Origin: Elsinoe ampelina
Lineage: Eukaryota
DNA: 64,000 nucleotides
Assembly: GCA_010093995.1 (NCBI GenBank)
Contig: ML992509.1
Coordinates: 103,588-167,587, forward strand
Direction of reading: 5' to 3'
Shown: positions 1 through 64,000 of the stretch, piece after piece
Layout of the letters: each line of letters starts with the position of its first letter
How positions within the stretch are numbered: the stretch's first letter is position 1
Notes under the pieces: generated by a model
The model's database searches: none
Told to the model about the DNA's origin: nothing
The model's input: the letters and a program-made list of their open reading frames with translations, nothing else
Made by a program: the position numbers and the translations under genes

Positions 1-850
1 TAGTAAACCTAGAGGTAGTAGAAGTTAGTACGCTTTATAGATAAAGTACACTTTATATTAGAGTCGTAGAGAACTACTTAAGTTATCTAGAATAATATAG
101 AGCGCTAGTGTAAGACTTATATCTAGTTTAAGATACAGTTAAAGGGGAGCTAATTACACTACTAGGCTATAGTTAGATATAACTATAAGTTAGAGATAGT
201 CTTCTTTAACTCTAATAACAAGTCGAAGAGTACTACTTTTATATAGAACTACATCAATAAGGAAGAATTGTTACTAGAGCTAGTAATTAAGATAGAGAAA
301 GAAGAGTATTAACTTCTTAGTAATATAAGGCCTTTAATATATAAGCACTAGTATTATAATAAGGAGGCTTATAAACACCGCTATTATAAAGTAGATTAAC
401 TACCTTTAAAGGCTACTAGTAACCTTACTTAGATATAGTACCTTACTAAGATATTATATCTCTATTATGCTCTATATTAAACTAGCCTTCTTAGAGACTA
501 AAAGGAAGCACTAGCTATTTATACTTTTAGAGGATAATAATAGTAGCTATAGTATAAGGAGCCTTAACAACGTAGTTGCTCGTTATAAGGCTTATCTTGA
601 CACTAAGGGGGGCTTTTATTAGTATACTAATTACTCTTAGTTACCTAACTTTAATATTATTAAAAACATATAGAGGATTCTTAAATAGCGTATTAAGAAC
701 TATTACTATACTACTATCGACGAGCTAAAGGCAGCTATCCTCTATAAATAGGACTATATCGATTAGGAGGAGATTAATAACCTTATAAGGAGTATACTAG
801 AAAGGATTAAGGAGAGCATTAGACAAGAAGGCCTTTACACTCCGTGGTAA
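1..850 (+). mobile_element. RIP-degraded Tc1/mariner (DD34E-like) transposase remnant, 5' part outside window
   Basis: AT/TpA-rich. The + strand reads FIDKVHF (~34-54; cf. FTDEVHF), FILLEDNNSSYS (~518-553; cf. EDNDSGHG) and LPNFNIIKNI*RILK*RIK (~641-697; cf. SPDLNIIENVW..LK), ending GLYTPW-TAA at 850. The terminal inverted repeat could not be fixed. Confidence 0.75.
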
Positions 851-1091
851 AGAGCCTTTATAGAGTTTTAGTAATACCTTTTTTCAGCTTTATCTTTTTG
901 AATTGATTAGATTACTTAAATGCTTATAAATCCCGGATATTCACCAAAAAATTGGTGTGAATCTGGACTTGAAAAGTGCCAAGAAAGGGGGGCGGCAGTC
1001 TCCAAATTCGCTAAGCCTTGGTCCCCCGACAACAAAAGTCACTCATACATCCCTCGCCTATCAACGGCCTATCCGTCTCATAGCCTGGACC

Positions 1092-1479
1092 ATGGCCCAA
1101 GGCGCCGTCAAAATCAAGGCCACCGCCTCAAAATCGTACGTGACCTGCACCGCCACAGTGAAAAAAATCCGCATCCGCCTAACCCTCGCCTCCCACCACA
1201 GGAACAAGCCCACCGGACCTCAGCGTGGCAACAGAGTCATCAAGCCGAAGAAGGCAAAACTAGTGCAACAACACAAGCTGAAAAAGGTGACATGTGACCG
1301 TTCTTGCCATGGACGATCGTGGCTGACGTTTGCCACTACAGAAGCAGAGTGCTGGGCTGGCGGCGCTGACGGAGAAGTCCTTGGCGGAGAAGGCGGGGCA
1401 TCTGGAGATGCTGAAGGGTGGAAAAAAGGATGCGAAGGAGGCGGCGAGGAAGGGGGAGAAGGGGAAGGGGAAGAAGTGA
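1092..1479 (+). CDS. Small basic UPF0390/DUF2462-like protein (88 aa, 3 exons: 1092-1135, 1202-1286, 1342-1479)
   Basis: Spliced product MAQGAVKIKATASKSNKPTGPQRGNRVIKPKKAKLVQQHKLKKKQSAGLAALTEKSLAEKAGHLEMLKGGKK...; both introns are GT..CTRAC..CAG; total 267 nt in frame. Confidence 0.85.
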
Positions 1480-3330
1480 GGTATGTTGATGGACTGGAGA
1501 GGTTGTGATGGACGTTTGCATGGCATTTGGATGGGCACGGGATTTGGAGGTGTGATGGCCACGGCAGTGATTACGCCCGGCGCGCAGTACGAGGACTCTC
1601 AACAGCGCCAGAGGGGTGGTATGCTGTGTCCCTGACCAATGATCTGCCTTTTACAGAAGATACCAGGGTGGAATGGCAGGGCACGATCACGTGAGGCGTG
1701 GTCATTGCGGGTCCAATGGCAACTTGTCTGAACGAAACTCACGAAGACGTTCACATTCGGGCTTTTTAACACTTCTGATCATGCTGGCTTATAATCAGGA
1801 GTAAGACCTTCTGACCGATCATCGAGACTTGGTCAAATTGCTTGTTATTCTTGCAACTATTTGTATTTTGTGCGTAAGCGATAATAAGGCCAGACGCCCC
1901 CATAACCCGGTATATCGATCGCTGGGCACTCGGCGTGCATTAGTGCGTGTCATGTTCATGTACCAATGGATGTCGGCAATCCTTGCACTATCCTCTTTGG
2001 GCAAAATTTACGCAGCGAAAACTCCTGGAAACGACATATCAAAAGCCACTATCAACGAGGATCAAGACGACGGTCACAGGCATGCAACATATGCTCAGCA
2101 GCAAGCATATGATATATCACAAAGTGGAGGGAGCAACCGCTTAGTGATCACAGTGTTGCCTCCTACCCATGAACCTTGTACGCGGATCGGCTTGTGATCG
2201 ACTCGGTAGGTGAGAGTCTGGGTCTCTCAGCGTCTTGACCTTCGTTGATGCATGGTCGATGACCCTGATGAATAGTCATCAAGCATCAGCTCATTCGCTC
2301 TGTTCCACGTACAGCACGGTAAACAAGGACCTCCTCATTTGCTTTTCTAGCGATTCGCAAGGAGGGATCGATCTCGTCACCATGGATATGTACTGTGAAT
2401 GTCGGAAACACCATCACAAATCGTGAAAAAGCATTCAAACCCAGCATCCACACCAGACCCAGGGGCTCAAATAGCGTGAGCGAGGCTTCCTGCTTGGGTT
2501 AAAAGGATCTGCACTAGCGCCACTGACGAGCAGGGTTTGCGGGCCGGACCTTGGGTGGGGACGGCGGCCCGGCCTCTTCAGACCGAATCCTTTCGCCTGG
2601 GTTTGCCTGTCATTGCCATCTCCTCCCGCCCTCCTCCTAACTCCTAAGCAGACAACGACAACATCACATGCACTTGACGATGTACCGGTACATTCGTTGA
2701 ACGACTAGCCGGGATGTACGCCATCACTGGTAGGACGCAGCCTCCTCCACCCCGCCACGGCAATCTACTGGCACCGGACGTATCTCCTTCGACCGTTGGA
2801 GAGCGCGTCCCGACGTGCAGACGTCGCTAAACCCTTCTGAGCCTCGACATGAGGCAAGTCAGAGATCTCGCGTGGCGAAAGACTCCTGAAGTCGTGCAGC
2901 ATCTCCCACTGGCCCCGCATGCACGAACCCAAACGTACCTTGCCCCCATCCAGACCCTCCCTGTCACTTTCCTAATGCTGACGGCACTACACACACCTAA
3001 CCCTGACCATCGCACGTTTTATCCTGGGCTGAGCTCTGCAGGAACATCTTTGACGTTGAGCACACAGGCCCGATCTATCCCTCACTGTAAGTTTGACCAC
3101 ATCTGGGCTCTTCCGAGTGTTTCTGTCAGTGCGCTTCTCCTATTATTATATGTGCCAACGATGTCCCTACAACGCTCCCCGCCTTCGCCCATTGACACCA
3201 TCATCGTCTCTGTCCACCTTCCCGTCTCTACTGTTCGATATCTATCGAGGTCTTTCGACCTGTCTGGTCGAGTCTTTGCGGATCTTCGAGAGGGACACCA
3301 CCATCTGACAAGTCATCGACCACCATCACA

Positions 3331-4854
3331 ATGCCTGCTGTTCTCGTCCCACGGAATCATCCAATTGGCTCGCCAGAGTACGATGCGGAAGATAACTCGG
3401 AAAGAATATTGACTTTCCTGGGCGTGACCGGTGGGCTTGCCGTGCTCGTGGTAATGCTCAGAATCTACGTCCGCCAATTCATGCTGCGCTTCACTGGAGC
3501 AGACGACATTGTCATGATCTTCGCAACGCTGTTCGGCATTGCAGTCTTTGTATGCTTCTGCGGCGAGGCCGAGTACGGACTCGGACGCCACATGACAGTC
3601 ATCACCCCGGATATGGTACAAAACTTCTCCCACTGGTCCTTCTACCACAACATCTTCGTCCTCACAGGCAACTGCTTGTGCAAGATTTCCATCTGCCTGC
3701 TCCTCATCCGTCTCGTCAAACACCGCGGCTACGTCTGGTTCCTCTGGGGTCTTCTCGTCTTCCTCGCAGTCTACACCGTCGTCTGCTTCTTCACCATCAT
3801 CTTCGCCTGCATCCCCATCAGCGCATCATGGGACTTCTCCCTCCGAGCCACTGCAAAGTGCTACCCTCTTCAAGTTTTCACCATTCTCGGCGTCGCCAAC
3901 AGTGCCATCAATATCCTCACCGACGTCCTCCTCGCCGTCCTCCCCATCCCAGTCATCATGGGCATGCAACTCAACAAACGCACAAAATTCGCCCTCTCCT
4001 TCGTCATGCTCCTCGGCTTCATCGCCGTCGGCGCCGGCGCCGTCAAACTAAAAGCCCAACTCACCTTCTTCTCCGACCCCGACCGTCTCTTCCGCAGCCG
4101 CTTCACCATCTGGGCCGCCGTAGAGCTCTACTTCGGCGTCCTCGCCGCCAGCCTCCCCACCCTCAAGCCCCTCGTCGCCAAAACCCTCGCCATCAGCCGC
4201 AGCTCCGCCGCCACCGGCTCCAACACCAACGGCAGCTCCTCCCGCCGCCCCGGCGCCTCCAAACGCCGCCACACCAAAGGGCCAGAAGACTACGCCGGCC
4301 TCAACGGCAAAGGCACCTTCTACAGCGAATGCACCACCGCCATGGGCACGCCTCTGCCAGAAGACACCAGCAACAAAGACGTGGGCAGCTACTTTTCCTT
4401 CTTCGCCAACCGCTCCAAATCAACCACCGACACCCGCATGACCGCATCCCGCTCGCCCAGCGTCCAACTCGAGACCCTCGCGCCGCGCGATCGCGAAGTC
4501 CACCCCGTGGCTGTGGCGCCGAGGGAGCGGGATCGTTCGCGCAGCGCCACACCGCCCGAGTTTAGCTACATCGTGCGCACGACGAAGGTGACGACGAGTA
4601 GCGAGCCGCTTGAGCTGGAGGGGGGTGCGGGGAAGGAGGTGAGCAGGGGGCGACAGACGGGGAAGAGGAGGAGTCAGAGCGTGAGTGTGTTGCCGGTCAG
4701 AAGGGAGGAGGATTGGGCGCGGGTCAGTCCGTTGCATGTGAGGAAGCAGAGTAGGGATGTGGGTAGGGTGTTGAAGAGGGCGGTGGAGAGTGAGGAGGAT
4801 TTACCGAGGGGGGATACGGAGAGCGTGGAGGGATTGGTGGCGAGTTCTCGGTAG
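3331..4854 (+). CDS. PTH11-like (fungal rhodopsin-domain) 7-TM integral membrane protein, 507 aa, no CFEM domain seen
   Basis: LRIYVR..GADD, GLGRH, KISICLLLIRL, C.PI...WD...C, NILTD..LA.LPIP..MQL, W..VE...GV.AASLPTLKPL motifs; disordered C-terminal tail. Confidence 0.9.
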   Translation: MPAVLVPRNHPIGSPEYDAEDNSERILTFLGVTGGLAVLVVMLRIYVRQFMLRFTGADDIVMIFATLFGIAVFVCFCGEAEYGLGRHMTVITPDMVQNFSHWSFYHNIFVLTGNCLCKISICLLLIRLVKHRGYVWFLWGLLVFLAVYTVVCFFTIIFACIPISASWDFSLRATAKCYPLQVFTILGVANSAINILTDVLLAVLPIPVIMGMQLNKRTKFALSFVMLLGFIAVGAGAVKLKAQLTFFSDPDRLFRSRFTIWAAVELYFGVLAASLPTLKPLVAKTLAISRSSAATGSNTNGSSSRRPGASKRRHTKGPEDYAGLNGKGTFYSECTTAMGTPLPEDTSNKDVGSYFSFFANRSKSTTDTRMTASRSPSVQLETLAPRDREVHPVAVAPRERDRSRSATPPEFSYIVRTTKVTTSSEPLELEGGAGKEVSRGRQTGKRRSQSVSVLPVRREEDWARVSPLHVRKQSRDVGRVLKRAVESEEDLPRGDTESVEGLVASSR

Positions 4855-5248
4855 GAGGGACGGGTGATGATAATGATCATTTTTGGGTGGCATAGCAATG
4901 CATTTTTCTACCATTTGCGGGATATGATGCTGTCTATCTTACACTCTGTGATTCGTCTACGGTCGTGTCGCCGTGTCGTAGCTCTTGCAGGGACCTATGC
5001 GTGTGGTCGGCCTATTCGGTAACCAACTGCAACTGACGATCTGCCTATGCATGACCTGTGGACATGCCCATGGGTATCTTTATGCTCGTACTGTCCTCGC
5101 GATAAGTGAGCTTGCGTGATGGAGGCTCTTCCATGGTAGCATCTAGCAGTATCAACCTCCACGGGCTCACCATCTCTTCGCCTCTGCCTCTTTCCTCCGC
5201 TGGCCTGCAATATTTTCATGTACCCGAGAGCTTTGCTTCATGCGTCTT

Positions 5249-5722
5249 TCAACCCGCCTCAACCTCCTCCCCACCCAGCTCATTATCCTCAAACACCGGC
5301 ACACTAACAACCCACTCATCCTCGCCCTTGAACTTGAACGCCAATACCGCCCCATCCCTCAATCCCGCTCCAGCTGGACAATCCTGCCCCAACCCCTTCG
5401 CCTTACCCTTCCCCTTTCCCTTCGCTCCATCCAACTGCTCAATCGCCCTGTCCATCTCCTCGTCCTCTTCTGACGGCTCTACACCTTCCCATCCTTGAGT
5501 AAGATCTTGTGGGTCGATGGGTTTTGCAAGGGAGATCTCATCTGGGCTGGCGGGAAGGGGGAGACCATTAAAGTGGCCGTCGGTGGAGCGGGACTTGAGC
5601 GCGGTGAGAAGCTCGGATTTGATGTGCGTGAAGGTGTGGTCTTTGGCGACATGGAGGAGGATGGTGGTGGTGTGGGATTTGAAGAGGAGGGTCCAGGTTG
5701 TGGCGGTGGGCTTGGTGGGCAT
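5249..5722 (-). CDS. Hypothetical protein, 157 aa
   Basis: ATG in good context, biased codons, globular-looking N-terminus (WTLLFKSHTTTILLHV) and C-terminus (CPAGAGLRDGAVLAFKF). Confidence 0.75.
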   Translation of the reverse strand: MPTKPTATTWTLLFKSHTTTILLHVAKDHTFTHIKSELLTALKSRSTDGHFNGLPLPASPDEISLAKPIDPQDLTQGWEGVEPSEEDEEMDRAIEQLDGAKGKGKGKAKGLGQDCPAGAGLRDGAVLAFKFKGEDEWVVSVPVFEDNELGGEEVEAG

Positions 5723-6654
5723 TTTTGGTAGGAGAAGTCCAAGCCGGATGACAGGGAGGCGTTGGCGAAGGAGGTGTTAAGGAGGGAAGATTGGCATGTT
5801 TGAGGTGGACTTGTTTGCGAGTAGGGAGAAATGCTCGGAAGGTGGCATGGTATGCTCTCCAACCCTAACCCTTGCAGGCGACAAGAAGCCTTCCTAACCC
5901 CCTCAACTTACCTCCTGCACCAACTTCGTGAATATGGAGGACCTACGGAGAATGGCCGTGCTTCCAGCCCCAAAGCAACTATACTGGACTGAGGTATTTC
6001 ATTCGTCAATGTAAGCGTCCGGGAAGTCAATGAAACGATCCGAAGAGCTCGAACCTCTCAATTCACGGCCCAACCTCGCCATGGCAGTGTTCTGAGGCTA
6101 CCACATCTTGCTCAAGCAATCAAGTCACTTTGTATCTATTCATATCTTAGTCAGGCTCGCTCAGACTTGGTCATGAAGCCTGATTGCTCGATCGCGCCAG
6201 GATCACAACCTTGCCCGTCAAAGCGCAGCGGCTCTGCTCTAAGCGCCCAACCTCCGGGAACTTGCCGATGGCCACTGACTGGCAACAAATGCTGCTCGGG
6301 TTCTCGACTTGAGACAGGTCGTTGTCATGGACGTGAATAGCAGCTCATTGTCCAAGTTTAGCACCTTCACACGGCTGGTTTCGTTGAACTTCACATCAAG
6401 GTCCTGAGAACTGACCATATGGTCAATGTGTGGGTTGAATGGTATAAGTATCTGCTATGGCGCGGTCATTATGGTCATTATCACTCTTCAAGACATCCTT
6501 TCATCCTTTCCTTGAGTAGCCCTTCTTGTCACTTCAGCATTCAACTCAGCTTTCTCGCAGTTGTTCAGCTCCTCCACTCGTTTGCCAGCCTTGCATCTCT
6601 TCCCTGGACGATACTGCCGCCCAGCAATCTCAAGCTCAACCCACGACAGCAACC

Positions 6655-7353
6655 ATGCCTATCCCAGACTATGGCGCTGCTCCGCTAGCCAAGTTCTTCC
6701 TCCTTTGCCGACTACTCTCTCTCATCGCCATGATCGCCATCGTCGGTATGGCCGCCAACTTTGTGGCAACGATCGTCTCTCAGAACTTCGAACCACCGAA
6801 GGAAGTGGTTGGGGCACTCAGCATTGTATGACGCCTTCGCTCTTCACTACCAGCTGTCCTAACATATCACAGACATGCATCGCTACTCTCTACACACTGC
6901 TATCCATCCCCTTCTTCTACGCCCAAGCCAACCTCGGACTTTTCATCATGACCGCCATCGACGGTCTCCTTCTCCTCGCCTTCCTCGTCATCTCCATCGT
7001 CTTCGGCCGACCACTATCCTACCTCAACTGCTACTCCCTTCCAGCCATGTCTCTCTCAGCTGAAGCGACCAATGCCGCTGCCTGGGCTCAAAGCTTGACC
7101 AATAACATGGGCAAAAGTGGTGCTAGGCTCGGGCTGTGGTCCTGGGCCGGAGCTAGCAAAGTCGTTTGCTTCCAGACCAAAGCTATTTGGGGCATGTGCA
7201 TTGCTCTCTGGTATGTCATTCGCTCACTGTCATGAAACAAGTCGCTGACTCCGAACTAGCATCCTCTTCACATGCACCTGCTTGATCTTGCCGACTCTTT
7301 TCTTCAAGAACAAGAAGAAGATGAATGCTCTTCAGGCCAAGGTCGTCGTCTAA
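6655..7353 (+). CDS. MARVEL-like four-TM membrane protein (200 aa; exons 6655-6825, 6873-7210, 7260-7353)
   Basis: Four hydrophobic segments; introns GTATGA..CTAAC..CAG and GTATGT..CTGAC..TAG join in frame (603 nt); TATA-like TATAAG near 6443. Confidence 0.8.
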
Positions 7354-7745
7354 CAAGCGCGCCACGGGGAAGGGTATCATGTGCTCGATGCATCCAATCA
7401 CACAAAGTCAAAGCATCACAGTAGGGACTACACGCATGGCAGGGAGTCGGGAATCAAAATGGGTAATCTGTAATACGGGATATCTTCATGGATCAAGAAT
7501 GGGGCATGATCTTGACATAATGAACCAGAATAATCAAAGAACTCATGTCTCCCCATACTATTCTTCTTCTTCTTGAAATCCTTGGTGCACCTATTTGTGG
7601 TTGTGCCACAGGAACTGCGAGAGGGGCTCTCGGTGTGGCGCACTGTTCGACACCAGCCACACCCCGCGTTTCCAAAACTTCGGCGTCCTTGAGCCTCAAG
7701 AAATTATTCTCCTCGAACCTGATCCTGCACTCCACCACATTCACA

Positions 7746-8539
7746 ATGGGTCGCGAACGCCAAAAGTTCAAGAACCGCTCGTCGGTCTCCAAAGTAAAAC
7801 ACAAGCCCAAATCGAAGAAGAAGCTCCTCCACAATCCCATCATCGCCGCGAACTGGTACACCGTCCATCTCCCCCATCTTTACCTTTGCTAAAATCTCCC
7901 AGGAACCAGAAAGAAACCCTCTCCCAAAACTACAAACGCCTCGGCCTCACCTCCCGCCTCAACCACTCCACCGGCGGCACCGAAAAGCTCGGTTCCACCC
8001 TCCCCGACTCCAGCGACGACGATGTAGCCTCTGCCCTCGACCGACCCGCGACAAAGGACATGCTCAACGTCAACCGCAAACTCCCCACCCACCTCGACAT
8101 CTCCGAAGTCAAAGTCCAACGCGACCCCGAAACCGGCGCCATCCTCTCCGTCCTCGAGGAATCGAAACCCCGCTCCAACCCCCTCCGCGATCCGTTGAAC
8201 GACCTCTCCGACTCGGACGGCGAGGGTGACGGCGAAGGAGGAGGAAGCGGCTGGCAGGGCTTCGTCAACGAGCACGGGATCATAGACGGGGTGACGCAGA
8301 AGCAAGACGGTACGACGGAGGTGGTGCGGGCGTTGGAGGCGGAGGCGGCGCGGCCGGTGGTGAAGAAGGTGAGGGGGCAGAGTGAGAGGGAGAGGGAGTG
8401 GGTGGAGAGGTTGGTGGGGCGGTATGGGGAGGATTATAGGGCGATGAGTAGGGATGGGAGACTGAATCCTATGCAGCAGAGTGAGGGAGATATTAGGAAG
8501 AGGGTGGTGAAGTGGAGGAAGAGTCAAGGGGAGGTGTGA
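7746..8539 (+). CDS. NOP16: Ribosome biogenesis protein Nop16 (exons 7746-7855, 7903-8539)
   Basis: MGRERQK..NRSS, NPIIAANW|NQKETLSQNYKRLGL, and C-terminal QSERE.EWVERLV.RYG.DY.AM.RD.RLN.MQQS.GDI.KR. Confidence 0.92.
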
Positions 8540-8878
8540 GAGGAGATGGGGGATGCATAGCGATGGCGTTGGGTGCTTTTGGGTGGATAGAAATGGTTCA
8601 TACTATGGATAAAGAATATGGATTTGCAGAATTGGAATTGCAATACACCTACCACCTACACTGCGTCCACGAGGCGGCAATCGTCAAGACAACGAAGCGA
8701 CGTTCAATGGGAGAGGATCGCCCTTGTGTCAATCACGAACTCACCTTGCACCGTCAAGGTCGCTAGTGATATATTTGCTGTCGTGAACAATTAAACCAAC
8801 ACTGTCCCTACCTCACGTGCACTACCCGCCATCTGCACCTCAAATGGCTAAACTTTTGCCGCTTTCCGGGGTCCCAAG

Positions 8879-9137
8879 TGTCAGCTTGTGTGTGGGGAGA
8901 ATGAGATTTATTACTGCCTGATCCACCAAACTGAGGTAGATTATAACTACATAAATACTTAACCTAATAAACTAAGAGATAACTAAATCAATAGAACTCC
9001 TAAATAACAACAGATTAAGACAATAACTATCTAATTTAATTATAAATTAGTAGAGTAGTAGATAAGTATTTAGTTCTACTAGGGGATAAACTAAATTAGG
9101 GTCCTTCTTAGCGCTCTAGCTTATACCTCGGTTAATA
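8879..9137 (-). repeat. Copia 3' LTR (259 bp)
   Basis: Colinear with 27034-27292, differing almost only by transitions; followed on + by CACCCCTT (reverse complement of a purine tract). Confidence 0.92.
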
Positions 9138-9165
9138 CACCCCTTTACTAAATAGCTATAAGGCT

Positions 9166-9270
9166 NNNNNNNNNNNNNNNNNNNNNNNNNNNNNNNNNNN
9201 NNNNNNNNNNNNNNNNNNNNNNNNNNNNNNNNNNNNNNNNNNNNNNNNNNNNNNNNNNNNNNNNNNNNNN
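9166..9270. other. Assembly gap (run of N)
   Basis: 105 N bases inside the copia element. Confidence 1.
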
Positions 9271-11149
9271 ACTAGTAATAAGGCTAATTATTTGCTAATT
9301 GTTACACTAAATGCTAATATACTTAAGGGGATAGATAGAGGCTATTAGCCTCCTCTACTATATAGCTTACTTAGTAGTCTCTATAAGAGTAAGTAATTCA
9401 ACTTCTATACTTAAGGTTATAACTATTAGCTACTTAGTAGCCTTCTAGTTAATTAAGCCTTAGAACATCTTAAATAGATAGCCTTAAAAGCTCTTCCTTA
9501 AAGGGTAACTACTAAAGCTAGTATCTAATAAGACTTAGAAGATTAAAGGTAGTATTAAGCTATTAAAGGTAAGAGCTAGATCTTTAGTTTTATAGAGATA
9601 CTAGATTACTCTATTTACTAGCCTCTAGTAAGTTAGTAATAGATTAGTTAAGTACTTTAATAATCTAGAAGTAGTAAAAGTAATATTAGGCCTTATAATA
9701 ATAGCTATAAAGTTAATAGATCTAACCTTCTACTAGTATAAATAAATCTCTTATAGTAATACTTAGCCTTTATAAGGCTAGAGTATCTTAATTAGGAGTA
9801 GTATTAATATTAGCCTTATTAGCTCTATAATAAACTTGCTATATATCTACTATATGTACTAGGCTTAACTAAGCTATAGCTTCTTAGTTACTCTATCCCT
9901 TATAACTTAGATAGTTAGAAACTAGCTTAGATCTCTAAGCACCTTTATCTTATATTTAGTATAGAGAGCTATAATAACAAAATTAGCCTTCTCCTTATAC
10001 TTCTTAAGATATATAATAGTAATATTATTTATAAAGAAGAAGATTATTACTTTAGAGATTAGCTAGAAGTAAGGAGCTTTAGAAGCCTAAGTAAAACTAA
10101 TACTCTTTAGAGTAGTAGTAAATTTAGTATACTAGAGAGCTAGAGCTTATTTAAGACTATATAAGGCTTTATTAAGCAAGAGAATTATATCTAATAGAGT
10201 AATACTAGAGTAGTCCTTTATAAGCTTCTCTATAACTAACTTAAATCTAAAAGAGATAGTATAATAGATAGTCTTATTAATAGAGCTATTAATATAGGCA
10301 TTAATAATATTTATCTAAATAGCCTTTATATCTTTATAAGTAAGTAGAGCTATAAGCATTCTAAAGATCTTAGCTACTAGAGTTGCTATATAAGTCTCTA
10401 ATTCTATTAATTAGAGATTATCTCTTATATAGATTTTTACTTTATACTTTATAACCTCTCCTTTATTATTAACTTTATAAGTAAATATCTATATTAAAGA
10501 GATAGACTTACCTATTACTTAAGTAGCTAGTATAATAGTCTATATATGTTTTAAGTATAAAGTAAGTAATTTAGCCTTTATAGCTTCTTAAAATTACTTT
10601 CTATAAGAGTAAGCTTTAAGCTCTTTAATATTAGCTAGTAGTAGAGGAAGATTATCCCTTAATTCTAGCTTAGGCTATATTAGCTTTATTAATAGATAAG
10701 CATTAAAGGCTTAGTAATATCTAGGAGCCTTATTAGTTTATATAAGGGTAGTAATATATATCTACCTCCTTAGCTTCCTTATTCTCCTTATAGTAAGAAT
10801 ATACTTAGGAAGAAGATTAGCTAACCTAGTAGTAATTCTTTAAGGGAGTTACTTAGGTTAGGCTTTAACTACCTCTTTAGTTTAACCTTCCTTCTTATTT
10901 CTCTTAACTTTAACTTCTCCTATTAGTAGAGGAGATAGCTATATTACTATTAATAGAGGTAAGGCTAGAGTATTAAAGAACTAGTCTACTAAGGTACTAT
11001 CCTTAATCTAAGCTAGGCTTAGATCTAGGGATAGCAGATTTAGTGCTAATTATACTAGTAAATAAGAATTATAAGGCTTATAAACTAGTAAGTAAGATAG
11101 GCTTAGCTCTTAAGCTAAATCCTTAGCTAGAGTCTTAGTCTATATTAGA

Positions 11150-11275
11150 GACTAAGATAGACTCTAAACTAGATTCTAAACTAGATATTAAACTAGACTC
11201 TAAACTAGATACTAAACTAGATATTAAACTAGACTCTAAACTAGATACTAAACTAGATTCTAAACTAGATTTAGT
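11150..11275. repeat. 12-bp tandem repeat (CTAGAYWYTAAA-like, about 9 units) in the copia integrase-RT linker
   Basis: actctaaactagattctaaactagatattaaactagactctaaactagatactaaactag... visible directly. Confidence 0.85.
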
Positions 11276-13418
11276 TTAGTTATTCTCTCTACTTTATATA
11301 CCTCTTTAGATTTATTAATCTTCTATAGGAGCCTTAGTAGATTAAGTAATCTAATTAGTTTTAGTTAAGGCTATTTCTCTAGCTTATAGAACTAAGTTTT
11401 ATTAAATCTAATATCTCTTATTCTAATAACCTTCTTAGAGACTAGTATAAAGATTCTAAATATATTAGTTAAGTTATAACTAACTAGATAGCTAATATAA
11501 GCCCTTAGTATAAGCTTATTACTACTTATAATAAGCTTATCTAAAGTATAAGCTTTATATCTAAGTAGCCTAAGATAAGTAACTAATAGAGGACATCTAT
11601 AAACTAGCTTAAAGAAAGTCTTCTAGTTTAGCTTCTTAAGAGGTGTTCTATTAATTAGATAGGCTACTAATCTATATAGTTTAGAGTATAATTCCCTTAG
11701 TAGATTAGCAAAGATAGTAATTACCCTTACTCTCCTTAATAGCATAGCTCCTATCCTTTCATTATAACTATTCTAAGCTTAAGTATAGAGAGTAGATAGC
11801 TTATAATAGATTCCTTTACTATCTAGGAAGATAGTAAATTTAAGGCTAAAAGCTCTCTTATTATTACTTCTAAGAAATCTAATTTTAAAGCTAAGATTGC
11901 TTTTAATATAAATAATTATCTTAATATAGATTTTATTAATCTTATATCTATAAGTATAGGTAGTAACTAGTTAATAGTTAGTAGTTCTATAAGTAAAATA
12001 GCTTATATATCTTACCTTATTATAGCTAGTAAATCTATTAATAATAATGTTAAAGGTAGTTCTTTTAAATAGCTTTAATATAGCAATTTTAGTGTCTAAG
12101 CTCCTTAATATAATTTGCTAAGTATTTAATAGCTTACAAGTCTAATATAGAGACCTAAGATAAATTAGTTAAACTAAGCTAGGCTTAGTTAGAGTTAGTT
12201 TACTACTAACTATAGCAGTTAGAAGGTAATTAACAGATTCTAAGCTTAGATAGCCTATAACTTTATACTAAGACTAATTAGTCCTTATAGTAACTATAGT
12301 AAAGATAGATAGTTAAGAATTCTTATTCTTCTTTAATACTATAGAAGTAATATAGGAAGCTTTAGAGTTATTCTCTAGTATATATTAGTTATACTTTAGT
12401 ATAACTAAGAAAAGCACTCTTCCTTTATAGCTAACCTCTATAGTTTAAATATTCTAATAAACTCCACTATTAACAAACCTCCTAAGGCTAACTAGATTAG
12501 TTATAATTAATAGTATATAGGCTACCTTTATAAGATAGATAGTTATAGACTTTCCTTTATAAAGAGCTATAATATTAATAGTTCTCTAACTCTTAATACT
12601 AAGTAAGGTATTACTATAGAATAGCTTCTTATAAAGTTCTATAATTCTAGTAACCTTATATCTATCCTTTATAGTATAATTATAAATATAATTAGTTACT
12701 CTAGAGTCTAGTATCTATAAGCTTAAGATGTTACTAGTAGCTAAAATAAATACTAAGTATAATCCTATAGTTATAGCTATATTAATTAGCACTAGTAGAG
12801 TTAACCTCTTCTAATGTTATACTTCTTTAGTAAGGATAGTATTAATTCTCTCTTTAAGCGTCTTATTATTTAGCCTTTATCTAATCTCCTTTATAGTCTA
12901 CTAGTTTAGTGTCTATCTATCTAGCCTTATATACTTATTTAAGTAATAGTACTTACTCTACTTATGCTAGCCTTAATATATATACTTAGGCTCTCTAATA
13001 GAACTAGGTTTCTTATAAAGAATATTCTTAGTAGCTATAGAGAAGGCTATAGCTCCCTTACTAGTCTTTATAGTATTATATAGCTTATAAAGCTTATAGA
13101 ACTATCTAAATTTAGTAATTAGTTTAAGCATAGTTAGTAGAGTTAGTAAATCTAGATTAATAAGATACTTATTAGTAAATACTAATTTAGTTTTAGAGAT
13201 AGAAAGTAAGAAGTCTCTCTATAGCCTTAAGCCTTAAGCTTCTAGTAGATTATAATTCCTAGCCTTATCTATAACCTCTTTCTATTACTAAAGCTAATAG
13301 TCTATATTCTATAAGGAAGAACTAGATAGCTACTTTCTCTAGAGTGCTTTAACCTTAAGCTAAATAGCTATATTAGATAGAGTAAATCTATTCTTTAAAG
13401 CTTAAAGAATAGTCTATA

Positions 13419-13640
13419 TATTATAGTAGATACTATAGTAGACACTACGGCAGATACTATAGTAGACACTATAGTAGATACTATAGTAGGTACTATAGTT
13501 AAGGCTATAGCAGGTACTATAGTAGGTACTATAGCTAATACTAAGGCTTAGTAAGCCTCTATCTGCTAGAGATAGCCTAGTAGTCTTCCTAATAATAATA
13601 CCTTACTACAGTTATAAGCTTCTAAGCTAAGTACTTAATA
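13419..13640 (+). repeat. Gypsy 5' LTR (222 bp) containing a 12-bp tandem array (YACTATAGTAGR)
   Basis: Near-identical to 26305-26526. Confidence 0.92.
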
Positions 13641-15449
13641 AGTAGTAGCATCGTTTAGATTCCTTAATTCTAATACCTCTAGGTAGTAATACTCTATAAT
13701 TTCCTTATATAAGCTAACACTAAGGCAGTATACTAGCTATAGTTAACAATTGCTTATAACATAGCTAAGCTAAGTATTAAGACTTAATAACTCTATTATA
13801 CTATAACCTAGAGCACTTATTAAGCAACTAGTTATAACCTTGTAATTACTTACTATAGTATAGACTAAGGCTAGGCTTAACTTACATTAGCCTACTAAGG
13901 ATCCACCTAAGCTATACTAATACGCGCGAGCCTTTAGAACGGCTCGCTAGTAAACTAGTATTAATAGTAGAAACGACAAGTACAATTTTATAGTATCTTA
14001 TTACCCTAGAACGCGTCTAGGTAGCTCTAGACGTAGGAGCCGAATTTGACCTATATATTATCGAGACAGTATTCTACCTTAGTATATACGCTTCTAAGGT
14101 ATTAGAGTAGCACCTTACTAAGAAGAATCTAGCTATTATATAAGTTGTTAATCGAATAGCGGCAAGTTTTATAACCCGGCCTTTATTAAAGGCTAAGGGT
14201 AAGAAGCTAGCGCTATATAACTAGCTACTAGACGGCTATCCTAAGAACTAGCTTTTAACTACGAACTCTCTCTCGGTAGTAATTCGTAAGTTTACTAAGG
14301 CTCTATATATAGCTATTAAATAAACCCTATTAAGGTTAGAAGAGGTAATAAGGGCAGATAATATCCTAGGTTAGTAAGAGTAGGTAGATTAGTAGTCGAG
14401 CACTACTCTACGATTATTAGATACTTACGCCGAGCCTAGCGATTAGGTGTAAGTAAAGTTACTACTAACTAGAGCTATATCGCTAGCGAATTTACTACTA
14501 GTTAGAGCTTAACTAACTAGAGCTTCGACACTAGCGAAGTTACTACTAACTAGAGCCTCGCTAGGTATACTACTAAGTATAGGTAGCCTCCTAACGTTCT
14601 TATAGTAGGCAAGAATCTAATCGATCTTATCGACTCTTCCCCCCTTAACCTCTAGCTTACTAGAACTAGAAGAAGTACCGTTGTCTACTTTAGTGCCTAT
14701 AAATCTTAGTAGAGAATAGAGTTCTAAGTTATTATAAGCTTCTTCTATAAATATGTAGATTTTTTATTCTTCGGAATTGCCCGAAATCTTCTTCTATTAA
14801 AAGGTCTGCTATTGCTTCTTTAAAGGCTATTATAAAGGCCCTAACCTCTCTATAATAAATAGAAAGCTTATTAAGTTCGCTAATATAAGTAATACAATCT
14901 ATATCGACCGTCTCTCGGCTAGCCTAAACAATAAAGACAACGCTCTTAATCGAGAATAAGGCTGTAACTAGCCTCCTTTAAGCGATATAAGACCTAGTTA
15001 TTAGAGGCACTACTATGTCTATTCCGATAACGCCGGCTAAATAGTTATACCTCCTAAGCACCTCGAACTACTACTAGTAACTATATTATAGGCATAGTAG
15101 AACTAACTCCTAAACTATTTAAGAACTATAGAGAGTAAAATTCGTAAGGATAAACGTAATAAGTTTATTAATTACAATTGTAAGCGCCGACTTATATAGG
15201 CAAACCTTAGTACCTAGAACTATAGAGCCTAGGACTAGAGAGCCTAGGAATAACTAAATCGCTCTATAACCGGCTATAAGCGCTAGACTAAGCAACAAGT
15301 TCCGTAACTACCTTAGAAGTTCTAACGCTATAATTAGGCTTAAGAGAACATAAAACGCTCGAGGCAACACTAGACACGCTAACTCTTACCTCTATCTAGC
15401 GATAATAGCTTTAGCTCTTCTAGCTTAGCTAGATTAGATAGCTCCCGCT

Positions 15450-18400
15450 ACTATAAAGATAAATACTATAGCTGTCGATATAGACATCGACGTAGGTATA
15501 AGCGCCCTTTAAGATATAAGGATACAAATTTAGTATTAGACTCCTATACTAATAATAACGAGATAGAGTATAGATAGAAGAAGCAAAAATACTACGCTAG
15601 CCTAGCTACTATCGGTTACTTTTAGCCTAATATAAACGCCGCTAAGAACTAGAAAACTATAGTAGTAAGTCAATTTTAGGCTATTAAGAATATATATCTA
15701 TTTCTTAATTCTATAAAGGACTTTACTTATACCTATTTATCCTAGGATGTCCGCTACAATCTAAATCTCTACTTTAAGAGAGACGCTAGTTTATAGTAGA
15801 TAGAAGAGCTTACTAACAGTAACTATAAATATCTCCGTAGAGGTTATAGTATTAAGAGATTAGCAAATGCTATAATTAAGTAATTTAAGACTAGCAACTC
15901 TAAGGCTTAGAGATTATTAAACAACGAAAAATTTAATAAGTATAGTCTAGCGGAGAATTGTACCTTATAAAACTACGTTCTTACTATTGTTCGCTACTAT
16001 CGAGACGCAGGCATTAAAGACACCTATAGCTAGCTAATATAAGCCTAGTTCCGTCTTAAGGACAGCTTCTAGCTCTATATCGATAAGCCTAATAACATAA
16101 CTACTATTAACTAGTTTATTAAGCGTATAGAGGCTAAGGTTAATACCCTCTATTATAACTTTAGTAAGCTAAGCTACACTGTAAATACCGAAGGTAGATA
16201 GCGATCTTTAGAGTAATCTAGCACTACGAACAATTGTAGGCTATAGGAGTAAAGAAGGCCTACTACTAGAGGACCTCTACCTAGAGCTAACTTATAGTAG
16301 AACTACTTTCTAGCTACGCCTACCCTAATAGCGTACCGCTCTCCTTACCTATACCTCTACCTTCTCTATAGCTTTATACTAAACGTAAATATAACTAGCC
16401 TAACGTACTAGAGAACTATAGAGATAGTATAGTAACTATTTACGCCGAACTCTAATAACGCTAACTATAGAAACGTCTTAAGCCTAGTACTACTATAAGG
16501 CGAAGTAAAGACTAGCTAGCAAAACACCTCTAACCTGAACTAAGGCTAGAATTAGAACTAGAATAATCGCTATTCTAACAATAGGCTATTTAGCAACTAG
16601 AACTATAATAGCCCTAACTATAGTAATCGCTAGTATAGTTAGGAATATATCCTCTATAGCCCTCGTCTATATTTCTCGCCGAGCGCTAGCTACTAGAACT
16701 ATCCGCCGAGAGTTAGCGCGTACTATAGTAGTTCTAAATTCTACGCCCTACTAGAAGAACCTTTCGACCCCTACTTCGATTCTTATCTATACGACGACCT
16801 AAACGCTTACTAGAGTTACTATAGTAATAACTATAGTTTATACTAACCTAATAATAACTAGTACAACTAGGATAAAAGAGCTAGGTATAATAGAGAGGCA
16901 CTACTAGAGGCTATAGCTAAGACCGACTATAAGAATATAGCACCTAAGCCTTAGGAGCTAGATAGAGTTAGTAGTTTCTTTATAGTAGTAGGAATTAGCA
17001 CTCCTAACCGGGAGCTACTAAGGCTCGAGGCACTAAGCTTAGAGGAGCTACTTAGCGTTAAAGCAGCGACAAAGGTTAACTATAACATAATGCCTAAAAC
17101 TATTAAGACCTTACTAACGCCCTCTAAGCTACTATACCCCTATAAGACTTATACCTTTATAGCTAGATCTAGTAACGAGCTTTACGCCTACATTAGGCAC
17201 GAGTACTTAGAGCTAGTCCTAGATAAGCTAGCTTTAGAGGCACTAGCTATAGTAATAACTAAGTCCTTCGTAGCTATACCTTAGAATATCCCTATATTGC
17301 TCTATACTCTTAAGAAAGCCGACACCTAAGGATATAACTACCGTAAGTAGCGCTTTATAGAAATAGTAATAACTCTCTCTATATTAGATGTGTCTTAGCT
17401 TAGAGTGTTTAACATAGGCGCGGGCATCTCCTAAATCGATAGTACCTTAGTAGATAAGTATAAACTCTAACGCTATAGCTTAAAACAACTAATCTATATT
17501 AATAGCATCGGCGGAATAGTAGTAACCTTCGAGTATACTAAGACTATAGTATATATACTAGCTTACCGAAACGGGGAGAATATCTAGTTACTATTCGATA
17601 TTAAGCTATATATTACTAACAAGCTCGAACCTAGTATACTACTAGCAACTAATGTTATAGGCGACTATAGCGTAGTTATCGACTTTAATAATAAGAGCGT
17701 ATACTTTAAAGCCTATCTTAACTACTATATTCCTGTCTCTATTAAATGCTATAATAGAGAGAAAATTACAAGGAGTATATTAGTTTAGGCTACTACGATA
17801 TACGCTCTGTCTCTCTACACCGGAGCTATAGTCGGTATCTACATTAACTACGCTCTTCCTAATAATATATACCTTTTTACTCTCTATAGATAGAGAGTAG
17901 AATTTAGTCCTATAGCTCTAATAGTAAAAGCGTTAGTCTACGCTACGCTAACGAACTAAGATTTTAAGGCAATCTATATATATAATAACACTAACTTTAC
18001 TATAGTAGTCTCTAAGGATACTTAAGTCGGCACTCTTAGCTCTATAGACTTTAACGGTATATATTAAATCTCCAAGACAGATTTTAGTTTTATAGAATAA
18101 TTTACACCTGTTAATACTAGCTATTACGAGAGTCTAGAGTCTTAACTATTAAACGAAGTAACTATTTATAGCGAAGAATAAGCCTTAAAGGAGCTTTCGG
18201 CCTTAGTAATAAAGTATAAACGCCTCTAGGTTAATAAAGGCATAGTAGTTAAAGTACCGAAAGAGCTATATATAAAGATACTTCTAAAGCTAGAATAGAA
18301 GAAGAAGACACTACTAACTAAAGCATATCTAGCCTTAAAACCAGCCTAGAAGATTATCAACAATACTATAGATAAGCTTTATAGAGAGAGTAAGGCTAGT

Positions 18401-21400
18401 TAGTCTATATAGTATACTCTATTTAGCTTTCTAGTCTTTATAGTATAGAAAAACGTTATAGATGACAATAGGGAGCCTATCTATAAGAGCTATATAGTAA
18501 TAGACATCTGCGGCCTTAATAAGATATTAGAGAAGAACTTGTACCCTATACCGCTCTAGTTCGATATTATCTCCTAGTTAAGTAGAGCTTTATATATTAG
18601 TGTTATAGACGCTGTCTCTTTCTTCTACTAATAGCTAGTCGCGGAAGAAGACTATTATAAGCTTACTATTAATACCTCTCGAGGACAAGAACACCTTAAT
18701 ATTACCTCTATAGGCTACTATAATAGCGTATAATACGTCTAAAGGCGCTTAGACGCTATTCTCTATAGCCTTTATAAGTTTATATAAGCCTATATTAACG
18801 ATATCTTTACGCGCTCTACTACTCTAGATAACTATCTAAACTACCTAGAGTAGTTGTTTAAGCTACTAGACGATATAGATGTTAGCCTTAGCTCTAGTAA
18901 AACCTTCCTAGGCTATTCCTCTATAACTATTCTAGGTTATAAGGTCTCTAGCTTAGGCTTAGCTACCTATAAGAACCGCATCTAAGCACTTCTAGATGTT
19001 GCCTTTCTAGAGACTCTAAAGAATCTAAAGCACTATCTAGGACTTACCGAATGTATATATACGACAATTCTATACTACGCCTAGATTATAGAACTACTAT
19101 AGGCTCTAAAAACTGCTCTACTTAAGGCCTTACCTAGTAATAAAGGAGAGGCGCGTAAAGCCTATAGCTATAAAACTCTAATTATAGCCGTACTTACGGA
19201 CAAAGTTCGTGCTAATACTCTTACTATCTATAATACTCTCCGCGAGCAATTTAAGGACCTTAGTTTCCTTTACTACTATAACTCTAACCGCCGACTCTAC
19301 GCCGACGTCGATAGTAGCTACTAGTAGAGCTATAGTGCTATAGTCTATATAGTTAAGAGTGACCTCGATCTAGTTATAGAAGATAGTAAGGCTGCTTACT
19401 TCCCTAACTTCGATCTTAAGGTAATTACTTTCCTTAGTAAAGGGCTAAACACAGCTAAGAAGAACTACTAGTCTACTAAGCTAGAGGTTATAGGCGTAGT
19501 CTAGCTCTTATATCGAATCTACTATATAGCCGAAGTAAGTACTACACTACTTGTCGTTTTTACTAACTATTATACTATAGTTACACTATTAAAGTAGTTA
19601 AGCCTAATAACTATAACTAGCGTCGACAAACTTAACTTATAACTAGTTAGAGCTTTATAATACCTTTCCTAATTTAATCTCGACGTTCGCTATCGCCCTA
19701 GACATATATATAAGGTACTTAACGCTCTAAGTTACTTAATAGAAGATTACTCTAAGGTAGACAAAAACAAGCCTAATACTCTCGACCTATTTTCGTATAA
19801 CTGTACTATAGTCTAAATAAAGAATCCCTTTAAGAACGAGCTCTATAAGGCACTAGATAATAACGAGAAGTATAGACCTATACTAGAGAAAGCTAAAAAA
19901 GTAAAGGAAATTAGAATTAAGGTTATAAATAGTAAAGATACGAAAGATAATATATCTCTTAACTTACCTTTCTTCCTTAAGGATAGTCTCCTCTACTTCT
20001 ATAATAACGGCAACTGTTTCGACTACCTCTATATTCTCTAAGCTATAGTCTAGGAAGTGTTTAAAATAGCCTATAATAACAAGTTCTATTCGGGTTTCTA
20101 TTAAACTATAGAACGACTTAGAACTAGTATCTATATCCGCGGACTAACTAAGAAACTAAAAAAGTACATTAAACATTATAAGATCTACTACCTTAATTAG
20201 ACTACGCGCTATAAGTCCTATAGCGAGCTTCGTCTAGTAGTTACCCCGAATGTCTCGTTCTATACTATAGTAGCGAACTTTATAACGGATCTACCTATAA
20301 TAAGGTCGAACAAGGATTTAGTTATATCTATAACTAATAAGGCCTCTAAACGTATACTTCTAGTACTAGGTAGAAAGGACTAGACTATAGACAACTAGGT
20401 ATATATATAGTTAGACATAATCTTCTACACTAGATAGAATATACTAGTAGAGTTTATATTAGATAGGGATCCTAAGTTCCTATTAGAATTCTAGACTATA
20501 GTATTTAAGAAACTATATATACGAATACTAACATCTATAGCCTACTATCTATAAATAGATAGGTAGTTAGAACGAACTAATTAGACTATAGAACTTACCT
20601 TCTAAATGTTTATAGCCGAGAACTCTAATAGTAACTAGGAGAAGATTATTCTCTATATTATAGTATTCTATAATAACGCCTATAACTCCTTAACTAGAGT
20701 ATTGCCTAATAAGTACCTTTACGGATTCTAGCTCTATACCGACTCGGTCTAGCTTATGTTAGAGCTTAACTAGGAAGATTAGGTATAGCTTTAAGCTAAA
20801 GTAAGAAAAGCTACTAAAGACTTACTATACTTTGCCTAACGTTAGATAAAAGCATAATACGATGCTAAGTATAAGTAAATCACCTTTAAGCTAGGCGACA
20901 AGGTTTTCCTTCGTCTTAGATATAAATACTAGTTAGTAGTACCACTAGGGAAGCTTAGACCTCGACGAGCTAGACTATTTAAGGTAGAGAAATATATTAG
21001 AGAGTTAGCTTACAAATTAGCAAACATCGGAGACTTAGTTTAGCTAAAGAACATCTACCCTATAGTGTCGGTAGTCTAGTTAGAGAGAGTACTATAGGAT
21101 AAGGACCCCTTTAGTAGGACAGTAGTAGAACTAGAACCGGTATAAACTATAGACGACACTATAGACGAGAGAGATACGTATAAAATCGATATACTTATTA
21201 ATAAGAGAATACTATAGAAGAAAGGCAAGGCTATTACATAATATCTAGTATAATAGAAGAGTTATAGCGTGTAATACGATGCTTAGTACAACAAGGAGAA
21301 TTTAAAAGATATAAAGGGTTTAATAGAGAAATACGACGCTTGTTATTCTAGACAAAGATTAAGGATTAAAGGCAGACTAAAAGGAAGAAGAGAGATAAGA

Positions 21401-21410
21401 TAGGCCTAAT
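15450..21410 (+). pseudogene. Gypsy gag-pol pseudogene (many RIP stop codons); boundaries approximate
   Basis: gag-like IGYF*P (~15610); protease FNIGAG (~17408; cf. DTGA); RT AYINDI (18788-18805; cf. YIDD); RNase H LYADVDSS (~19295) and NY*STKLE (~19463); integrase FILDRDPKF (~20453) and AYYL*IDR*LERTN*TIE (~20540; cf. AYHPQTDGQSERTNQ); chromodomain YKI..LINKR...YLV**KSY (~21180-21270). Confidence 0.85.
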
Positions 21411-21649
21411 AATTACTTTTCTTTATTGCTATAACTATATTATTATATCTCCTTACTAAATTTCTCTTTAATCGGTAAAATTTTTATACTATAGTAAATA
21501 CTATAGCGGGGACTCTAGATGCTAGCTTTATATACGGTCTTAGCGCGCTACCCCTCTAACCTTAAAGCTAAAACATAGTAAACACACTAACATTAACACT
21601 ACTAGCTATACTTACGCCTTTTTATATAGTATACACTACCTAATTATTA

Positions 21650-24600
21650 CCTTCTCTAAGCTCTCTATTAACTATAGTAACGGATATCTACTCGCTAGAT
21701 TCTCTAGGCTATACTAAGGGGAAGAAGGCACCTTCTAAGCTATCTACCCTCTCTAAGAATAAGCAATTAAGAGACTACCTTTCCTTAACTAGCTATAAAT
21801 ATAAGAAGCTTAAGAAGAGTATATACGATATTCTCTAACTCTCTAAAGATAAATACGACGCCCTTATAGAAAATAATATACTATATTACTCTACTCTCTA
21901 TATCGTAGTTATATATACCTTAACCGCGGAAGAAGTACTATTATTAATCTAATCCCCTAAGGGTTTTATATACTACGTCCTAAATAATAGAATTAAAAAC
22001 GCTACTATAGCTACTATAGTACTAGGAGACGTAGGTCTAAACCGGAAGAAAGTCTAGAAATTTCTTCGCCTACTAGACTTGCCTACTATATCTACTTCGC
22101 TAATCTATTTAGTATTACTCGAATGCCGCGCAAAAGGTAAGGTGTTAATAGCGGACTAGATTATAGCTATAGAGGCCCGGGGTGTTTCTAATATAATAGT
22201 AGTAATAGAGGTAAGTAGAATAGATAACCCCGAAGGTATAGTAGACATTAGGAAGTACCTTAGAGACAAGGCAAGCGAAGTAGAGCCTACGATAGAGGAC
22301 TAATAGACAATTTTCAAAAGGTAAAAGGCTTTTATAGAGCTATAGAGAGTCTTACGTACGACTAATCTAAAAGGGGGCTATATAAAGGAGCTAGTAGATT
22401 ATATAACCTAGCTAGTAGAGATCTACGAAGGGCTAATAGATGTGTCTTTACTATTCTACACTAGTAGCTACTTAGACTACAAAGTTAGCTACTGTCTCTA
22501 TTATAGTAAAGTAGACTATATAGTTGCTAATAAAGGCAAGAACGTTATACTCTATATTAAGTTCTTTAATCTACGCTTTATAGACGTAGTAGACCGACAC
22601 CTCTTTAAGATAGACCTGCGTACTTACTTTAGGTCTCTCTACTACGCTCTAGAGACTAATATTCGACTACTAAAGTTTCTAATATAGTACGTAAAGCTAG
22701 AAGCGCCTTTCTCTACCTTAGAGGCTATCGTAGTATAATAGCCTATTAAGTCTATAACATATCTAATTATATAGCTACTAGCCTATATCTTGTTTTTTCT
22801 TAACTTAATACTAATCTCCGAAATGGAACTAATATAGTACCTTATAGTCTTTAAGGTGCTAGAGCTAAGTAGCACTATAAAGGCCTTATTTAGTTAGGTA
22901 GCCTTAGACGAATAGAACATTAAATCGCCTAAGATCCCTACTTTAGTTATTTTTAACATACTTATCCCTTTCGATGCTAAACAATTAACGTTTATATACT
23001 AGCTTACTATTAAGTTCGGCCTAATATTTCTAACCTTAAAAGAGACTACGGAATTTCTTAATTAGTAAAGGCACGTAGCGGCGAAGCTTGTTACTAACTA
23101 GATATATAACTAGGAGTAAGCGGAAGGTAAGAAGAGAGCCCTAAGAAGAATAGTAATAGAGGATTAGAACGTAAGTATACTAAACGTAGTAAGAGTTATT
23201 AGACTAGGCGAGTAGAGGCATATTAATAATATTAGAATAATAGTATTAATAGAGGAACTTATAGACGAGTTAAGAGAGGAGAAGCTTATAGTTACTTATA
23301 AGAACATACGCTCCTTAGAAGGAACATCCTAATGCGTAGTAGACCTATTAGCCGAGCTTAGAATTAACTCTAGTAATAAGTAGTTAGGCTATTAAACCTA
23401 CCTAGTCTTCTTAGCTCTAGAAGGCTATACCTTAGAGGAAAGGACAATTAAGGGATAGATAGAATAGGTTAAGAATAACAATATTAGTAGATATAATAAA
23501 CATATAGTGTTTAAGGTAGTACTAGAAGCTAGACTTTATAAAGATACACTATATAACGCTAATACTATCTACGACTCCTTCCTAGCTATAGAGTATATCC
23601 CTCGTAAAATAGACAACTTTAAGAATAGCTCCGTAAGATTAGATACAATGCTTATATAGCTAGGCTCTACTCTATAGAGGGGAGTAGTATAGTTCGATAT
23701 TGCTATAACAACTATAGAGATCTCTTATATCGCACAACGTAATAATAAAGACTCTACTATATTAACTTAACACAATTCGTAGCTATATATATAGCTACGT
23801 AGAATCGATATTAACACTAGAATCGCCTAGGCAATTATAGTCTAATCTACTCTATCTACTAAAAATATTAACTAACACCTAAGAACTAAGCTCGATTACT
23901 AGCCCTATAAATTTAACTTTCTAACCCTTTTTACAACTACTACGGTCAAAGCTATAGCAACTAGCATAGCTGTTATACATAGGTAAACTCTAGATATTAG
24001 TCTAGCTCTAGTAGGAGAGTATAAGGAAATAGTTTACATCGATAGTAGTACCTAAATTATCTATGTTAAATACGTTTACGACGCCTTCTAAAGCTTAGTT
24101 ACGCCTAACGCTATGCCTCCTACTAGCGTCTATAACATAAGCAACTTTATCCTTAGCTAAATTATTAAGCTTATACGTAAGAAGATAATCTTAGGAACTT
24201 AGTATAGTAAGGTCTACCTAGACATCTTCGAGAATAAAGTACTTAGATTGTCCTATAAAAACATAAACCTACTCTACTTCTATATCTCTCCGAGGGATAA
24301 TACTTAGAGGGTTTCGGTCCTCTATAGCGTCTACGTACTAGGCGGAATATAGGTCCGGGACTATAATATCTTATAAGTTAATAGGAGGGACATAATTAAG
24401 TCTAACTAGCGCCTACTCTTTTATAATAATTAATTAGACCTTTTCGAGCTATATAAAGGCTATATCGACCTAAAGAAGATCTATATCCCTACTATTATTA
24501 ACTATAGGTCCGTCGATAAGCTATATATTAAGCTCCTATAATAGATCGTAGACTACGCTAGGCCCTAGGTTAACCTAGTTACTAAATATATTTACGACAA

Positions 24601-25750
24601 AATTAAGAGTTTTATAAGCTCTAGGGAGGCCATATACGATTTTAACGATCCGAAGTCCTTAAACAAGGACGGCACCTAGGCTAACATATTTAACAACAAT
24701 TGTCGTAAGTAGAAGTATACTAGTAACTCGATCTATACTAGCGCCTCTATCTCTAGGGACTCTTCGCCTAATAACTATACCTTATTCTCTATAAAACTTA
24801 AGGATAAGCCTATAGCCGGTTTTACCTACCTCTACTTAGTAAATAACTAGCATAGGCTACCTCGTTATAAAGAGGTAGTACTAGAGGAGAGCTATAGTAG
24901 AGCGTTAGCCTTAGGCGCGGAATTTAACTCTAAGGTAGATATAACTAGAGTTAAGTTCGAAGGAACTATCTCTAACAATAATAACGACCTAATAGTACTA
25001 TCTAACCTATAGCTCCTAAGCTTTATTAACTTTGTTAATAGCACTTTTATTATAATAAAAGCTTATATAGCTAAGGGTAAGAACTTTAACACTAGCTTAA
25101 TAAGTAACTCCCTTATTAAACTCCTAACTAATACCGCTAACAAGTTCGATATAGACCTAGCCGACTTTAAGGGCTTTCTAGTAACCTATACTAAGCTTCT
25201 TAAGAGTAACCTAGCCGACCTAAAGGTCGAGAAGAAAATGTATACTATAATCTAGCACATCGAAGAAGCCTTTGTATAAAAGGCCTTCTAATAAAGGAGC
25301 GCGGCTACTTAGCCTAAGTTAAGTATCTAGCTACCTCTATATAAGCGTATATAGCTCCTAGAGACTCCCTATTAGTCTATCTAAAGGAGCACTCTCACCT
25401 CTAAGAGATTTATTATACTAGGCACTATTAGTAAGAGCGATAAAGAAAAAGTAGCTAGGATCGATATAATGCCTACCTATAATCTCCTCGAGTATAAGAA
25501 CTATATTAGACGTAAGAAGATTAAGATAGCTAGTCTAGTAGCTAAGACAGCGGCGTAGAACTTTAAGAAGCGCTACTTAAAATTCAAGCTTAAGTCTATA
25601 TAGGATAAGGAGATACTAGGGAGTAGCCTAGCTAAGTATAGTAGTAGCTTTAGTTCTTATAAGAGATAGAGGTATAACACCTATACATCTACCGACTACT
25701 ATAGCTTACTCTTCTAAGTCCTTTAATACGCGTTTAACTATGTTAATAAG
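21650..25750 (+). pseudogene. Extra RIP-degraded coding-like region of unknown family between gypsy pol and the 3' LTR; boundaries approximate
   Basis: Long + strand stretches translate to protein-like text broken mainly by TAA/TAG (e.g. VYLDIFENKVLRL; LDLFELYKGYIDLKKIYIP; ANKFDIDLADFKGFLVTYTKLLKSNLADLKVEKKM); includes the 22442-22687 ORF. Confidence 0.55.
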
Positions 25751-26304
25751 ACTTACCTCGACGTGTTACTAAACTATAATAACTACCTCTAACTACTTCT
25801 AACTTAATACTTAACTATAATACTCTCTCCTCCCCTTCGAATATAGTATAATAGAATAGTACGTTAAGAGTATAGCACGGAATAGCGAGGTATAGTATAG
25901 AAAAATAGCATAGTATAGTTTAAAGCATAGAGTTTAGCTTGTATAATACCTACGTAGCCTTAGCCTTATATACTAGACAGGATAGAGTTTTATAGAATAA
26001 TAGAGCTTTAGGCTTAGCTACTAAAGGAGTCTTCGGATCTCTTCTAGACTATAGAATAGCATCCCCCGACACTAGACCTAACTAGCTATAGACTATAGAC
26101 TAAAACGGGAGTAGATAGACTAGCTTATCTAAATCTATAAATAGAGCTTCTAACTATAGATGTTTTCCTTTATAACTCGACTATTTAGAGTAATATTTCT
26201 GTTCGTAGCACTCTAATAGTAGTACTTTAGGTAATAATAGCGTGTAATTAATGACAGTAATAAGGCCTAGGGGTAGGCCTTTTATTTGTTTAGGCCGGGG
26301 GACC

Positions 26305-26526
26305 TATTATAGTAGATACTATAGTAGACACTATAGCGGATACTATAGTAGACACTATAGTAGATACTATAGTAGGTACTATAGTTAAGGCTATAGCAGG
26401 TACTATAGTAGGTACTATAGCTAATGCTAAGGCTTAGTAAGCCTCTATCTACTAGAGATAGCCTAGTAGTCTTCCTAATAATAATACCTTACTATAGTTA
26501 TAAGCTTCTAAGCTAAGTACTTAACA
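26305..26526 (+). repeat. Gypsy 3' LTR (222 bp), ends in CA
   Basis: Direct repeat of 13419-13640. Confidence 0.92.
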
Positions 26527-27033
26527 CTATAGATAAGAATCTTCTTCTAGCTAAATAATAATAAGAACTTATAGTATAATTAATAACTAAATAAGGCTAG
26601 CTAAATTAGCTAAGGCCTTATATTATTTATTATACTATACTTATTCCTTCTTATATATCTAGAAGAGTACTAAGAAGTTAATATTTACTACTTCTAGCCT
26701 CTAAGGCTTAGAGAGCTCCTCTAGCTTAATAGTCTTCTAGGGATTAATAAGGTTCTATATCTTAGTGTTTAAAGCTCTTATCTTAATAATATATAGCTAG
26801 CTAGCCTATTTAGCCGATATAGTAAGAATAATAGGTGTTCTAGCTATTAAAGTGTTAGTATCTATAGTTATTTATCTCTTTATTAATACTTAAATCCTGT
26901 AGTTATAATTAAGGCAGTTCTTAATAGATTCTAATACTTAAAAAGCAAGATAATAGAGAATTAACTAATAGATTAAGTAGGAAAGCAACTAAGTAATATA
27001 CTTATATAGGGGTAGTTATACTAGGCTTATAAC

Positions 27034-27292
27034 TATCAGCTTATATATAGGAAGAATAAGATTTATTACTACCTAATCTACTAAACTAAGGTAGATTATA
27101 ACTATATAAATACTTAACCTAATAAACTAAGAGATAACTAAATTAATAGAACTCCTAAATAATAACAGATTAAGACAATAACTATCTAATTTAATTATAA
27201 ATTAGTCGAGTAGTAGATAAGTGTTCAGTTCCACCAGGGGATGAACTGAATCAGGGTCCTTCTTGGCGCTCTAGCTTATACCTCGGTTGACA
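27034..27292 (-). repeat. Copia 5' LTR (259 bp)
   Basis: Direct repeat of 8879-9137; ends TTGACA then CCAAG. Confidence 0.92.
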
Positions 27293-27399
27293 CCAAGCTC
27301 TGCTCATCTGGAACCTCGGCTGGAGAGTTTATCCCCGCGTTGTCCCCATTTCTGGGGGCGGGGGATTCCCTTGGAGCTCTTAGTGATCTTGATCCTCGG
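27281..27399 (+). promoter_or_regulatory. Three CCTCGG (FarA/FarB-Ctf1-type) motifs plus SYGGRG (CreA-type) sites upstream of the peroxisomal ligase
   Basis: CCTCGG at 27281, 27314 and 27394; CTGGGG and GCGGGG at ~27352-27363. Short motifs; function inferred. Confidence 0.45.
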
Positions 27400-27518
27400 G
27401 CGATCAGTAAATCTAGCACTAGTTATTCTCTCTTTCCTTCTTGTACATACCCACCTCTCGTAATCTCTTGCATAGCACCCACTCGAGTTTTCCATTCCCT
27501 GCTTTGGTCCCCGCAACA

Positions 27519-29261
27519 ATGCCCTGGAAGAGTCGCTGGAACGCGGAGATCCCCAACGTCGACCTCCCCACTTTTGTCTTCGGGTCGCAGACGGGAGACA
27601 TTGGCTCGAAACCACTCCTGCTGGATGCGGACAGTCCGGACAGATATCACCTCACTCTCAGCACATACCGGCTTTGGGCGAAGAGGTTCGCGGCGGGTCT
27701 CATCAAGAATGGACTCCAGCCGGGTGATCGAGTACTGCTGTACTCTGGCAACACTCTGTTCTTCCCGGTAGTCTTCATGGGCACGATCATGGCGGGCGGT
27801 GTGTTTTCTGGCGCGAACCCGTCGTATGTGGCACGTGAGCTTGCCTACCAGCTTGGTGACACGGGTGCTCGGTTCTTGATCACATCAGACGCCTCGCTAG
27901 ATACTTCGATTGAAGCTGCGGAGAGCATCTCGTTTCCGAAGAGCCGGGTCTTAGTGTTTGATAATGGGAGGGACACTTTCGATGGCAAGGCGAAGGCTGT
28001 AAAGTCAATCCGACCATGGACGGATCTGATCGCGTCGCCTAGCGAGGGCGAGGCATACCGGTGGCCGACCTTGACTTCCCCGGCGGATCTCAAGCGTCTC
28101 ATCGTCCTTAATTACAGCAGCGGAACCACGGGTGTACCAAAAGGTGTCATGATCTCCCACCGTAACTACGTCGCCAACAGTGTCCAGACCAACTTCATCT
28201 CGAATCTCAACCCAAACGTCGAGGCAGACCGCAAAAAGGCACAGATGCTGTGTTTCCTACCAATGTACCACGCCTACGGTCAGACCTACTTTTGCTGCAC
28301 GGCACCTAGCCGAGAAGTACCGTCCTACATCATGCCAAAGTTCGATTTCCTCAAATTGCTTCAGTACATCGAGAGGTACAGGATCACGGATCTGACGCTT
28401 GTTCCGCCCATTGCAGTTGCGCTGGCAAAGCGACCCGAAGCAAGGAAGTTCGATCTTTCCAGCGTCACAGGAGCTGGTTGCGGAGCGGCTCCGCTCGGAA
28501 ACGAGCCTTCTCGAGAGCTGGAGTCTATGTGGCCTTCCGGGCAGGTTAATCTGAAGCAAGGATGGGGCATGACTGAGGTCACCTGCAGTATGACTGGGTG
28601 GCATCCGGAAGAGATCTCCACAACCCACTCGATTGGCGAGCTCAACCCCAATTGCGAAGCTCGTATCATGGACGAGGATGGTGTGACCGAGCTTGGTAGG
28701 AATGAACGAGGTGAATTCTGGGTCCGTGGACCAAATGTCATGCTTGGATACTGGAACAAGCCAGAAGCTACCAGGGAGACATTGACGGACGACGGATGGC
28801 TAAAGACTGGAGACGTCGCCTTCCGAGACGACAACGACCGATTGTACATTGTGGACAGGAAAAAGGAGCTGATCAAGGTAAAGGGCAACCAAGTCGCACC
28901 GGCAGAGCTCGAGGCTTTACTACTAGATATCCAACAAGTTCAAGATGCAGCTGTCATTGGCGTGACGAAGGATGGCGAGGAGTATCCTCGTGCCTACCTG
29001 GTGAGGAAGCCGGACACGAAGCTTGAGGAGCAGGATGTTCACAACTTCATGGAGAAGAAGGTCGCTCGGCATAAGCGATTGACTGGCGGCGTCAAGTTTG
29101 TGGCAGAGATCCCGAAGAATCCAGTAAGTCGTCCTCTATTCTGTAGAAGTCTGGTTGTGCACGATGCTGATCAACTACAGTCCGGTAAGATTCTGCGAAA
29201 GCTCCTTCGTGATCAAGCCAAAGCCGAAGTTGGCGATGGCGCTCGGGGATCGAAGTTGTAG
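27519..29261 (+). CDS. 4-coumarate-CoA ligase-like / acyl-CoA synthetase (ANL superfamily) with PTS1; intron 29124-29180
   Basis: YSSGTTGVPKGV AMP-binding loop, QGWGMTE, GWLKTGD, DRKKELIKVKG.QVAPAELE, IPKNP|SGKILRK; C-terminal SKL. Confidence 0.93.
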   Translation: MPWKSRWNAEIPNVDLPTFVFGSQTGDIGSKPLLLDADSPDRYHLTLSTYRLWAKRFAAGLIKNGLQPGDRVLLYSGNTLFFPVVFMGTIMAGGVFSGANPSYVARELAYQLGDTGARFLITSDASLDTSIEAAESISFPKSRVLVFDNGRDTFDGKAKAVKSIRPWTDLIASPSEGEAYRWPTLTSPADLKRLIVLNYSSGTTGVPKGVMISHRNYVANSVQTNFISNLNPNVEADRKKAQMLCFLPMYHAYGQTYFCCTAPSREVPSYIMPKFDFLKLLQYIERYRITDLTLVPPIAVALAKRPEARKFDLSSVTGAGCGAAPLGNEPSRELESMWPSGQVNLKQGWGMTEVTCSMTGWHPEEISTTHSIGELNPNCEARIMDEDGVTELGRNERGEFWVRGPNVMLGYWNKPEATRETLTDDGWLKTGDVAFRDDNDRLYIVDRKKELIKVKGNQVAPAELEALLLDIQQVQDAAVIGVTKDGEEYPRAYLVRKPDTKLEEQDVHNFMEKKVARHKRLTGGVKFVAEIPKNPVSRPLFCRSLVVHDADQLQSGKILRKLLRDQAKAEVGDGARGSKL

Positions 29262-29778
29262 ATGTAGAGACATGTACGGACGAGATGTATAGACAGTACA
29301 TATGCAGCGTCAAATATGACAGTGTGTTGAGTGGTCCCATGGTCGACGTTGTTGCATCGTGATGGAAGAATGCTCAATTGCACGTGAAGCGCGTGCGGTT
29401 GCTGTGGAATCGTTTGTGTTGATCTGGTGTGGGGCGCCTTTCACATGTGCACATATGGCAAACCGCAGCTTTCCATGTTTCGAACCACGCCATGTGATGG
29501 GCTGCGATTGACAACGACCGACACTAGATATACGGCCACGGATAATCGACTTGGACTGGAACATTGCTGGAGCCTGGATATCTGGACAGCTTTCTTGGAC
29601 CATTTGACGACGTTCACGCCCGGATGACCAGCTGCGATTCTTCTCACCGCAAACAGTGCTAATTACAAACACAAGAGCACACGGCCGAGTGGTCAGTATA
29701 CTCACATCGCACTGATAACTGGAGATGTACCGATAGTAGCATACTCCGATGCATGCACAATAAGCCCTGGACACTAAG

Positions 29779-31565
29779 ATGACATCCTCACCATTTCGGC
29801 CCGGCGCATCGGTCGAAGACCAGCTCGCATACTACAAGGCACAATACGAACAGCTCGAAGTCGAGCTACACGAATTCCAGGCCTCCAGTAAAGATCTCGA
29901 GGCGGAGCTAGAGAAAGATGTGGAAGAATCAGAGAAGCGCGAGAGGAAACTGAAGGAGCAGGTGGAGAGCTTGGGGTTTGAAGTGGATGAGTGGAAGGTC
30001 GGTCTGGCATCTTGACATTGTTGAAGGGTGCTGATTGGAGCTAGACGAAATCAAAACAATCCAGGGACGAAGCGAATCGGGCGCAGACGGTTCTGCAAAA
30101 GGAGATCACGACAATGCGAGAGAGCAATAGGTCCCTGCAACTCAAGCTTCGTGACATTGAGGTAGCCAACGACGACTATGAGCGACAAGCTCGGAACACG
30201 ACATCATCACTTGAGGATCTGGAGTCGAAATACAATGTCGCGATTGAACGAGGGGTCATGTTTGAGGAGGAGATACGATCAGGGGAGAAGGAGCGGGAAG
30301 AGCTGCGGATAGAAACACAAAGATTACGGGACGAGCTGTCGGACCTCAGAGTCGAGTTTGAGATCACACAAGAGAAGCTACATCGTACAGAGGCGGCGCT
30401 GGAAAGATCACACTCGCGTAAAATGCCGCTGTATGCGAATCCAGCAAGGCCGCGGTCGCCATCCTCAGAGACGTCAGCCATCACGCCGACGTCGCCAAGC
30501 GTCTCTACGCCTCCAGCATCAAAGTCGGAATCGTCAGGTAACGACGTGCCAACTCCACCCTCACCGCCCCTCTCAGATACAGCTGGGCCTGTTCGAAAGG
30601 CAATGCCAAAGACACCAGTCCCAGCGGTGCGGAGATCGCTCATGCCCGGCGATAACACTACACCCAGACCGAGCAAGCTTGCAACCAGGGTACCGCGGCA
30701 CTCAAGAGGGCCGTCCCTCTCCGCCGGGTTCACGCCTGCAGCGACAACATCCAGCCGCATGGGACCCCCACGACCAAGACCAGCTGCTGGTCAATCGGAA
30801 GGTGTACCACGGTCTGGATCGCTGTACCAGATTAAGGGTCTGATCGGCAGGATGCAGAAGATTGAAGAGCGGGTACATTCGGTCAGATCCAAGCTTCCAC
30901 CGCCATCGGCATCGAAAGGCTCGACTCCAAGGAACTCCCCCAGGACAAATGCGATCCGCAACTCGCCGCAAGCGACTGTGCCAGCAGAAGATATGCCTTC
31001 TTCTGTGACGTTACGAAGTAGTCGAAAGCGACCTAGCAATGTGTCTAGCTTCTCCCAGCGTAACTTGGAGTTGGAACAGATTGACAGGCCCAAAAGACTG
31101 TCTTTTGGCATGCCGTCAACAATGGAAGAACGACCGACCAGTCGGCCGAGTAGCCGAGCCTCGAACGTCAGCAATTCGGAAGCTAACCCATTTGTCCGGC
31201 CCAGTAGCCGACTGAGCATGGGCGGAGCGCGGACACCACTTGGATCATTTCTACCGAGCAGACCCCGTTCAAGCATCGGTGGTAATTACAGCAGCGTTCA
31301 CGGCGTAAGACATGGAGCAAGCAGCAGTATCAGTGAATCAAGGACAGAAACGGAGAGCAATCTGAGCACGCCAACGGGGAGGAGAACGACACTGGACAAG
31401 AGCGCGATACCAACGCCGAGCAGCAGAAGGCAAAGCGGCGGATTGAACAACCCAGCGGTAGGCAGGAGAGCCAGTCAGACATTCGCGCTCTCGCAAAAAG
31501 ATGGAAGCATGGCGCCGCCACTGGAGCGACCACGGAAAGCGAGCGGCTTAGGGGAGACATTCTGA
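29779..31565 (+). CDS. nudE: Nuclear distribution protein NudE/RO11 (exons 29779-29997, 30045-31565)
   Basis: Coiled coil YYKAQYEQLE.EL.EFQASSKDLEAELEKD and LRDIEVANDDYERQARNTTSSLEDLESKYN; SGSLYQIKGLIGRMQKIEERV.S.RSKLP; S/P-rich tail. Confidence 0.93.
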
Positions 31566-33205
31566 GAGCTGTCATGTCTTCTGGGCGACTTGGTTGGCGT
31601 CTTGGGACCGGGTATGATACCACAAATGCTTCTTTGTACAGGGACGTGGAATGAAGACATGAAAATCGAAGTTTTTGCAAGCATCGCTCGTGATCAGTCA
31701 TGTTGCCGATGACAGGTCTTGTGTACGAGTCGTGCGTGATGGGTTTTCGTTTGCCGTAGTACTGCTCGTCACGTCGAGGGCCGGAGCTTGGGGAACCGAG
31801 CATGGATGACCACCACCGCCGCCAGATGCGAGTCCCACGCCGGGCTAGCGTGACCATTGCCGACATGTCAATTCACCGAATGGTCGGAAGATAAGAGATG
31901 AGGTCGATGAAAAGTCTTTGACTTGCTTGAAGAGGAGGCAATGTTGCCGTGTTTGTCTTCTCACCTACCGTGTCGTCGGACATGCTCTGTTGTTGAGAAA
32001 TTGCTTCGCGTGGATACTCTGCTGTGCATGATGGTCGTGATCTGCCCGTGATGTGTGTCCTGCATAGCGATCCCAGGGCAGCGGTAAATCACTTTAAATT
32101 AGCAAAAAGTGGGCTGAGGTTCCAAGTCGGGCAAAAGAGAAAAACAGCCAAACCACGCGCTTGGCAGGAACAACCAGACGAAAAAGCCATTCGCTGGTCG
32201 CAGAGGTATTGATATGCTTTATGACAACGTTCGGACGAGAGCTGCAAATACTCCGTTCCTCTCCGACCCCTTGATCATCGTCAAGGTCAACCGGACCAAG
32301 TGGTTGAGGTCAGCCGAGGTGATCGAGTATGGTTGAATGCGTGGGACCCCAAACGAAGCCCCAAAGCAGAGAGCTCGAAGCTCCCCGCAAACCTTCTTCG
32401 CGCCTCTTTGCTGCTCAACAACTGCTTCCTCCGCGCATCGTGCATGATACAAGGGCTCAGCGATTCTCGTCGCCGCCGTGGCTGCTGCGATCCCAAGAGC
32501 GTGACGAGCACTAGGCACGCTAATGATTGGGGCAGGGTCGCGCAGTTCAGGAGCGAGCCGGACATTTCATGAATTCTTGTGGGATGGATGGATCCAATGG
32601 ATCCAATGCTTCGGGCTGGGGGAAACCGGTGACATGGACTTCGGGAAACCTCATGCTCACTCTCTGCCTCTGCCATTGCGTAGCTTGTAGCTGCCACATA
32701 GCTCGGTCTTGTCCATTTGATTCTGACACTTGCTCCTGATCTTGACTTCCTACCCTACACGACCTCCTGTCCTCACCGCCATACCGCAGCGCCATTCCCT
32801 CGGCGTGCGTCCAGAAGCTCTACAGATTCACGCCGCGCTTGCCAACGGAGGTCCGTTCCCCTTCGTTGACCAGGGCATCGGACCACGTCTGCTTCATTTC
32901 CCACTCTACCACGACAGAGGACACTGCTGCGAAACTCGTCCTCCCTTTCACCAAACCGTCACTCTCATCTCCCCCTCTTTATCCCAGCTCTGCGGACGAA
33001 GATCCGACCAGATCTCACTCACCCGGCAATTCGTCCCTGTGACGTTCGATCTCTCTCCGCGTTTCAACTTTTTTAGGTACCCCAGAAGCTACCCTATTTG
33101 CTTTTTGCCCAGCGATCTGGTCTCACTGCAAAGAAGCAACCCGCCAAAACCCCCTCGAGTCCTCTCCCACAACTACTGCACCAGTGTATGGGAAGCTCTC
33201 TCGAT

Positions 33206-36200
33206 ATGGCCGACGCAAAGGGAGGAGCAGCGAAGACGAATGGCCATTCCAACGGCCATCCGAGCTCGTACGCTGCAAAATTCAACCTCCCCTCACATTT
33301 CATAGGCGGCAATGAGCTTAGCCAGGCTCCGCCGTCAAAAGTGAAGGACTTTGTGGCCGCGCACGATGGTCACACGGTCATTACGAATGTAGGCTGCTTT
33401 TGCTGAGGAGCTGGAGGCGGTTGCTGACTTCCTGGCAGGTTTTGATCGCCAACAACGGTATCGCTGCGGTCAAGGAGATTCGGTCTGTACGCAAGTGGGC
33501 GTACGAGACATTCGGCGATGAGCGAGCGATCCAGTTCACAGTCATGGCCACGCCTGACGATCTGGCTGGAAATGCAGACTACATCAGGATGGCCGACCAA
33601 TACGTGGAAGTACCAGGTGGCACGAACAACAACAACTACGCAAATGTCGAGCTCATTGTGGATATTGCTGAGCGAATGGGTGTACATGCTGTATGGGCAG
33701 GATGGTAAGACTCGATTCAAGCAGCTCAGAAGGCACACAGACTGACCACATTAGGGGACATGCTTCAGAAAACCCAAAGCTCCCAGAGTCCCTCGCTGCC
33801 TCACCCAACAAAATCGTTTTCATCGGTCCTCCCGGTTCCGCGATGCGATCCCTCGGTGACAAGATCTCCTCAACAATCGTCGCACAACACGCAAAGGTAC
33901 CGTGTATACCATGGTCAGGAGAAGGAGTAGACCAGGTCAAGGTAGACAGCAACGGCATTGTCACAGTCGAGGATCACATCTACGACAAAGGCTGCGTACA
34001 CAACCCGGAAGAGGGTCTCGCAGCCGCGAAGAAGATCGGCTTTCCCGTCATGGTCAAGGCGTCAGAAGGAGGAGGTGGTAAGGGTATTCGCAAAGTCGAA
34101 CGAGAGGAGGACTTTGAACAACTCTACAAGGCCGCGGCCAGTGAAATCCCCGGCTCGCCAATCTTCATCATGAAGCTGGCTGGCAGCGCTAGACATTTGG
34201 AGGTACAGCTGCTTGCTGATCAATATGGCAACAACATCTCGCTTTTCGGTCGTGATTGCTCGGTACAGCGGAGACATCAGAAGATCATTGAGGAAGCTCC
34301 AGTCACAATCGCAAATCAGCAAACGTTCCAGGCTATGGAGCGAGCTGCTGTGTCTCTTGGACGACTCGTCGGCTACGTGTCAGCAGGTACCGTCGAATAT
34401 CTCTACTCCCATTCCGACGACAAGTTCTACTTCCTCGAACTCAACCCGCGTCTGCAGGTCGAGCACCCGACCACTGAGATGGTGTCTGGTGTAAACTTAC
34501 CAGCGGCACAGCTGCAGGTAGCCATGGGCATTCCACTTCACAGAATCCGCGATATTCGACTTCTACATGGTGCCGACCCGAGAACCTCCACTGAGATTGA
34601 CTTTGACTTCTCGAAAGAGGGCAGCAAGCTCAACCAGCGACGTCCCCAGCCCAAGGGCCACACGACTGCTTGCCGTATCACATCAGAAGACCCAGGCGAG
34701 GGCTTCAAGCCTTCAAGCGGTGCATTGCACGACTTGAACTTCCGGTCCAGCTCGAATGTCTGGGGATACTTCTCTGTTGGTGCTGCATCGTCCATTCACA
34801 GCTACTCGGATTCACAATTCGGTCACATTTTCGCATACGGCGAGAATCGACAAGCGTCAAGAAAGCACATGGTTGTCGCATTGAAAGAGCTGAGCATCAG
34901 AGGTGACTTCAAGACCACCGTGGAATACCTCATTAAGCTTCTCGAGACACCTGCGTTCGAGGACAACACCATCACAACTGGCTGGCTCGATGAGCTCATC
35001 TCCAAGAAGCTCACAGCCGAGCGTCCAGATCCGATGGTGGCTGTTATCTGCGGAGCGGTAACAAAGGCACACCTTGCGAGTGAGGAATGCATGACAACAT
35101 ACAGGAACAGTCTCGAGAAGGGTCAAGTACCGTCAAAGGACGTGCTCAAGACTGTCTTCCCGGTCGACTTTATCTACGAGGGCATGAGGTACAAATTCAC
35201 CGCCACAAGGTCAAGCGTAGACAGCTACACTCTCTTCATCAATGGCTCGAAGTGCGCAGTTGGCATTCGGCCATTGTCAGACGGAGGCATTCTTGTTCTT
35301 CTCAGCGGCCGCAGTCATAGCGTATACTGGAAGGAGGAAGTAGGAGCCACTCGTCTGTCAGTAGACAGCAAAACCTGTTTACTCGAGCAAGAGAATGACC
35401 CGACGCAACTTCGGACACCTTCGCCTGGTAAGCTGGTCAAATTCACCATCGACAACGGCCAGCACGTCAAGAAGGGTCAACCATTCGCCGAAGTTGAGGT
35501 CATGAAGATGTACATGCCCTTGATTGCGCAAGAGGATGGTATTGTCAACCTCATCAAACAGCCAGGCGCCACTCTTCAAGCCGGTGACATTCTCGGCATA
35601 TTGGCTCTCGACGACCCGACAAAGGTCAAGTCAGCACAGCCCTTCCTGGGCCAATTACCCGATTTCGGTCCTCCACAGGTCACTGGTAACAAGCCGCCTC
35701 AGCGATACACATTCCTCTACAACATTCTCCGCGACATCCTCCAAGGCTTCGACAACCAGGTCATCATGCAGGAGTCGCTGAAGGAGCTCGTCACTGTACT
35801 CAGAGATCCAGAGCTACCATACGGAGAGTGGAATGCGCAAGCATCTGCACTTCATGCTCGTATGCCACAGAAGCTTGACTCTCAGCTTAACCAGATCGTC
35901 GAGAGAGCCCACAGCCGTGGTGCGGAGTTCCCGGCGAAGCAGCTCCAGAGGACATTCTCCCGTTTCCTTGAGGAGAACCTATCTGCTAGCGATGCGGAGA
36001 CCCTCAGGACCAGTCTCGAGCCGCTACTCGTCATTATGAATACCTACGCGGATGGCCTGAAGGCTCATGAGTTCAGCGTCTTCATCTCATTGTTCGAGCA
36101 ATACCATCTCGTCGAGAACCTCTTCTCTGCGAGGCAGAACCGAGACGACGAGGTCATCCTTGCTCTGCGAGATCAGAACAAGGACAAGGTCGCCGAGATC

Positions 36201-39200
36201 GTGCACACCGTTCTTTCGCATACCAGAGTCAGCACGAAGAATAACCTCATCCTCGCCATCCTTGACACGTATCGGCCAAACAGACCTGGTGCGGGAAATG
36301 TGGCCAAGTACTTCCGCCCTGCATTGAAGTTGTTGGCTGAGCTCGAGTCTCGCTCGACCGCAAAGGTCGCACTGAAGGCCCGTGAGGTGCTCATCCAGTG
36401 CGCCATGCCTTCGCTTGAAGAGCGTATGTCGCAGATGGAGCACATCTTGAGATCATCAGTACTTGAGTCGAGATACGGCGAGAGCGGTTGGGATCACAGA
36501 GAGCCTGACTTTGACATCATCAAGGAGGTCGTTGACTCGAAGTACACTGTCTTTGACGTACTTCCACACTTCTTCGCCCATCAAGATCCATACGTGTCGT
36601 TGGCTGCGCTGGAAGTGTACACTCGTCGCGCCTACAGGGCCTACCAGCTCAAGACAATCGAATACAATACCGATATCGAGGCGCCTTTCGTCTTGCTTTG
36701 GGACTTTGCTCTCCGCAAGGTCGGTCAATCAGAGTTCGGTCTGCCTGTTGAAGCTTCGCACCCATCGACACCCGGCACGCCCGCTAGCATCGGCGACTTT
36801 TCTCGTGTCAACTCCTTCTCGGACATTAGCAAGATCAAGGATCAGACTGATGCTCAACCGAGAAGAGGTGCTGTTGTGCCTGTCCAATACCTCGATGAGG
36901 TTGATGAGGCTCTTACCAAGGCACTGGAGTGTATTCCAAGCAACGGCTTCTCCAAGAAGAGAGGCTCAGAGTCGGGCACCTTGATGGCAGATTTGAGCAG
37001 GAAGAGGACCCACCCCACCCAGCAGCCAGAGAACACTGATGATCTGACAGCTGTGGTCAACGTCGCGGTCCGTGACGCTGAGAGCCTGGACGACAACGAG
37101 ATCCTGGAGCGCATCAAGCCTATTGTGGGCGACTTCAAGGCCGAGCTTTACGCTCGCAAGGTCCGTCGCCTGACTTTCATCTGCGGTCACAAGGATGGTA
37201 CTTATCCTGGATACTACACTTTCCGTGGTCCCTCGTACGAGGAAGATGAGAGCATCCGTCACATCGAGCCTGCTCTTGCATTCCAGCTTGAGCTCAGCCG
37301 CCTGAACAAGTTCCAGATCAAGCCTGTCTTCACCGAGAACAGGAATATCCACATTTACGAGGCTACTGGCAAGGGCGTTGAGAATGACAAGCGCTACTTC
37401 ACTCGCGCTGTCGTACGACCAGGCCGTCTCCGAGAGGACATCTCCACGGCGGAGTACATGATCTCGGAGGCTGACAGGCTCATGACCGACATCCTTGATG
37501 CACTTGAGATTATCGGCAACAACAACTCCGACATGAACCACATCTTCATCAACTTCTCAGCTGTCTTCCCATTACAGCCCAAGGAGGTCGAGGAGGCTCT
37601 TGCTGGCTTCCTCGACAGATTCGGTCGCCGTGCATGGAGACTTCGCGTCACGGGCGCTGAGATTCGTCTTATTTGCACAGATCCTAACACTGGCGAGCCA
37701 TACCCACTCCGTGTCATCATCACCAACACATCAGGATACATCATCCAGGTCGAGCTGTACGCTGAGCGCAAGACCGAGAAAGGTAACGAGTGGGTTTTCC
37801 ACAGCATCGGTGGCACGACCAAGATTGGATCGATGCATCTCCGTCCTGTGTCTACCCCATACTCGACCAAGGGTGCTCTCCAACCAAAGAGGTACAAGGC
37901 TCACATCATGGGCACACAATACGTCTACGACTTCCCAGAGCTGTTCCGCCAAGCCGTCGAGAACAGCTGGAAGATCACGACTTCGCAACATCCTCATCTC
38001 AAGGAGAAGCAGCCCAAGCAAGGCGAGTGTATCGAGTATAGCGAGCTCGTGCTGGATGACAGCGATAACCTCGCTGAAGTCAATCGTGATCCTGGCACAA
38101 ACACCATCGGTATGGTCGGATGGATTATCACTGCTCGCACACCTGAGTACCCACGCGGCAGACGCTTCATCATCATCGCCAATGACATCACGTTCAAGAT
38201 TGGTTCTTTCGGTCCGCAGGAAGATAAGTTCTTCCACAAGTGCTCAGAGCTGGCTCGCAAGCTTGGTATCCCCAGGATCTACCTGTCTGCCAACTCCGGT
38301 GCTCGTATCGGTATGGCAGAGGAGCTCATTCCTCACTTTTCCGTGGCTTGGAAGGACCCGAAGAAGCCCGAGGCAGGCTTCGAGTACCTCTACCTTACTC
38401 CGGAGAAGAAGGCGCGCTTCGAGGATGGTGCTCTCAAGCATGTCCTCACCAAAGAGATCAAGGCTGACGGCGAGACTCGACACATGATCACCACCATTGT
38501 TGGTGCTGAGGACGGTCTCGGTGTGGAGTGTCTCAAGGGTTCTGGTCTCATCGCTGGTGAGACTGCTCGTGCGTATGAGGACATCTTCACCATCACCCTG
38601 GTCACCTGCCGATCCGTCGGTATCGGTGCCTACCTCGTCCGTCTTGGTCAGCGTGCTATTCAGATCGAAGGTCAACCTATCATTCTCACCGGTGCGCCCG
38701 CCATCAACAAGCTTCTCGGTCGCGAGGTGTACACATCCAACTTGCAGCTCGGAGGCACTCAGATCATGTACAAGAACGGTGTCTCGCACATGACTGCGAA
38801 CGATGACTTCGAGGGAGTGTCTAAGATTGTCAAGTGGTTGTCGTTCGTGCCGGATAAGAGGGGTCAGCCAGTGCCTATCTCCCCATCAGCAGATGTGTGG
38901 GACAGAGATATCACATACACTCCTCCACAGAAGCAGGCTTACGATGTGCGGTGGTTGATCAACGGCAAGTCGGATGATGAGGGATACCTATCGGGTCTCT
39001 TCGATCGCGGCTCATTCGAGGAGTCACTCGGTGGCTGGGCTCGTACTGTTGTCGTCGGCCGTGCCCGCCTTGGTGGCATTCCAGTCGGTGTCATTGGCGT
39101 TGAGACGCGATCCGTCGAGAACGTCACGCCTGCTGACCCGGCCAACCCCGACTCCATTGAGCAAGTCACTCAGGAAGCCGGTGGTGTCTGGTACCCCAAC

Positions 39201-40239
39201 TCTGCGTTCAAGACTGCTCAGGCGATCCGCGACTTCAATAATGGTGAGCACTTGCCGTTAATGATCCTGGCCAACTGGCGTGGTTTCTCTGGTGGTCAGA
39301 GGGACATGTACAATGAGGTGCTCAAGTATGGTTCGTATATTGTTGATGCGCTCGTCAAGTATGAGCAGCCGATCTTCATTTACATTCCGCCGTTTGGAGA
39401 GCTGCGTGGTGGTTCATGGGTAAGTTCATCCGAAGATTGTCGCAGAGAATCATATACTGACAGGTCTGCAGGTGGTGGTGGATCCTACCATCAATCCTCA
39501 ATTCATGGAAATGTACGCGGATGAAGACGCCCGCGGCGGTGTCCTCGAACCAGAGGGTATCGTCGGCATCAAGTTCCGCAAGGAGCGTCAACTCGAGACC
39601 ATGGCCCGTCTCGACGCCACCTACGGCGACCTCAAAGCCAAGCTCGCCGACCGCAGCCTCACCACCGAGCAACAATCCGAGATCAAGAACCAAATGAACG
39701 CCCGCGAACAACTCCTCCTCCCCGTCTACGCCCAAATCTCCCTCCAATACGCCGACCTCCACGACCGCGCCGGCCGCATGAAAGCCAAAGACACCATCCG
39801 CGCCCCTCTCGTCTGGAAAAACGCCCGTCGCTTCTTCTACTGGCGCCTCCGCCGCCGTCTCAACGAAGAGCACCTCCTCAAGCGCATGGCCTCTGCCGCA
39901 CCCAAGGACGCCTCTCACCCCACCGCTGCGGCTGCCACTGGCTCCTCCGCTTCCGCAGAGGTGCTATCAATCCGCAAGTCCAACCTCACACAGCTCGCTG
40001 CATGGAGCGGCATCACGGGCTTCGAGAACGAGGATCAAAAGGTCGCGCTGTGGTACGAGGAGAACCGCAAGACGGTGCATGAGAAGATTGAGAGGATTAG
40101 GACGGATAGTGTGGCGTATGATGTGGCGAGTTTGTTGAGGGGGAGTAAGGAGGGGGGACTCAAGGGGGTGAGGGATGTGTTGCAGATGTTGCCTGTGGGA
40201 GAGAGGGAGGAGGTTTTGAAGTTTTTGGCGGCGAATTAG
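33206..40239 (+). CDS. ACC1: Acetyl-CoA carboxylase (exons 33206-33388, 33439-33704, 33755-39419, 39472-40239; alternative in-frame ATG at 33188)
   Basis: Biotin carboxylase [16 protein letters not shown] and [13 protein letters not shown]; biotinylation motif EVMKM; carboxyltransferase SANSGARIG and [21 protein letters not shown]; three canonical introns. Confidence 0.98.
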
Positions 40240-41485
40240 AGGGGACTGAGAAGAGGGCATGAGAAGAGGAGGGAACATAAGGAGATTGAGAGGACGGGGT
40301 TGAGAGAACCGCAACGAGGGCGGTCGGATTGGCGCGTGCCAAGGGTCTGGCAGGGATGGAAGGAAATGTAGACTTAGCTGCGTGGTGCGTTTAGTGTTGC
40401 TTACATAGGCGGGCGTTTCATTAAGGTCTTAAAGTATGTGGTCTTGCACCGCAAAGCGATGTCTCAGCTGGTGCCCTAGGAAATCCCGAGGTCAAGCTTG
40501 ACATGCTCGTACGAAATGGCAATCGCGGTTTGGCCAAGAAGCGGTCGCCTGGCGGCATCTGCCCTGGGACCTCTGTCACGTCAAGGTTCGAAGCAGGAAC
40601 CGCACACAGGCGATGCAGTCGCACGTCGTTAAGGAGAGCTTCTTCTATCAACGACTACAACTTCACGTCCAAGATCTCGAATGGTCAAGAATGGGACGCG
40701 AACAGCACATAAATTTCCGTGCATGATCCGGCCAGACCGAAGGCTGCCTTGACCTGCTCTTGCTGGCGGATGATGGCAAAGAGAGTGGCTGCAGGTTACT
40801 CAGCCGCAGATTGTCGTCCAAAAGTGTTGCACAGCCTTGCCCCGCTTTCGTCACTGTGTCTCGTTTTTTGGGCCGTCCTTGCAACCTTGCTTGTGTCGCA
40901 AGCAATACACAACCTTATCCCCATCAACAACAGCTAGTTCAGGCGCTAAGGAGAACATCAGGGACCATGAAAGATTGTTGATTGGTTCAACAGTGCCAGC
41001 AAAGAGCACAAGCTTTCGTTCACATGAAGTGCGCACCGTCTCCGTGCATGGTAGGTGACACACTATGAAGCCCATAATCTTCTTCCCCAGCAATCTCGGC
41101 CCCGATATGGCTATCAGTGCGCATTACGGCGTCGAAGACGCGCTAATGTTCCTTTCTCTCCAAAGCAATCTCACCTCCAGGGCGTCGGGCTACCAGCATG
41201 TCCACCACTTGGCATGGAGATATAAAGAGCTTGCCTGTTCCTCGTAGGTTATACAGGTTGCATTTCGTAACAGCTCTTCATCTCACGCTCAATTTATAGC
41301 TACCTAGTGTGCCGAAGGTCGTCAACAAGACACACCAACCTCTCAATCATCCTCGAAGTAGTGTACTATCGCGGACCGACCTCCTTTTGCCTCGATCTTG
41401 CTCCCCGAGCCTGCAACACACACGTCGGCAATACACAAGATGGTCCTCACCTCAGTCATCGACCATTGGCTTCACGTCACCGACC

Positions 41486-41847
41486 ATGAGTGTCGACAGC
41501 CTCAGCAACGAGTCCATCATCGCCCTCGTCACCTTGTTCACTATGATTACCATTGCCCCTGCTGGATGGCTCGTTACTCAACACCTTGCACGAAGAAGTA
41601 CTACCACTATGCCTCCCTCAGCACTAGTTTCTAATGCATAGTAGATAGGATATATGACCACTTCAACCACCAAGAAGACCGCTTCAGTCGTGAGTGGCGC
41701 ATCCTCGCCAGCCTCTTCGACATCTGGAGAGGCCACCGCCCACCACTGGGGGAGATACTCGACGACGTCATCACTATCGGGGGCGAAGATGATGATGGAG
41801 GACCTGGGTTAGAGCTGGACAGAATGAGGAACAGTGAGGAGGTCTGA
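41486..41847 (+). CDS. Single-TM microprotein A (~105 aa; exons 41486-41597, 41642-41847)
   Basis: MSVDSLSNESIIALVTLFTMITIAPAGWLVTQHLARR|IDRIYDHFNHQEDRFSREWRILASLFDIWRGHRPPL...LELDRMRNSEEV; phase-1 intron GTACTA..CTAAT..TAG; TATAAA at 41221; paralogous to B and C. Confidence 0.7.
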
Positions 41848-43089
41848 GAAGAAGGGACAAAGGAAAAGGAGGAACATGTATAAGAGTACGACCTTGAACG
41901 ACAGCGTGTACGGATAGTTACCACTTGCATAGCACGGCGTAAACACGATTGATGAAGACCAGTTACGTCCCATGGAACAAAATTTATTCAACTGAAATGG
42001 TGTTGCATTGATGCCGTGTCGCAAAATGACAAGTTTGGTCAGGTATGGTGATGATTGTGATGAAGAAGCGGAAGTTTCGACTTTGCGGAGAAGCTGTGGT
42101 TGAAAGATCATCAAACCTTGCCCGAGCGTACCGAGATATCGGGGAAGTTTAACGGTTGGTGGATCAACTCTCGGGGTCGTCGATCCATGTGGAACATCTC
42201 TACGTCCGTTAATTAAAAGATTAACACACTGGGAGTCCCAGTATTCGTGCAGTTCCAAACCCTGATTTGAGACGGAGATGGTAGCATGTAGCTCAGCACA
42301 TGACTACTCACTGATCTTCGAAGATCAATTTGAGCTTCCTCGGTGCGGCTCGGAAACCCCAGGGTCTAGACCCATCCATCTATCCACGCGAACGCCTGTT
42401 CCTGACCGCGCTACAGCTCCCCGTCTCCACCACTGTGACCTCATAGTCACGATTCTTCCGACCTGCCGACCACTAGAATCGCGATATGATCGTCCGAAAT
42501 ATTTCAATTCAGTCCAGTGTGACGTCGCGGCCATGCACACCTGGACGCTGCGGCTAATCTGGAACAATACTGAGGCTGCGAGTCCGCAGATCCATCTCGG
42601 ATCAAGTCCGGTCATATCGCCAGATGGAAGCGGTCGTGCCAGGCAGACGCTATAAGTTCCTTACGATGGCGGAGATATCGCTACATGCATAGCTCTCGAG
42701 GCGGCTGAGCACTTTGGCATTGATGCTCGAGCTACGCCGCATCCCACCCTAGGGGGTCGATCTCAACACAGGCAACGTCACTTTCTATGTCGAAGGGGAG
42801 TCTAGATGTCGCAACATGACTGCACATACAACTAGTCGCGTCCATCTTCTTGCACCTACCAGGTCTTAAGACCATTCAAAAGCCGCGATGATACCCGCCA
42901 CATCACGATCCTCATACTCCCTAGTCTTCACGGCAATCGTGCCTGTCCTCGCAGATCAGAGCCACCCACCCTGCACAGAGCTCTTATAAGCCTGGTATAC
43001 ACGGCAAGCGCTCTTACCGCAGAGAGGCCAATCCCGTGGGCCGTCAGGCTTACTCGCTCGTTGAATGTGACCTGTCGAGGGCTCATCCA

Positions 43090-43446
43090 ATGCCGCCGAA
43101 GTCACTGAGCGATGAGTCCATCATCGCCCTTGCTACACTCCTCGTCACAGTAACATTTGGTCCTTTGGGATGGATGATCAATCGCTGGCTGGTAGAGAGG
43201 CGTGAGCAAGCTCCCAAGCGATAACAAATTTTGGGCCCGTCGAGCTGACAAGGTGCAGGTAGACAGAACATACGCCGAGGAGACACTGGTTTTCGATGTG
43301 AGCATAAGTGTTGGGGCTTGAGTAGGTTGTGCTATGTTTGGATAGGTGATAGGTTGCCTCTACTCCCAGTGATCAGCCAACTTCGTGCCACTGAAGGAGA
43401 AGTGCTGTCAATGGAACTGGACAGAGTGGAGCTGGATAGAGTTTGA
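43090..43446 (+). CDS. Single-TM microprotein B (99 aa; exons 43090-43201, 43259-43446)
   Basis: MPPKSLSDESIIALATLLVTVTFGPLGWMINRWLVER|RRQNIRRGDTGFRCEHKCWGLSRLCYVWIGDRLPLL...MELDRVELDRV; intron GTGAGC..GCTGAC..CAG; exon 1 is 112 nt, the same as in A. Confidence 0.75.
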
Positions 43447-44193
43447 AGAGAGCCTGGAGGATAGAAGGCTCCTTGTGTACCATAGACGGGAGATAACGGA
43501 TACGCGAAGGGCGAAGAAGGGGAAACGAGATTGGTGGACGAACCGGAGCTTCGCCCCCCAAGGGACATCGCGCTTGGAGACGGTCGGTGATCGGACGCAG
43601 TCGAGCTGTGTATGAATACTGCCTGTTCTTGAGCTTTTTCTGTAGAAATGATGAAATTTTGCCTGCGGATTGCTATTTAGTCGTCCTCATCTTACGACTT
43701 TTGTCTTGTTGTGGGATGTTTGGGCAGCACTGGGGCTGTGCAATGCGGGCTCCTCCTCCACCAACGAGCTGATGATAGATCACCTTGTAATTATTCACGT
43801 ATGTTGAAGGTTGGGATTGGCTAGTCCCCTGCACAGACAGCCTGCAGACCTTCCCGAAGTGTAAGATGTCCTGTTCATAGCGCTTAGAATCACGATCAAG
43901 GCGGGCGAAGCTCAACATAGCCTCTCTGCCTTAATAGCCTCTTTGCCTTCATAGCTCAGCGGCGGTGTAATGTATTCTATAAAGACTCCATGAAACTCCT
44001 TCATGTCTCCTCATTATCACCCTAAAAAGACTTGGAACAAGCCCACCTTTGCTGCGTGGCTTTCAAAACAAAAACGCGAGGTAGGTACCATGTCCGTCCT
44101 ACACCATTTGTCCGCAGGCACACCTGTTTTGCACCCGTCCTCCTGCCCTAGCAAACATACTTTGACAAGGCATCGCTTCCTTACCTTCACAAC

Positions 44194-44416
44194 ATGTCCA
44201 CAGTATCTATCACTTGGTCGAATGAAGCCATCATCGGTCTCACTACCCTCCTCACCACTGTCGTCATCGCTCCCATTGGCTGGTTCGTTGGACAGATGCA
44301 CTACAGGAGAAGTAAGATACCATCAGCATGGACGAAGACTATTGTACACCTACACTAACGCAGAGAGACACTTCTCCTATCAATGCGATCACCTATGTCC
44401 CGGCATACGAGCTTAA
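44194..44416 (+). CDS. Single-TM microprotein C (56 aa; exons 44194-44311, 44364-44416), possibly truncated
   Basis: MSTVSITWSNEAIIGLTTLLTTVVIAPIGWFVGQMHYRR|KRHFSYQCDHLCPGIRA*; intron GTAAGA..CTAAC..CAG at the homologous position; TATAAAAG at ~43978. Confidence 0.65.
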
Positions 44417-44938
44417 TGCTATGCTATAAGCAAACAAGCATGCCGTAACTGTCAGGACAGCCATACGTGCTTGGAGGCGACGGACGGGAAGACGGGATGC
44501 TGTGGAGGTGGTGAAGGGGCTTGTCCGTTGGGGGAAGGGAAGAGGGTAGACCGGAGAAGGCGTGGGACGATCTTCATCGACCAGTGCGACAAGCATGACT
44601 GAGATTTGGTAGTCACCTCATTTCGACGAGTGGTGGGTTGGTCAGGCGTTAGGAGTCTTCTAACATGAGGTCAATGGAGAGATTTCAACCCACCAGACAC
44701 CCCGATCCCTTGCAACCAGGATCAAATGCTATGAACCCGCCGTCCACTAGTCTCGTGCAAGCCAGGTGATCTCTCAATCGGATCTCATGGAAGAAGAAAC
44801 GTGCCGTAAAATTACACTCTTTGGCGAGACCAGTTCCACTTTCGTCAACTGTCACTGGCGCATTCAGACTATCCGGTCCTGTTCTTCGAGATTGATCGCC
44901 TTGTGCTCTTTCCAACGTTTCGCAAAAAGTATTTTGTC

Positions 44939-47173
44939 CTATGCGTATTGCATGACCCCGTCGTCACCGACTCCATCTCCTTCTGCATCTTCATCTTCGT
45001 CGTCAGGACTGTCTTCACTTTGACCCATCATGTCGCCTCCTACACCCAGCATGTCATCATCATCCGGGTCATCAGCGTCATTATCCTCGTCGTCTTCTCC
45101 TCCCTGATCCTGAGCCTGTTCAGCATGAGCCATCATCTGCCTTCTGAACTCATCCTCTGCATTCGTTGCTGGATATTGACCGTCTGCAGCGTGAGGAGTG
45201 GTATTTGCGGGGCCCGTTGCCTGCAGAGAACCTGGTGGCGGATTGTGCATCTGGCTGCCTCTAGGCGCTCGGTTGGCAACACTTGCTATTACATTACCAT
45301 TCGTATATTGTGGTTTCGATGCTTTCGGCGGCGGGCCTTGATAGAAGATCGGCCACTGGATGCCGCGGCCTTTACGTTTTTTATTAGGGGCAGAAGCGTC
45401 AGACTCGGATGGACGTTTCTCGCCGGTTGTAGGTGCAGGTCCGGAAGCGTAAGCCCCACCATTCAGTGGCGGAGGTTGATACTGTGAAGCTGCTGGGGCA
45501 GATTGTGGTTGCTGCATGTACTGCGGTTGCTGAGGCGTGTATGGCTGTGGAGGGGGGGGATAGCGATAGCCGGGCGGGGGAGCTGCGTATGGCGACGCGT
45601 ATTGGGTCGCCGGCTGAGGGTAGCTAGGCTGTGGAGGAGGTGGTGGCGGTGCATATACAGGTGGTGGAGGAGCTGGCTGAGGGTAAGCTGGCGGCTGGGG
45701 AGGTGGCGGAGCTGGTGCGGGTAGAGGAATGACAGGTTGATCTGGCAAGCAGGGGTGTGATGGAGTCCCTGGAAAAGCAACCTTGACTCTTGCGAGAGTC
45801 TTTAGAATATGATACAGGTCTTCGAATTTTGCAATTGTGCCAAAGCCGAGGCCATGGCGGGTATCTTTGGGCATAACGTCGTCAATCGCTCTGCGTGCAG
45901 CCGAGTCGACCTCGGAGAGATCAGTGAAAGGACCATTGTCCGGTGCAGGAGTCGTGTGACTCTGAGCCGAAGGGGCTGGTGTTGGCGTAACTTGGGCTGG
46001 TGGTTGCGCAGACTGTTGAGGGGTGGCGGTTGCGGGAGCAGCAGCTTGCATCTGTGCCGACGGAGGTTGGCTTGGGATTGGGGTGGATTCGCTTTGAAGA
46101 GGCGGTTGTGAGACGGAAGCTTGTCTCTGCAGAGCTTCCTTGTTCGCCTGTGCGGCGTGCTTGGACAGAGCCTGAGCTGCAACACATCCTTCAACGATGC
46201 AGACATCGAAGCCCCTATCGGTAGCATCACGCACTGTGTCTCGTATACCAGCATTCACACTGAGACCAGCGATGATGAGATTCTTGATACCACGGTTGCG
46301 GATGACAAGATCGAAATCAGTGTAAGCAAATACAGAGGACCGAGGATGGTCAAACATGAGTTCGCTGTACAATGGTGCCAGCTCCTGAACGGGGTCTGTT
46401 CCAATACTTTGCCGCAGTAAGAAGTGGCCAAGAGGACCAGGAGTACCCGGAACTAGATCTTGAGCTGTGAATGTGGGAAGGGGATGGCCAGTCCTTGAAT
46501 TTACCGCAACAGGTTGGATGCGAGCCCGATCAAGCCCGGTGAAGGTTGAGAGATCATGACGGTGAGAGTGACGTGCGTGGTAGATGGGAAACTGGGCACA
46601 TCTGAAAGCATGGAGCAGCTTCTGCAGCGGTGGAAGCATAGTGCGTGCGGTACTGATGGGATGACCAAGCTGATCTAGGAAGCCACCAACGTTGACGACT
46701 TAGCCGGCATTAGCATTCGCAGTCTTCGAGATTTGACGGCAGAAGTCTACATACAGTCCTGCTGCATGTCTACAAGTAACAGGGCAGTAGTATCTGCCCT
46801 GACCAGACCCTCATGAGGAAACCAGTACGGCTCCGCTACGAGCTTCGTCTTCGGAGGCACCGGGTTCGACGGTGCAGGATTCTTGGGACGTCCTCTGGGT
46901 CTCAATTCCTCGTCAGGCAGTTCCTCCCGTAGCAATTGAATGATATCATCCTCCTCGGTATGCTTGGCAAGAAAGGCCTGAGAGACCATCAGCATAGGAC
47001 AGACGCGAGGATGAAGCTCTTACCTGACATCGTCGCAGATGATTCACCTTTCTTTTACCGGAAGACTTTGCGATACGTGCAGAATTGCAATGTCTGCACA
47101 CAACTTGTGGTGACTTGCCATCTCCATCAACAGGTATGAACTCCTGCGTGATGAGCCCAGGTGGGCGAGGCAT
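44939..47173 (-). CDS. BED-like zinc finger / AT-hook / degenerate isochorismatase-family (biuret hydrolase-like) protein with P/Q-rich and acidic regions (710 aa; exons 47173-47024, 46977-46755, 46698-44939)
   Basis: Exon 1 VVCRHC...NHLRRC; exon 2 RPRGRPK and AEPYWFPH...TTALLLVDMQQD; exon 3 FVNVGGFL...GPLGHFLLR...FAYTDFDLVIRNRGIKNLIIAG...DRGFDV. Introns GTAAGA..GCTGAT..CAG and GTATGT..GCTAAT..AAG join in frame (2133 nt). Confidence 0.85.
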
Positions 47174-47880
47174 GTCTCGTGGAGAGCCAAAATGGCGGGA
47201 GGGAGGCTCGCGTCGTGGTAGCTTGGAAAAAGATGAGATACGAGGATGCCCAAGGAGGGAAGGAAAAGCAGCAGGCGGTTGGTGACGCTAGCCCTGAAGA
47301 GGAAAAGACATCAACTTGGCAATTTTGATTTTTTGGCGTTTGCTGTCGTCTCTTCTGATTGGTGCATCTCGCTATACACCACCTCCAAAGACATGGCTCT
47401 CTCACATGCGAGCAGAACAAGCTCCAAGTCGTAAATGTCTGACCGATTGCTTAAGGTTGGTAAAAGCGACAATTAGGGCTTGGGATGGACAATTCCTCCG
47501 ACGCCGTTTCTGTCCATGCAATGCATGTGTCAGCATTTTGCCATGTCATCAGCGGAACAGCTCCGAGATCCGGAAGCTGACGACGATCGTCGTTCGTTGA
47601 TCCGCAAGCCAAAGTCAATTCGCTCACCAATTGTCGGGGATTAACAAATCGCTTACCGATCCCAGCAATGACCTCGAAATCACGTCTTCTCCCCAAAACA
47701 ACGGGCTGCCCCTCCCCGTACATCGTATAGCGTAAGGTTTGTACCTGCTGAGGCAAGATTGCATAAGAGCTTAGCTGTACATCACATGCCGCGACTCTGT
47801 TCCAGAACCCACTGCCAGCTCCCCCACCGCTTCCCAGAGCTCACCGTACCTTATCTACCCCTCCTGCAGCTTTAATATAA

Positions 47881-48733
47881 ATGCCACTTCTCACCCCACC
47901 ACGTCTCCTCCCCAGCATCACCCGCCAACTCCTCCGTCCTGCACACATACCCAGATCCCCAGTCAAACTCCACACCAGACCCCTCACCACAACCCCCAAA
48001 ATGGCCGCCTCCCTCTCCTTCATCGACGCCGTCGTCCACCGCCGCACCATCTACCAACTCACCAAGACCTCCCCGGTCCCCGACTCCCGCATCCTCGAAC
48101 TCGTCGGGCTAGCAGCCAAACACCTCCCCTCGTCCTTCGACAGCCAGACATCCCGCCTCGTCGTCCTCCTCGGCGCCGAACACGACAAGTTCTGGGACTT
48201 TGTCTGGGACGCCATCAAGCCGCACGTCGCGGGGACCGACAAGGAGGCCGGGTCCAAGGGCCGCATAGACGGCTTCAGAGGCGCAAAGGGGAGCGTACGT
48301 TCACCCCTCCTTCCGTCCCCCTTACCCCATGCCTTCTCCTCCCCTCCTCCTCTCCACTCCCGCCCTGAGTACCTCACTGATGATGTATCAATAGATCCTC
48401 TTCTTCGAATCCGACTCGGCCGTCCAAGCCATCGCCTCCCAATGGAAGTCCTACGCCGACAAATTCCCCCAGTGGTCCGAGCACACGTCCGCCATGCACC
48501 AGTACGTGCTCTGGACCGCGCTCGAAGCCGAAGGTCTCGGCGCCAACCTGCAGCACTACAACCCCATCGTCGACGACAGGGTCAAGACCGAGTGGAAGCT
48601 CGACGGCGACTGGCAGCTCAAGGCGCAGTTGGTCTTTGGCGGTTTGCCCGAGGGTAAGAAGAGGGAGGATCTGCTCATGCCGAAGAATGTGGAGGGTAGG
48701 GATGAGAAGTGGGTCAAGGTGTTTGGGGCTTAG
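47881..48733 (+). CDS. Frm2/Hbn1-type nitroreductase family protein (exons 47881 or 48001 to 48294, 48395-48733)
   Basis: RRTIYQL, PSSFDSQTSR.VVLLG.EH.KFWD, GS|ILFFE, F.QWSEHTSAMHQY.LWTALEAEGLGANLQHYNP, W.LKAQLVFG. Confidence 0.92.
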
Positions 48734-48878
48734 AGAGCAACGTGGACACGGGGGATTTTGCTGGGAGACCGACAGAGAGAAAAGGCAAGGAAGAAATAGA
48801 CGTTTAGCATGCAGCCTATAAATGATTCGAATTACACCTTCCGTCTTCCACCCTCTCTGTCTGTCGGCGAACAACTCC

Positions 48879-51800
48879 TCAGATGAACATGGGGCTGCTT
48901 CCAACCCCTGGACTTTTCGAAGGACTCCTCCTCCCCTTACCCCTCAAGAACTCCCCAGCCATCTTCTGCCCAGGACTCTCGCTCTGCTCCCTCAAGCTAC
49001 CAGACGGCTTCTCCCCAAATCCCGACTTGACCTCTCTCCTCTCCCTCAAAGACCTCAGACTCACCACCGGCCTCACCGACCTGGTTCCCCAGGCCTTCTC
49101 CCTCGTCTCGCTGTTGACGTTTTCCTTGCCGGTCCCCGCCACTTCGCGTCCCTCGAAGATTCTCTCTGGCTCCACAGTCGACAAAGCCAACACGCTCGTC
49201 TCTCCATACGCCCCTTCTGGTGAGAAAGCATACGGTCCCTCACTGATCCTTTGCAGGGTCATGTCCTCGAAGACCTCGACCTTGTTCCTCTCCTTCCCGT
49301 CCGGAGTCGGCACCATACGGCGGCGTATGTTGATGCTCGTCTCTCGCATACTCTCTTTGCTGGGTTTGAATCGAGCGCGCAAATCAAAGGAAGACTTGGC
49401 TTTATTCGTGCTTAGGGACGTTTGGGTTCTGTTTGGCGTTGAATGGATGATGGTGGTTTGAGCAGTGGACGTGGATGGATTTCGTGAATGTTGTGGCTGC
49501 GACTGTGCCGGAGTCATCGCTGACCGTGAAGGTGGAACAGGAGCCGGACGAGCGGCAATCGGAAAGAGACTCAAGCCCGAGGTGGACGGAGAGATGGCAC
49601 GAGGTGGAGGTGGTGCAGCAAACGGAGGCGGCGGGGGTGGCACTGGGTCGACCAAATCCTCGTCAGGGATTGCAGGAATAGATGTAGCGTTCTTGCCTGG
49701 TTTGGCGGTACCCGATGAGATCCGGGTCGATGAGGAGATACGGCGTATAGCTCCCATGCTGACCTGACTCATTTTTGTCGTGAGTGCTTTCAGTCCCCTC
49801 TCCCCGGACGGACGGCGAGTGCTCGAAGCACCATCCTCGGCAATGAGACCTACAGACGACTTGCGCTTTCCCATCTTCTGCCTTGTCTCGGTAGACTGTA
49901 AACGAGATGCAGGAGATGAATGGTCCTGGCGAGTGCCGTCGCTTTCCGCATAATGTGGGCTGGGAAAGGTCGAATGAGATGTACCAGTGGAGGACATCCG
50001 CCCGTGCGGATGAGCTTCGTCCAGGTCAAGATCCCTCAGCGTAAAGGCCTTTGTCATGGTACCATCTTCGAATTCGGTCATCTGGTTGGTAGCCCAAGCT
50101 CTCCACTCGTTCGATGGGCGGGAGGCTGTCGGAGCATGTCCCACCTTTGGCTGATCATCGAGGCGAAACTTCTTGACTTCTCTTCCTATGACAGTGACCA
50201 TCGTCCCGTCAGGTACTTCGGGGCTGTTGGATCGAATGGAACGCGGCATATCTCCCCGCGAATAAATGCTGGGCGAGCCAAGCACGAATTGCTCAGATCT
50301 TGACTCGGCAGCAGCTGCAATATTGCTCAGAGGTCCGTGACGAACTGCAATGGGCATTCCCTCATGCTGTGGGGATGTTGGCACAGAGCCAAGTCGATAT
50401 GGGTTATCCTCCTCGATATGTCTCAGAGCCCTTGAGAGACGGGGAGACTCTTCATCAAGTGCATCACGCCATCGGTTCTCGGCCTTTTGTAGTCGCTTGG
50501 TGCGTTGATCATGCTCTGCTTCTGGTGACCGTCGACCAAGTGGGTCTGACAAACGCTTGGAGCGCCCTTCCTGAGATTTTCTCTCAATACTTGGTGCACT
50601 TGATCCGTGTGGCTGGACGTCGTCATGCTCTCCAGAGCCCCCAGTACGCATCGCCACCGGTGTGTTCTCCGAGGCCGAGTCTGGACTAACAGCTCTGATA
50701 GTCGGCTTGCTTGACGTGGTACCACTATTTCTCTTACAAAGAGAAGCAGAATGCTTCGTGATAGTCTCGCAGGCCATTGATGGCGCAGGTCTAGGCGTCT
50801 GTTCAGTCGTACCAGTAGAATGGCGCTGGTCGGGTGGCTGCGTGGATGTGATTTGCATCCGCAAAGCGTCGTACAGGCGCTGGCTTTCTTCCGAGTTGGT
50901 CTGGCGCTTCCGACGAAGATGCAAGCTCGGACGTTCATCTCGATCTGGCATCTCGCCCTGGCTACTGCGATCATGACTTTGAGAGGGGAGCTCACGGATC
51001 GAGGATAAGCGCTTAGATCCCATGGCTGATGATGACAGGGTGCCGGCGATTGTAGAGTTGGTCCAGCTGGTCACTCGAGAATCCGGAGCTGTATTGTCGA
51101 TACTGCCTCTGATAGAACCAAAGTCGACATCTTGTGACCTACGAATAGACAAGGACGGCCTTTGGGACCCCGCGACGGAATCAGCAGCATCATCACCGAG
51201 AGTGTTGACATGGAAGTGAAACTGCTTAGCGGAAACTTGTTGAGCAGGGAGAATTCGTTCATCGGGCTTCTCCCTACTGAACAGCCTTCTGATCCTGCGC
51301 TTGAAAGAACCCGATGGCTTGCGGTCGTTTCTGCCACTGACCTGTTCGGAGAGCACAGGATCTGCCACGGGGTGGGAAAGAGTAAAGTCCTCTTGGTATG
51401 CAAAGTTGAAGGGTGGGATCGACGTGTCGTAACGAACGGGAGCTACCTGAGTAGTAGAAGTGCGATTGGTTCTGCTGCGAAACGGGTTGATGAAGGAACC
51501 GTGTGATCTCAGCCGCCGATGTTTCGACACATCTTCGATTGATTTTCTTCCGTCATGAACCAAGGGTGATCGAGCGCCAGTCTGGGCGTCGCTACGCTGC
51601 TCGAGTAGAGCTTGCGCGGTCGAAATCATGTCGTCGTTCCCCTCTGCCTAGGAAGGATGGTTGACGACGTTTTCATGTTGGCGACCGCCAGATCCTTGAC
51701 GAAGAGCTTCTGCAGCAGATTTGGTCTTTCTCAATAGACGTGATGTGGTGCTCATGGTTTCACGTTTCGTCGGTGTAGTCCTCGCTGCGGCCACTGCTGG

Positions 51801-52187
51801 TGCCACCGGTGCAGCTGCTGTGGCTGGATGGCCATGAAGCTGTCGGGGAGGCAGATCTGAGTGGGCTCTCGCCCGCATCTGTGATTCTTTGCGTCCCATG
51901 ATGGTTGGACTATCAACACCTGAGCGTCCTTTGTTGCGATATTCCTCAAAGTGGCTGCCTTGAGATCTCCGAGCCTGCAGTCTCCGAGAGCGACCTCCCG
52001 CTTCAAGATTCGAGCTTGGAGGGATCGACGCGTCGTATGCGCGACGATAGGCCTCGAGTGCTGCTATGTGAGCGTGGTCACTATCGGCTTGGTGAGCCTG
52101 GTGCTGGCTCGTCTTCGAACGGACGCTCGTGACTGATTTTGCTCTTCGTAGACGAATAGCAGCATCACTGTTGGCACGCTGTAACAT
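48879..52187 (-). CDS. Large low-complexity S/R-rich hypothetical protein; one reading frame interrupted by a single in-frame TAG at 51650-51648
   Basis: ORFs 52301-51648 and 51629-48879 share a frame and are separated only by TAG plus six sense codons; motif-like islands LRRAKS, SRVTSWTNST, GSPSIYSR, SNEWRAW and GQKMAGEFL. Confidence 0.7.
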
Positions 52188-52793
52188 GAGTGATCTGGGA
52201 TCGGTGTAAAATGACAAGAATCTTGTGTAAGGCTTGATGTGACTATATGATGCTTTTGTAAGGCATGCAAATTGGAATGCGAATGATGTCTTGAACAGCA
52301 CGAGATCCGACAGGGTCGGGTGCGTGACTCACAAGTTAGAGCAGGTGCGACCAGAAAGCCAAAGACGCTGGCATGGTTTGATACATTGAGATGAAGCGAC
52401 ATAGGAATTGGAAGAGAATATTTTGCAGTACGGTGTGATTTTAGACAAGGTTGGGAGACATGGGACTGGGTGAAGCCAGTAGAAAGAGAGCGCCAGCAGA
52501 TCTGGACGTGACGACGAGTAATCGAACAGCAGCTATTCACGGCTCAATTTTCGGGCCATGTGTGTCAATTAAGGATTGATGTACATTGATAGATAGGGTC
52601 TAACTGTAACGCACAACTGACGTGCGATGGAGAGTCCAGTCGTAATGTGTGACTGTGTACAAAAGAGATTGATGCATCCACCAAATCATGCATGGCTGGG
52701 TACAGCGAAGCCATTTAAATTCCTAGCAATCATCCAAAACCACGTTTGATAACCACTGATCATCATCCCAGCATCTCTTACTCATGAAATTGT

Positions 52794-54454
52794 CTAGATG
52801 GCGATGCTGTGGGAGCCACGGATCCTGGAGAAGACCTCGTCGACAACCTCACCAACGACCTCCTTGATGGTGTCCTTGTCCATGCTGAGCTTTGGCATCT
52901 CCTCAATGGCGTTCTCGACGTCCTTGAGGGATGGGAGCTTAATGTGCTTGGATGGGGTTGAGGTGGAGCGGGCGTTGTAGCCTCCCTTGTCAACAATTTC
53001 AGTGAAGTTGGAGCTACCGCCACCGTTCCAGGCGAGGAGCTAGATAGTTATTAGCGATGAACGTGCACGGGAATGTTTGCAGTAACTTACGTTGGCAGTG
53101 TCGCTGGGGACGTCAGTGAGAGCACCCTTGGTGGAGATGGCGAGCAGGTTGGCCTTCAACTCCTTGGGGGAGATCTCGGCGACCGCGTAGGCGGAATCCT
53201 TGCTGGGCTGGAGAGACAGGAGGTAGGCGAGGAGACCAGCAATGTGGGGAGAGGCCATGGAGGTACCGGAGATGGTGTTGATGGCGTACTTGCTGCCAAT
53301 CCAGGTGGACTCAATGTTGAGACCTGGGGCGAAGATGTCGTTGCACTTGCCGTAGTTGGAGAAGAAAGCGCGCTCATCAGCAAGGTTCGAAGCACCGACA
53401 GTTACGGCCTTCTCAGCAGCAGCAGGGGAGTACCTGCAGGAGTCGGCGTTGTCGTTACCGGCAGCGACAGCGAAGTGAATGCCAGCATCCACAGCAGCGT
53501 TGACGGCCTTGTCGAGGAGAGTAGACTTGCCACCGCCGAGAGACATGTTGGCGGCGGAACCCTTGAAGTTCTTCTTCTGGGCCTTGATACTCTTGGTGTG
53601 GGACTCGGCGGCGAACTCAACACCCTTGACGACATCGGACATGGATCCGGAGCCGTTGGAGCGGAGGACCTTGACGGCGATAACATTGGCCTTCTTGGCC
53701 ACACCGTACTTCTTACCAGCTACAGTGCCGGAGCAGTGAGTACCGTGTCCATTTCCATCCACATCCTGATCATTCTGGGGGATGGTCTTTCCCCATGAGG
53801 CACGGCCCTCGAAGTCGACGTGGTCGACGTTGGTGCCGGTGTCAATGACATAGACATCGACCCCCTCACCACCGTCAGCGGCGTGGAGGTATTTGTTGAA
53901 GGTGCCAAAGGTCAGACCGTCCCGGTGGGAGATACGGGCAAGACCCCAAGGAGCGTTCTTCTCGAGCTCGGGAGTGTCCTTGGAGGAGGTGGTGTGGACT
54001 TCCTGGTCCTTCTCGATGAAGTCGACCTTGTTGCATGTCAGCTTCCATGCACATAGTAAGCTTGATCGAGCCGGCTACTCACATCAGGGTGCCTCCTGAT
54101 CTCTGCGAGGACATCCTCGTCAAAGTGGCCGGCATAACCGAGAAGGTTGCCGCCGATGTTGTAGGTGTGCCTCAAACCCTCGAAAACAGTGTCAACGAAA
54201 GGGACTTGGGATCGCTTTCCAATCGACCTCTTCTTCTTCTGGACTGTGGTGTGGAGGTCCTGGACCCATCCGTGATGCTCAGCAGCCAGGCTGTGCGTCA
54301 CATGCTTCTTGAAGACGACAATGTACGAGTCTGGAATGGCCTTTGCATTTTCAGAGGAAACGAGAGGGGCGATCTTGTCGTCAAAGACTCCAGTCTTGAC
54401 AGGAGATGCAGCTGCAAGCAGCGGGAGAGCCAACAGGCTCAGAGCTCCCTTCAT
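52794..54454 (-). CDS. PRB1: Vacuolar subtilisin-like serine protease (Prb1/Alp2/Spm1 type; exons 54454-54083, 54026-53091, 53039-52794)
   Basis: Signal peptide MKGALSLLALPLLAAASP; I9 prodomain (IPDSYIVVFK); APWGLARISHR; catalytic motifs DVYVIDTG, GNGHGTHCSGT and ISGTSMASPH. Confidence 0.95.
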
Positions 54455-55359
54455 CTCGAGTGCTGCCTAGTCGAACAAGAAGAAGAAGGAAGAGGGATAT
54501 ACAAGGGACAAGAAGGGCGGATGAGGAGAGAAGGAGCTTGCGAGAGGAAGACGATGCGAGGTATATGACTGAACGTTGGGGACCGTTCAGGTGAGTGATG
54601 TGGAAGAGGGATGTCTCGTGATGGGTTGATGTGGGAACGTCGAGATAAGAGCGGCGGAGGGGAGATGATGTGCCTGGAGGAGCTCCCCCAAAGAGCGGGC
54701 GTGTGACCGACTGGGGCTGGTTCTGACGACACCGGCCGAGCCAATAAAATGGACCGAGCTTTGCCTTTCCCAGAAACACTGCCGGCGGCTCGTTGCCAGG
54801 AACCACATCGAATGTGGCTTGCCGTTGCTAACCCGGTCACGTGTGATGGAATGCTTGTCCGGGTAATTCTCTACTACTGTAGATCAGCGGCCTATATTTT
54901 ATGTGAAGCTGTAGACGTGAACGTGCTCCATCCGTCTTATCTGTTGCGTCGAGTGCTGGTCATGACGCTTTCCGAGACGACTGGGGGTTGCCGCATCCGG
55001 TTTAGGTGATTCTGGAGACGAAGCTCTGTGAGTGGTGGGCTGTGTCGACTTGCGTTTTGGCCCACAAGGCTACCTGATTCGGTGATGACCTGACCCGGAC
55101 TTGATCTGAACACTCGTGCATCCAGAGGATCAAGTCGCGTGCTCCTGCTCAGCAACACCGCATGCAATCCGCAAACGACATCTTCAAGCCTTTTGAGGTC
55201 ATGCGATCGTCTCTCACGTCCACGTCAGAGTACCCTTGTCAATATCAACGGTAGTCTCTCTGCCTTGGTGGCCTACCTGGGCATGATTCGCTGCCCAGGG
55301 CCCACGCATTGAGACTACTATCACATCAGCTGGGCAGAGAATAATTCACTAGCTGGCAA

Positions 55360-58300
55360 ATGGCCAATTTGCCGCGACCTCGGAGGCACAGGTCGTCTAC
55401 CAATAAGTCAAATGCTCCGCCTATAGATGGTCCAGCAGAACTCCTCGAGGCAAGTATCAAAATCCTAGAGGAGACTGATGCCCCTCGTGAAAAGTCACGA
55501 GCTGCTCTTAATCAGCTTAATCGACTCTTGGATAATGCACTGGAACTCGAAGCCCTGCAGGATCATTTCCGAAGGCTCCATGGCTTCCAAGCTTGCTTCT
55601 CCTTGGTGAAACGGCACGTTGCGGAGCTGGTTGACGGAGTCGACACTGGTCTGGTGAAGACGGTGCTGCAGGATATTCAGCATTTCCTAAACCTGATCCT
55701 GCTGGCTTTCAGGGACCATGTTGGTAATCGGAGATACTTCGATCGTCGAGTCGACAATGGAGGCTGGCCTTCTCTTCGATCAATCCTCCAGTCCTTTGTT
55801 GCATTCTCTCGGGTCCACTGCTCGCCGCGAGATAAAGGAGATATCACCGCAGCCCTGGTCGGACCAGTGTTCGCCTTGTTACTGACCGACGGGAGCTTGA
55901 AAGATCTGATCGAACTCAACGACCATTCTGACCGAGCAGCTGAAGCGGTCTTGGATGTCTCATCAGTCCTGCGAAAAGTACCGGTGACTGCTACGATTGT
56001 GGTTCCCGAAGCTGCACTACTTCTTCTCGAGTTCCTTGTCCCCACCTCAGACGACTATATCCCGGAAGAAAGAGAGAAGCTCGACAGTATTCTGGTACTT
56101 GAGCTCATCTCACATCTGTTACAAATCTCTCGTCACAATCGACAAGTGCTGGCAGAAACTGGACTGGCAGGAGAGCTCCTAGTGAGAACTCCTGCGCATG
56201 ATTTATCAGTGCGAGAAACCAGCGTGGTCAAGACCATCCTTACCGATATGTTGAGCTGCAACATAGGCACCCTGCCCGCATTGGAGTCGCTCTTTGACAA
56301 AGCAACCACAGACCAAACTTCTCGACAGATCCTAGAGCAAGCCCTAGCTAGGTCAAGGGAGCCGGCACACATTCAATTCGATCTTTCACATGTTGGACAC
56401 AGCTCGCTCGAGTTCCCTGCAATTCCCCGGCTCTTCCCGCCACCTACTGGGTACAGCATCGAGCTGTGGGCTCGTTTTGAGAAGTTTGACGACGCTGCAC
56501 ATACCACGCTTTTTGGTGCCATCGATACCACTCAGACATGCTTTGTCCTTGCTTACCTCGAGCGCAAGACTCGGTACCTGATCCTTCAGACCTCTGTCAC
56601 ATCAGCGACCCCCAGCGTCAGATTCAAGAGAGTTTCTTTCCAAGCTGACATATGGTACCATATCTGTCTTGTGCATCGCCCACCCAAAACATCCTCCTTC
56701 GGGGAAGTCCTATTATTCGTCAATGGTCGATATGTAGAGCGGAAGGAGAAGGCGTTGTATCCCCAGGTGGCCCCAGCACATGACCACGGCAGCAATGCTG
56801 CACCTTTCCCGCCCCAATCAGAGCACGCCCGTCACCCCGTACAGGCTTTTTTCGGGACGCCTCAGGCTTTAGCGGCGGACACAGAAGACACTGCTGTGCA
56901 ATCCGAGTGGTCTTTGGCCACTGCTCATCTTTATGATTGCTGCTTGAACCGCGATATTGTTGCCGTCCATCACTCACTCGGACCTGGATATTCAGGCAAC
57001 TACCAGGACAGAGTAGGCCAGTTACTCACGTATGATGCATCGGCCACCTTAAATCGTTACAACGAAGAGGTCTACGGAGACAAGGCCGAGAAGTCAAGTA
57101 TCGTGACCACTATTCAGAAACGGGGCATGGACGCGCTCCACGAAGGCTCAAACTTGCTGAGCGTGTTCAGTGCGGCATCGGTCAATCTCGATGGCATTCT
57201 CGCCCAAGCCATACCGCTAGCGTCCGTACTTCCCGAGCAAGCCGCAAGACAGTTGCAACAGATCACCAGAAGTGGCAATACCGTGCTTTTCAATACCGGC
57301 AGGCCAATGATCGCAGACGCTTTGACCAGGAGCTCGGGGTATGGTATACTTACAGGACGAGCTTCGATTGCTATACCTCAGTCCCTTGACGATACTTCAT
57401 GGCGTCTCGCTGGTTTTATCGGTGTTCACATCAGACTTTTCGAGTCGGCAATGACCCCACAAGACCTACTTTCTGCCGTCAATATCCTCTTGGCCAGCAT
57501 CAAATACAACTTCCGAGCAAGTGAAGCTATGGAGCGAGAGCATGGATACAGCCTGTTCGCCTTGCTATTGCGAGAAAAGCTTGGTCTTGTTGGGCAGGTC
57601 ATGGCCGGATCGAGACAGATCAAGAGCATTACATTCAGCAGCCAAGAGGAACGAAGCAAGCTGATGTCAGACCTGTTGTTGCTGGTCTTCCCATTTGTCG
57701 GTATCAGTATAGAAGACCCGTCACAAAGCCTTCTGACCAATCCGATGGCGTATCGCAGCTTTTTGACAGACTTTGATACATGGAGAGTTGGTTGTGTCGA
57801 GAGCCAACAGCTTTTCTATCAGCAGTTCACCTGGCTCCTGGAAGGTAACCGCAATCTCGATTTTAATTCCAAGCGACTCGCAAAGATGCGGATTGTCCGC
57901 AAGTTTCTGGACTGCCTGCGGTCTGACCGGATACACCATGATAACCTCAAGCATGCTCTGGACGCGCTGCGAGCACTGTACGATCATCCTGCAAGCAAAC
58001 TTGATCATCGGGATCTGGCCACTTTCGTCGGATATTGCCTACAAGAAGGAAAAACCTCGAGTCAGCCGCACTCGGTACGCAGGCCAACCATCCGTATGGA
58101 CCTTCCGAATGGTCGCTCGGGCTCACCACCGATATTAGACTATGGCCGGCTCGCCAGGCTGCCAGACGAGATAACTTCGGAAAAAGCTGTGACCAAAGGT
58201 AAACTAGGGACCAGCGTCCTGGCGACGTACTCCGATCTGCTCTGCAGTTCCGACAGCAGTGCCGGTCTTAGACGTTTCTACCGTCACGTTCCGGTCAGTT

Positions 58301-61300
58301 GGTTGTTGCACTTACTTGGTGAACCCGATACCGACAACGTCGCATCCTCACTCGAGATCATCTGTCGCAGTATTGCCGTCATAGGACCTGAATTCTTGAC
58401 GAAGCTCTCATCCAAGAATGGTGGCATGGCTGTCATCAAGGAGCGATTGAAGCCTCATTGGCGCAACCCATCCATCTGGGCCAATTGCTTGAGCGCCTTT
58501 TTCGGCATAGATGTCCCTCCAACGATGAAACAGCAGAAGATCACTTCGGCTCATTTGCAGGCTTGTTTCCCTGCCACAGGCGTCAAGATGTTGTACTCTG
58601 AGGTTGCTATCTGTATTTTTGGATTGTTGGAGTCTTCTATCGCTGCGACGGATTTCAGCACTGTGGATGAAGAGACAGCAGAAGCTCAGACTCTCGTCAC
58701 TTCGGTCATAGAACACTTCATCCATCTAGTCAGGGCGAGTCCTACCTTCAGAGATTTCGCCGAATCACCACAGTACCTGACGGAACTTCTTCGTCTACTG
58801 TATCCGCTGGTTGCAAGCACCGAGCTTTTGCGGCCCTCTGCTGAGCTCGGTGGCTTCGTCATGCCAACGCGAGAGAAGCCGAGAGACGCCGTGCTGAGGC
58901 CCCATGCGAATTCGTTAAGCGGACGACCGACGATCATCAGATCTGGTTCAAGCGTTACTCTCCCCGAGCGGCCAAATGCACAAAGGATCCGTACACCACG
59001 CCGCCCATCCTCCTTCGTCCTCGTTGATGCCGGTGATAGTTCCGAAGTTCACCTGTCAGCTCACTTCAACCCCGTGATGGCACCCATTTCCGATGTGCCC
59101 GTGGACACACCAAGTACTAGTGATGTCACAGAAAAGCTCGTGGCCGCCATCGAACAGATTCTCATCGGACAAGCATGTTCAAGAAAAGACTTTGCTGGGT
59201 TTGGATTGTTTCTCAAAGTGCCACCCGGAGATCAGCTGCATCAAGCATACTTCGAATCTTACATACTTCTCCGTACCATGTCGTCCCTCTGGGACTGCCT
59301 ATCCAAAGACGAAGAATTGCTTCGCTCGCCTCGAACCTTGACAAATCTAGCTCGGTATTCGCTGCATATGGCTGAGGCAGTCTTTGAGGGATGGTTCATC
59401 GATGGAGCTCAACCTCTGGTCGACTTCACAGGGAAGGTCTTGGACTATGTTCAGCAGCCTCATGTGGCATCGATGAAGGACGTCAGGCTCTGCAGTCAAG
59501 CTGTATCCACCGTGCGGACTGTATTCCTCCGGATCGTCCTCCTACGTCTCTCGGAACTTGACGAAACACAGTCTGATTCGGATACCTTGAAGTTTCTGAC
59601 GCAACTCGCGTACTGGCAGACAATTCTGTTCGCTCCCGAAAACCAAGAGACTCCATTCATCAGGTTGATCTGCTACGTTCTGTACACCAAGCTGGTATCC
59701 ACATCCCCGGCCGTCCGTATGGCTACTGCGGGCTTGTTCCGGATGCTTCTGGTCCAGAAGCCTACAGATGCTGCCACCATCCTGATCCACAGTGCGGATG
59801 TTGACCAGAAGCACCTCTCCACCGGTTTCATGAAACTCGCTGCTGCTGATGATGAAGAAATGTTACGTTGGGTCGACGAACGTCGCTCAGCACTGGATAA
59901 ATTCTTCTTGAATTCTCTTTCTAAGTTCTGGGAAGAATTCGTCGATGGGGAGAATCAAAAGACAGAAGACTCGGCAAAGAATCGTCTTTCGAAGCGCCGA
60001 GAGAAGCTGAAGCAATGGGACGCTGAGGAGACCAGCGACGAGGAGATGATTCAGCAAGCTGATCGAGCGACTGGCCACTGGAGGATCAACAGCCATGCTC
60101 AAGACCGTATGAAGCTGCATCGCACAACACAAGACCAACATGAAAGCATTAGCCACCTTTATGCTACGATCGCTCGTCAGCACGAATTGCTCCGCCAACC
60201 TTCTGGCTTGGCACCAGACACCAGACCACCAAAGTGGCAGCTTGACCAGACCGAAGCAAGAGACCGCATGCGGACGAGGCTTGTTCGAGATACTGATCGT
60301 GAGACGCACACGTATCAGCCTAAAAGGAAAGCTTCAGGACGGGCTTCACCAGCGCATCCTACCAGCATGCAGAGATCCGCCTCCGGACAATCCATCAGCG
60401 GCACACATAAGACGCCAGTCCGGTCAGCCTCGATCAAGCACGGCGGAGGAAAGATGCTGGATGGCGAAGGCGGCATGTCAGCCGAGCCCAACAACGACTC
60501 CTCTACTTCACTCCTCGAAGGCGACTTCGAATTGGTCGACGACCCACGGGATGACGACGAAGTGTCCGAGGATAAGAACCGCAAAATTATGCGAAGCGTC
60601 GAGAGGGGTGACTCCATCAAGAGTGTCTACAATGTGTCTCGCATCGTCGGCCTCGAAGCTTGTGAAGGTCTGCTCATTGTTGGCCGCAAATACCTTTACA
60701 TGAGAGACAACATGTTCCAGAGGTCCGATGGAGAGATTGTGAGCATGAACAACGCACCTTGGGAGGAACGAGATCGCTATGTCCAGATGATCTCGGGTAA
60801 GGAGGTCTTGGCTTCTAGAATGCCATCGGCAAGCAACAAAGGGGACATCGGTCGAAGCTGGCCGTGGAAGGATGTTTTGAGCATGTCCAAGCGACGGTTC
60901 TTGTTCCGGGACGTGGCGGTCGAAGTCTTCTTCAACGACGGCAGGAGCTATCTCCTAATCTTCTTGAACCCTGCGGTACGCAACGCCGTGTACAACGACA
61001 TCTCGAACCAAGCGCCTCATATTATTGGACCATCTTCGACCATCTCGGAAGAAGACCAATGGCGGATTGATTGTTTGAGAAGTCCTGAAGATATCCCCCA
61101 GACGATTGGTAACAAGTTCGCCAACGTTTTCAACAGCACTTCTACCAATTCAGCGACAAGAAAATGGGTTCGGGGAGAGATTTCCAACTTCCACTATCTG
61201 ATGCTGGTCAACACCATGGCTGGCAGAACATTCAACGATTTGACACAGTATCCAGTATTTCCTTGGGTGCTTTCCGACTACACCAGCGAAGATCTAAATC

Positions 61301-62967
61301 TGGACGACCCTCGAAGCTTCCGCGATCTGAGCAAGCCGATGGGCTGCCAACATCCATCAAGGGAGGCCGACTATCGTGAACGGTACCAGTCGTTTGCGGA
61401 CATGGGGGAAGAAAATCCATTTCACTACGGCACGCACTACTCGTCTGCCATGATCGTCTCATCGTATCTGATCAGGCTGCAACCGTTTGTGCAGTCCTAC
61501 CTTCTCCTTCAAGGAGGCAGCTTCGATCATGCTGATCGACTGTTCGACTCCATCGAGAGAACCTGGCAGTCTGCTTCGAAACAGAACGTTGCAGATGTGA
61601 GGGAGCTCACCCCCGAATTTTACTATCTTCCGGAGTTTTTGACGAATATAAATGGTTATGAATTTGGCATAAAGGAGGGCACTGGACAAGCGATCAACGA
61701 CGTACAATTACCCGCTTGGGCAAAAGGCGACCATCATCTTTTCATCAGAAAGCATCGCGAGGCGTTGGAGTCACCTTACGTATCAGAGCATCTTCACGAG
61801 TGGATCGACTTGATCTTTGGGTATAAACAGAAAGGGGAAGCTGCAATGGACGCAACCAACTTATTCCATCCTTTGTCGTACCACGGGGCCAAGGACCTCG
61901 ATGCCATTGACGACCCGATAGAGCGACTCGCCACTATTGGCATCATCCATAATTTTGGACAAACTCCTCACCAAGTGTTTACTCGACCACACCCACGGCG
62001 TGAAGCTGATCGATTTGCCACGTCTCGTCTCGACACACTCGCCGAGACCCTCACCAAGCTTCCCAAGCCCGCAGCAGAACTGCCTTCGCGAGTAACCTCC
62101 ATTCTCCTGCCTACACAGCACAAGCTCCTCACTGCCGGACCCGCCAAAGTCTACGCCCCTCCTCACGGCCGTTTTTTCGTCCAATACCTCTATTCCGACT
62201 TCTCCCTCCGCTTCTTCGACAGCGACACCCGCAAACTCCTCGGCCTCTATGAAGCGCTCCACATCGGGCCCATATCCACCGCCCTCTTCCTGGACTCCCA
62301 CACCCTCCTCACCGGCGGCGCAGACAGCACCATCGGCATCTTCGGCCTCTCCCGCACAACCAACGACAACATCGACCTCCGTCCTCGCACGTACCTCCAC
62401 GGCCACCGCGCCCCGATCACCCACCTCTCCACCGCGCGAGCCTTCGCCACGCTCCTCTCCTCGGACAGCGACGGCCGCGTCATAATCTGGGACATCAACC
62501 GCTTCGACAGCCTGCACCTCCTCCGCACACCCTCCCTCCCCGCGCCCTCGGCCCTCGAAATTTCCGATCTGACAGGCCACATCCTCCTGGCAACCCTCAA
62601 CATGGCACACCTGTACACGCTCAACGGCCACCTCCTCCTGTCGCAGCGCATATGCGACGCGGACGACAGCATCACCTGCGCCGCTTTCTACGAGGGCACG
62701 GCGGGCGGCGGCGGGGAGTGGGTGAAAGACACGGTGCTGTTCACGGGCCACAAGAGAGGGGTGGTCAAGACGTGGGTGCTCACGAATTTGCGGGACGGGG
62801 AGTGGCATTTGCAGTTGGTGAGGCAGCTGAATTGCGCCGAGGCCGGGAGGGAGGGTGTCGCGGGCGCGGTGTCTTGTCTGAAGGTGGGGGAGAGGGGGGT
62901 TTGGGTCGGGGATGAGGAGGGGAGGGTCACGGGTTTTGGGGTGAATGTGGCGCATGGGAGGAGGTAG
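55360..62967 (+). CDS. BPH1: BEACH-domain protein (ConA-like, PH-BEACH, WD40), Bph1-like, 2535 aa
   Basis: [92 protein letters not shown]; C-terminal WD repeats. Confidence 0.95.
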   Translation: [2535 protein letters not shown]

Positions 62968-63243
62968 ACAGTGGTATTTGGGTTGGGAGATGATAGGGAG
63001 GGGGGATGGCGGTGGGCTGAGATTGGACGAGGGTGCGGATGGACAGAAGTAATTCAGGGATGGAAGGGGTTGTTCATGCAGTTTGGATTTCGCAAATGCA
63101 CACAATGTTCAGAGAAAGTCTGTCGACGTTCAAAAGAGACCCCTGTGCTCCATGCCGTGAAACGTCAATGGTATCTAATACGCCGAGTGTGCATTCTCCC
63201 ATCATGTCGTCGTGTAAATCATTTCCAGTCTCGAGACGAACAC

Positions 63244-64000
63244 CTAGTCCTCTCCTGCCTGTCCTTGAACTTCTCCTTCTTGCATTATTCCCAACCCGAC
63301 ATCTTCCTGCTTTTCCCTTTTCAGCACGAATCTCCTGGGAGCGTCCATCAGACCTGGCCAAATGTCTCGTGGTAGCCAGTCGCCTGTCTCTTTGACGAAC
63401 TGGTTCCGCATGTCTGCGTCTTCTGCGTGGAGCGCCTCGATGTCCCGCATGGCTCTTTCTGCAATCTTCCTTTGTTTGGCTTCGACCATCTTTCGCCTTT
63501 CTACTTCTCTTAGCAAGGACGCATATGAGGCTAGGAAGGAGTCGTAGAACTGTGACAGCTCGTTCAGGGCAGCGATCTTGGTGTGCATCGTGTTGCGGAT
63601 CGAAGCCCATTTGTCGCGGAAGGAGAGCGGGGCGGAAATGCACTGCGGGAGGAGCGATGTGGAGAGGGAAGCCAGAGTCTCGAGGACGGCTTGGAGGAGA
63701 TTGAAGCGACGTTTTGAGACGTCGGTGAGAGACTGGAGAGCGGACAGAGTCAGGCCCATTTCGTCAGCACGTTCCCGGATCTCAAGCACAACGTCCTCGA
63801 CTTGGGCAGCATCATGAGTGAGGACGGAGAGCATCTCGACGCGTTCATCTTCGGAGATGGGAGCCCTGTTTGCTTCTGCGGTAGCACCGGCGTAGAGAGA
63901 CGCCTCAGTAGGAGAGTCGGCGCCGCTGCTGAGCGGATTGGTATCGGTGGAGTCGGCAGCGGCACGGGCAGCCTCGCCTCCACCTTCTGTATGCTTGAGG
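63244..64000 (-). CDS. ATG17: Autophagy-related protein 17, 3' part (gene continues beyond the window)
   Basis: LNELSQFYDSFLASYASLLREVERRK...MRNQFVKETGDWLPRDIWPGL matches the Atg17 C-terminal signature. Confidence 0.85.
   Translation of the reverse strand, partial: LKHTEGGGEAARAAADSTDTNPLSSGADSPTEASLYAGATAEANRAPISEDERVEMLSVLTHDAAQVEDVVLEIRERADEMGLTLSALQSLTDVSKRRFNLLQAVLETLASLSTSLLPQCISAPLSFRDKWASIRNTMHTKIAALNELSQFYDSFLASYASLLREVERRKMVEAKQRKIAERAMRDIEALHAEDADMRNQFVKETGDWLPRDIWPGLMDAPRRFVLKREKQEDVGLGIMQEGEVQGQAGED

Follow-up and report, generated by a model that had tools for sequence, protein, structure and literature searches.

What occupies the interval to the right of the acetyl-CoA carboxylase gene ACC1 in Elsinoë ampelina, a fungus that causes plant scab? 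An earlier note on this DNA, made from the sequence alone, proposed a tandem trio of paralogous genes for single-pass membrane microproteins (here A, B and C) in an otherwise apparently empty interval. In the window (the whole stretch of 64,000 nucleotides that was analysed) the observation is confirmed in part and its interpretation is supported in part. A, B and C are a genuine trio of small spliced genes. The comparisons described below support reading them as old tandem paralogues of an unnamed filamentous-ascomycete family, whose members would be single-pass proteins with the N-terminus out and the C-terminus in the cytosol.

Three spliced genes and their surroundings

The proposed gene starts hold. 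All three genes lie on the + strand with ATGs at 41486, 43090 and 44194 and GT donors at 41598, 43202 and 44312. Their first exons are indeed 112, 112 and 118 nt long and all end in phase 1. The features of the locus are as follows.

33672..40239, + strand: ACC1 (acetyl-CoA carboxylase), main ORFs, stop at 40239; left neighbour
41221..41226, + strand: TATAAA box 265 nt 5' of A, putative promoter element from a sequence scan
41244..41299, + strand: intron ahead of the A coding region, within a 5' leader or a read-through transcript, skipped in X3 only (1/4 runs)
41440..41442, + strand: out-of-frame upstream ATG (-46) in strong context, opening a 53-codon frame that overlaps A exon 1
41486..41597, + strand: A exon 1 (37 codons + 1 nt), encoding a short acidic N-terminus, the anchor helix and the basic patch
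41516-41575, + strand: A anchor helix, residues 11-30, from sequence
41598..41644, + strand: A intron, 47 nt, GT-AG, phase 1, skipped in X3 and X5 (two studies)
41645..41847, + strand: A exon 2, product 104 aa, tail motif at 41809-41820
42328..42788, + strand: spliced contig of low depth in the spacer from A to B, with an intron at 42364-42416
43090..43201, + strand: B exon 1, anchor helix residues 11-30 at 43120-43179
43202..43258, + strand: B intron, 57 nt, GT-AG, phase 1, skipped in X4 alone, at depth 2.3 with a short side of 20 letters
43259..43446, + strand: B exon 2, product 99 aa, two tail-motif copies at 43411-43437
43978..43983, + strand: TATAAA box 216 nt 5' of C, putative promoter element from a sequence scan
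44194..44311, + strand: C exon 1, anchor helix residues 13-32 at 44230-44289
44301..44353, - strand: antisense intron, 53 nt, overlapping the C intron, skipped in X5 (1/4 runs)
44312..44367, + strand: C intron, 56 nt, GT-AG, skipped in X4 at depth 9, with a side of 175 letters and an unambiguous joint
44368..44429, + strand: C exon 2, read in the observed frame to the stop at 44429 for a product of 59 aa; tail motif at 44406-44417
44939..46699, - strand: last exon of an isochorismatase-domain gene (PF00857); right neighbour, convergent with C, synteny marker

The RNA evidence consists of contigs from four public runs in three studies (those cited carry the labels X3, X4 and X5). No run is on record as RNA; the runs were taken as such because their contigs skip introns, and gaps in contig cover were not counted as evidence. 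All three trio introns are skipped, that of A in two of the four runs and those of B and C in one each, and a control intron in ACC1 is skipped in all four. Contig depth over the trio is low except for A in one run, and in X3 one unspliced contig runs through both B and C. Sequence variants were absent from the trio at covered places in the four runs, contigs being prone to drop rare variants.

The interval is not otherwise empty. Further spliced RNA comes from the region 5' of A, from between A and B and from the strand opposite C. The contig between A and B carries no family motif and its longest + strand ATG frame has 40 codons. On the - strand, the donor, branch site and acceptor of the antisense intron over C all fit the consensus. 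An Rfam scan of 40200-45000 gave no matches. A TATA-like box had been assigned to each gene. A and C have a TATA box; B has a weaker variant only. Only six TATAWA sites occur on the + strand between 27.5 and 64 kb, two of which are those upstream of A and C. The leaders of all three genes contain out-of-frame ATGs.

ACC1, on the + strand, is the left neighbour; the right neighbour, described as a zinc-finger chimera, is an isochorismatase-domain gene. A functional link between the trio and ACC1 was considered and rejected. The proximity looks positional only, because paralogues at four or more other places have unrelated genes as neighbours (among them those for an actin-capping subunit and a potassium transporter).

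An old family across two fungal classes

Fungal genomes often carry small paralogues in tandem. How old is this set? The view that the family is old stands. Synonymous positions have nearly saturated, and neither introns nor upstream DNA can be aligned; over the introns and the upstream 400 nt the copies are no more alike than shuffles. Exon 1 DNA is alike far beyond shuffles (z 7.6-9.9, 0/300 shuffles) and 13 of 39 aligned columns of its peptides are invariant. The proposed kinship of the A and B tails is also upheld (z 4.45, 1/1000 shuffles). Likewise, the interval bears no signature of RIP (TpA/ApT 0.68 vs 2.04 in the AT-rich block at 9-27 kb), and the copies are too diverged to attract it, the longest gapless window at >=80% identity between them being 30 nt. 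What fails is the description of the family as diversifying, at least in the sense of positive selection: pN is below pS for exon 1 in all three pairs and helix dN/dS is 0.31-0.35. The 20-residue N-out anchor of the trio is under purifying selection.

By sequence comparison, the orthologue of A is the E. batatas protein KVT40_008790. Both have 104 residues, of which 63 are identical (tree support 95/91). Identity is 31/32 over residues 6-37 and 31/67 in the tail, where the two are nonetheless clearly alike (z 10.7). The reading frame is thus conserved, C exon 2 being the exception. B shares 20/32 residues of exon 1 with unit 1 of E. fawcettii D9617_2g059910, but its tail is not significantly similar to that of this probable orthologue (z 1.3).

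Synteny is borne out in part. In two other Elsinoë species, judging by locus tag, relatives adjoin the same isochorismatase gene: the tags D9617_2g059910 of E. fawcettii and B9Z65_731 of E. australis are next to those of the isochorismatase orthologue, and the contigs recorded for the two genes have the same length. Unlike the trio, E. australis has one annotated copy. Would gene finders miss such genes, as had been supposed? That is right only in part. KVT40_008790, D9617_2g059910 and B9Z65_731 are annotated as hypothetical proteins with the same anchor motif, and so are two E. ampelina proteins, BDZ85DRAFT_277454 and BDZ85DRAFT_24971, which match paralogues L005 and L004. The supposition fares better with the E. 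fawcettii model, apparently a fusion, as it holds two anchor units in one chain of 200 aa and probably merges two genes. The trio itself did not turn up in the protein searches, and look-ups of its three intron-retained forms found none of them in the collection, but the E. ampelina isochorismatase protein likewise failed to appear, so the trio may nonetheless be annotated. The literature searched holds no description of the family and no mention of four of the Elsinoë locus tags; gene tables in subscription papers or supplements could list members.

Relatives extend to the Sordariomycetes. Single-pass proteins of 50-116 aa from Nemania, Xylariaceae, Coniochaeta, Apiospora and Cladobotryum, known here as individual proteins, share with the trio the helix motif and the N-out charges, and several share the tail motif, but their tails are otherwise unalignable with those of the trio. 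When one Coniochaeta protein was compared with this genome, the trio gave the best 3 of 5 matches. Two features, one face of the helix and a short motif in the tail, let this locus define a family, as yet unnamed, that spans two fungal classes. In the ESM Atlas, 24 of 30 matches fall in clusters without a common Pfam family and the best three are mostly Ascomycota; its named clusters gave no usable match. A tree of 28 anchors over 32 columns leaves 17 of 25 inner branches open, including the question of trio monophyly. None of five trio exon products and none of 22 relatives reaches a Pfam cut-off, the best family being COX8 (PF02285).

Other searches of this genome were made with P0025 (no match), with SKG6 as a control (no match) and with Mid2 (one locus, without the motif); P0011 and P0024 were discarded as false matches. 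A metagenome scan reduced 38 pattern matches to three loci. One, L017, is a relative of fungal appearance that has a candidate intron in phase 1 and lacks the tail motif; the others, L018 and L019, were rejected as GC-rich chance matches.

A conserved anchor and a short motif in the tail

The hydrophobic helix ending in P-x-G-W and followed by a basic patch is present as described, with 20 residues of mean Kyte-Doolittle hydrophobicity 2.0-2.15. In A, B and C it is the single N-terminal hydrophobic segment, about 20 residues long, behind a short leader. In 25 of 27 family sequences the C-flank carries more positive charge than the N-flank, and in the other two the flanks are equal; the bias for A, B and C is +4, +6 and +3. 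This is the bias described for N-out signal anchors in PMC13220792. Sequence features thus support classing the trio as probable type III N-out signal-anchor microproteins.

One clue to what the helix does is the pattern of its residues. L17 and W28 are invariant, and I12, P25 and G27 occur in 20, 19 and 20 of 21 aligned rows. Small and polar residues gather on a single face of the helix, at 160-240 degrees (p 0.023 by permutation); conservation as such is only weakly clustered on one face (p 0.076). The predicted structure of the A orthologue has a helix at 8-39 (pLDDT 79-94 by blocks), another at 48-68 and a disordered tail. Accordingly modelled in part on the orthologue, A exon 2 would encode a second, amphipathic helix and then a disordered acidic tail. 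A structure search returned a generic helix pair at best (Z 5.2, rmsd 3.5, 63 aligned), and Foldseek with the model gave no match at E <= 0.001.

Beyond the helix the tails diverge, and what they share is new here: a motif of the form hydrophobic-Glu-Leu-acidic, recognized by sequence in tails that cannot otherwise be aligned. It occurs in 13 of 27 tails vs 0.57 expected from within-tail shuffles, a figure to be read with the caution that the pattern was chosen after the sequences had been inspected and that the 27 rows are not independent. Its density is 9.8 per 1000 residues vs 0.56 in six window ORFs. As a control, 18 rhodopsin-domain receptor tails of the same genome have it in two (0.77 per 1000 residues, P 0.14). 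The core E-L-[DE] is found in 11 of 27 tails vs 1.2 expected, and in 5 of the 17 from outside Elsinoë vs 0.45 expected. The motif is absent from 14 of 27 tails, including both E. fawcettii units and two paralogues in this genome.

Could this be a sorting signal? PMC2718219 reports that the acidic motifs DLE and MELAD drive ER export in plant cells, and the di-acidic signals treated there (DxE/ExD; MELAD of plant SYP31) appear to share an acidic-Leu-acidic core with the trio tails. The form enriched in the family differs in having a hydrophobic residue before E-L. Moreover, the general pattern [DE]x[DE] shows no enrichment (16 of 27 tails vs 13.35 expected, P 0.10), which leaves COPII as one option only.

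What might the proteins do?

The leading explanation, a tentative one, is that these are accessory microproteins of type III: the helix would bind a partner in the membrane, and the tail a sorting factor. The first 20-residue segment would be an uncleaved signal anchor inserted in the ER, with an N-terminus of 10-12 residues in the lumen, as the charges suggest. The small/polar face (A/G13, T16, T20, A24, G27), with P25 and W28, may pack against a transmembrane helix of the partner. The variable cytosolic tail would use its motif to bind a factor in the cytosol, for which a vesicle coat such as COPII Sec24 is the simplest candidate, and the membrane partner might in this way be moved or tuned. 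The helix would be the conserved functional core, while tails turn over fast, and C would have exchanged its ancestral tail through a change of splice site and frame.

In animals and bacteria it is well established that single-pass microproteins tune pumps, channels and receptors; in filamentous fungi such proteins are, to our knowledge, barely charted. Phospholamban/sarcolipin, FXYD, KCNE and yeast Pmp1/Pmp2 are regulatory examples with one helix that has a binding face. By analogy, the trio might work like them, with one helix and a short cytosolic tail acting on a larger protein, but Pfam and PDB searches gave no sequence or profile match of the trio or its relatives to described regulins. 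HIV-1 Vpu is a type III adaptor with a short N-out end, a helix with a late Trp, a basic patch, an amphipathic helix and an acidic sorting motif. Here the likeness is one of architecture only. Vpu supplies the top PDB sequence rows, at a non-significant E of 0.05 over 19 hydrophobic positions, and is no homologue; the trio are cellular fungal genes with introns. Point mutants of the helix face and the tail motif could lead straight to the partner and to what may be a sorting signal of fungi.

What if only A works? B and above all C might be decaying duplicates whose RNA is low-level, antisense-dominated or silenced by upstream ATGs. This is unlikely, yet it is the alternative that survives best, and C is where it is strongest. 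The earlier note ended C at 44416, which implies an acceptor at 44363. In the RNA contigs the joint lies instead at 44367, and this puts exon 2 in another frame. The acceptor is of the purine-AG type, 9 nt past the branch A, a class to which 5.69% of Fusarium introns belong according to PMC5677156. The Cys/His motif said to be shared by B and C is real in the DNA (z 4.42; DNA z 8.85), but since C is spliced at 44367 and not at 44363, it falls in a decayed reading frame outside the observed product. In that frame C retains a relic of a B-like tail, closed by a stop at 44414-44416 with homology continuing past it. Further points for decay are that splicing of B and C comes from one run each, that an antisense intron overlies C, that upstream ATGs are present and that the B tail, unlike the A tail, does not significantly resemble that of its probable orthologue. 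On the other hand, B and C each keep an intact first exon with pN < pS, and both introns are spliced. The tail motif occurs twice in B and once in the new frame of C (shuffle chance 0.006), the other two frames of C lacking it. Family members of 50-58 aa exist in other fungi, and E. fawcettii keeps two units at the locus. On the leading explanation, C would have swapped its ancestral tail for a new one. It would be a compact example of a tail rewritten in this way and, if true, a replacement caught mid-course, with the motif regained after the acceptor shift. The broadest version of the favoured account, that these are widespread but overlooked ascomycete membrane adaptors with a conserved helix-binding face and a dedicated sorting motif not described before, which C regained in its new frame under selection, is improbable as it stands.

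Returning to the helix, the preferred account supposes a larger partner. It is somewhat less probable still that the helix binds itself and that homo- or hetero-oligomers act on the membrane directly, as a small pore, a proteolipid or a source of curvature. Thr/small-residue stripes can also drive self-association, and the trio helix has one; the best PDB sequence match, non-significant, is the transmembrane helix of the viroporin Vpu, and the second helix of A is amphipathic (moment 0.73, no null computed). However, the helix offers no charged or strongly polar residue to line a pore, the likeness to Vpu is no better than chance and the conserved linear tail motif points to a cytosolic partner. 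A homodimer prediction for residues 1-70 of the A orthologue scored 0.02 in two runs vs a mark of 0.32 and, being made with no alignment, counts neither way.

Anchoring in mitochondria or another organelle off the secretory route is a poor prospect. Mitochondrial outer-membrane signal anchors are N-terminal with the same positive C-flank, and weak COX8 matches were obtained for A (E 0.018) and for two relatives (0.01 and 0.0036). Nevertheless, all COX8 scores are 15-18 bits, below the cut-off of 24, and there is no presequence. A mean hydrophobicity of about 2.0-2.5 over 20 residues favours ER capture.

The earlier note had left open whether the proteins are membrane regulators, recognition factors or toxin-like peptides. 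The evidence favours the first; no support was found for the others. Non-self-recognition or cell-death factors under diversifying selection would suit tandem copies, fast tail turnover and copy number that differs between species, but this is very improbable, with exon-1 dN/dS below 1, no variants at covered places and a scan of 13 window ORFs and six flank ORFs that found neither NLR nor HET genes. Equally implausible is a cleavable signal peptide that releases the tails as secreted effector- or toxin-like peptides of a plant pathogen: small size, an N-terminal hydrophobic segment, the pathogen genus, transcripts in one run that may be infected tissue and, in a crude scan, fitting (-3,-1) sites inside the helix speak for it, but only 0-1 K/R precede the helix and a basic patch follows it, the hydrophobic part is the most conserved, B and C have no (-3,-1) site at the helix end, Cys counts are 0, 3 and 0 in A, B and C, and family members are present in Coniochaeta, Xylariaceae, Apiospora and Cladobotryum, groups that in many cases do not attack plants.

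The array and its splicing

The tandem genes A, B and C (ATGs at 41486, 43090 and 44194) form a real, spliced and conserved array and belong to a still unnamed family of type III microproteins found in ascomycetes. It is very likely that A is real and membrane-anchored as predicted; the same is held with less assurance for B and C. By analogy, the family would work like known single-pass accessory subunits, yet it belongs to no described family. An adaptor mechanism for the trio is plausible but tentative. The genome containing the window is 28.3 Mb.

Locus of the trio
40239 to 44939: interval holding the trio, from the ACC1 stop to the stop of the convergent isochorismatase-domain gene
44939-47180, minus strand: isochorismatase-domain gene; its first exon contains Cys/His, and its long C-terminal part is acidic and rich in Pro/Gln

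The start codons, GT donors and exon-1 lengths proposed in the earlier note all agree with the sequence. The exon-1 peptides have 13 invariant columns out of 39, and exon-1 DNA is more alike than 300 of 300 shuffles in every pair. Spliced reads had been suggested as a check, and contigs from four of ten listed runs (three studies) were compared over 39300-45300. The ACC1 intron is skipped in all four runs, though none of these is on record as RNA. The introns of A, B and C are each skipped in at least one run: A in two, B in one (contig depth 2.3, short side 20 letters) and C in one (contig depth 9, side 175). The contigs carry neither strand nor level, and therefore the skipped introns show presence only. 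An unspliced contig spans B and C in X3, one of the public runs.

A branch site can be recognised in five introns (39420-44367), and in each the acceptor used lies 9-11 nt after the branch A. Four of these introns also contain nearer AGs, 3-7 nt after the branch A, which are always passed over. This spacing is a simple gene-model rule for E. ampelina. The acceptor of C had been placed at 44363, only +5 from the branch A; the contig joint is instead at 44367, and the observed splice gives a product of 59 aa. A minor C isoform may use 44363. According to extracts of one study, the acceptor class used by C is rare (PMC5677156).

The Cys/His motif previously ascribed to B and C reflects genuine DNA homology but falls outside the observed frame of C. 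The second exons align over ~130 nt (z 8.85, 0/500 shuffles), and in the B-like frame they differ 5, 7 and 9 times at codon positions 1, 2 and 3. In C this frame has a stop opposite a Leu of B, and the homology runs on past it. On sequence grounds, the B-like frame of C can be read as the relic of an older tail.

Leaders and neighbouring transcripts

All three leaders contain out-of-frame ATGs, with an ATG-stop at -25 in B and two such ATGs in C. Like the antisense intron over C, the rare acceptor class of C and the drift of the B tail, these ATGs weigh against the proposed reading.

Features in and around the leaders
41440-41647, plus strand: out-of-frame upstream ORF of A, 53 codons, with a strong-context ATG at 41440; it overlaps A exon 1 and ends at the splice joint
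42328-42788: spliced contig of low depth, lying between A and B; its donor is unusual and it has short frames only
44301-44353, minus strand: consensus antisense intron of 53 nt in a spliced transcript, almost exactly opposite the C intron

The antisense transcript over C may come from the convergent isochorismatase gene, as a long extension at its 3' end. The family motif was not found in the 42328-42788 contig, which is possibly a non-coding RNA. A single X3 contig (40240-41989) starts in ACC1, crosses the entire gap and enters A; the donor of its intron, 41244-41299, is just 23 nt downstream of the TATA box. This suggests read-through or an upstream start, although one contig need not mean one transcript.

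Anchor, tail and tail motif

The layout is a leader of 10-12 residues, a hydrophobic segment of 20 residues and a basic patch. The C-flank is more positive than the N-flank in 25 of 27 sequences, the pattern described for N-out signal anchors in extracts of PMC13220792. Small or polar residues 13, 16, 20, 24 and 27 share one helix face (p 0.023); overall conservation is weakly one-sided (p 0.076). In the AlphaFold model of the A orthologue, from E. batatas (mean pLDDT 68), residues 8-39 and 48-68 are helical and the end is disordered. A shares the second helix with this orthologue and with E. fawcettii unit 1 (tail z 30 and 10.7), and the B tail has drifted away from it. Five of 28 family sequences (A, B, P0002, P0006 and P0018, the last three database proteins) end in acidic/polar-x-Val, resembling PDZ-binding or C-terminal valine export signals.

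The tail motif consists of a hydrophobic residue, Glu-Leu, then D, E, N or G. It occurs in 13 of 27 tails where within-tail shuffles expect 0.57, but the pattern was widened after data inspection and the rows are related, so that P values overstate the case. (The 27 leave out two false matches, the two unobserved frames of C, a tail-less remnant and the metagenomic relative L017.) Its density is 9.8 per 1000 residues in family tails versus 0.56 in six window ORFs. A further control took 18 rhodopsin-domain receptor tails from the same genome, namely the loci, out of 30 examined, that reached the domain end; 2 of them have the motif. This domain, PF20684 (fungal, Pth11-like), has 130 matches genome-wide with exons counted singly, one of them in the window at about 3460-4180.

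The motif had been noted in A and B. Its core E-L-[DE] recurs outside Elsinoë, in 5 of 17 tails against an expectation of 0.45; with one Apiospora row retained the count is 4 of 14. In the observed frame of C the motif stands at a position not homologous to that in B, and the other two frames lack it. Generic di-acidic triplets are not enriched in the tails (P 0.10). Related acidic motifs are ER-export signals in plant cells, as described in extracts of PMC2718219; by analogy, the family motif might serve likewise.

Selection and relatives

The earlier note called the family diversifying. This holds for tail turnover only and not for exon 1, where pN < pS in all three pairs. Helix dN/dS is 0.31-0.35, with one pair saturated over a longer block, these exon-1 values being rough estimates from 19-32 codons. 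The remark that the copies are too diverged to trigger RIP stands: their longest common stretch at 80% gapless identity is 30 nt, far under the length that RIP requires, and the interval is without RIP bias, in contrast to the AT-rich block at 9001-27000 (GC 0.32, strong RIP signature).

Single-protein searches located four further family loci in the E. ampelina genome.

Dispersed paralogues
Paralogue 1, elsewhere in the genome: 217-aa single-exon gene
Paralogues 2 and 3: 66-aa and 164-aa models, phase-1 intron after the helix
Paralogue 4, L006:1450-1590, another contig: 29-46 aa, family-like anchor then immediate stop, tail-less

The last is possibly a family remnant. Two dispersed paralogues match database proteins of Elsinoe ampelina by sequence comparison. 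No Pfam family reached the cut-off for the trio or its relatives, and literature listings, with subscription papers and supplements outside their scope, held no description of the family.

The suggested exon-profile search did recover Elsinoë and Sordariomycete family proteins. A three-exon profile matched 19 proteins at E <= 0.001 among 1.84 billion representatives, one of them falsely. The best three are from E. fawcettii, E. batatas and E. australis, and the other named ones from E. ampelina and Sordariomycetes. The E. batatas protein equals A in length, with 63 of 104 residues identical. Synteny, also proposed as a check, is indicated by tag on the isochorismatase side in E. fawcettii and E. 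australis: in both species the tags and accessions of the family member run on consecutively to those of the isochorismatase orthologue, on same-sized contigs. Elsinoë orthologues of the isochorismatase gene are 721-729 aa and a Myriangium relative is 537 aa. In the E. fawcettii model P0001 (D9617_2g059910) a single chain holds two units, one B-like and the other more C-like; probably two tandem genes have been merged here, or else this is a true two-helix fusion.

In L017:2456-2950 and the database protein P0025, the helix ends in Cys-Pro or Cys-x-Pro, not P-x-G-W, and a candidate phase-1 intron follows the basic patch. This subfamily suggests a larger superfamily.

What the first reader, a model, noticed from the sequence alone, without database searches (positions are those of the whole stretch)
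44939..47173. Zinc finger + AT-hook fused to an apparently dead biuret-hydrolase-like domain: candidate metabolite-sensing transcription factor
Seen in sequence: splicing two canonical introns, which the ORF track splits, gives one 710-aa protein. It has an N-terminal CxxC-x15-H-x3-C motif (VVCRHC...NHLRRC), an AT-hook core (RPRGRPK), a cysteine-hydrolase fold, long P/Q/Y-rich tracts, a bipartite NLS-like KRPSESDASAPNKKRKGR and an acidic tail. Established knowledge: isochorismatase-family hydrolases such as BiuH use an Asp-Lys-Cys triad (DMQ.DF; DKPG..AF; G.TTDVCV). Here the Asp is kept (DMQQDF), but Lys reads as His (DHPRSSVF) and the nucleophilic Cys reads as Gly (GLSVNAGI). A P/Q-rich insertion of roughly 90 aa also separates the core from the last helix/strand (GFGTIA). 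Inference: a pseudoenzyme pocket repurposed as a ligand or oligomerisation module on a DNA-binding regulator. I know of no described fungal regulator with this architecture.
Basis: partly seen in the sequence, partly recalled or inferred. Interest (0 to 1): 0.82.

Follow-up and report, generated by a model that had tools for sequence, protein, structure and literature searches.

The report
Zinc-finger protein with dead amidase domain
This is a real, spliced fungal gene for a probable nuclear DNA-binding protein whose enzyme-like middle part has lost its catalytic residues but stays strongly conserved, so it looks like an enzyme turned into a sensor or scaffold.

Summary
The 710-aa, three-exon model on the minus strand is correct. 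Contigs from 4 public runs (3 studies) skip intron 1 at its GT..AG borders, and 3 of the 4 skip intron 2. Named Elsinoe and Myriangium orthologues carry the same architecture.

The central domain is a BiuH-type isochorismatase fold (Pfam E 2.3e-23; Foldseek TM 0.8 to BiuH). It keeps Asp, but Lys142 is His, substrate-binding Lys145 is Ser and Cys175 is Gly. It is Ser in the other six family members. Each of these changes inactivates real BiuH (PMC5806882). Even so, the domain is the best-conserved part of the protein.

The N-terminus is a BED-like ββα zinc finger. It has no significant Pfam or PDB match.

Two additions change the picture:
- The same finger is fused to an intact BiuH-like amidase in Dothideomycetes sp. 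NU457 and in 5 metagenome loci, so catalysis was lost after the fusion.
- DNA-binding-finger plus isochorismatase fusions in filamentous fungi, read as sensors, were already described in 2006 (PMC1702500, WRKY-GCM1 type).

Verdict: a new variant of a known kind. DNA binding, ligand and nuclear localisation remain inferred.

The parts
47024..47173 (-). Exon 1 (aa 1-50). Starts at the first in-frame ATG and encodes the zinc finger.
   Evidence: Orthologues also start with MPR. Contigs join it to exon 2.
47027..47140 (-). BED-like zinc finger, aa 12-49. F12 lies in the N-terminal strand, C26 and C29 in a hairpin, H45 and C49 in a helix.
   Evidence: Motif scan. F12, V24, C26, H28, C29, H45 and C49 are invariant in 8 of 8 aligned sequences. 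AF2 gives E12-15, E23-26, E33-35 and H39-48 at pLDDT 85-93. No Pfam hit reaches threshold. Best structural match is ZBED2 2djr at Z 3.9. ESM Atlas: 15 of 30 feature hits are zf-BED.
46978..47023 (-). Intron 1, 46 nt, GT..AG, phase 0.
   Evidence: Skipped by contigs in 4 of 4 runs.
46755..46977 (-). Exon 2 (aa 51-124 plus the first base of F125). Holds the helical linker, the AT-hook, and the first strand of the hydrolase fold with D120.
46882..46902 (-). AT-hook core RPRGRPK (aa 76-82).
   Evidence: Present in 4 of 4 Elsinoe sequences and absent from Myriangium and the other relatives. That it matches the HMGA-type core is recalled, not tested.
46768..46770 (-). Codon of D120, equivalent to BiuH Asp36 (retained).
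46699..46754 (-). Intron 2, 56 nt, GT..AG, phase 1, inside the Phe codon after DMQQD.
   Evidence: Skipped by contigs in 3 of 4 runs. Six distinct metagenome loci of the intact relatives have an intron at the same position and phase.
44939..46698 (-). Exon 3 (aa 125-710 plus the stop).
46157..46842 (-). BiuH-like isochorismatase core, N-terminal part (aa 96-305, interrupted by intron 2).
   Evidence: Pfam PF00857, E 2.3e-23. BiuH chains E 9e-25. Foldseek E 2e-22, TM 0.79-0.81. pLDDT mostly above 90.
46346..46348 (-). Codon of H242, in the place of catalytic Lys142 of BiuH. S245 stands in the place of substrate-binding Lys145.
   Evidence: BiuH mutant data from PMC5806882.
46247..46249 (-). Codon GGT of G275, in the place of the nucleophile Cys175 of BiuH.
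   Evidence: Contigs of runs X1, X2 and X3 cover it with no difference. It is Ser in the six other members of the group.
45932..46156 (-). A/P/Q-rich insertion inside the fold (aa 306-380).
   Evidence: Composition A 21%, P 20%, Q 17%. Absent or short in Myriangium, sp. 11243 and P0167. pLDDT below 50.
45776..45931 (-). Last helix, strand and helix of the fold (aa 381-432, includes GLGFGTIAKF).
   Evidence: MAFFT aligns it with the GGxFG segment of intact relatives. pLDDT 74-95 with H385-399, E412-415 and H416-429.
45422..45775 (-). P/Q/Y-rich disordered tract (aa 433-550).
   Evidence: P 40%, Q 13%, Y 9%. pLDDT below 50 for most of it. 53-58% identity among Elsinoe species.
45371..45418 (-). 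Bipartite NLS-like KR-x10-KKRK (aa 552-567).
   Evidence: Pattern match. Function is inferred.
45341..45370 (-). Conserved motif GRGIQWPIFY (aa 568-577).
   Evidence: RGRGI[QN]xPIFY is kept in 7 of 7 sequences that reach this region: Elsinoe x4, Myriangium, P0153 and P0008. Function unknown.
44942..45115 (-). Acidic tail (aa 653-710).
   Evidence: 26 D/E and 0 K/R in 58 residues. The intact relative P0167 also ends in an acidic run.

Best explanation
The locus encodes one expressed 710-aa protein of an Elsinoe-type fungus. Residues 84-307 are identical to a record named Elsinoe ampelina.

Proposed parts and roles:
- An N-terminal BED-like zinc finger, with an AT-hook in Elsinoe only. This most likely binds DNA.
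- A central BiuH-type cysteine-hydrolase fold that can no longer hydrolyse. This most likely acts as a non-catalytic module, either a small-molecule or metal sensor or an oligomerisation platform.
- A P/Q/Y-rich tract and an acidic tail, which most likely give transcriptional output.
- A bipartite basic motif, which most likely gives nuclear import.

The protein descends from an older fusion of the same finger to an active BiuH-like amidase, a form that survives in other Dothideomycetes. Catalysis was lost, the pocket was remodelled, and long disordered tracts were added in the lineage leading to Elsinoe, Myriangium and their kin.

Shown here: the gene model, splicing, fold, residue replacements, conservation pattern, and the existence of intact-triad relatives with the same finger. 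Inferred: loss of activity (from published BiuH mutants), DNA binding, nuclear localisation, sensing, and trans-activation.
For: Gene model and expression:
- Both introns are skipped in contigs of public runs.
- Named orthologues of 720-721 aa in E. batatas and E. fawcettii, and of 537 aa in Myriangium duriaei, carry the finger plus the domain.

Fold:
- PF00857, E 2.3e-23.
- The best solved relatives are BiuH chains, E 9e-25.
- AF2 core pLDDT is above 90, and Foldseek matches BiuH at E 2e-22 with TM 0.79-0.81.

Dead site:
- H242, S245 and G275 stand at the Lys142, Lys145 and Cys175 positions.
- In BiuH, C175S abolishes activity but still binds biuret. Lys142 tolerates only Arg; K142H is folded with Tm 68 C against 56 C. 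Lys145 variants are inactive (PMC5806882, passages read).
- Of 195 aligned domains, 133 are D-K-C. D-H-[S/G] occurs in 8 rows: 7 from this group (the window and its identical fragment P0003 both counted) and 1 unrelated.

Constraint without catalysis:
- The core is 92-93% identical among Elsinoe species, against 48-58% in the P/Q tracts and 21-30% in the tail.
- 7 of the 9 residues listed in PMC5806882 as conserved in the family's active site are kept: D, Q, F, F, T, G, T.
- The nucleophile position drifts between Ser and Gly in sequences that are 98% identical across the core.

Origin:
- Exon 1 is 59% identical to the N-terminus of P0167, pairwise E 7e-19. P0167 has the intact motifs DMQRDF, EKPGRGAF and GVTTDVCV.
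- 5 of 7 metagenome loci with the same finger show intact Lys and Cys. The other 2 contigs end before those positions.
- The dead group nests inside the fungal BiuH-like clade (27 rows, SH-aLRT 100) on a stem of 1.14 substitutions per site, against a median tip of 0.33.
- A tree that holds it together with P0167 has a log-likelihood 60.8 units higher than the free quick search found, p-AU 0.94.

Regulator-like features:
- The finger model has an N-terminal strand carrying the invariant F12, a Cys hairpin, and a helix carrying H45 and C49. This is the arrangement described for BED fingers in PMC1702500 (section 6).
- Also present are the AT-hook core, an NLS-like motif, and a tail with 26 acidic and 0 basic residues.
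Against: - Nothing here shows DNA binding, nuclear localisation, ligand binding or an effect on transcription.
- The finger has no Pfam match at threshold; the best is DUF7685 at E 0.019-0.034. It has no sequence match to a solved structure.
- Its structural matches are weak: ZBED2 at Z 3.9 is tied with RNA-binding C2H2-type fingers of SERRATE/ARS2, a spliceosome chain and TUT4 at Z 3.6-3.9. Foldseek found nothing at E <= 0.001.
- The AT-hook is absent outside Elsinoe, so it cannot be essential to the family's function.
- The pocket is heavily remodelled. Relative to BiuH, Glu84 becomes His, and relative to the intact relatives TREGHRPD becomes RHSHRHD and GRLL becomes GHFL. No ureide-type ligand can therefore be assumed.
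- Six of seven members carry Asp, His and Ser at the three triad positions. A different chemistry in those species is not formally excluded.
- The neighbouring genes are acetyl-CoA carboxylase, a nitroreductase-family gene and a subtilase. They give no hint of a regulated pathway.
- Selection was judged from protein identity only. No dN/dS could be computed.
Confidence: 0.6

Rival explanations
1. The protein is still an enzyme. The Asp-His-Ser set found at the three triad positions in most members works as a new serine-type triad, and the zinc finger only tethers or regulates the enzyme.
For: - Six of seven members of the group have D, H and S at the Asp36, Lys142 and Cys175 positions.
- The pocket residues D, Q, F, F, T, G, T are kept.
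- The domain is highly conserved.
- Relatives with the same finger are intact amidases.
Against: - The window's own protein has Gly at the nucleophile position, confirmed by contigs of three runs. It is otherwise 98% identical in the core to the Ser-bearing E. batatas protein, so the Ser is dispensable.
- In BiuH, both C175S and K142H are inactive (PMC5806882).
- The substrate-binding Lys145 is also lost.
Confidence: 0.07
2. The protein is not a transcription factor. The finger binds RNA or protein, and the dead fold is an oligomeric scaffold in an RNA-processing, chromatin or condensate-forming complex. The P/Q/Y-rich tract would drive assembly rather than activation.
For: - Structural neighbours of the finger at the same weak Z include RNA-binding fingers: SERRATE 3ax1 at Z 3.9, ARS2 6f7j at Z 3.6, TUT4 8ost at Z 3.6 and a spliceosome chain 6qx9 at Z 3.8.
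- The tract at aa 433-550 is 40% Pro, 13% Gln and 9% Tyr, which resembles a low-complexity assembly domain.
- BiuH is a tetramer with an active site completed by the neighbouring subunit (PMC5806882).
Against: - ESM Atlas feature hits are mainly zf-BED (15 of 30), and structure hits align to zf-BED parts.
- The top VIA-align row is a BED finger.
- The AT-hook core in Elsinoe is a DNA minor-groove motif (recalled).
- The acidic tail and the parallel FAR1/WRKY-type DNA-binding fusions to the same enzyme clade (PMC1702500) point to DNA.
Confidence: 0.2
3. The locus is a decaying remnant: a formerly useful enzyme-regulator fusion that is drifting, with the transcript persisting but the product having no function.
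For: Loss of three catalytic or binding residues. A long stem branch of 1.14 substitutions per site. Large low-complexity insertions.
Against: - The open frame of 710 codons is intact and is kept across four Elsinoe species, Myriangium, sp. 11243 and an environmental relative.
- The core is 92-93% identical among Elsinoe and 55-58% identical to Myriangium and sp. 11243, far above the flanking tracts.
- Short motifs such as RHSHRHDLST and RGRGIxxPIFY are invariant across the group.
- The gene is spliced correctly.
Confidence: 0.05

Closest known systems
Biuret hydrolase BiuH of Rhizobium leguminosarum (PDB 6AZO, 6AZN, 5BK6; PMC5806882), with TrtA and RutB of the isochorismatase-like cysteine hydrolases
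   Same: Same fold and closest sequence: E 9e-25, 33% identity, Foldseek TM 0.79-0.81. Asp36, Gln38, Phe41, Phe148, Thr151, Gly169 and Thr179 equivalents are kept.
   Different: - Lys142 is His, Lys145 is Ser, Cys175 is Gly and Glu84 is His.
- There is an insertion of about 87 residues before the last helix.
- It is fused to a zinc finger, disordered tracts and an acidic tail, and is eukaryotic with introns.
- It is predicted to be non-catalytic.
WRKY-GCM1/FAR1-type DNA-binding domain fused to isochorismatase in filamentous fungi (Babu et al. 2006, PMC1702500). Examples found here: P0011 Penicillium herquei, P0169 Arachnomyces, P0174 Phaeomoniella.
   Same: An N-terminal zinc-chelating DNA-binding-type domain precedes a domain of the same fungal BiuH-like clade. 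The published idea is that the enzyme domain serves as a small-molecule sensor.
   Different: - The finger here is a ββα BED-like finger, not the four-stranded WRKY-GCM1/FAR1 domain. It has no FAR1 Pfam hit and the model has a C-terminal helix.
- Those fusions mostly keep D-K-C, whereas this one has lost Lys and Cys.
- None of them has been tested experimentally as far as my searches show.
Same-finger fusion with an intact amidase: P0167 (Dothideomycetes sp. NU457, 363 aa) and metagenome loci L003-L007
   Same: Homologous finger at 59% identity. Same domain order, same phase-1 intron after DMQ[QR]D, and an acidic C-terminus.
   Different: The triad and Lys145 equivalent are intact (K, R and C at those positions). 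There is no P/Q insertion, no long disordered tract, no AT-hook, and it is half the length.
BED zinc fingers (ZBED1 2CT5, ZBED2 2DJR; Pfam PF02892)
   Same: - Cx2C ... Hx3[HC] ligand pattern.
- A hydrophobic residue two positions before the first Cys (V24).
- An aromatic residue in an N-terminal strand (F12).
- Ligands 3 and 4 lie on a helix (features as described in PMC1702500).
- The top VIA-align hit is ZBED2, and ESM Atlas hits are zf-BED.
   Different: No Pfam zf-BED hit. All structural scores are below the level at which chance matches are common (Z 3.9 and 2.7; Foldseek E 2.8). The last ligand is Cys.

Membership tests
Isochorismatase-like cysteine hydrolases (PF00857), BiuH subgroup | Sequence and fold of the isochorismatase domain | tested here: met
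   Pfam 83.6 bits against a cut-off of 27. BiuH chains E 9e-25. Foldseek E 2e-22, TM 0.79-0.81.
Isochorismatase-like cysteine hydrolases (PF00857), BiuH subgroup | Catalytic Asp (BiuH Asp36) | tested here: met
   D120 in DMQQDF.
Isochorismatase-like cysteine hydrolases (PF00857), BiuH subgroup | Catalytic Lys (BiuH Lys142) | tested here: not met
   H242. K142H BiuH is inactive (PMC5806882).
Isochorismatase-like cysteine hydrolases (PF00857), BiuH subgroup | Nucleophilic Cys (BiuH Cys175) | tested here: not met
   G275 in the window, Ser in the six other group members.
Isochorismatase-like cysteine hydrolases (PF00857), BiuH subgroup | Biuret-binding Lys145, and Gln215 from the neighbouring subunit | tested here: not met
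   S245 stands at the Lys145 position. The Gln215 position aligns to H406 in MAFFT only, after the insertion, so that part is less certain.
Isochorismatase-like cysteine hydrolases (PF00857), BiuH subgroup | Amide hydrolase activity | not testable with these tools
   Needs an enzyme assay.
BED zinc finger (PF02892) | Ligand signature Cx2C-xn-Hx3-5[H/C], with a hydrophobic residue two positions before Cys1 and an upstream aromatic residue | tested here: met
   C26, C29, H45, C49, V24 and F12 are invariant in 8 of 8 sequences.
BED zinc finger (PF02892) | Match to the family profile | tested here: not met
   No zf-BED hit at E <= 1 or E <= 5. Only DUF7685 at E 0.019-0.034, below its cut-off.
BED zinc finger (PF02892) | Fold: N-terminal strand, Cys hairpin and ligand-bearing helix, similar to solved BED fingers | tested here: inconclusive
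   The AF2 topology fits. ZBED2 2djr scores Z 3.9, rmsd 4.0, 65 aligned and ranks first. ZBED1 2ct5 scores Z 2.7, and Foldseek gives E 2.8. All are within the range of chance matches.
BED zinc finger (PF02892) | Zinc and DNA binding | not testable with these tools
   Needs metal analysis and EMSA or DAP-seq.
AT-hook | Core R-G-R-P flanked by basic residues | tested here: met
   RPRGRPK at aa 76-82. Kept in 4 of 4 Elsinoe sequences and absent in the other relatives. The consensus itself is recalled.
WRKY-GCM1/FAR1 plus isochorismatase fusion proteins (PMC1702500) | WRKY-GCM1/FAR1 four-stranded domain at the N-terminus | tested here: not met
   No FAR1 or WRKY hit in the window protein, whereas P0011 gives FAR1 at 27.4 bits. 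The model has ββα topology.
WRKY-GCM1/FAR1 plus isochorismatase fusion proteins (PMC1702500) | DNA-binding-type finger followed by a domain of the fungal BiuH-like clade | tested here: met
   Domain order. The dead group nests in the same fungal clade as the FAR1-fused proteins.

The most novel reading that the evidence does not exclude
The dead group is a eukaryotic 'one-component' regulator caught after the switch from enzyme to sensor. The catalytic pocket has been rebuilt into a histidine-lined site: H168, H170, H172, H216 and H242 around D120, four of them new relative to the intact relatives. This site would bind a metal ion or a new metabolite and gate the BED-like finger. The intact-triad relatives with the same finger would be living intermediates that both hydrolyse the ligand and regulate in response to it. 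Together the two forms would be a natural matched pair for studying how an enzyme becomes a transcriptional sensor in fungi.
Probability: 0.25. Interest if true: 0.72.

Novelty: new variant of a known kind. Interest (0 to 1): 0.5.

Why it matters
Ligand-sensing transcription factors built from enzyme folds are common in bacteria but poorly documented in fungi.

Here one fungal lineage offers both states of the same fusion. One has a zinc finger plus an intact BiuH-like amidase. The other has the same finger plus a conserved but catalytically dead copy with added activation-like tracts. That gives a direct experimental handle on the 2006 proposal, apparently never tested, that finger-isochorismatase fusions are small-molecule-responsive regulators.

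It also corrects public gene models. The named E. ampelina record is a 224-aa partial protein, the E. australis model lacks the finger exon, and the sp. 11243 model is truncated.

The organism group causes scab and anthracnose of crops, but nothing here links the gene to disease.

Tried and rejected
- **RNA runs.** No listed run is on record as RNA. The four runs laid are contigs, so no statement is made on expression level, strand or transcript ends.
- **Homodimer prediction** of residues 95-432: no verdict (scores 0.10 and 0.03 against a mark of 0.42). It counts neither for nor against oligomerisation. Searches found the queue full.
- **Word-based search with the whole exon-3 protein** returned only 2 proteins among 8000 candidates, because low-complexity words crowded the list.
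- **Word-based search with the finger of P0167 alone** returned only P0167 itself out of 3 candidates. The range of the finger family is therefore not established by that tool.
- **Profile of the N-terminus against PDB sequences** matched only through the first strand of the hydrolase fold. Nothing matched the finger.
- **Foldseek with the finger-only model** gave no hit at E <= 0.001.
- **First quick LG+G4 tree** placed the dead group on a long branch beside divergent tandem-domain proteins. I treat this as long-branch attraction, for two reasons. A constrained tree with P0167 had a higher likelihood. A site-heterogeneous model on 41 rows put the group inside the fungal clade.
- **Unfinished or unresolved tree work.** The careful search and the second constraint test did not finish in time. 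The exact sister of the dead group is unresolved.
- **Dropped rows.** P0153 and P0008 dropped out of the hmmalign table and the trees, since their domain hits did not pass my length filter. Their residues come from MAFFT only.
- **Earlier findings store** was not open. **No whole genome** is held for this window, so paralogues with an intact triad in the same genome could not be sought.
- **Neighbouring genes** give no pathway hint.
- **hAT-transposase remnant** was considered and rejected. No transposase domain was found in the protein, and there is no second copy of the finger in the window.
- **Literature.** Searches for a characterised member found only PMC1702500 as relevant: (DUF7685, 0 papers; Elsinoe plus isochorismatase, 0 papers). 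Subscription-only papers are not covered.
Full report
**Observation.**
The gene lies on the minus strand. I read the region and joined exons 47173..47024, 46977..46755 and 46698..44939 in a script. This gave a 2133-nt CDS and a 710-aa product with a single terminal stop. The introns are 46 nt (47023..46978) and 56 nt (46754..46699), and both are GT..AG.

Public-run contigs were laid on 44800-47300. All 4 runs, from 3 studies, hold a contig that skips intron 1, and 3 of 4 hold one that skips intron 2. The borders are exact and there are no other differences, apart from one G>A at 47082 in run X6. In run X3 the contig that skips intron 1 runs 15 nt into intron 2 and stops, so some unspliced molecules may exist. 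The runs are not on record as RNA; the intron-less contigs are themselves the sign of mRNA.

A named record, 'nicotinamidase-like amidase, partial [Elsinoe ampelina]' (P0003, 224 aa), is identical to residues 84-307 of the product.

**Domain content.**
- Exon 3 matches Pfam Isochorismatase at E 2.3e-23.
- Among solved structures it matches BiuH of Rhizobium leguminosarum best, at E 9e-25.
- I could not hand in the joined window protein, so I modelled the 98%-identical E. batatas orthologue P0158 with a 61-row alignment.
- In that model the core (about residues 100-300) is mostly above pLDDT 90, residues about 330-380 are below 50, and the last helix, strand and helix (385-429) are confident again.
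- Foldseek returns BiuH chains first (E 2e-22, TM 0.79-0.81, 33% identity), then TrtA and RutB.

**Catalytic residues.**
Three alignments agree (phmmer, hmmalign, MAFFT):

| BiuH residue | Window residue |
|---|---|
| Asp36 | D120 (kept) |
| Lys142 | H242 |
| Lys145 | S245 |
| Cys175 | G275 |
| Glu84 | H168 |

I read passages of the BiuH paper (PMC5806882). It reports the following:
- Cys175Ser abolishes activity but still binds biuret.
- Lys142 can be replaced only by Arg, with about 25-fold loss. Lys142His is folded and more stable, with Tm 68 C against 56 C.
- Lys145 variants are effectively inactive.
- Gln215 of the neighbouring subunit completes the site of a tetramer.

Seven of the nine residues that paper lists as conserved in the family are kept here. 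Among 195 aligned domains from my searches, 133 are D-K-C. D-H-[S/G] occurs in 8 rows: 7 belong to this group (the window and its identical fragment both counted) and 1 (P0028) is an unrelated case.

**Orthologues and constraint.**
- The group comprises E. batatas (720 aa), E. fawcettii (721 aa), E. australis (728 aa, model without the finger exon), Myriangium duriaei (537 aa), Dothideomycetidae sp. 11243 (289-aa model and a 581-aa Logan member) and an unnamed 468-aa fragment.
- All of them have His at the Lys position.
- All except the window have Ser at the Cys position.
- The window's GGT codon is covered without difference by contigs of three runs.
- Per-region identity to E. fawcettii and E. 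australis is 93% and 92% in the core and 92% in the finger. It is 55% and 48% in the insertion, 58% and 53% in the P/Q/Y tract, and 30% and 21% in the tail.
- The dead fold is therefore the most constrained part, while the former nucleophile position is free to change.
- The AT-hook core RPRGRPK occurs only in Elsinoe.
- The motif RGRGI[QN]xPIFY is kept in all seven sequences that reach it.

**The finger.**
Ligands C26, C29, H45 and C49, together with F12 and V24, are invariant in 8 of 8 aligned sequences. AF2 gives strand 12-15, hairpin 23-26/33-35 and helix 39-48, at pLDDT 85-93 in the full model and 76-85 alone. This is the arrangement described for BED fingers in PMC1702500 (section 6).

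Formal membership is not shown:
- No Pfam zf-BED hit.
- No PDB sequence hit.
- Foldseek finds nothing at E <= 0.001, with ZBED1 at rank 10 and E 2.8.
- VIA-align ranks ZBED2 first, but at Z 3.9, tied with RNA-binding fingers.
- ESM Atlas hits are mostly zf-BED, 15 of 30 at score 0.92. They include Ascomycota clusters where a similar N-terminal module precedes TENA/THI-4 or DUF3237 domains. These are leads only.
- A Zymoseptoria brevis protein (P0184) carries two copies of the finger, 40% identical with pairwise E 4e-9.

**Origin.**
- A profile of the N-terminus found P0167 (Dothideomycetes sp. NU457, 363 aa). Its finger is 59% identical to exon 1, with E 7e-19.
- The finger in P0167 is followed by an intact domain (DMQRDF, EKPGRGAF, GVTTDVCV) and a short acidic tail.
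- A metagenome scan gave 7 loci with the same finger. Five (L003-L007; L004 and L005 read alike) show intact Lys and Cys, and two contigs end earlier.
- All six distinct loci have a GT..AG phase-1 intron at the position of the window's intron 2. Read-through annotations of other fungal BiuH-like genes suggest that this intron is older than the fusion.
- With LG+C20 on 41 rows, the dead group (SH-aLRT 100) nests in the fungal BiuH-like clade (27 rows, SH-aLRT 100) on a 1.14 stem. Its sister is unresolved.
- Holding it with P0167 gave a better likelihood than the free quick search.
- The same fungal clade holds FAR1-type finger fusions: P0011 with FAR1 at 27.4 bits, P0169 and P0174.

**Prior knowledge.**
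Babu et al. 2006 (PMC1702500, section 15 read) reported WRKY-GCM1 domains fused to isochorismatase in several filamentous fungi and suggested a sensor role. My literature searches found no experimental follow-up and no description of the BED-like or dead variant.

**Interpretation.**
The most likely reading is a nuclear DNA-binding regulator. Its enzyme-derived module no longer catalyses and instead senses a ligand or organises oligomers. It evolved from an enzyme-regulator fusion (confidence 0.6).

The rivals are as follows:
- RNA- or protein-binding scaffold: 0.2.
- Residual Asp-His-Ser catalysis: 0.07.
- Decaying remnant: 0.05.

The histidine-rich rebuilt pocket (H168, H170, H172, H216, H242) prompts a metal- or new-ligand-sensor hypothesis. 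I could not test it for lack of model coordinates.

**Verdict.**
This is a new variant of a known kind of architecture, with an instructive intact/dead pair. Interest 0.5.

Noticed in passing
window 33672-40239 (+): Large acetyl-CoA carboxylase gene. Pfam finds ACC_central, Carboxyl_trans, biotin carboxylase and biotin-lipoyl domains. It is split over two frames near 39424-39524, presumably by an intron.
   Followed up: partly
window 47881-48657 (+): Nitroreductase-family ORF (PF00881, E 7.8e-6). It is transcribed divergently from the zinc-finger gene, with about 700 bp between the two starts. No functional link is shown.
   Followed up: partly
window 48879-51647 (-) and 53040-54074 (-): A 922-aa open frame with no Pfam match, and a subtilase (Peptidase_S8, E 1.3e-40).
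   Followed up: partly
window 42810-44800 (approx.): The 4481-nt contig of run X1 that carries the spliced gene continues about 1990 nt beyond 44800, past the stop codon. This is either a long 3' region or a merged neighbouring transcript.
   Followed up: no
P0184 (Zymoseptoria brevis, 560 aa) and ESM Atlas clusters: The same MPRPP...CxHC...HLxxC finger occurs twice at the N-terminus of a protein named heme-oxygenase-like. Atlas clusters of Ascomycota show a similar N-terminal module before TENA/THI-4 (152 members) and DUF3237 domains. The finger may be a general adaptor for enzyme-like domains in fungi.
   Followed up: partly
P0028 (255 aa); P0010 and P0170: There are independent losses in the fungal BiuH-like clade. 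P0028 also reads D-H-S but has no finger and sits elsewhere in the tree. The FAR1-like fusions P0010 and P0170 (the latter named Dirinaria sp.) keep Lys but have Ser for Cys.
   Followed up: partly
Public gene models P0003, P0002, P0005, P0106, P0150: Several public annotations of this family are wrong. The E. ampelina record is a 224-aa partial. The E. australis model starts after the finger exon. The sp. 11243 model is truncated. Two environmental models read through the phase-1 intron after DMQRD.
   Followed up: yes
window 47082: Run X6 (organism B) shows G>A on the plus strand inside the finger exon, in one contig at depth 4.8. It may be a strain difference or an error.
   Followed up: no
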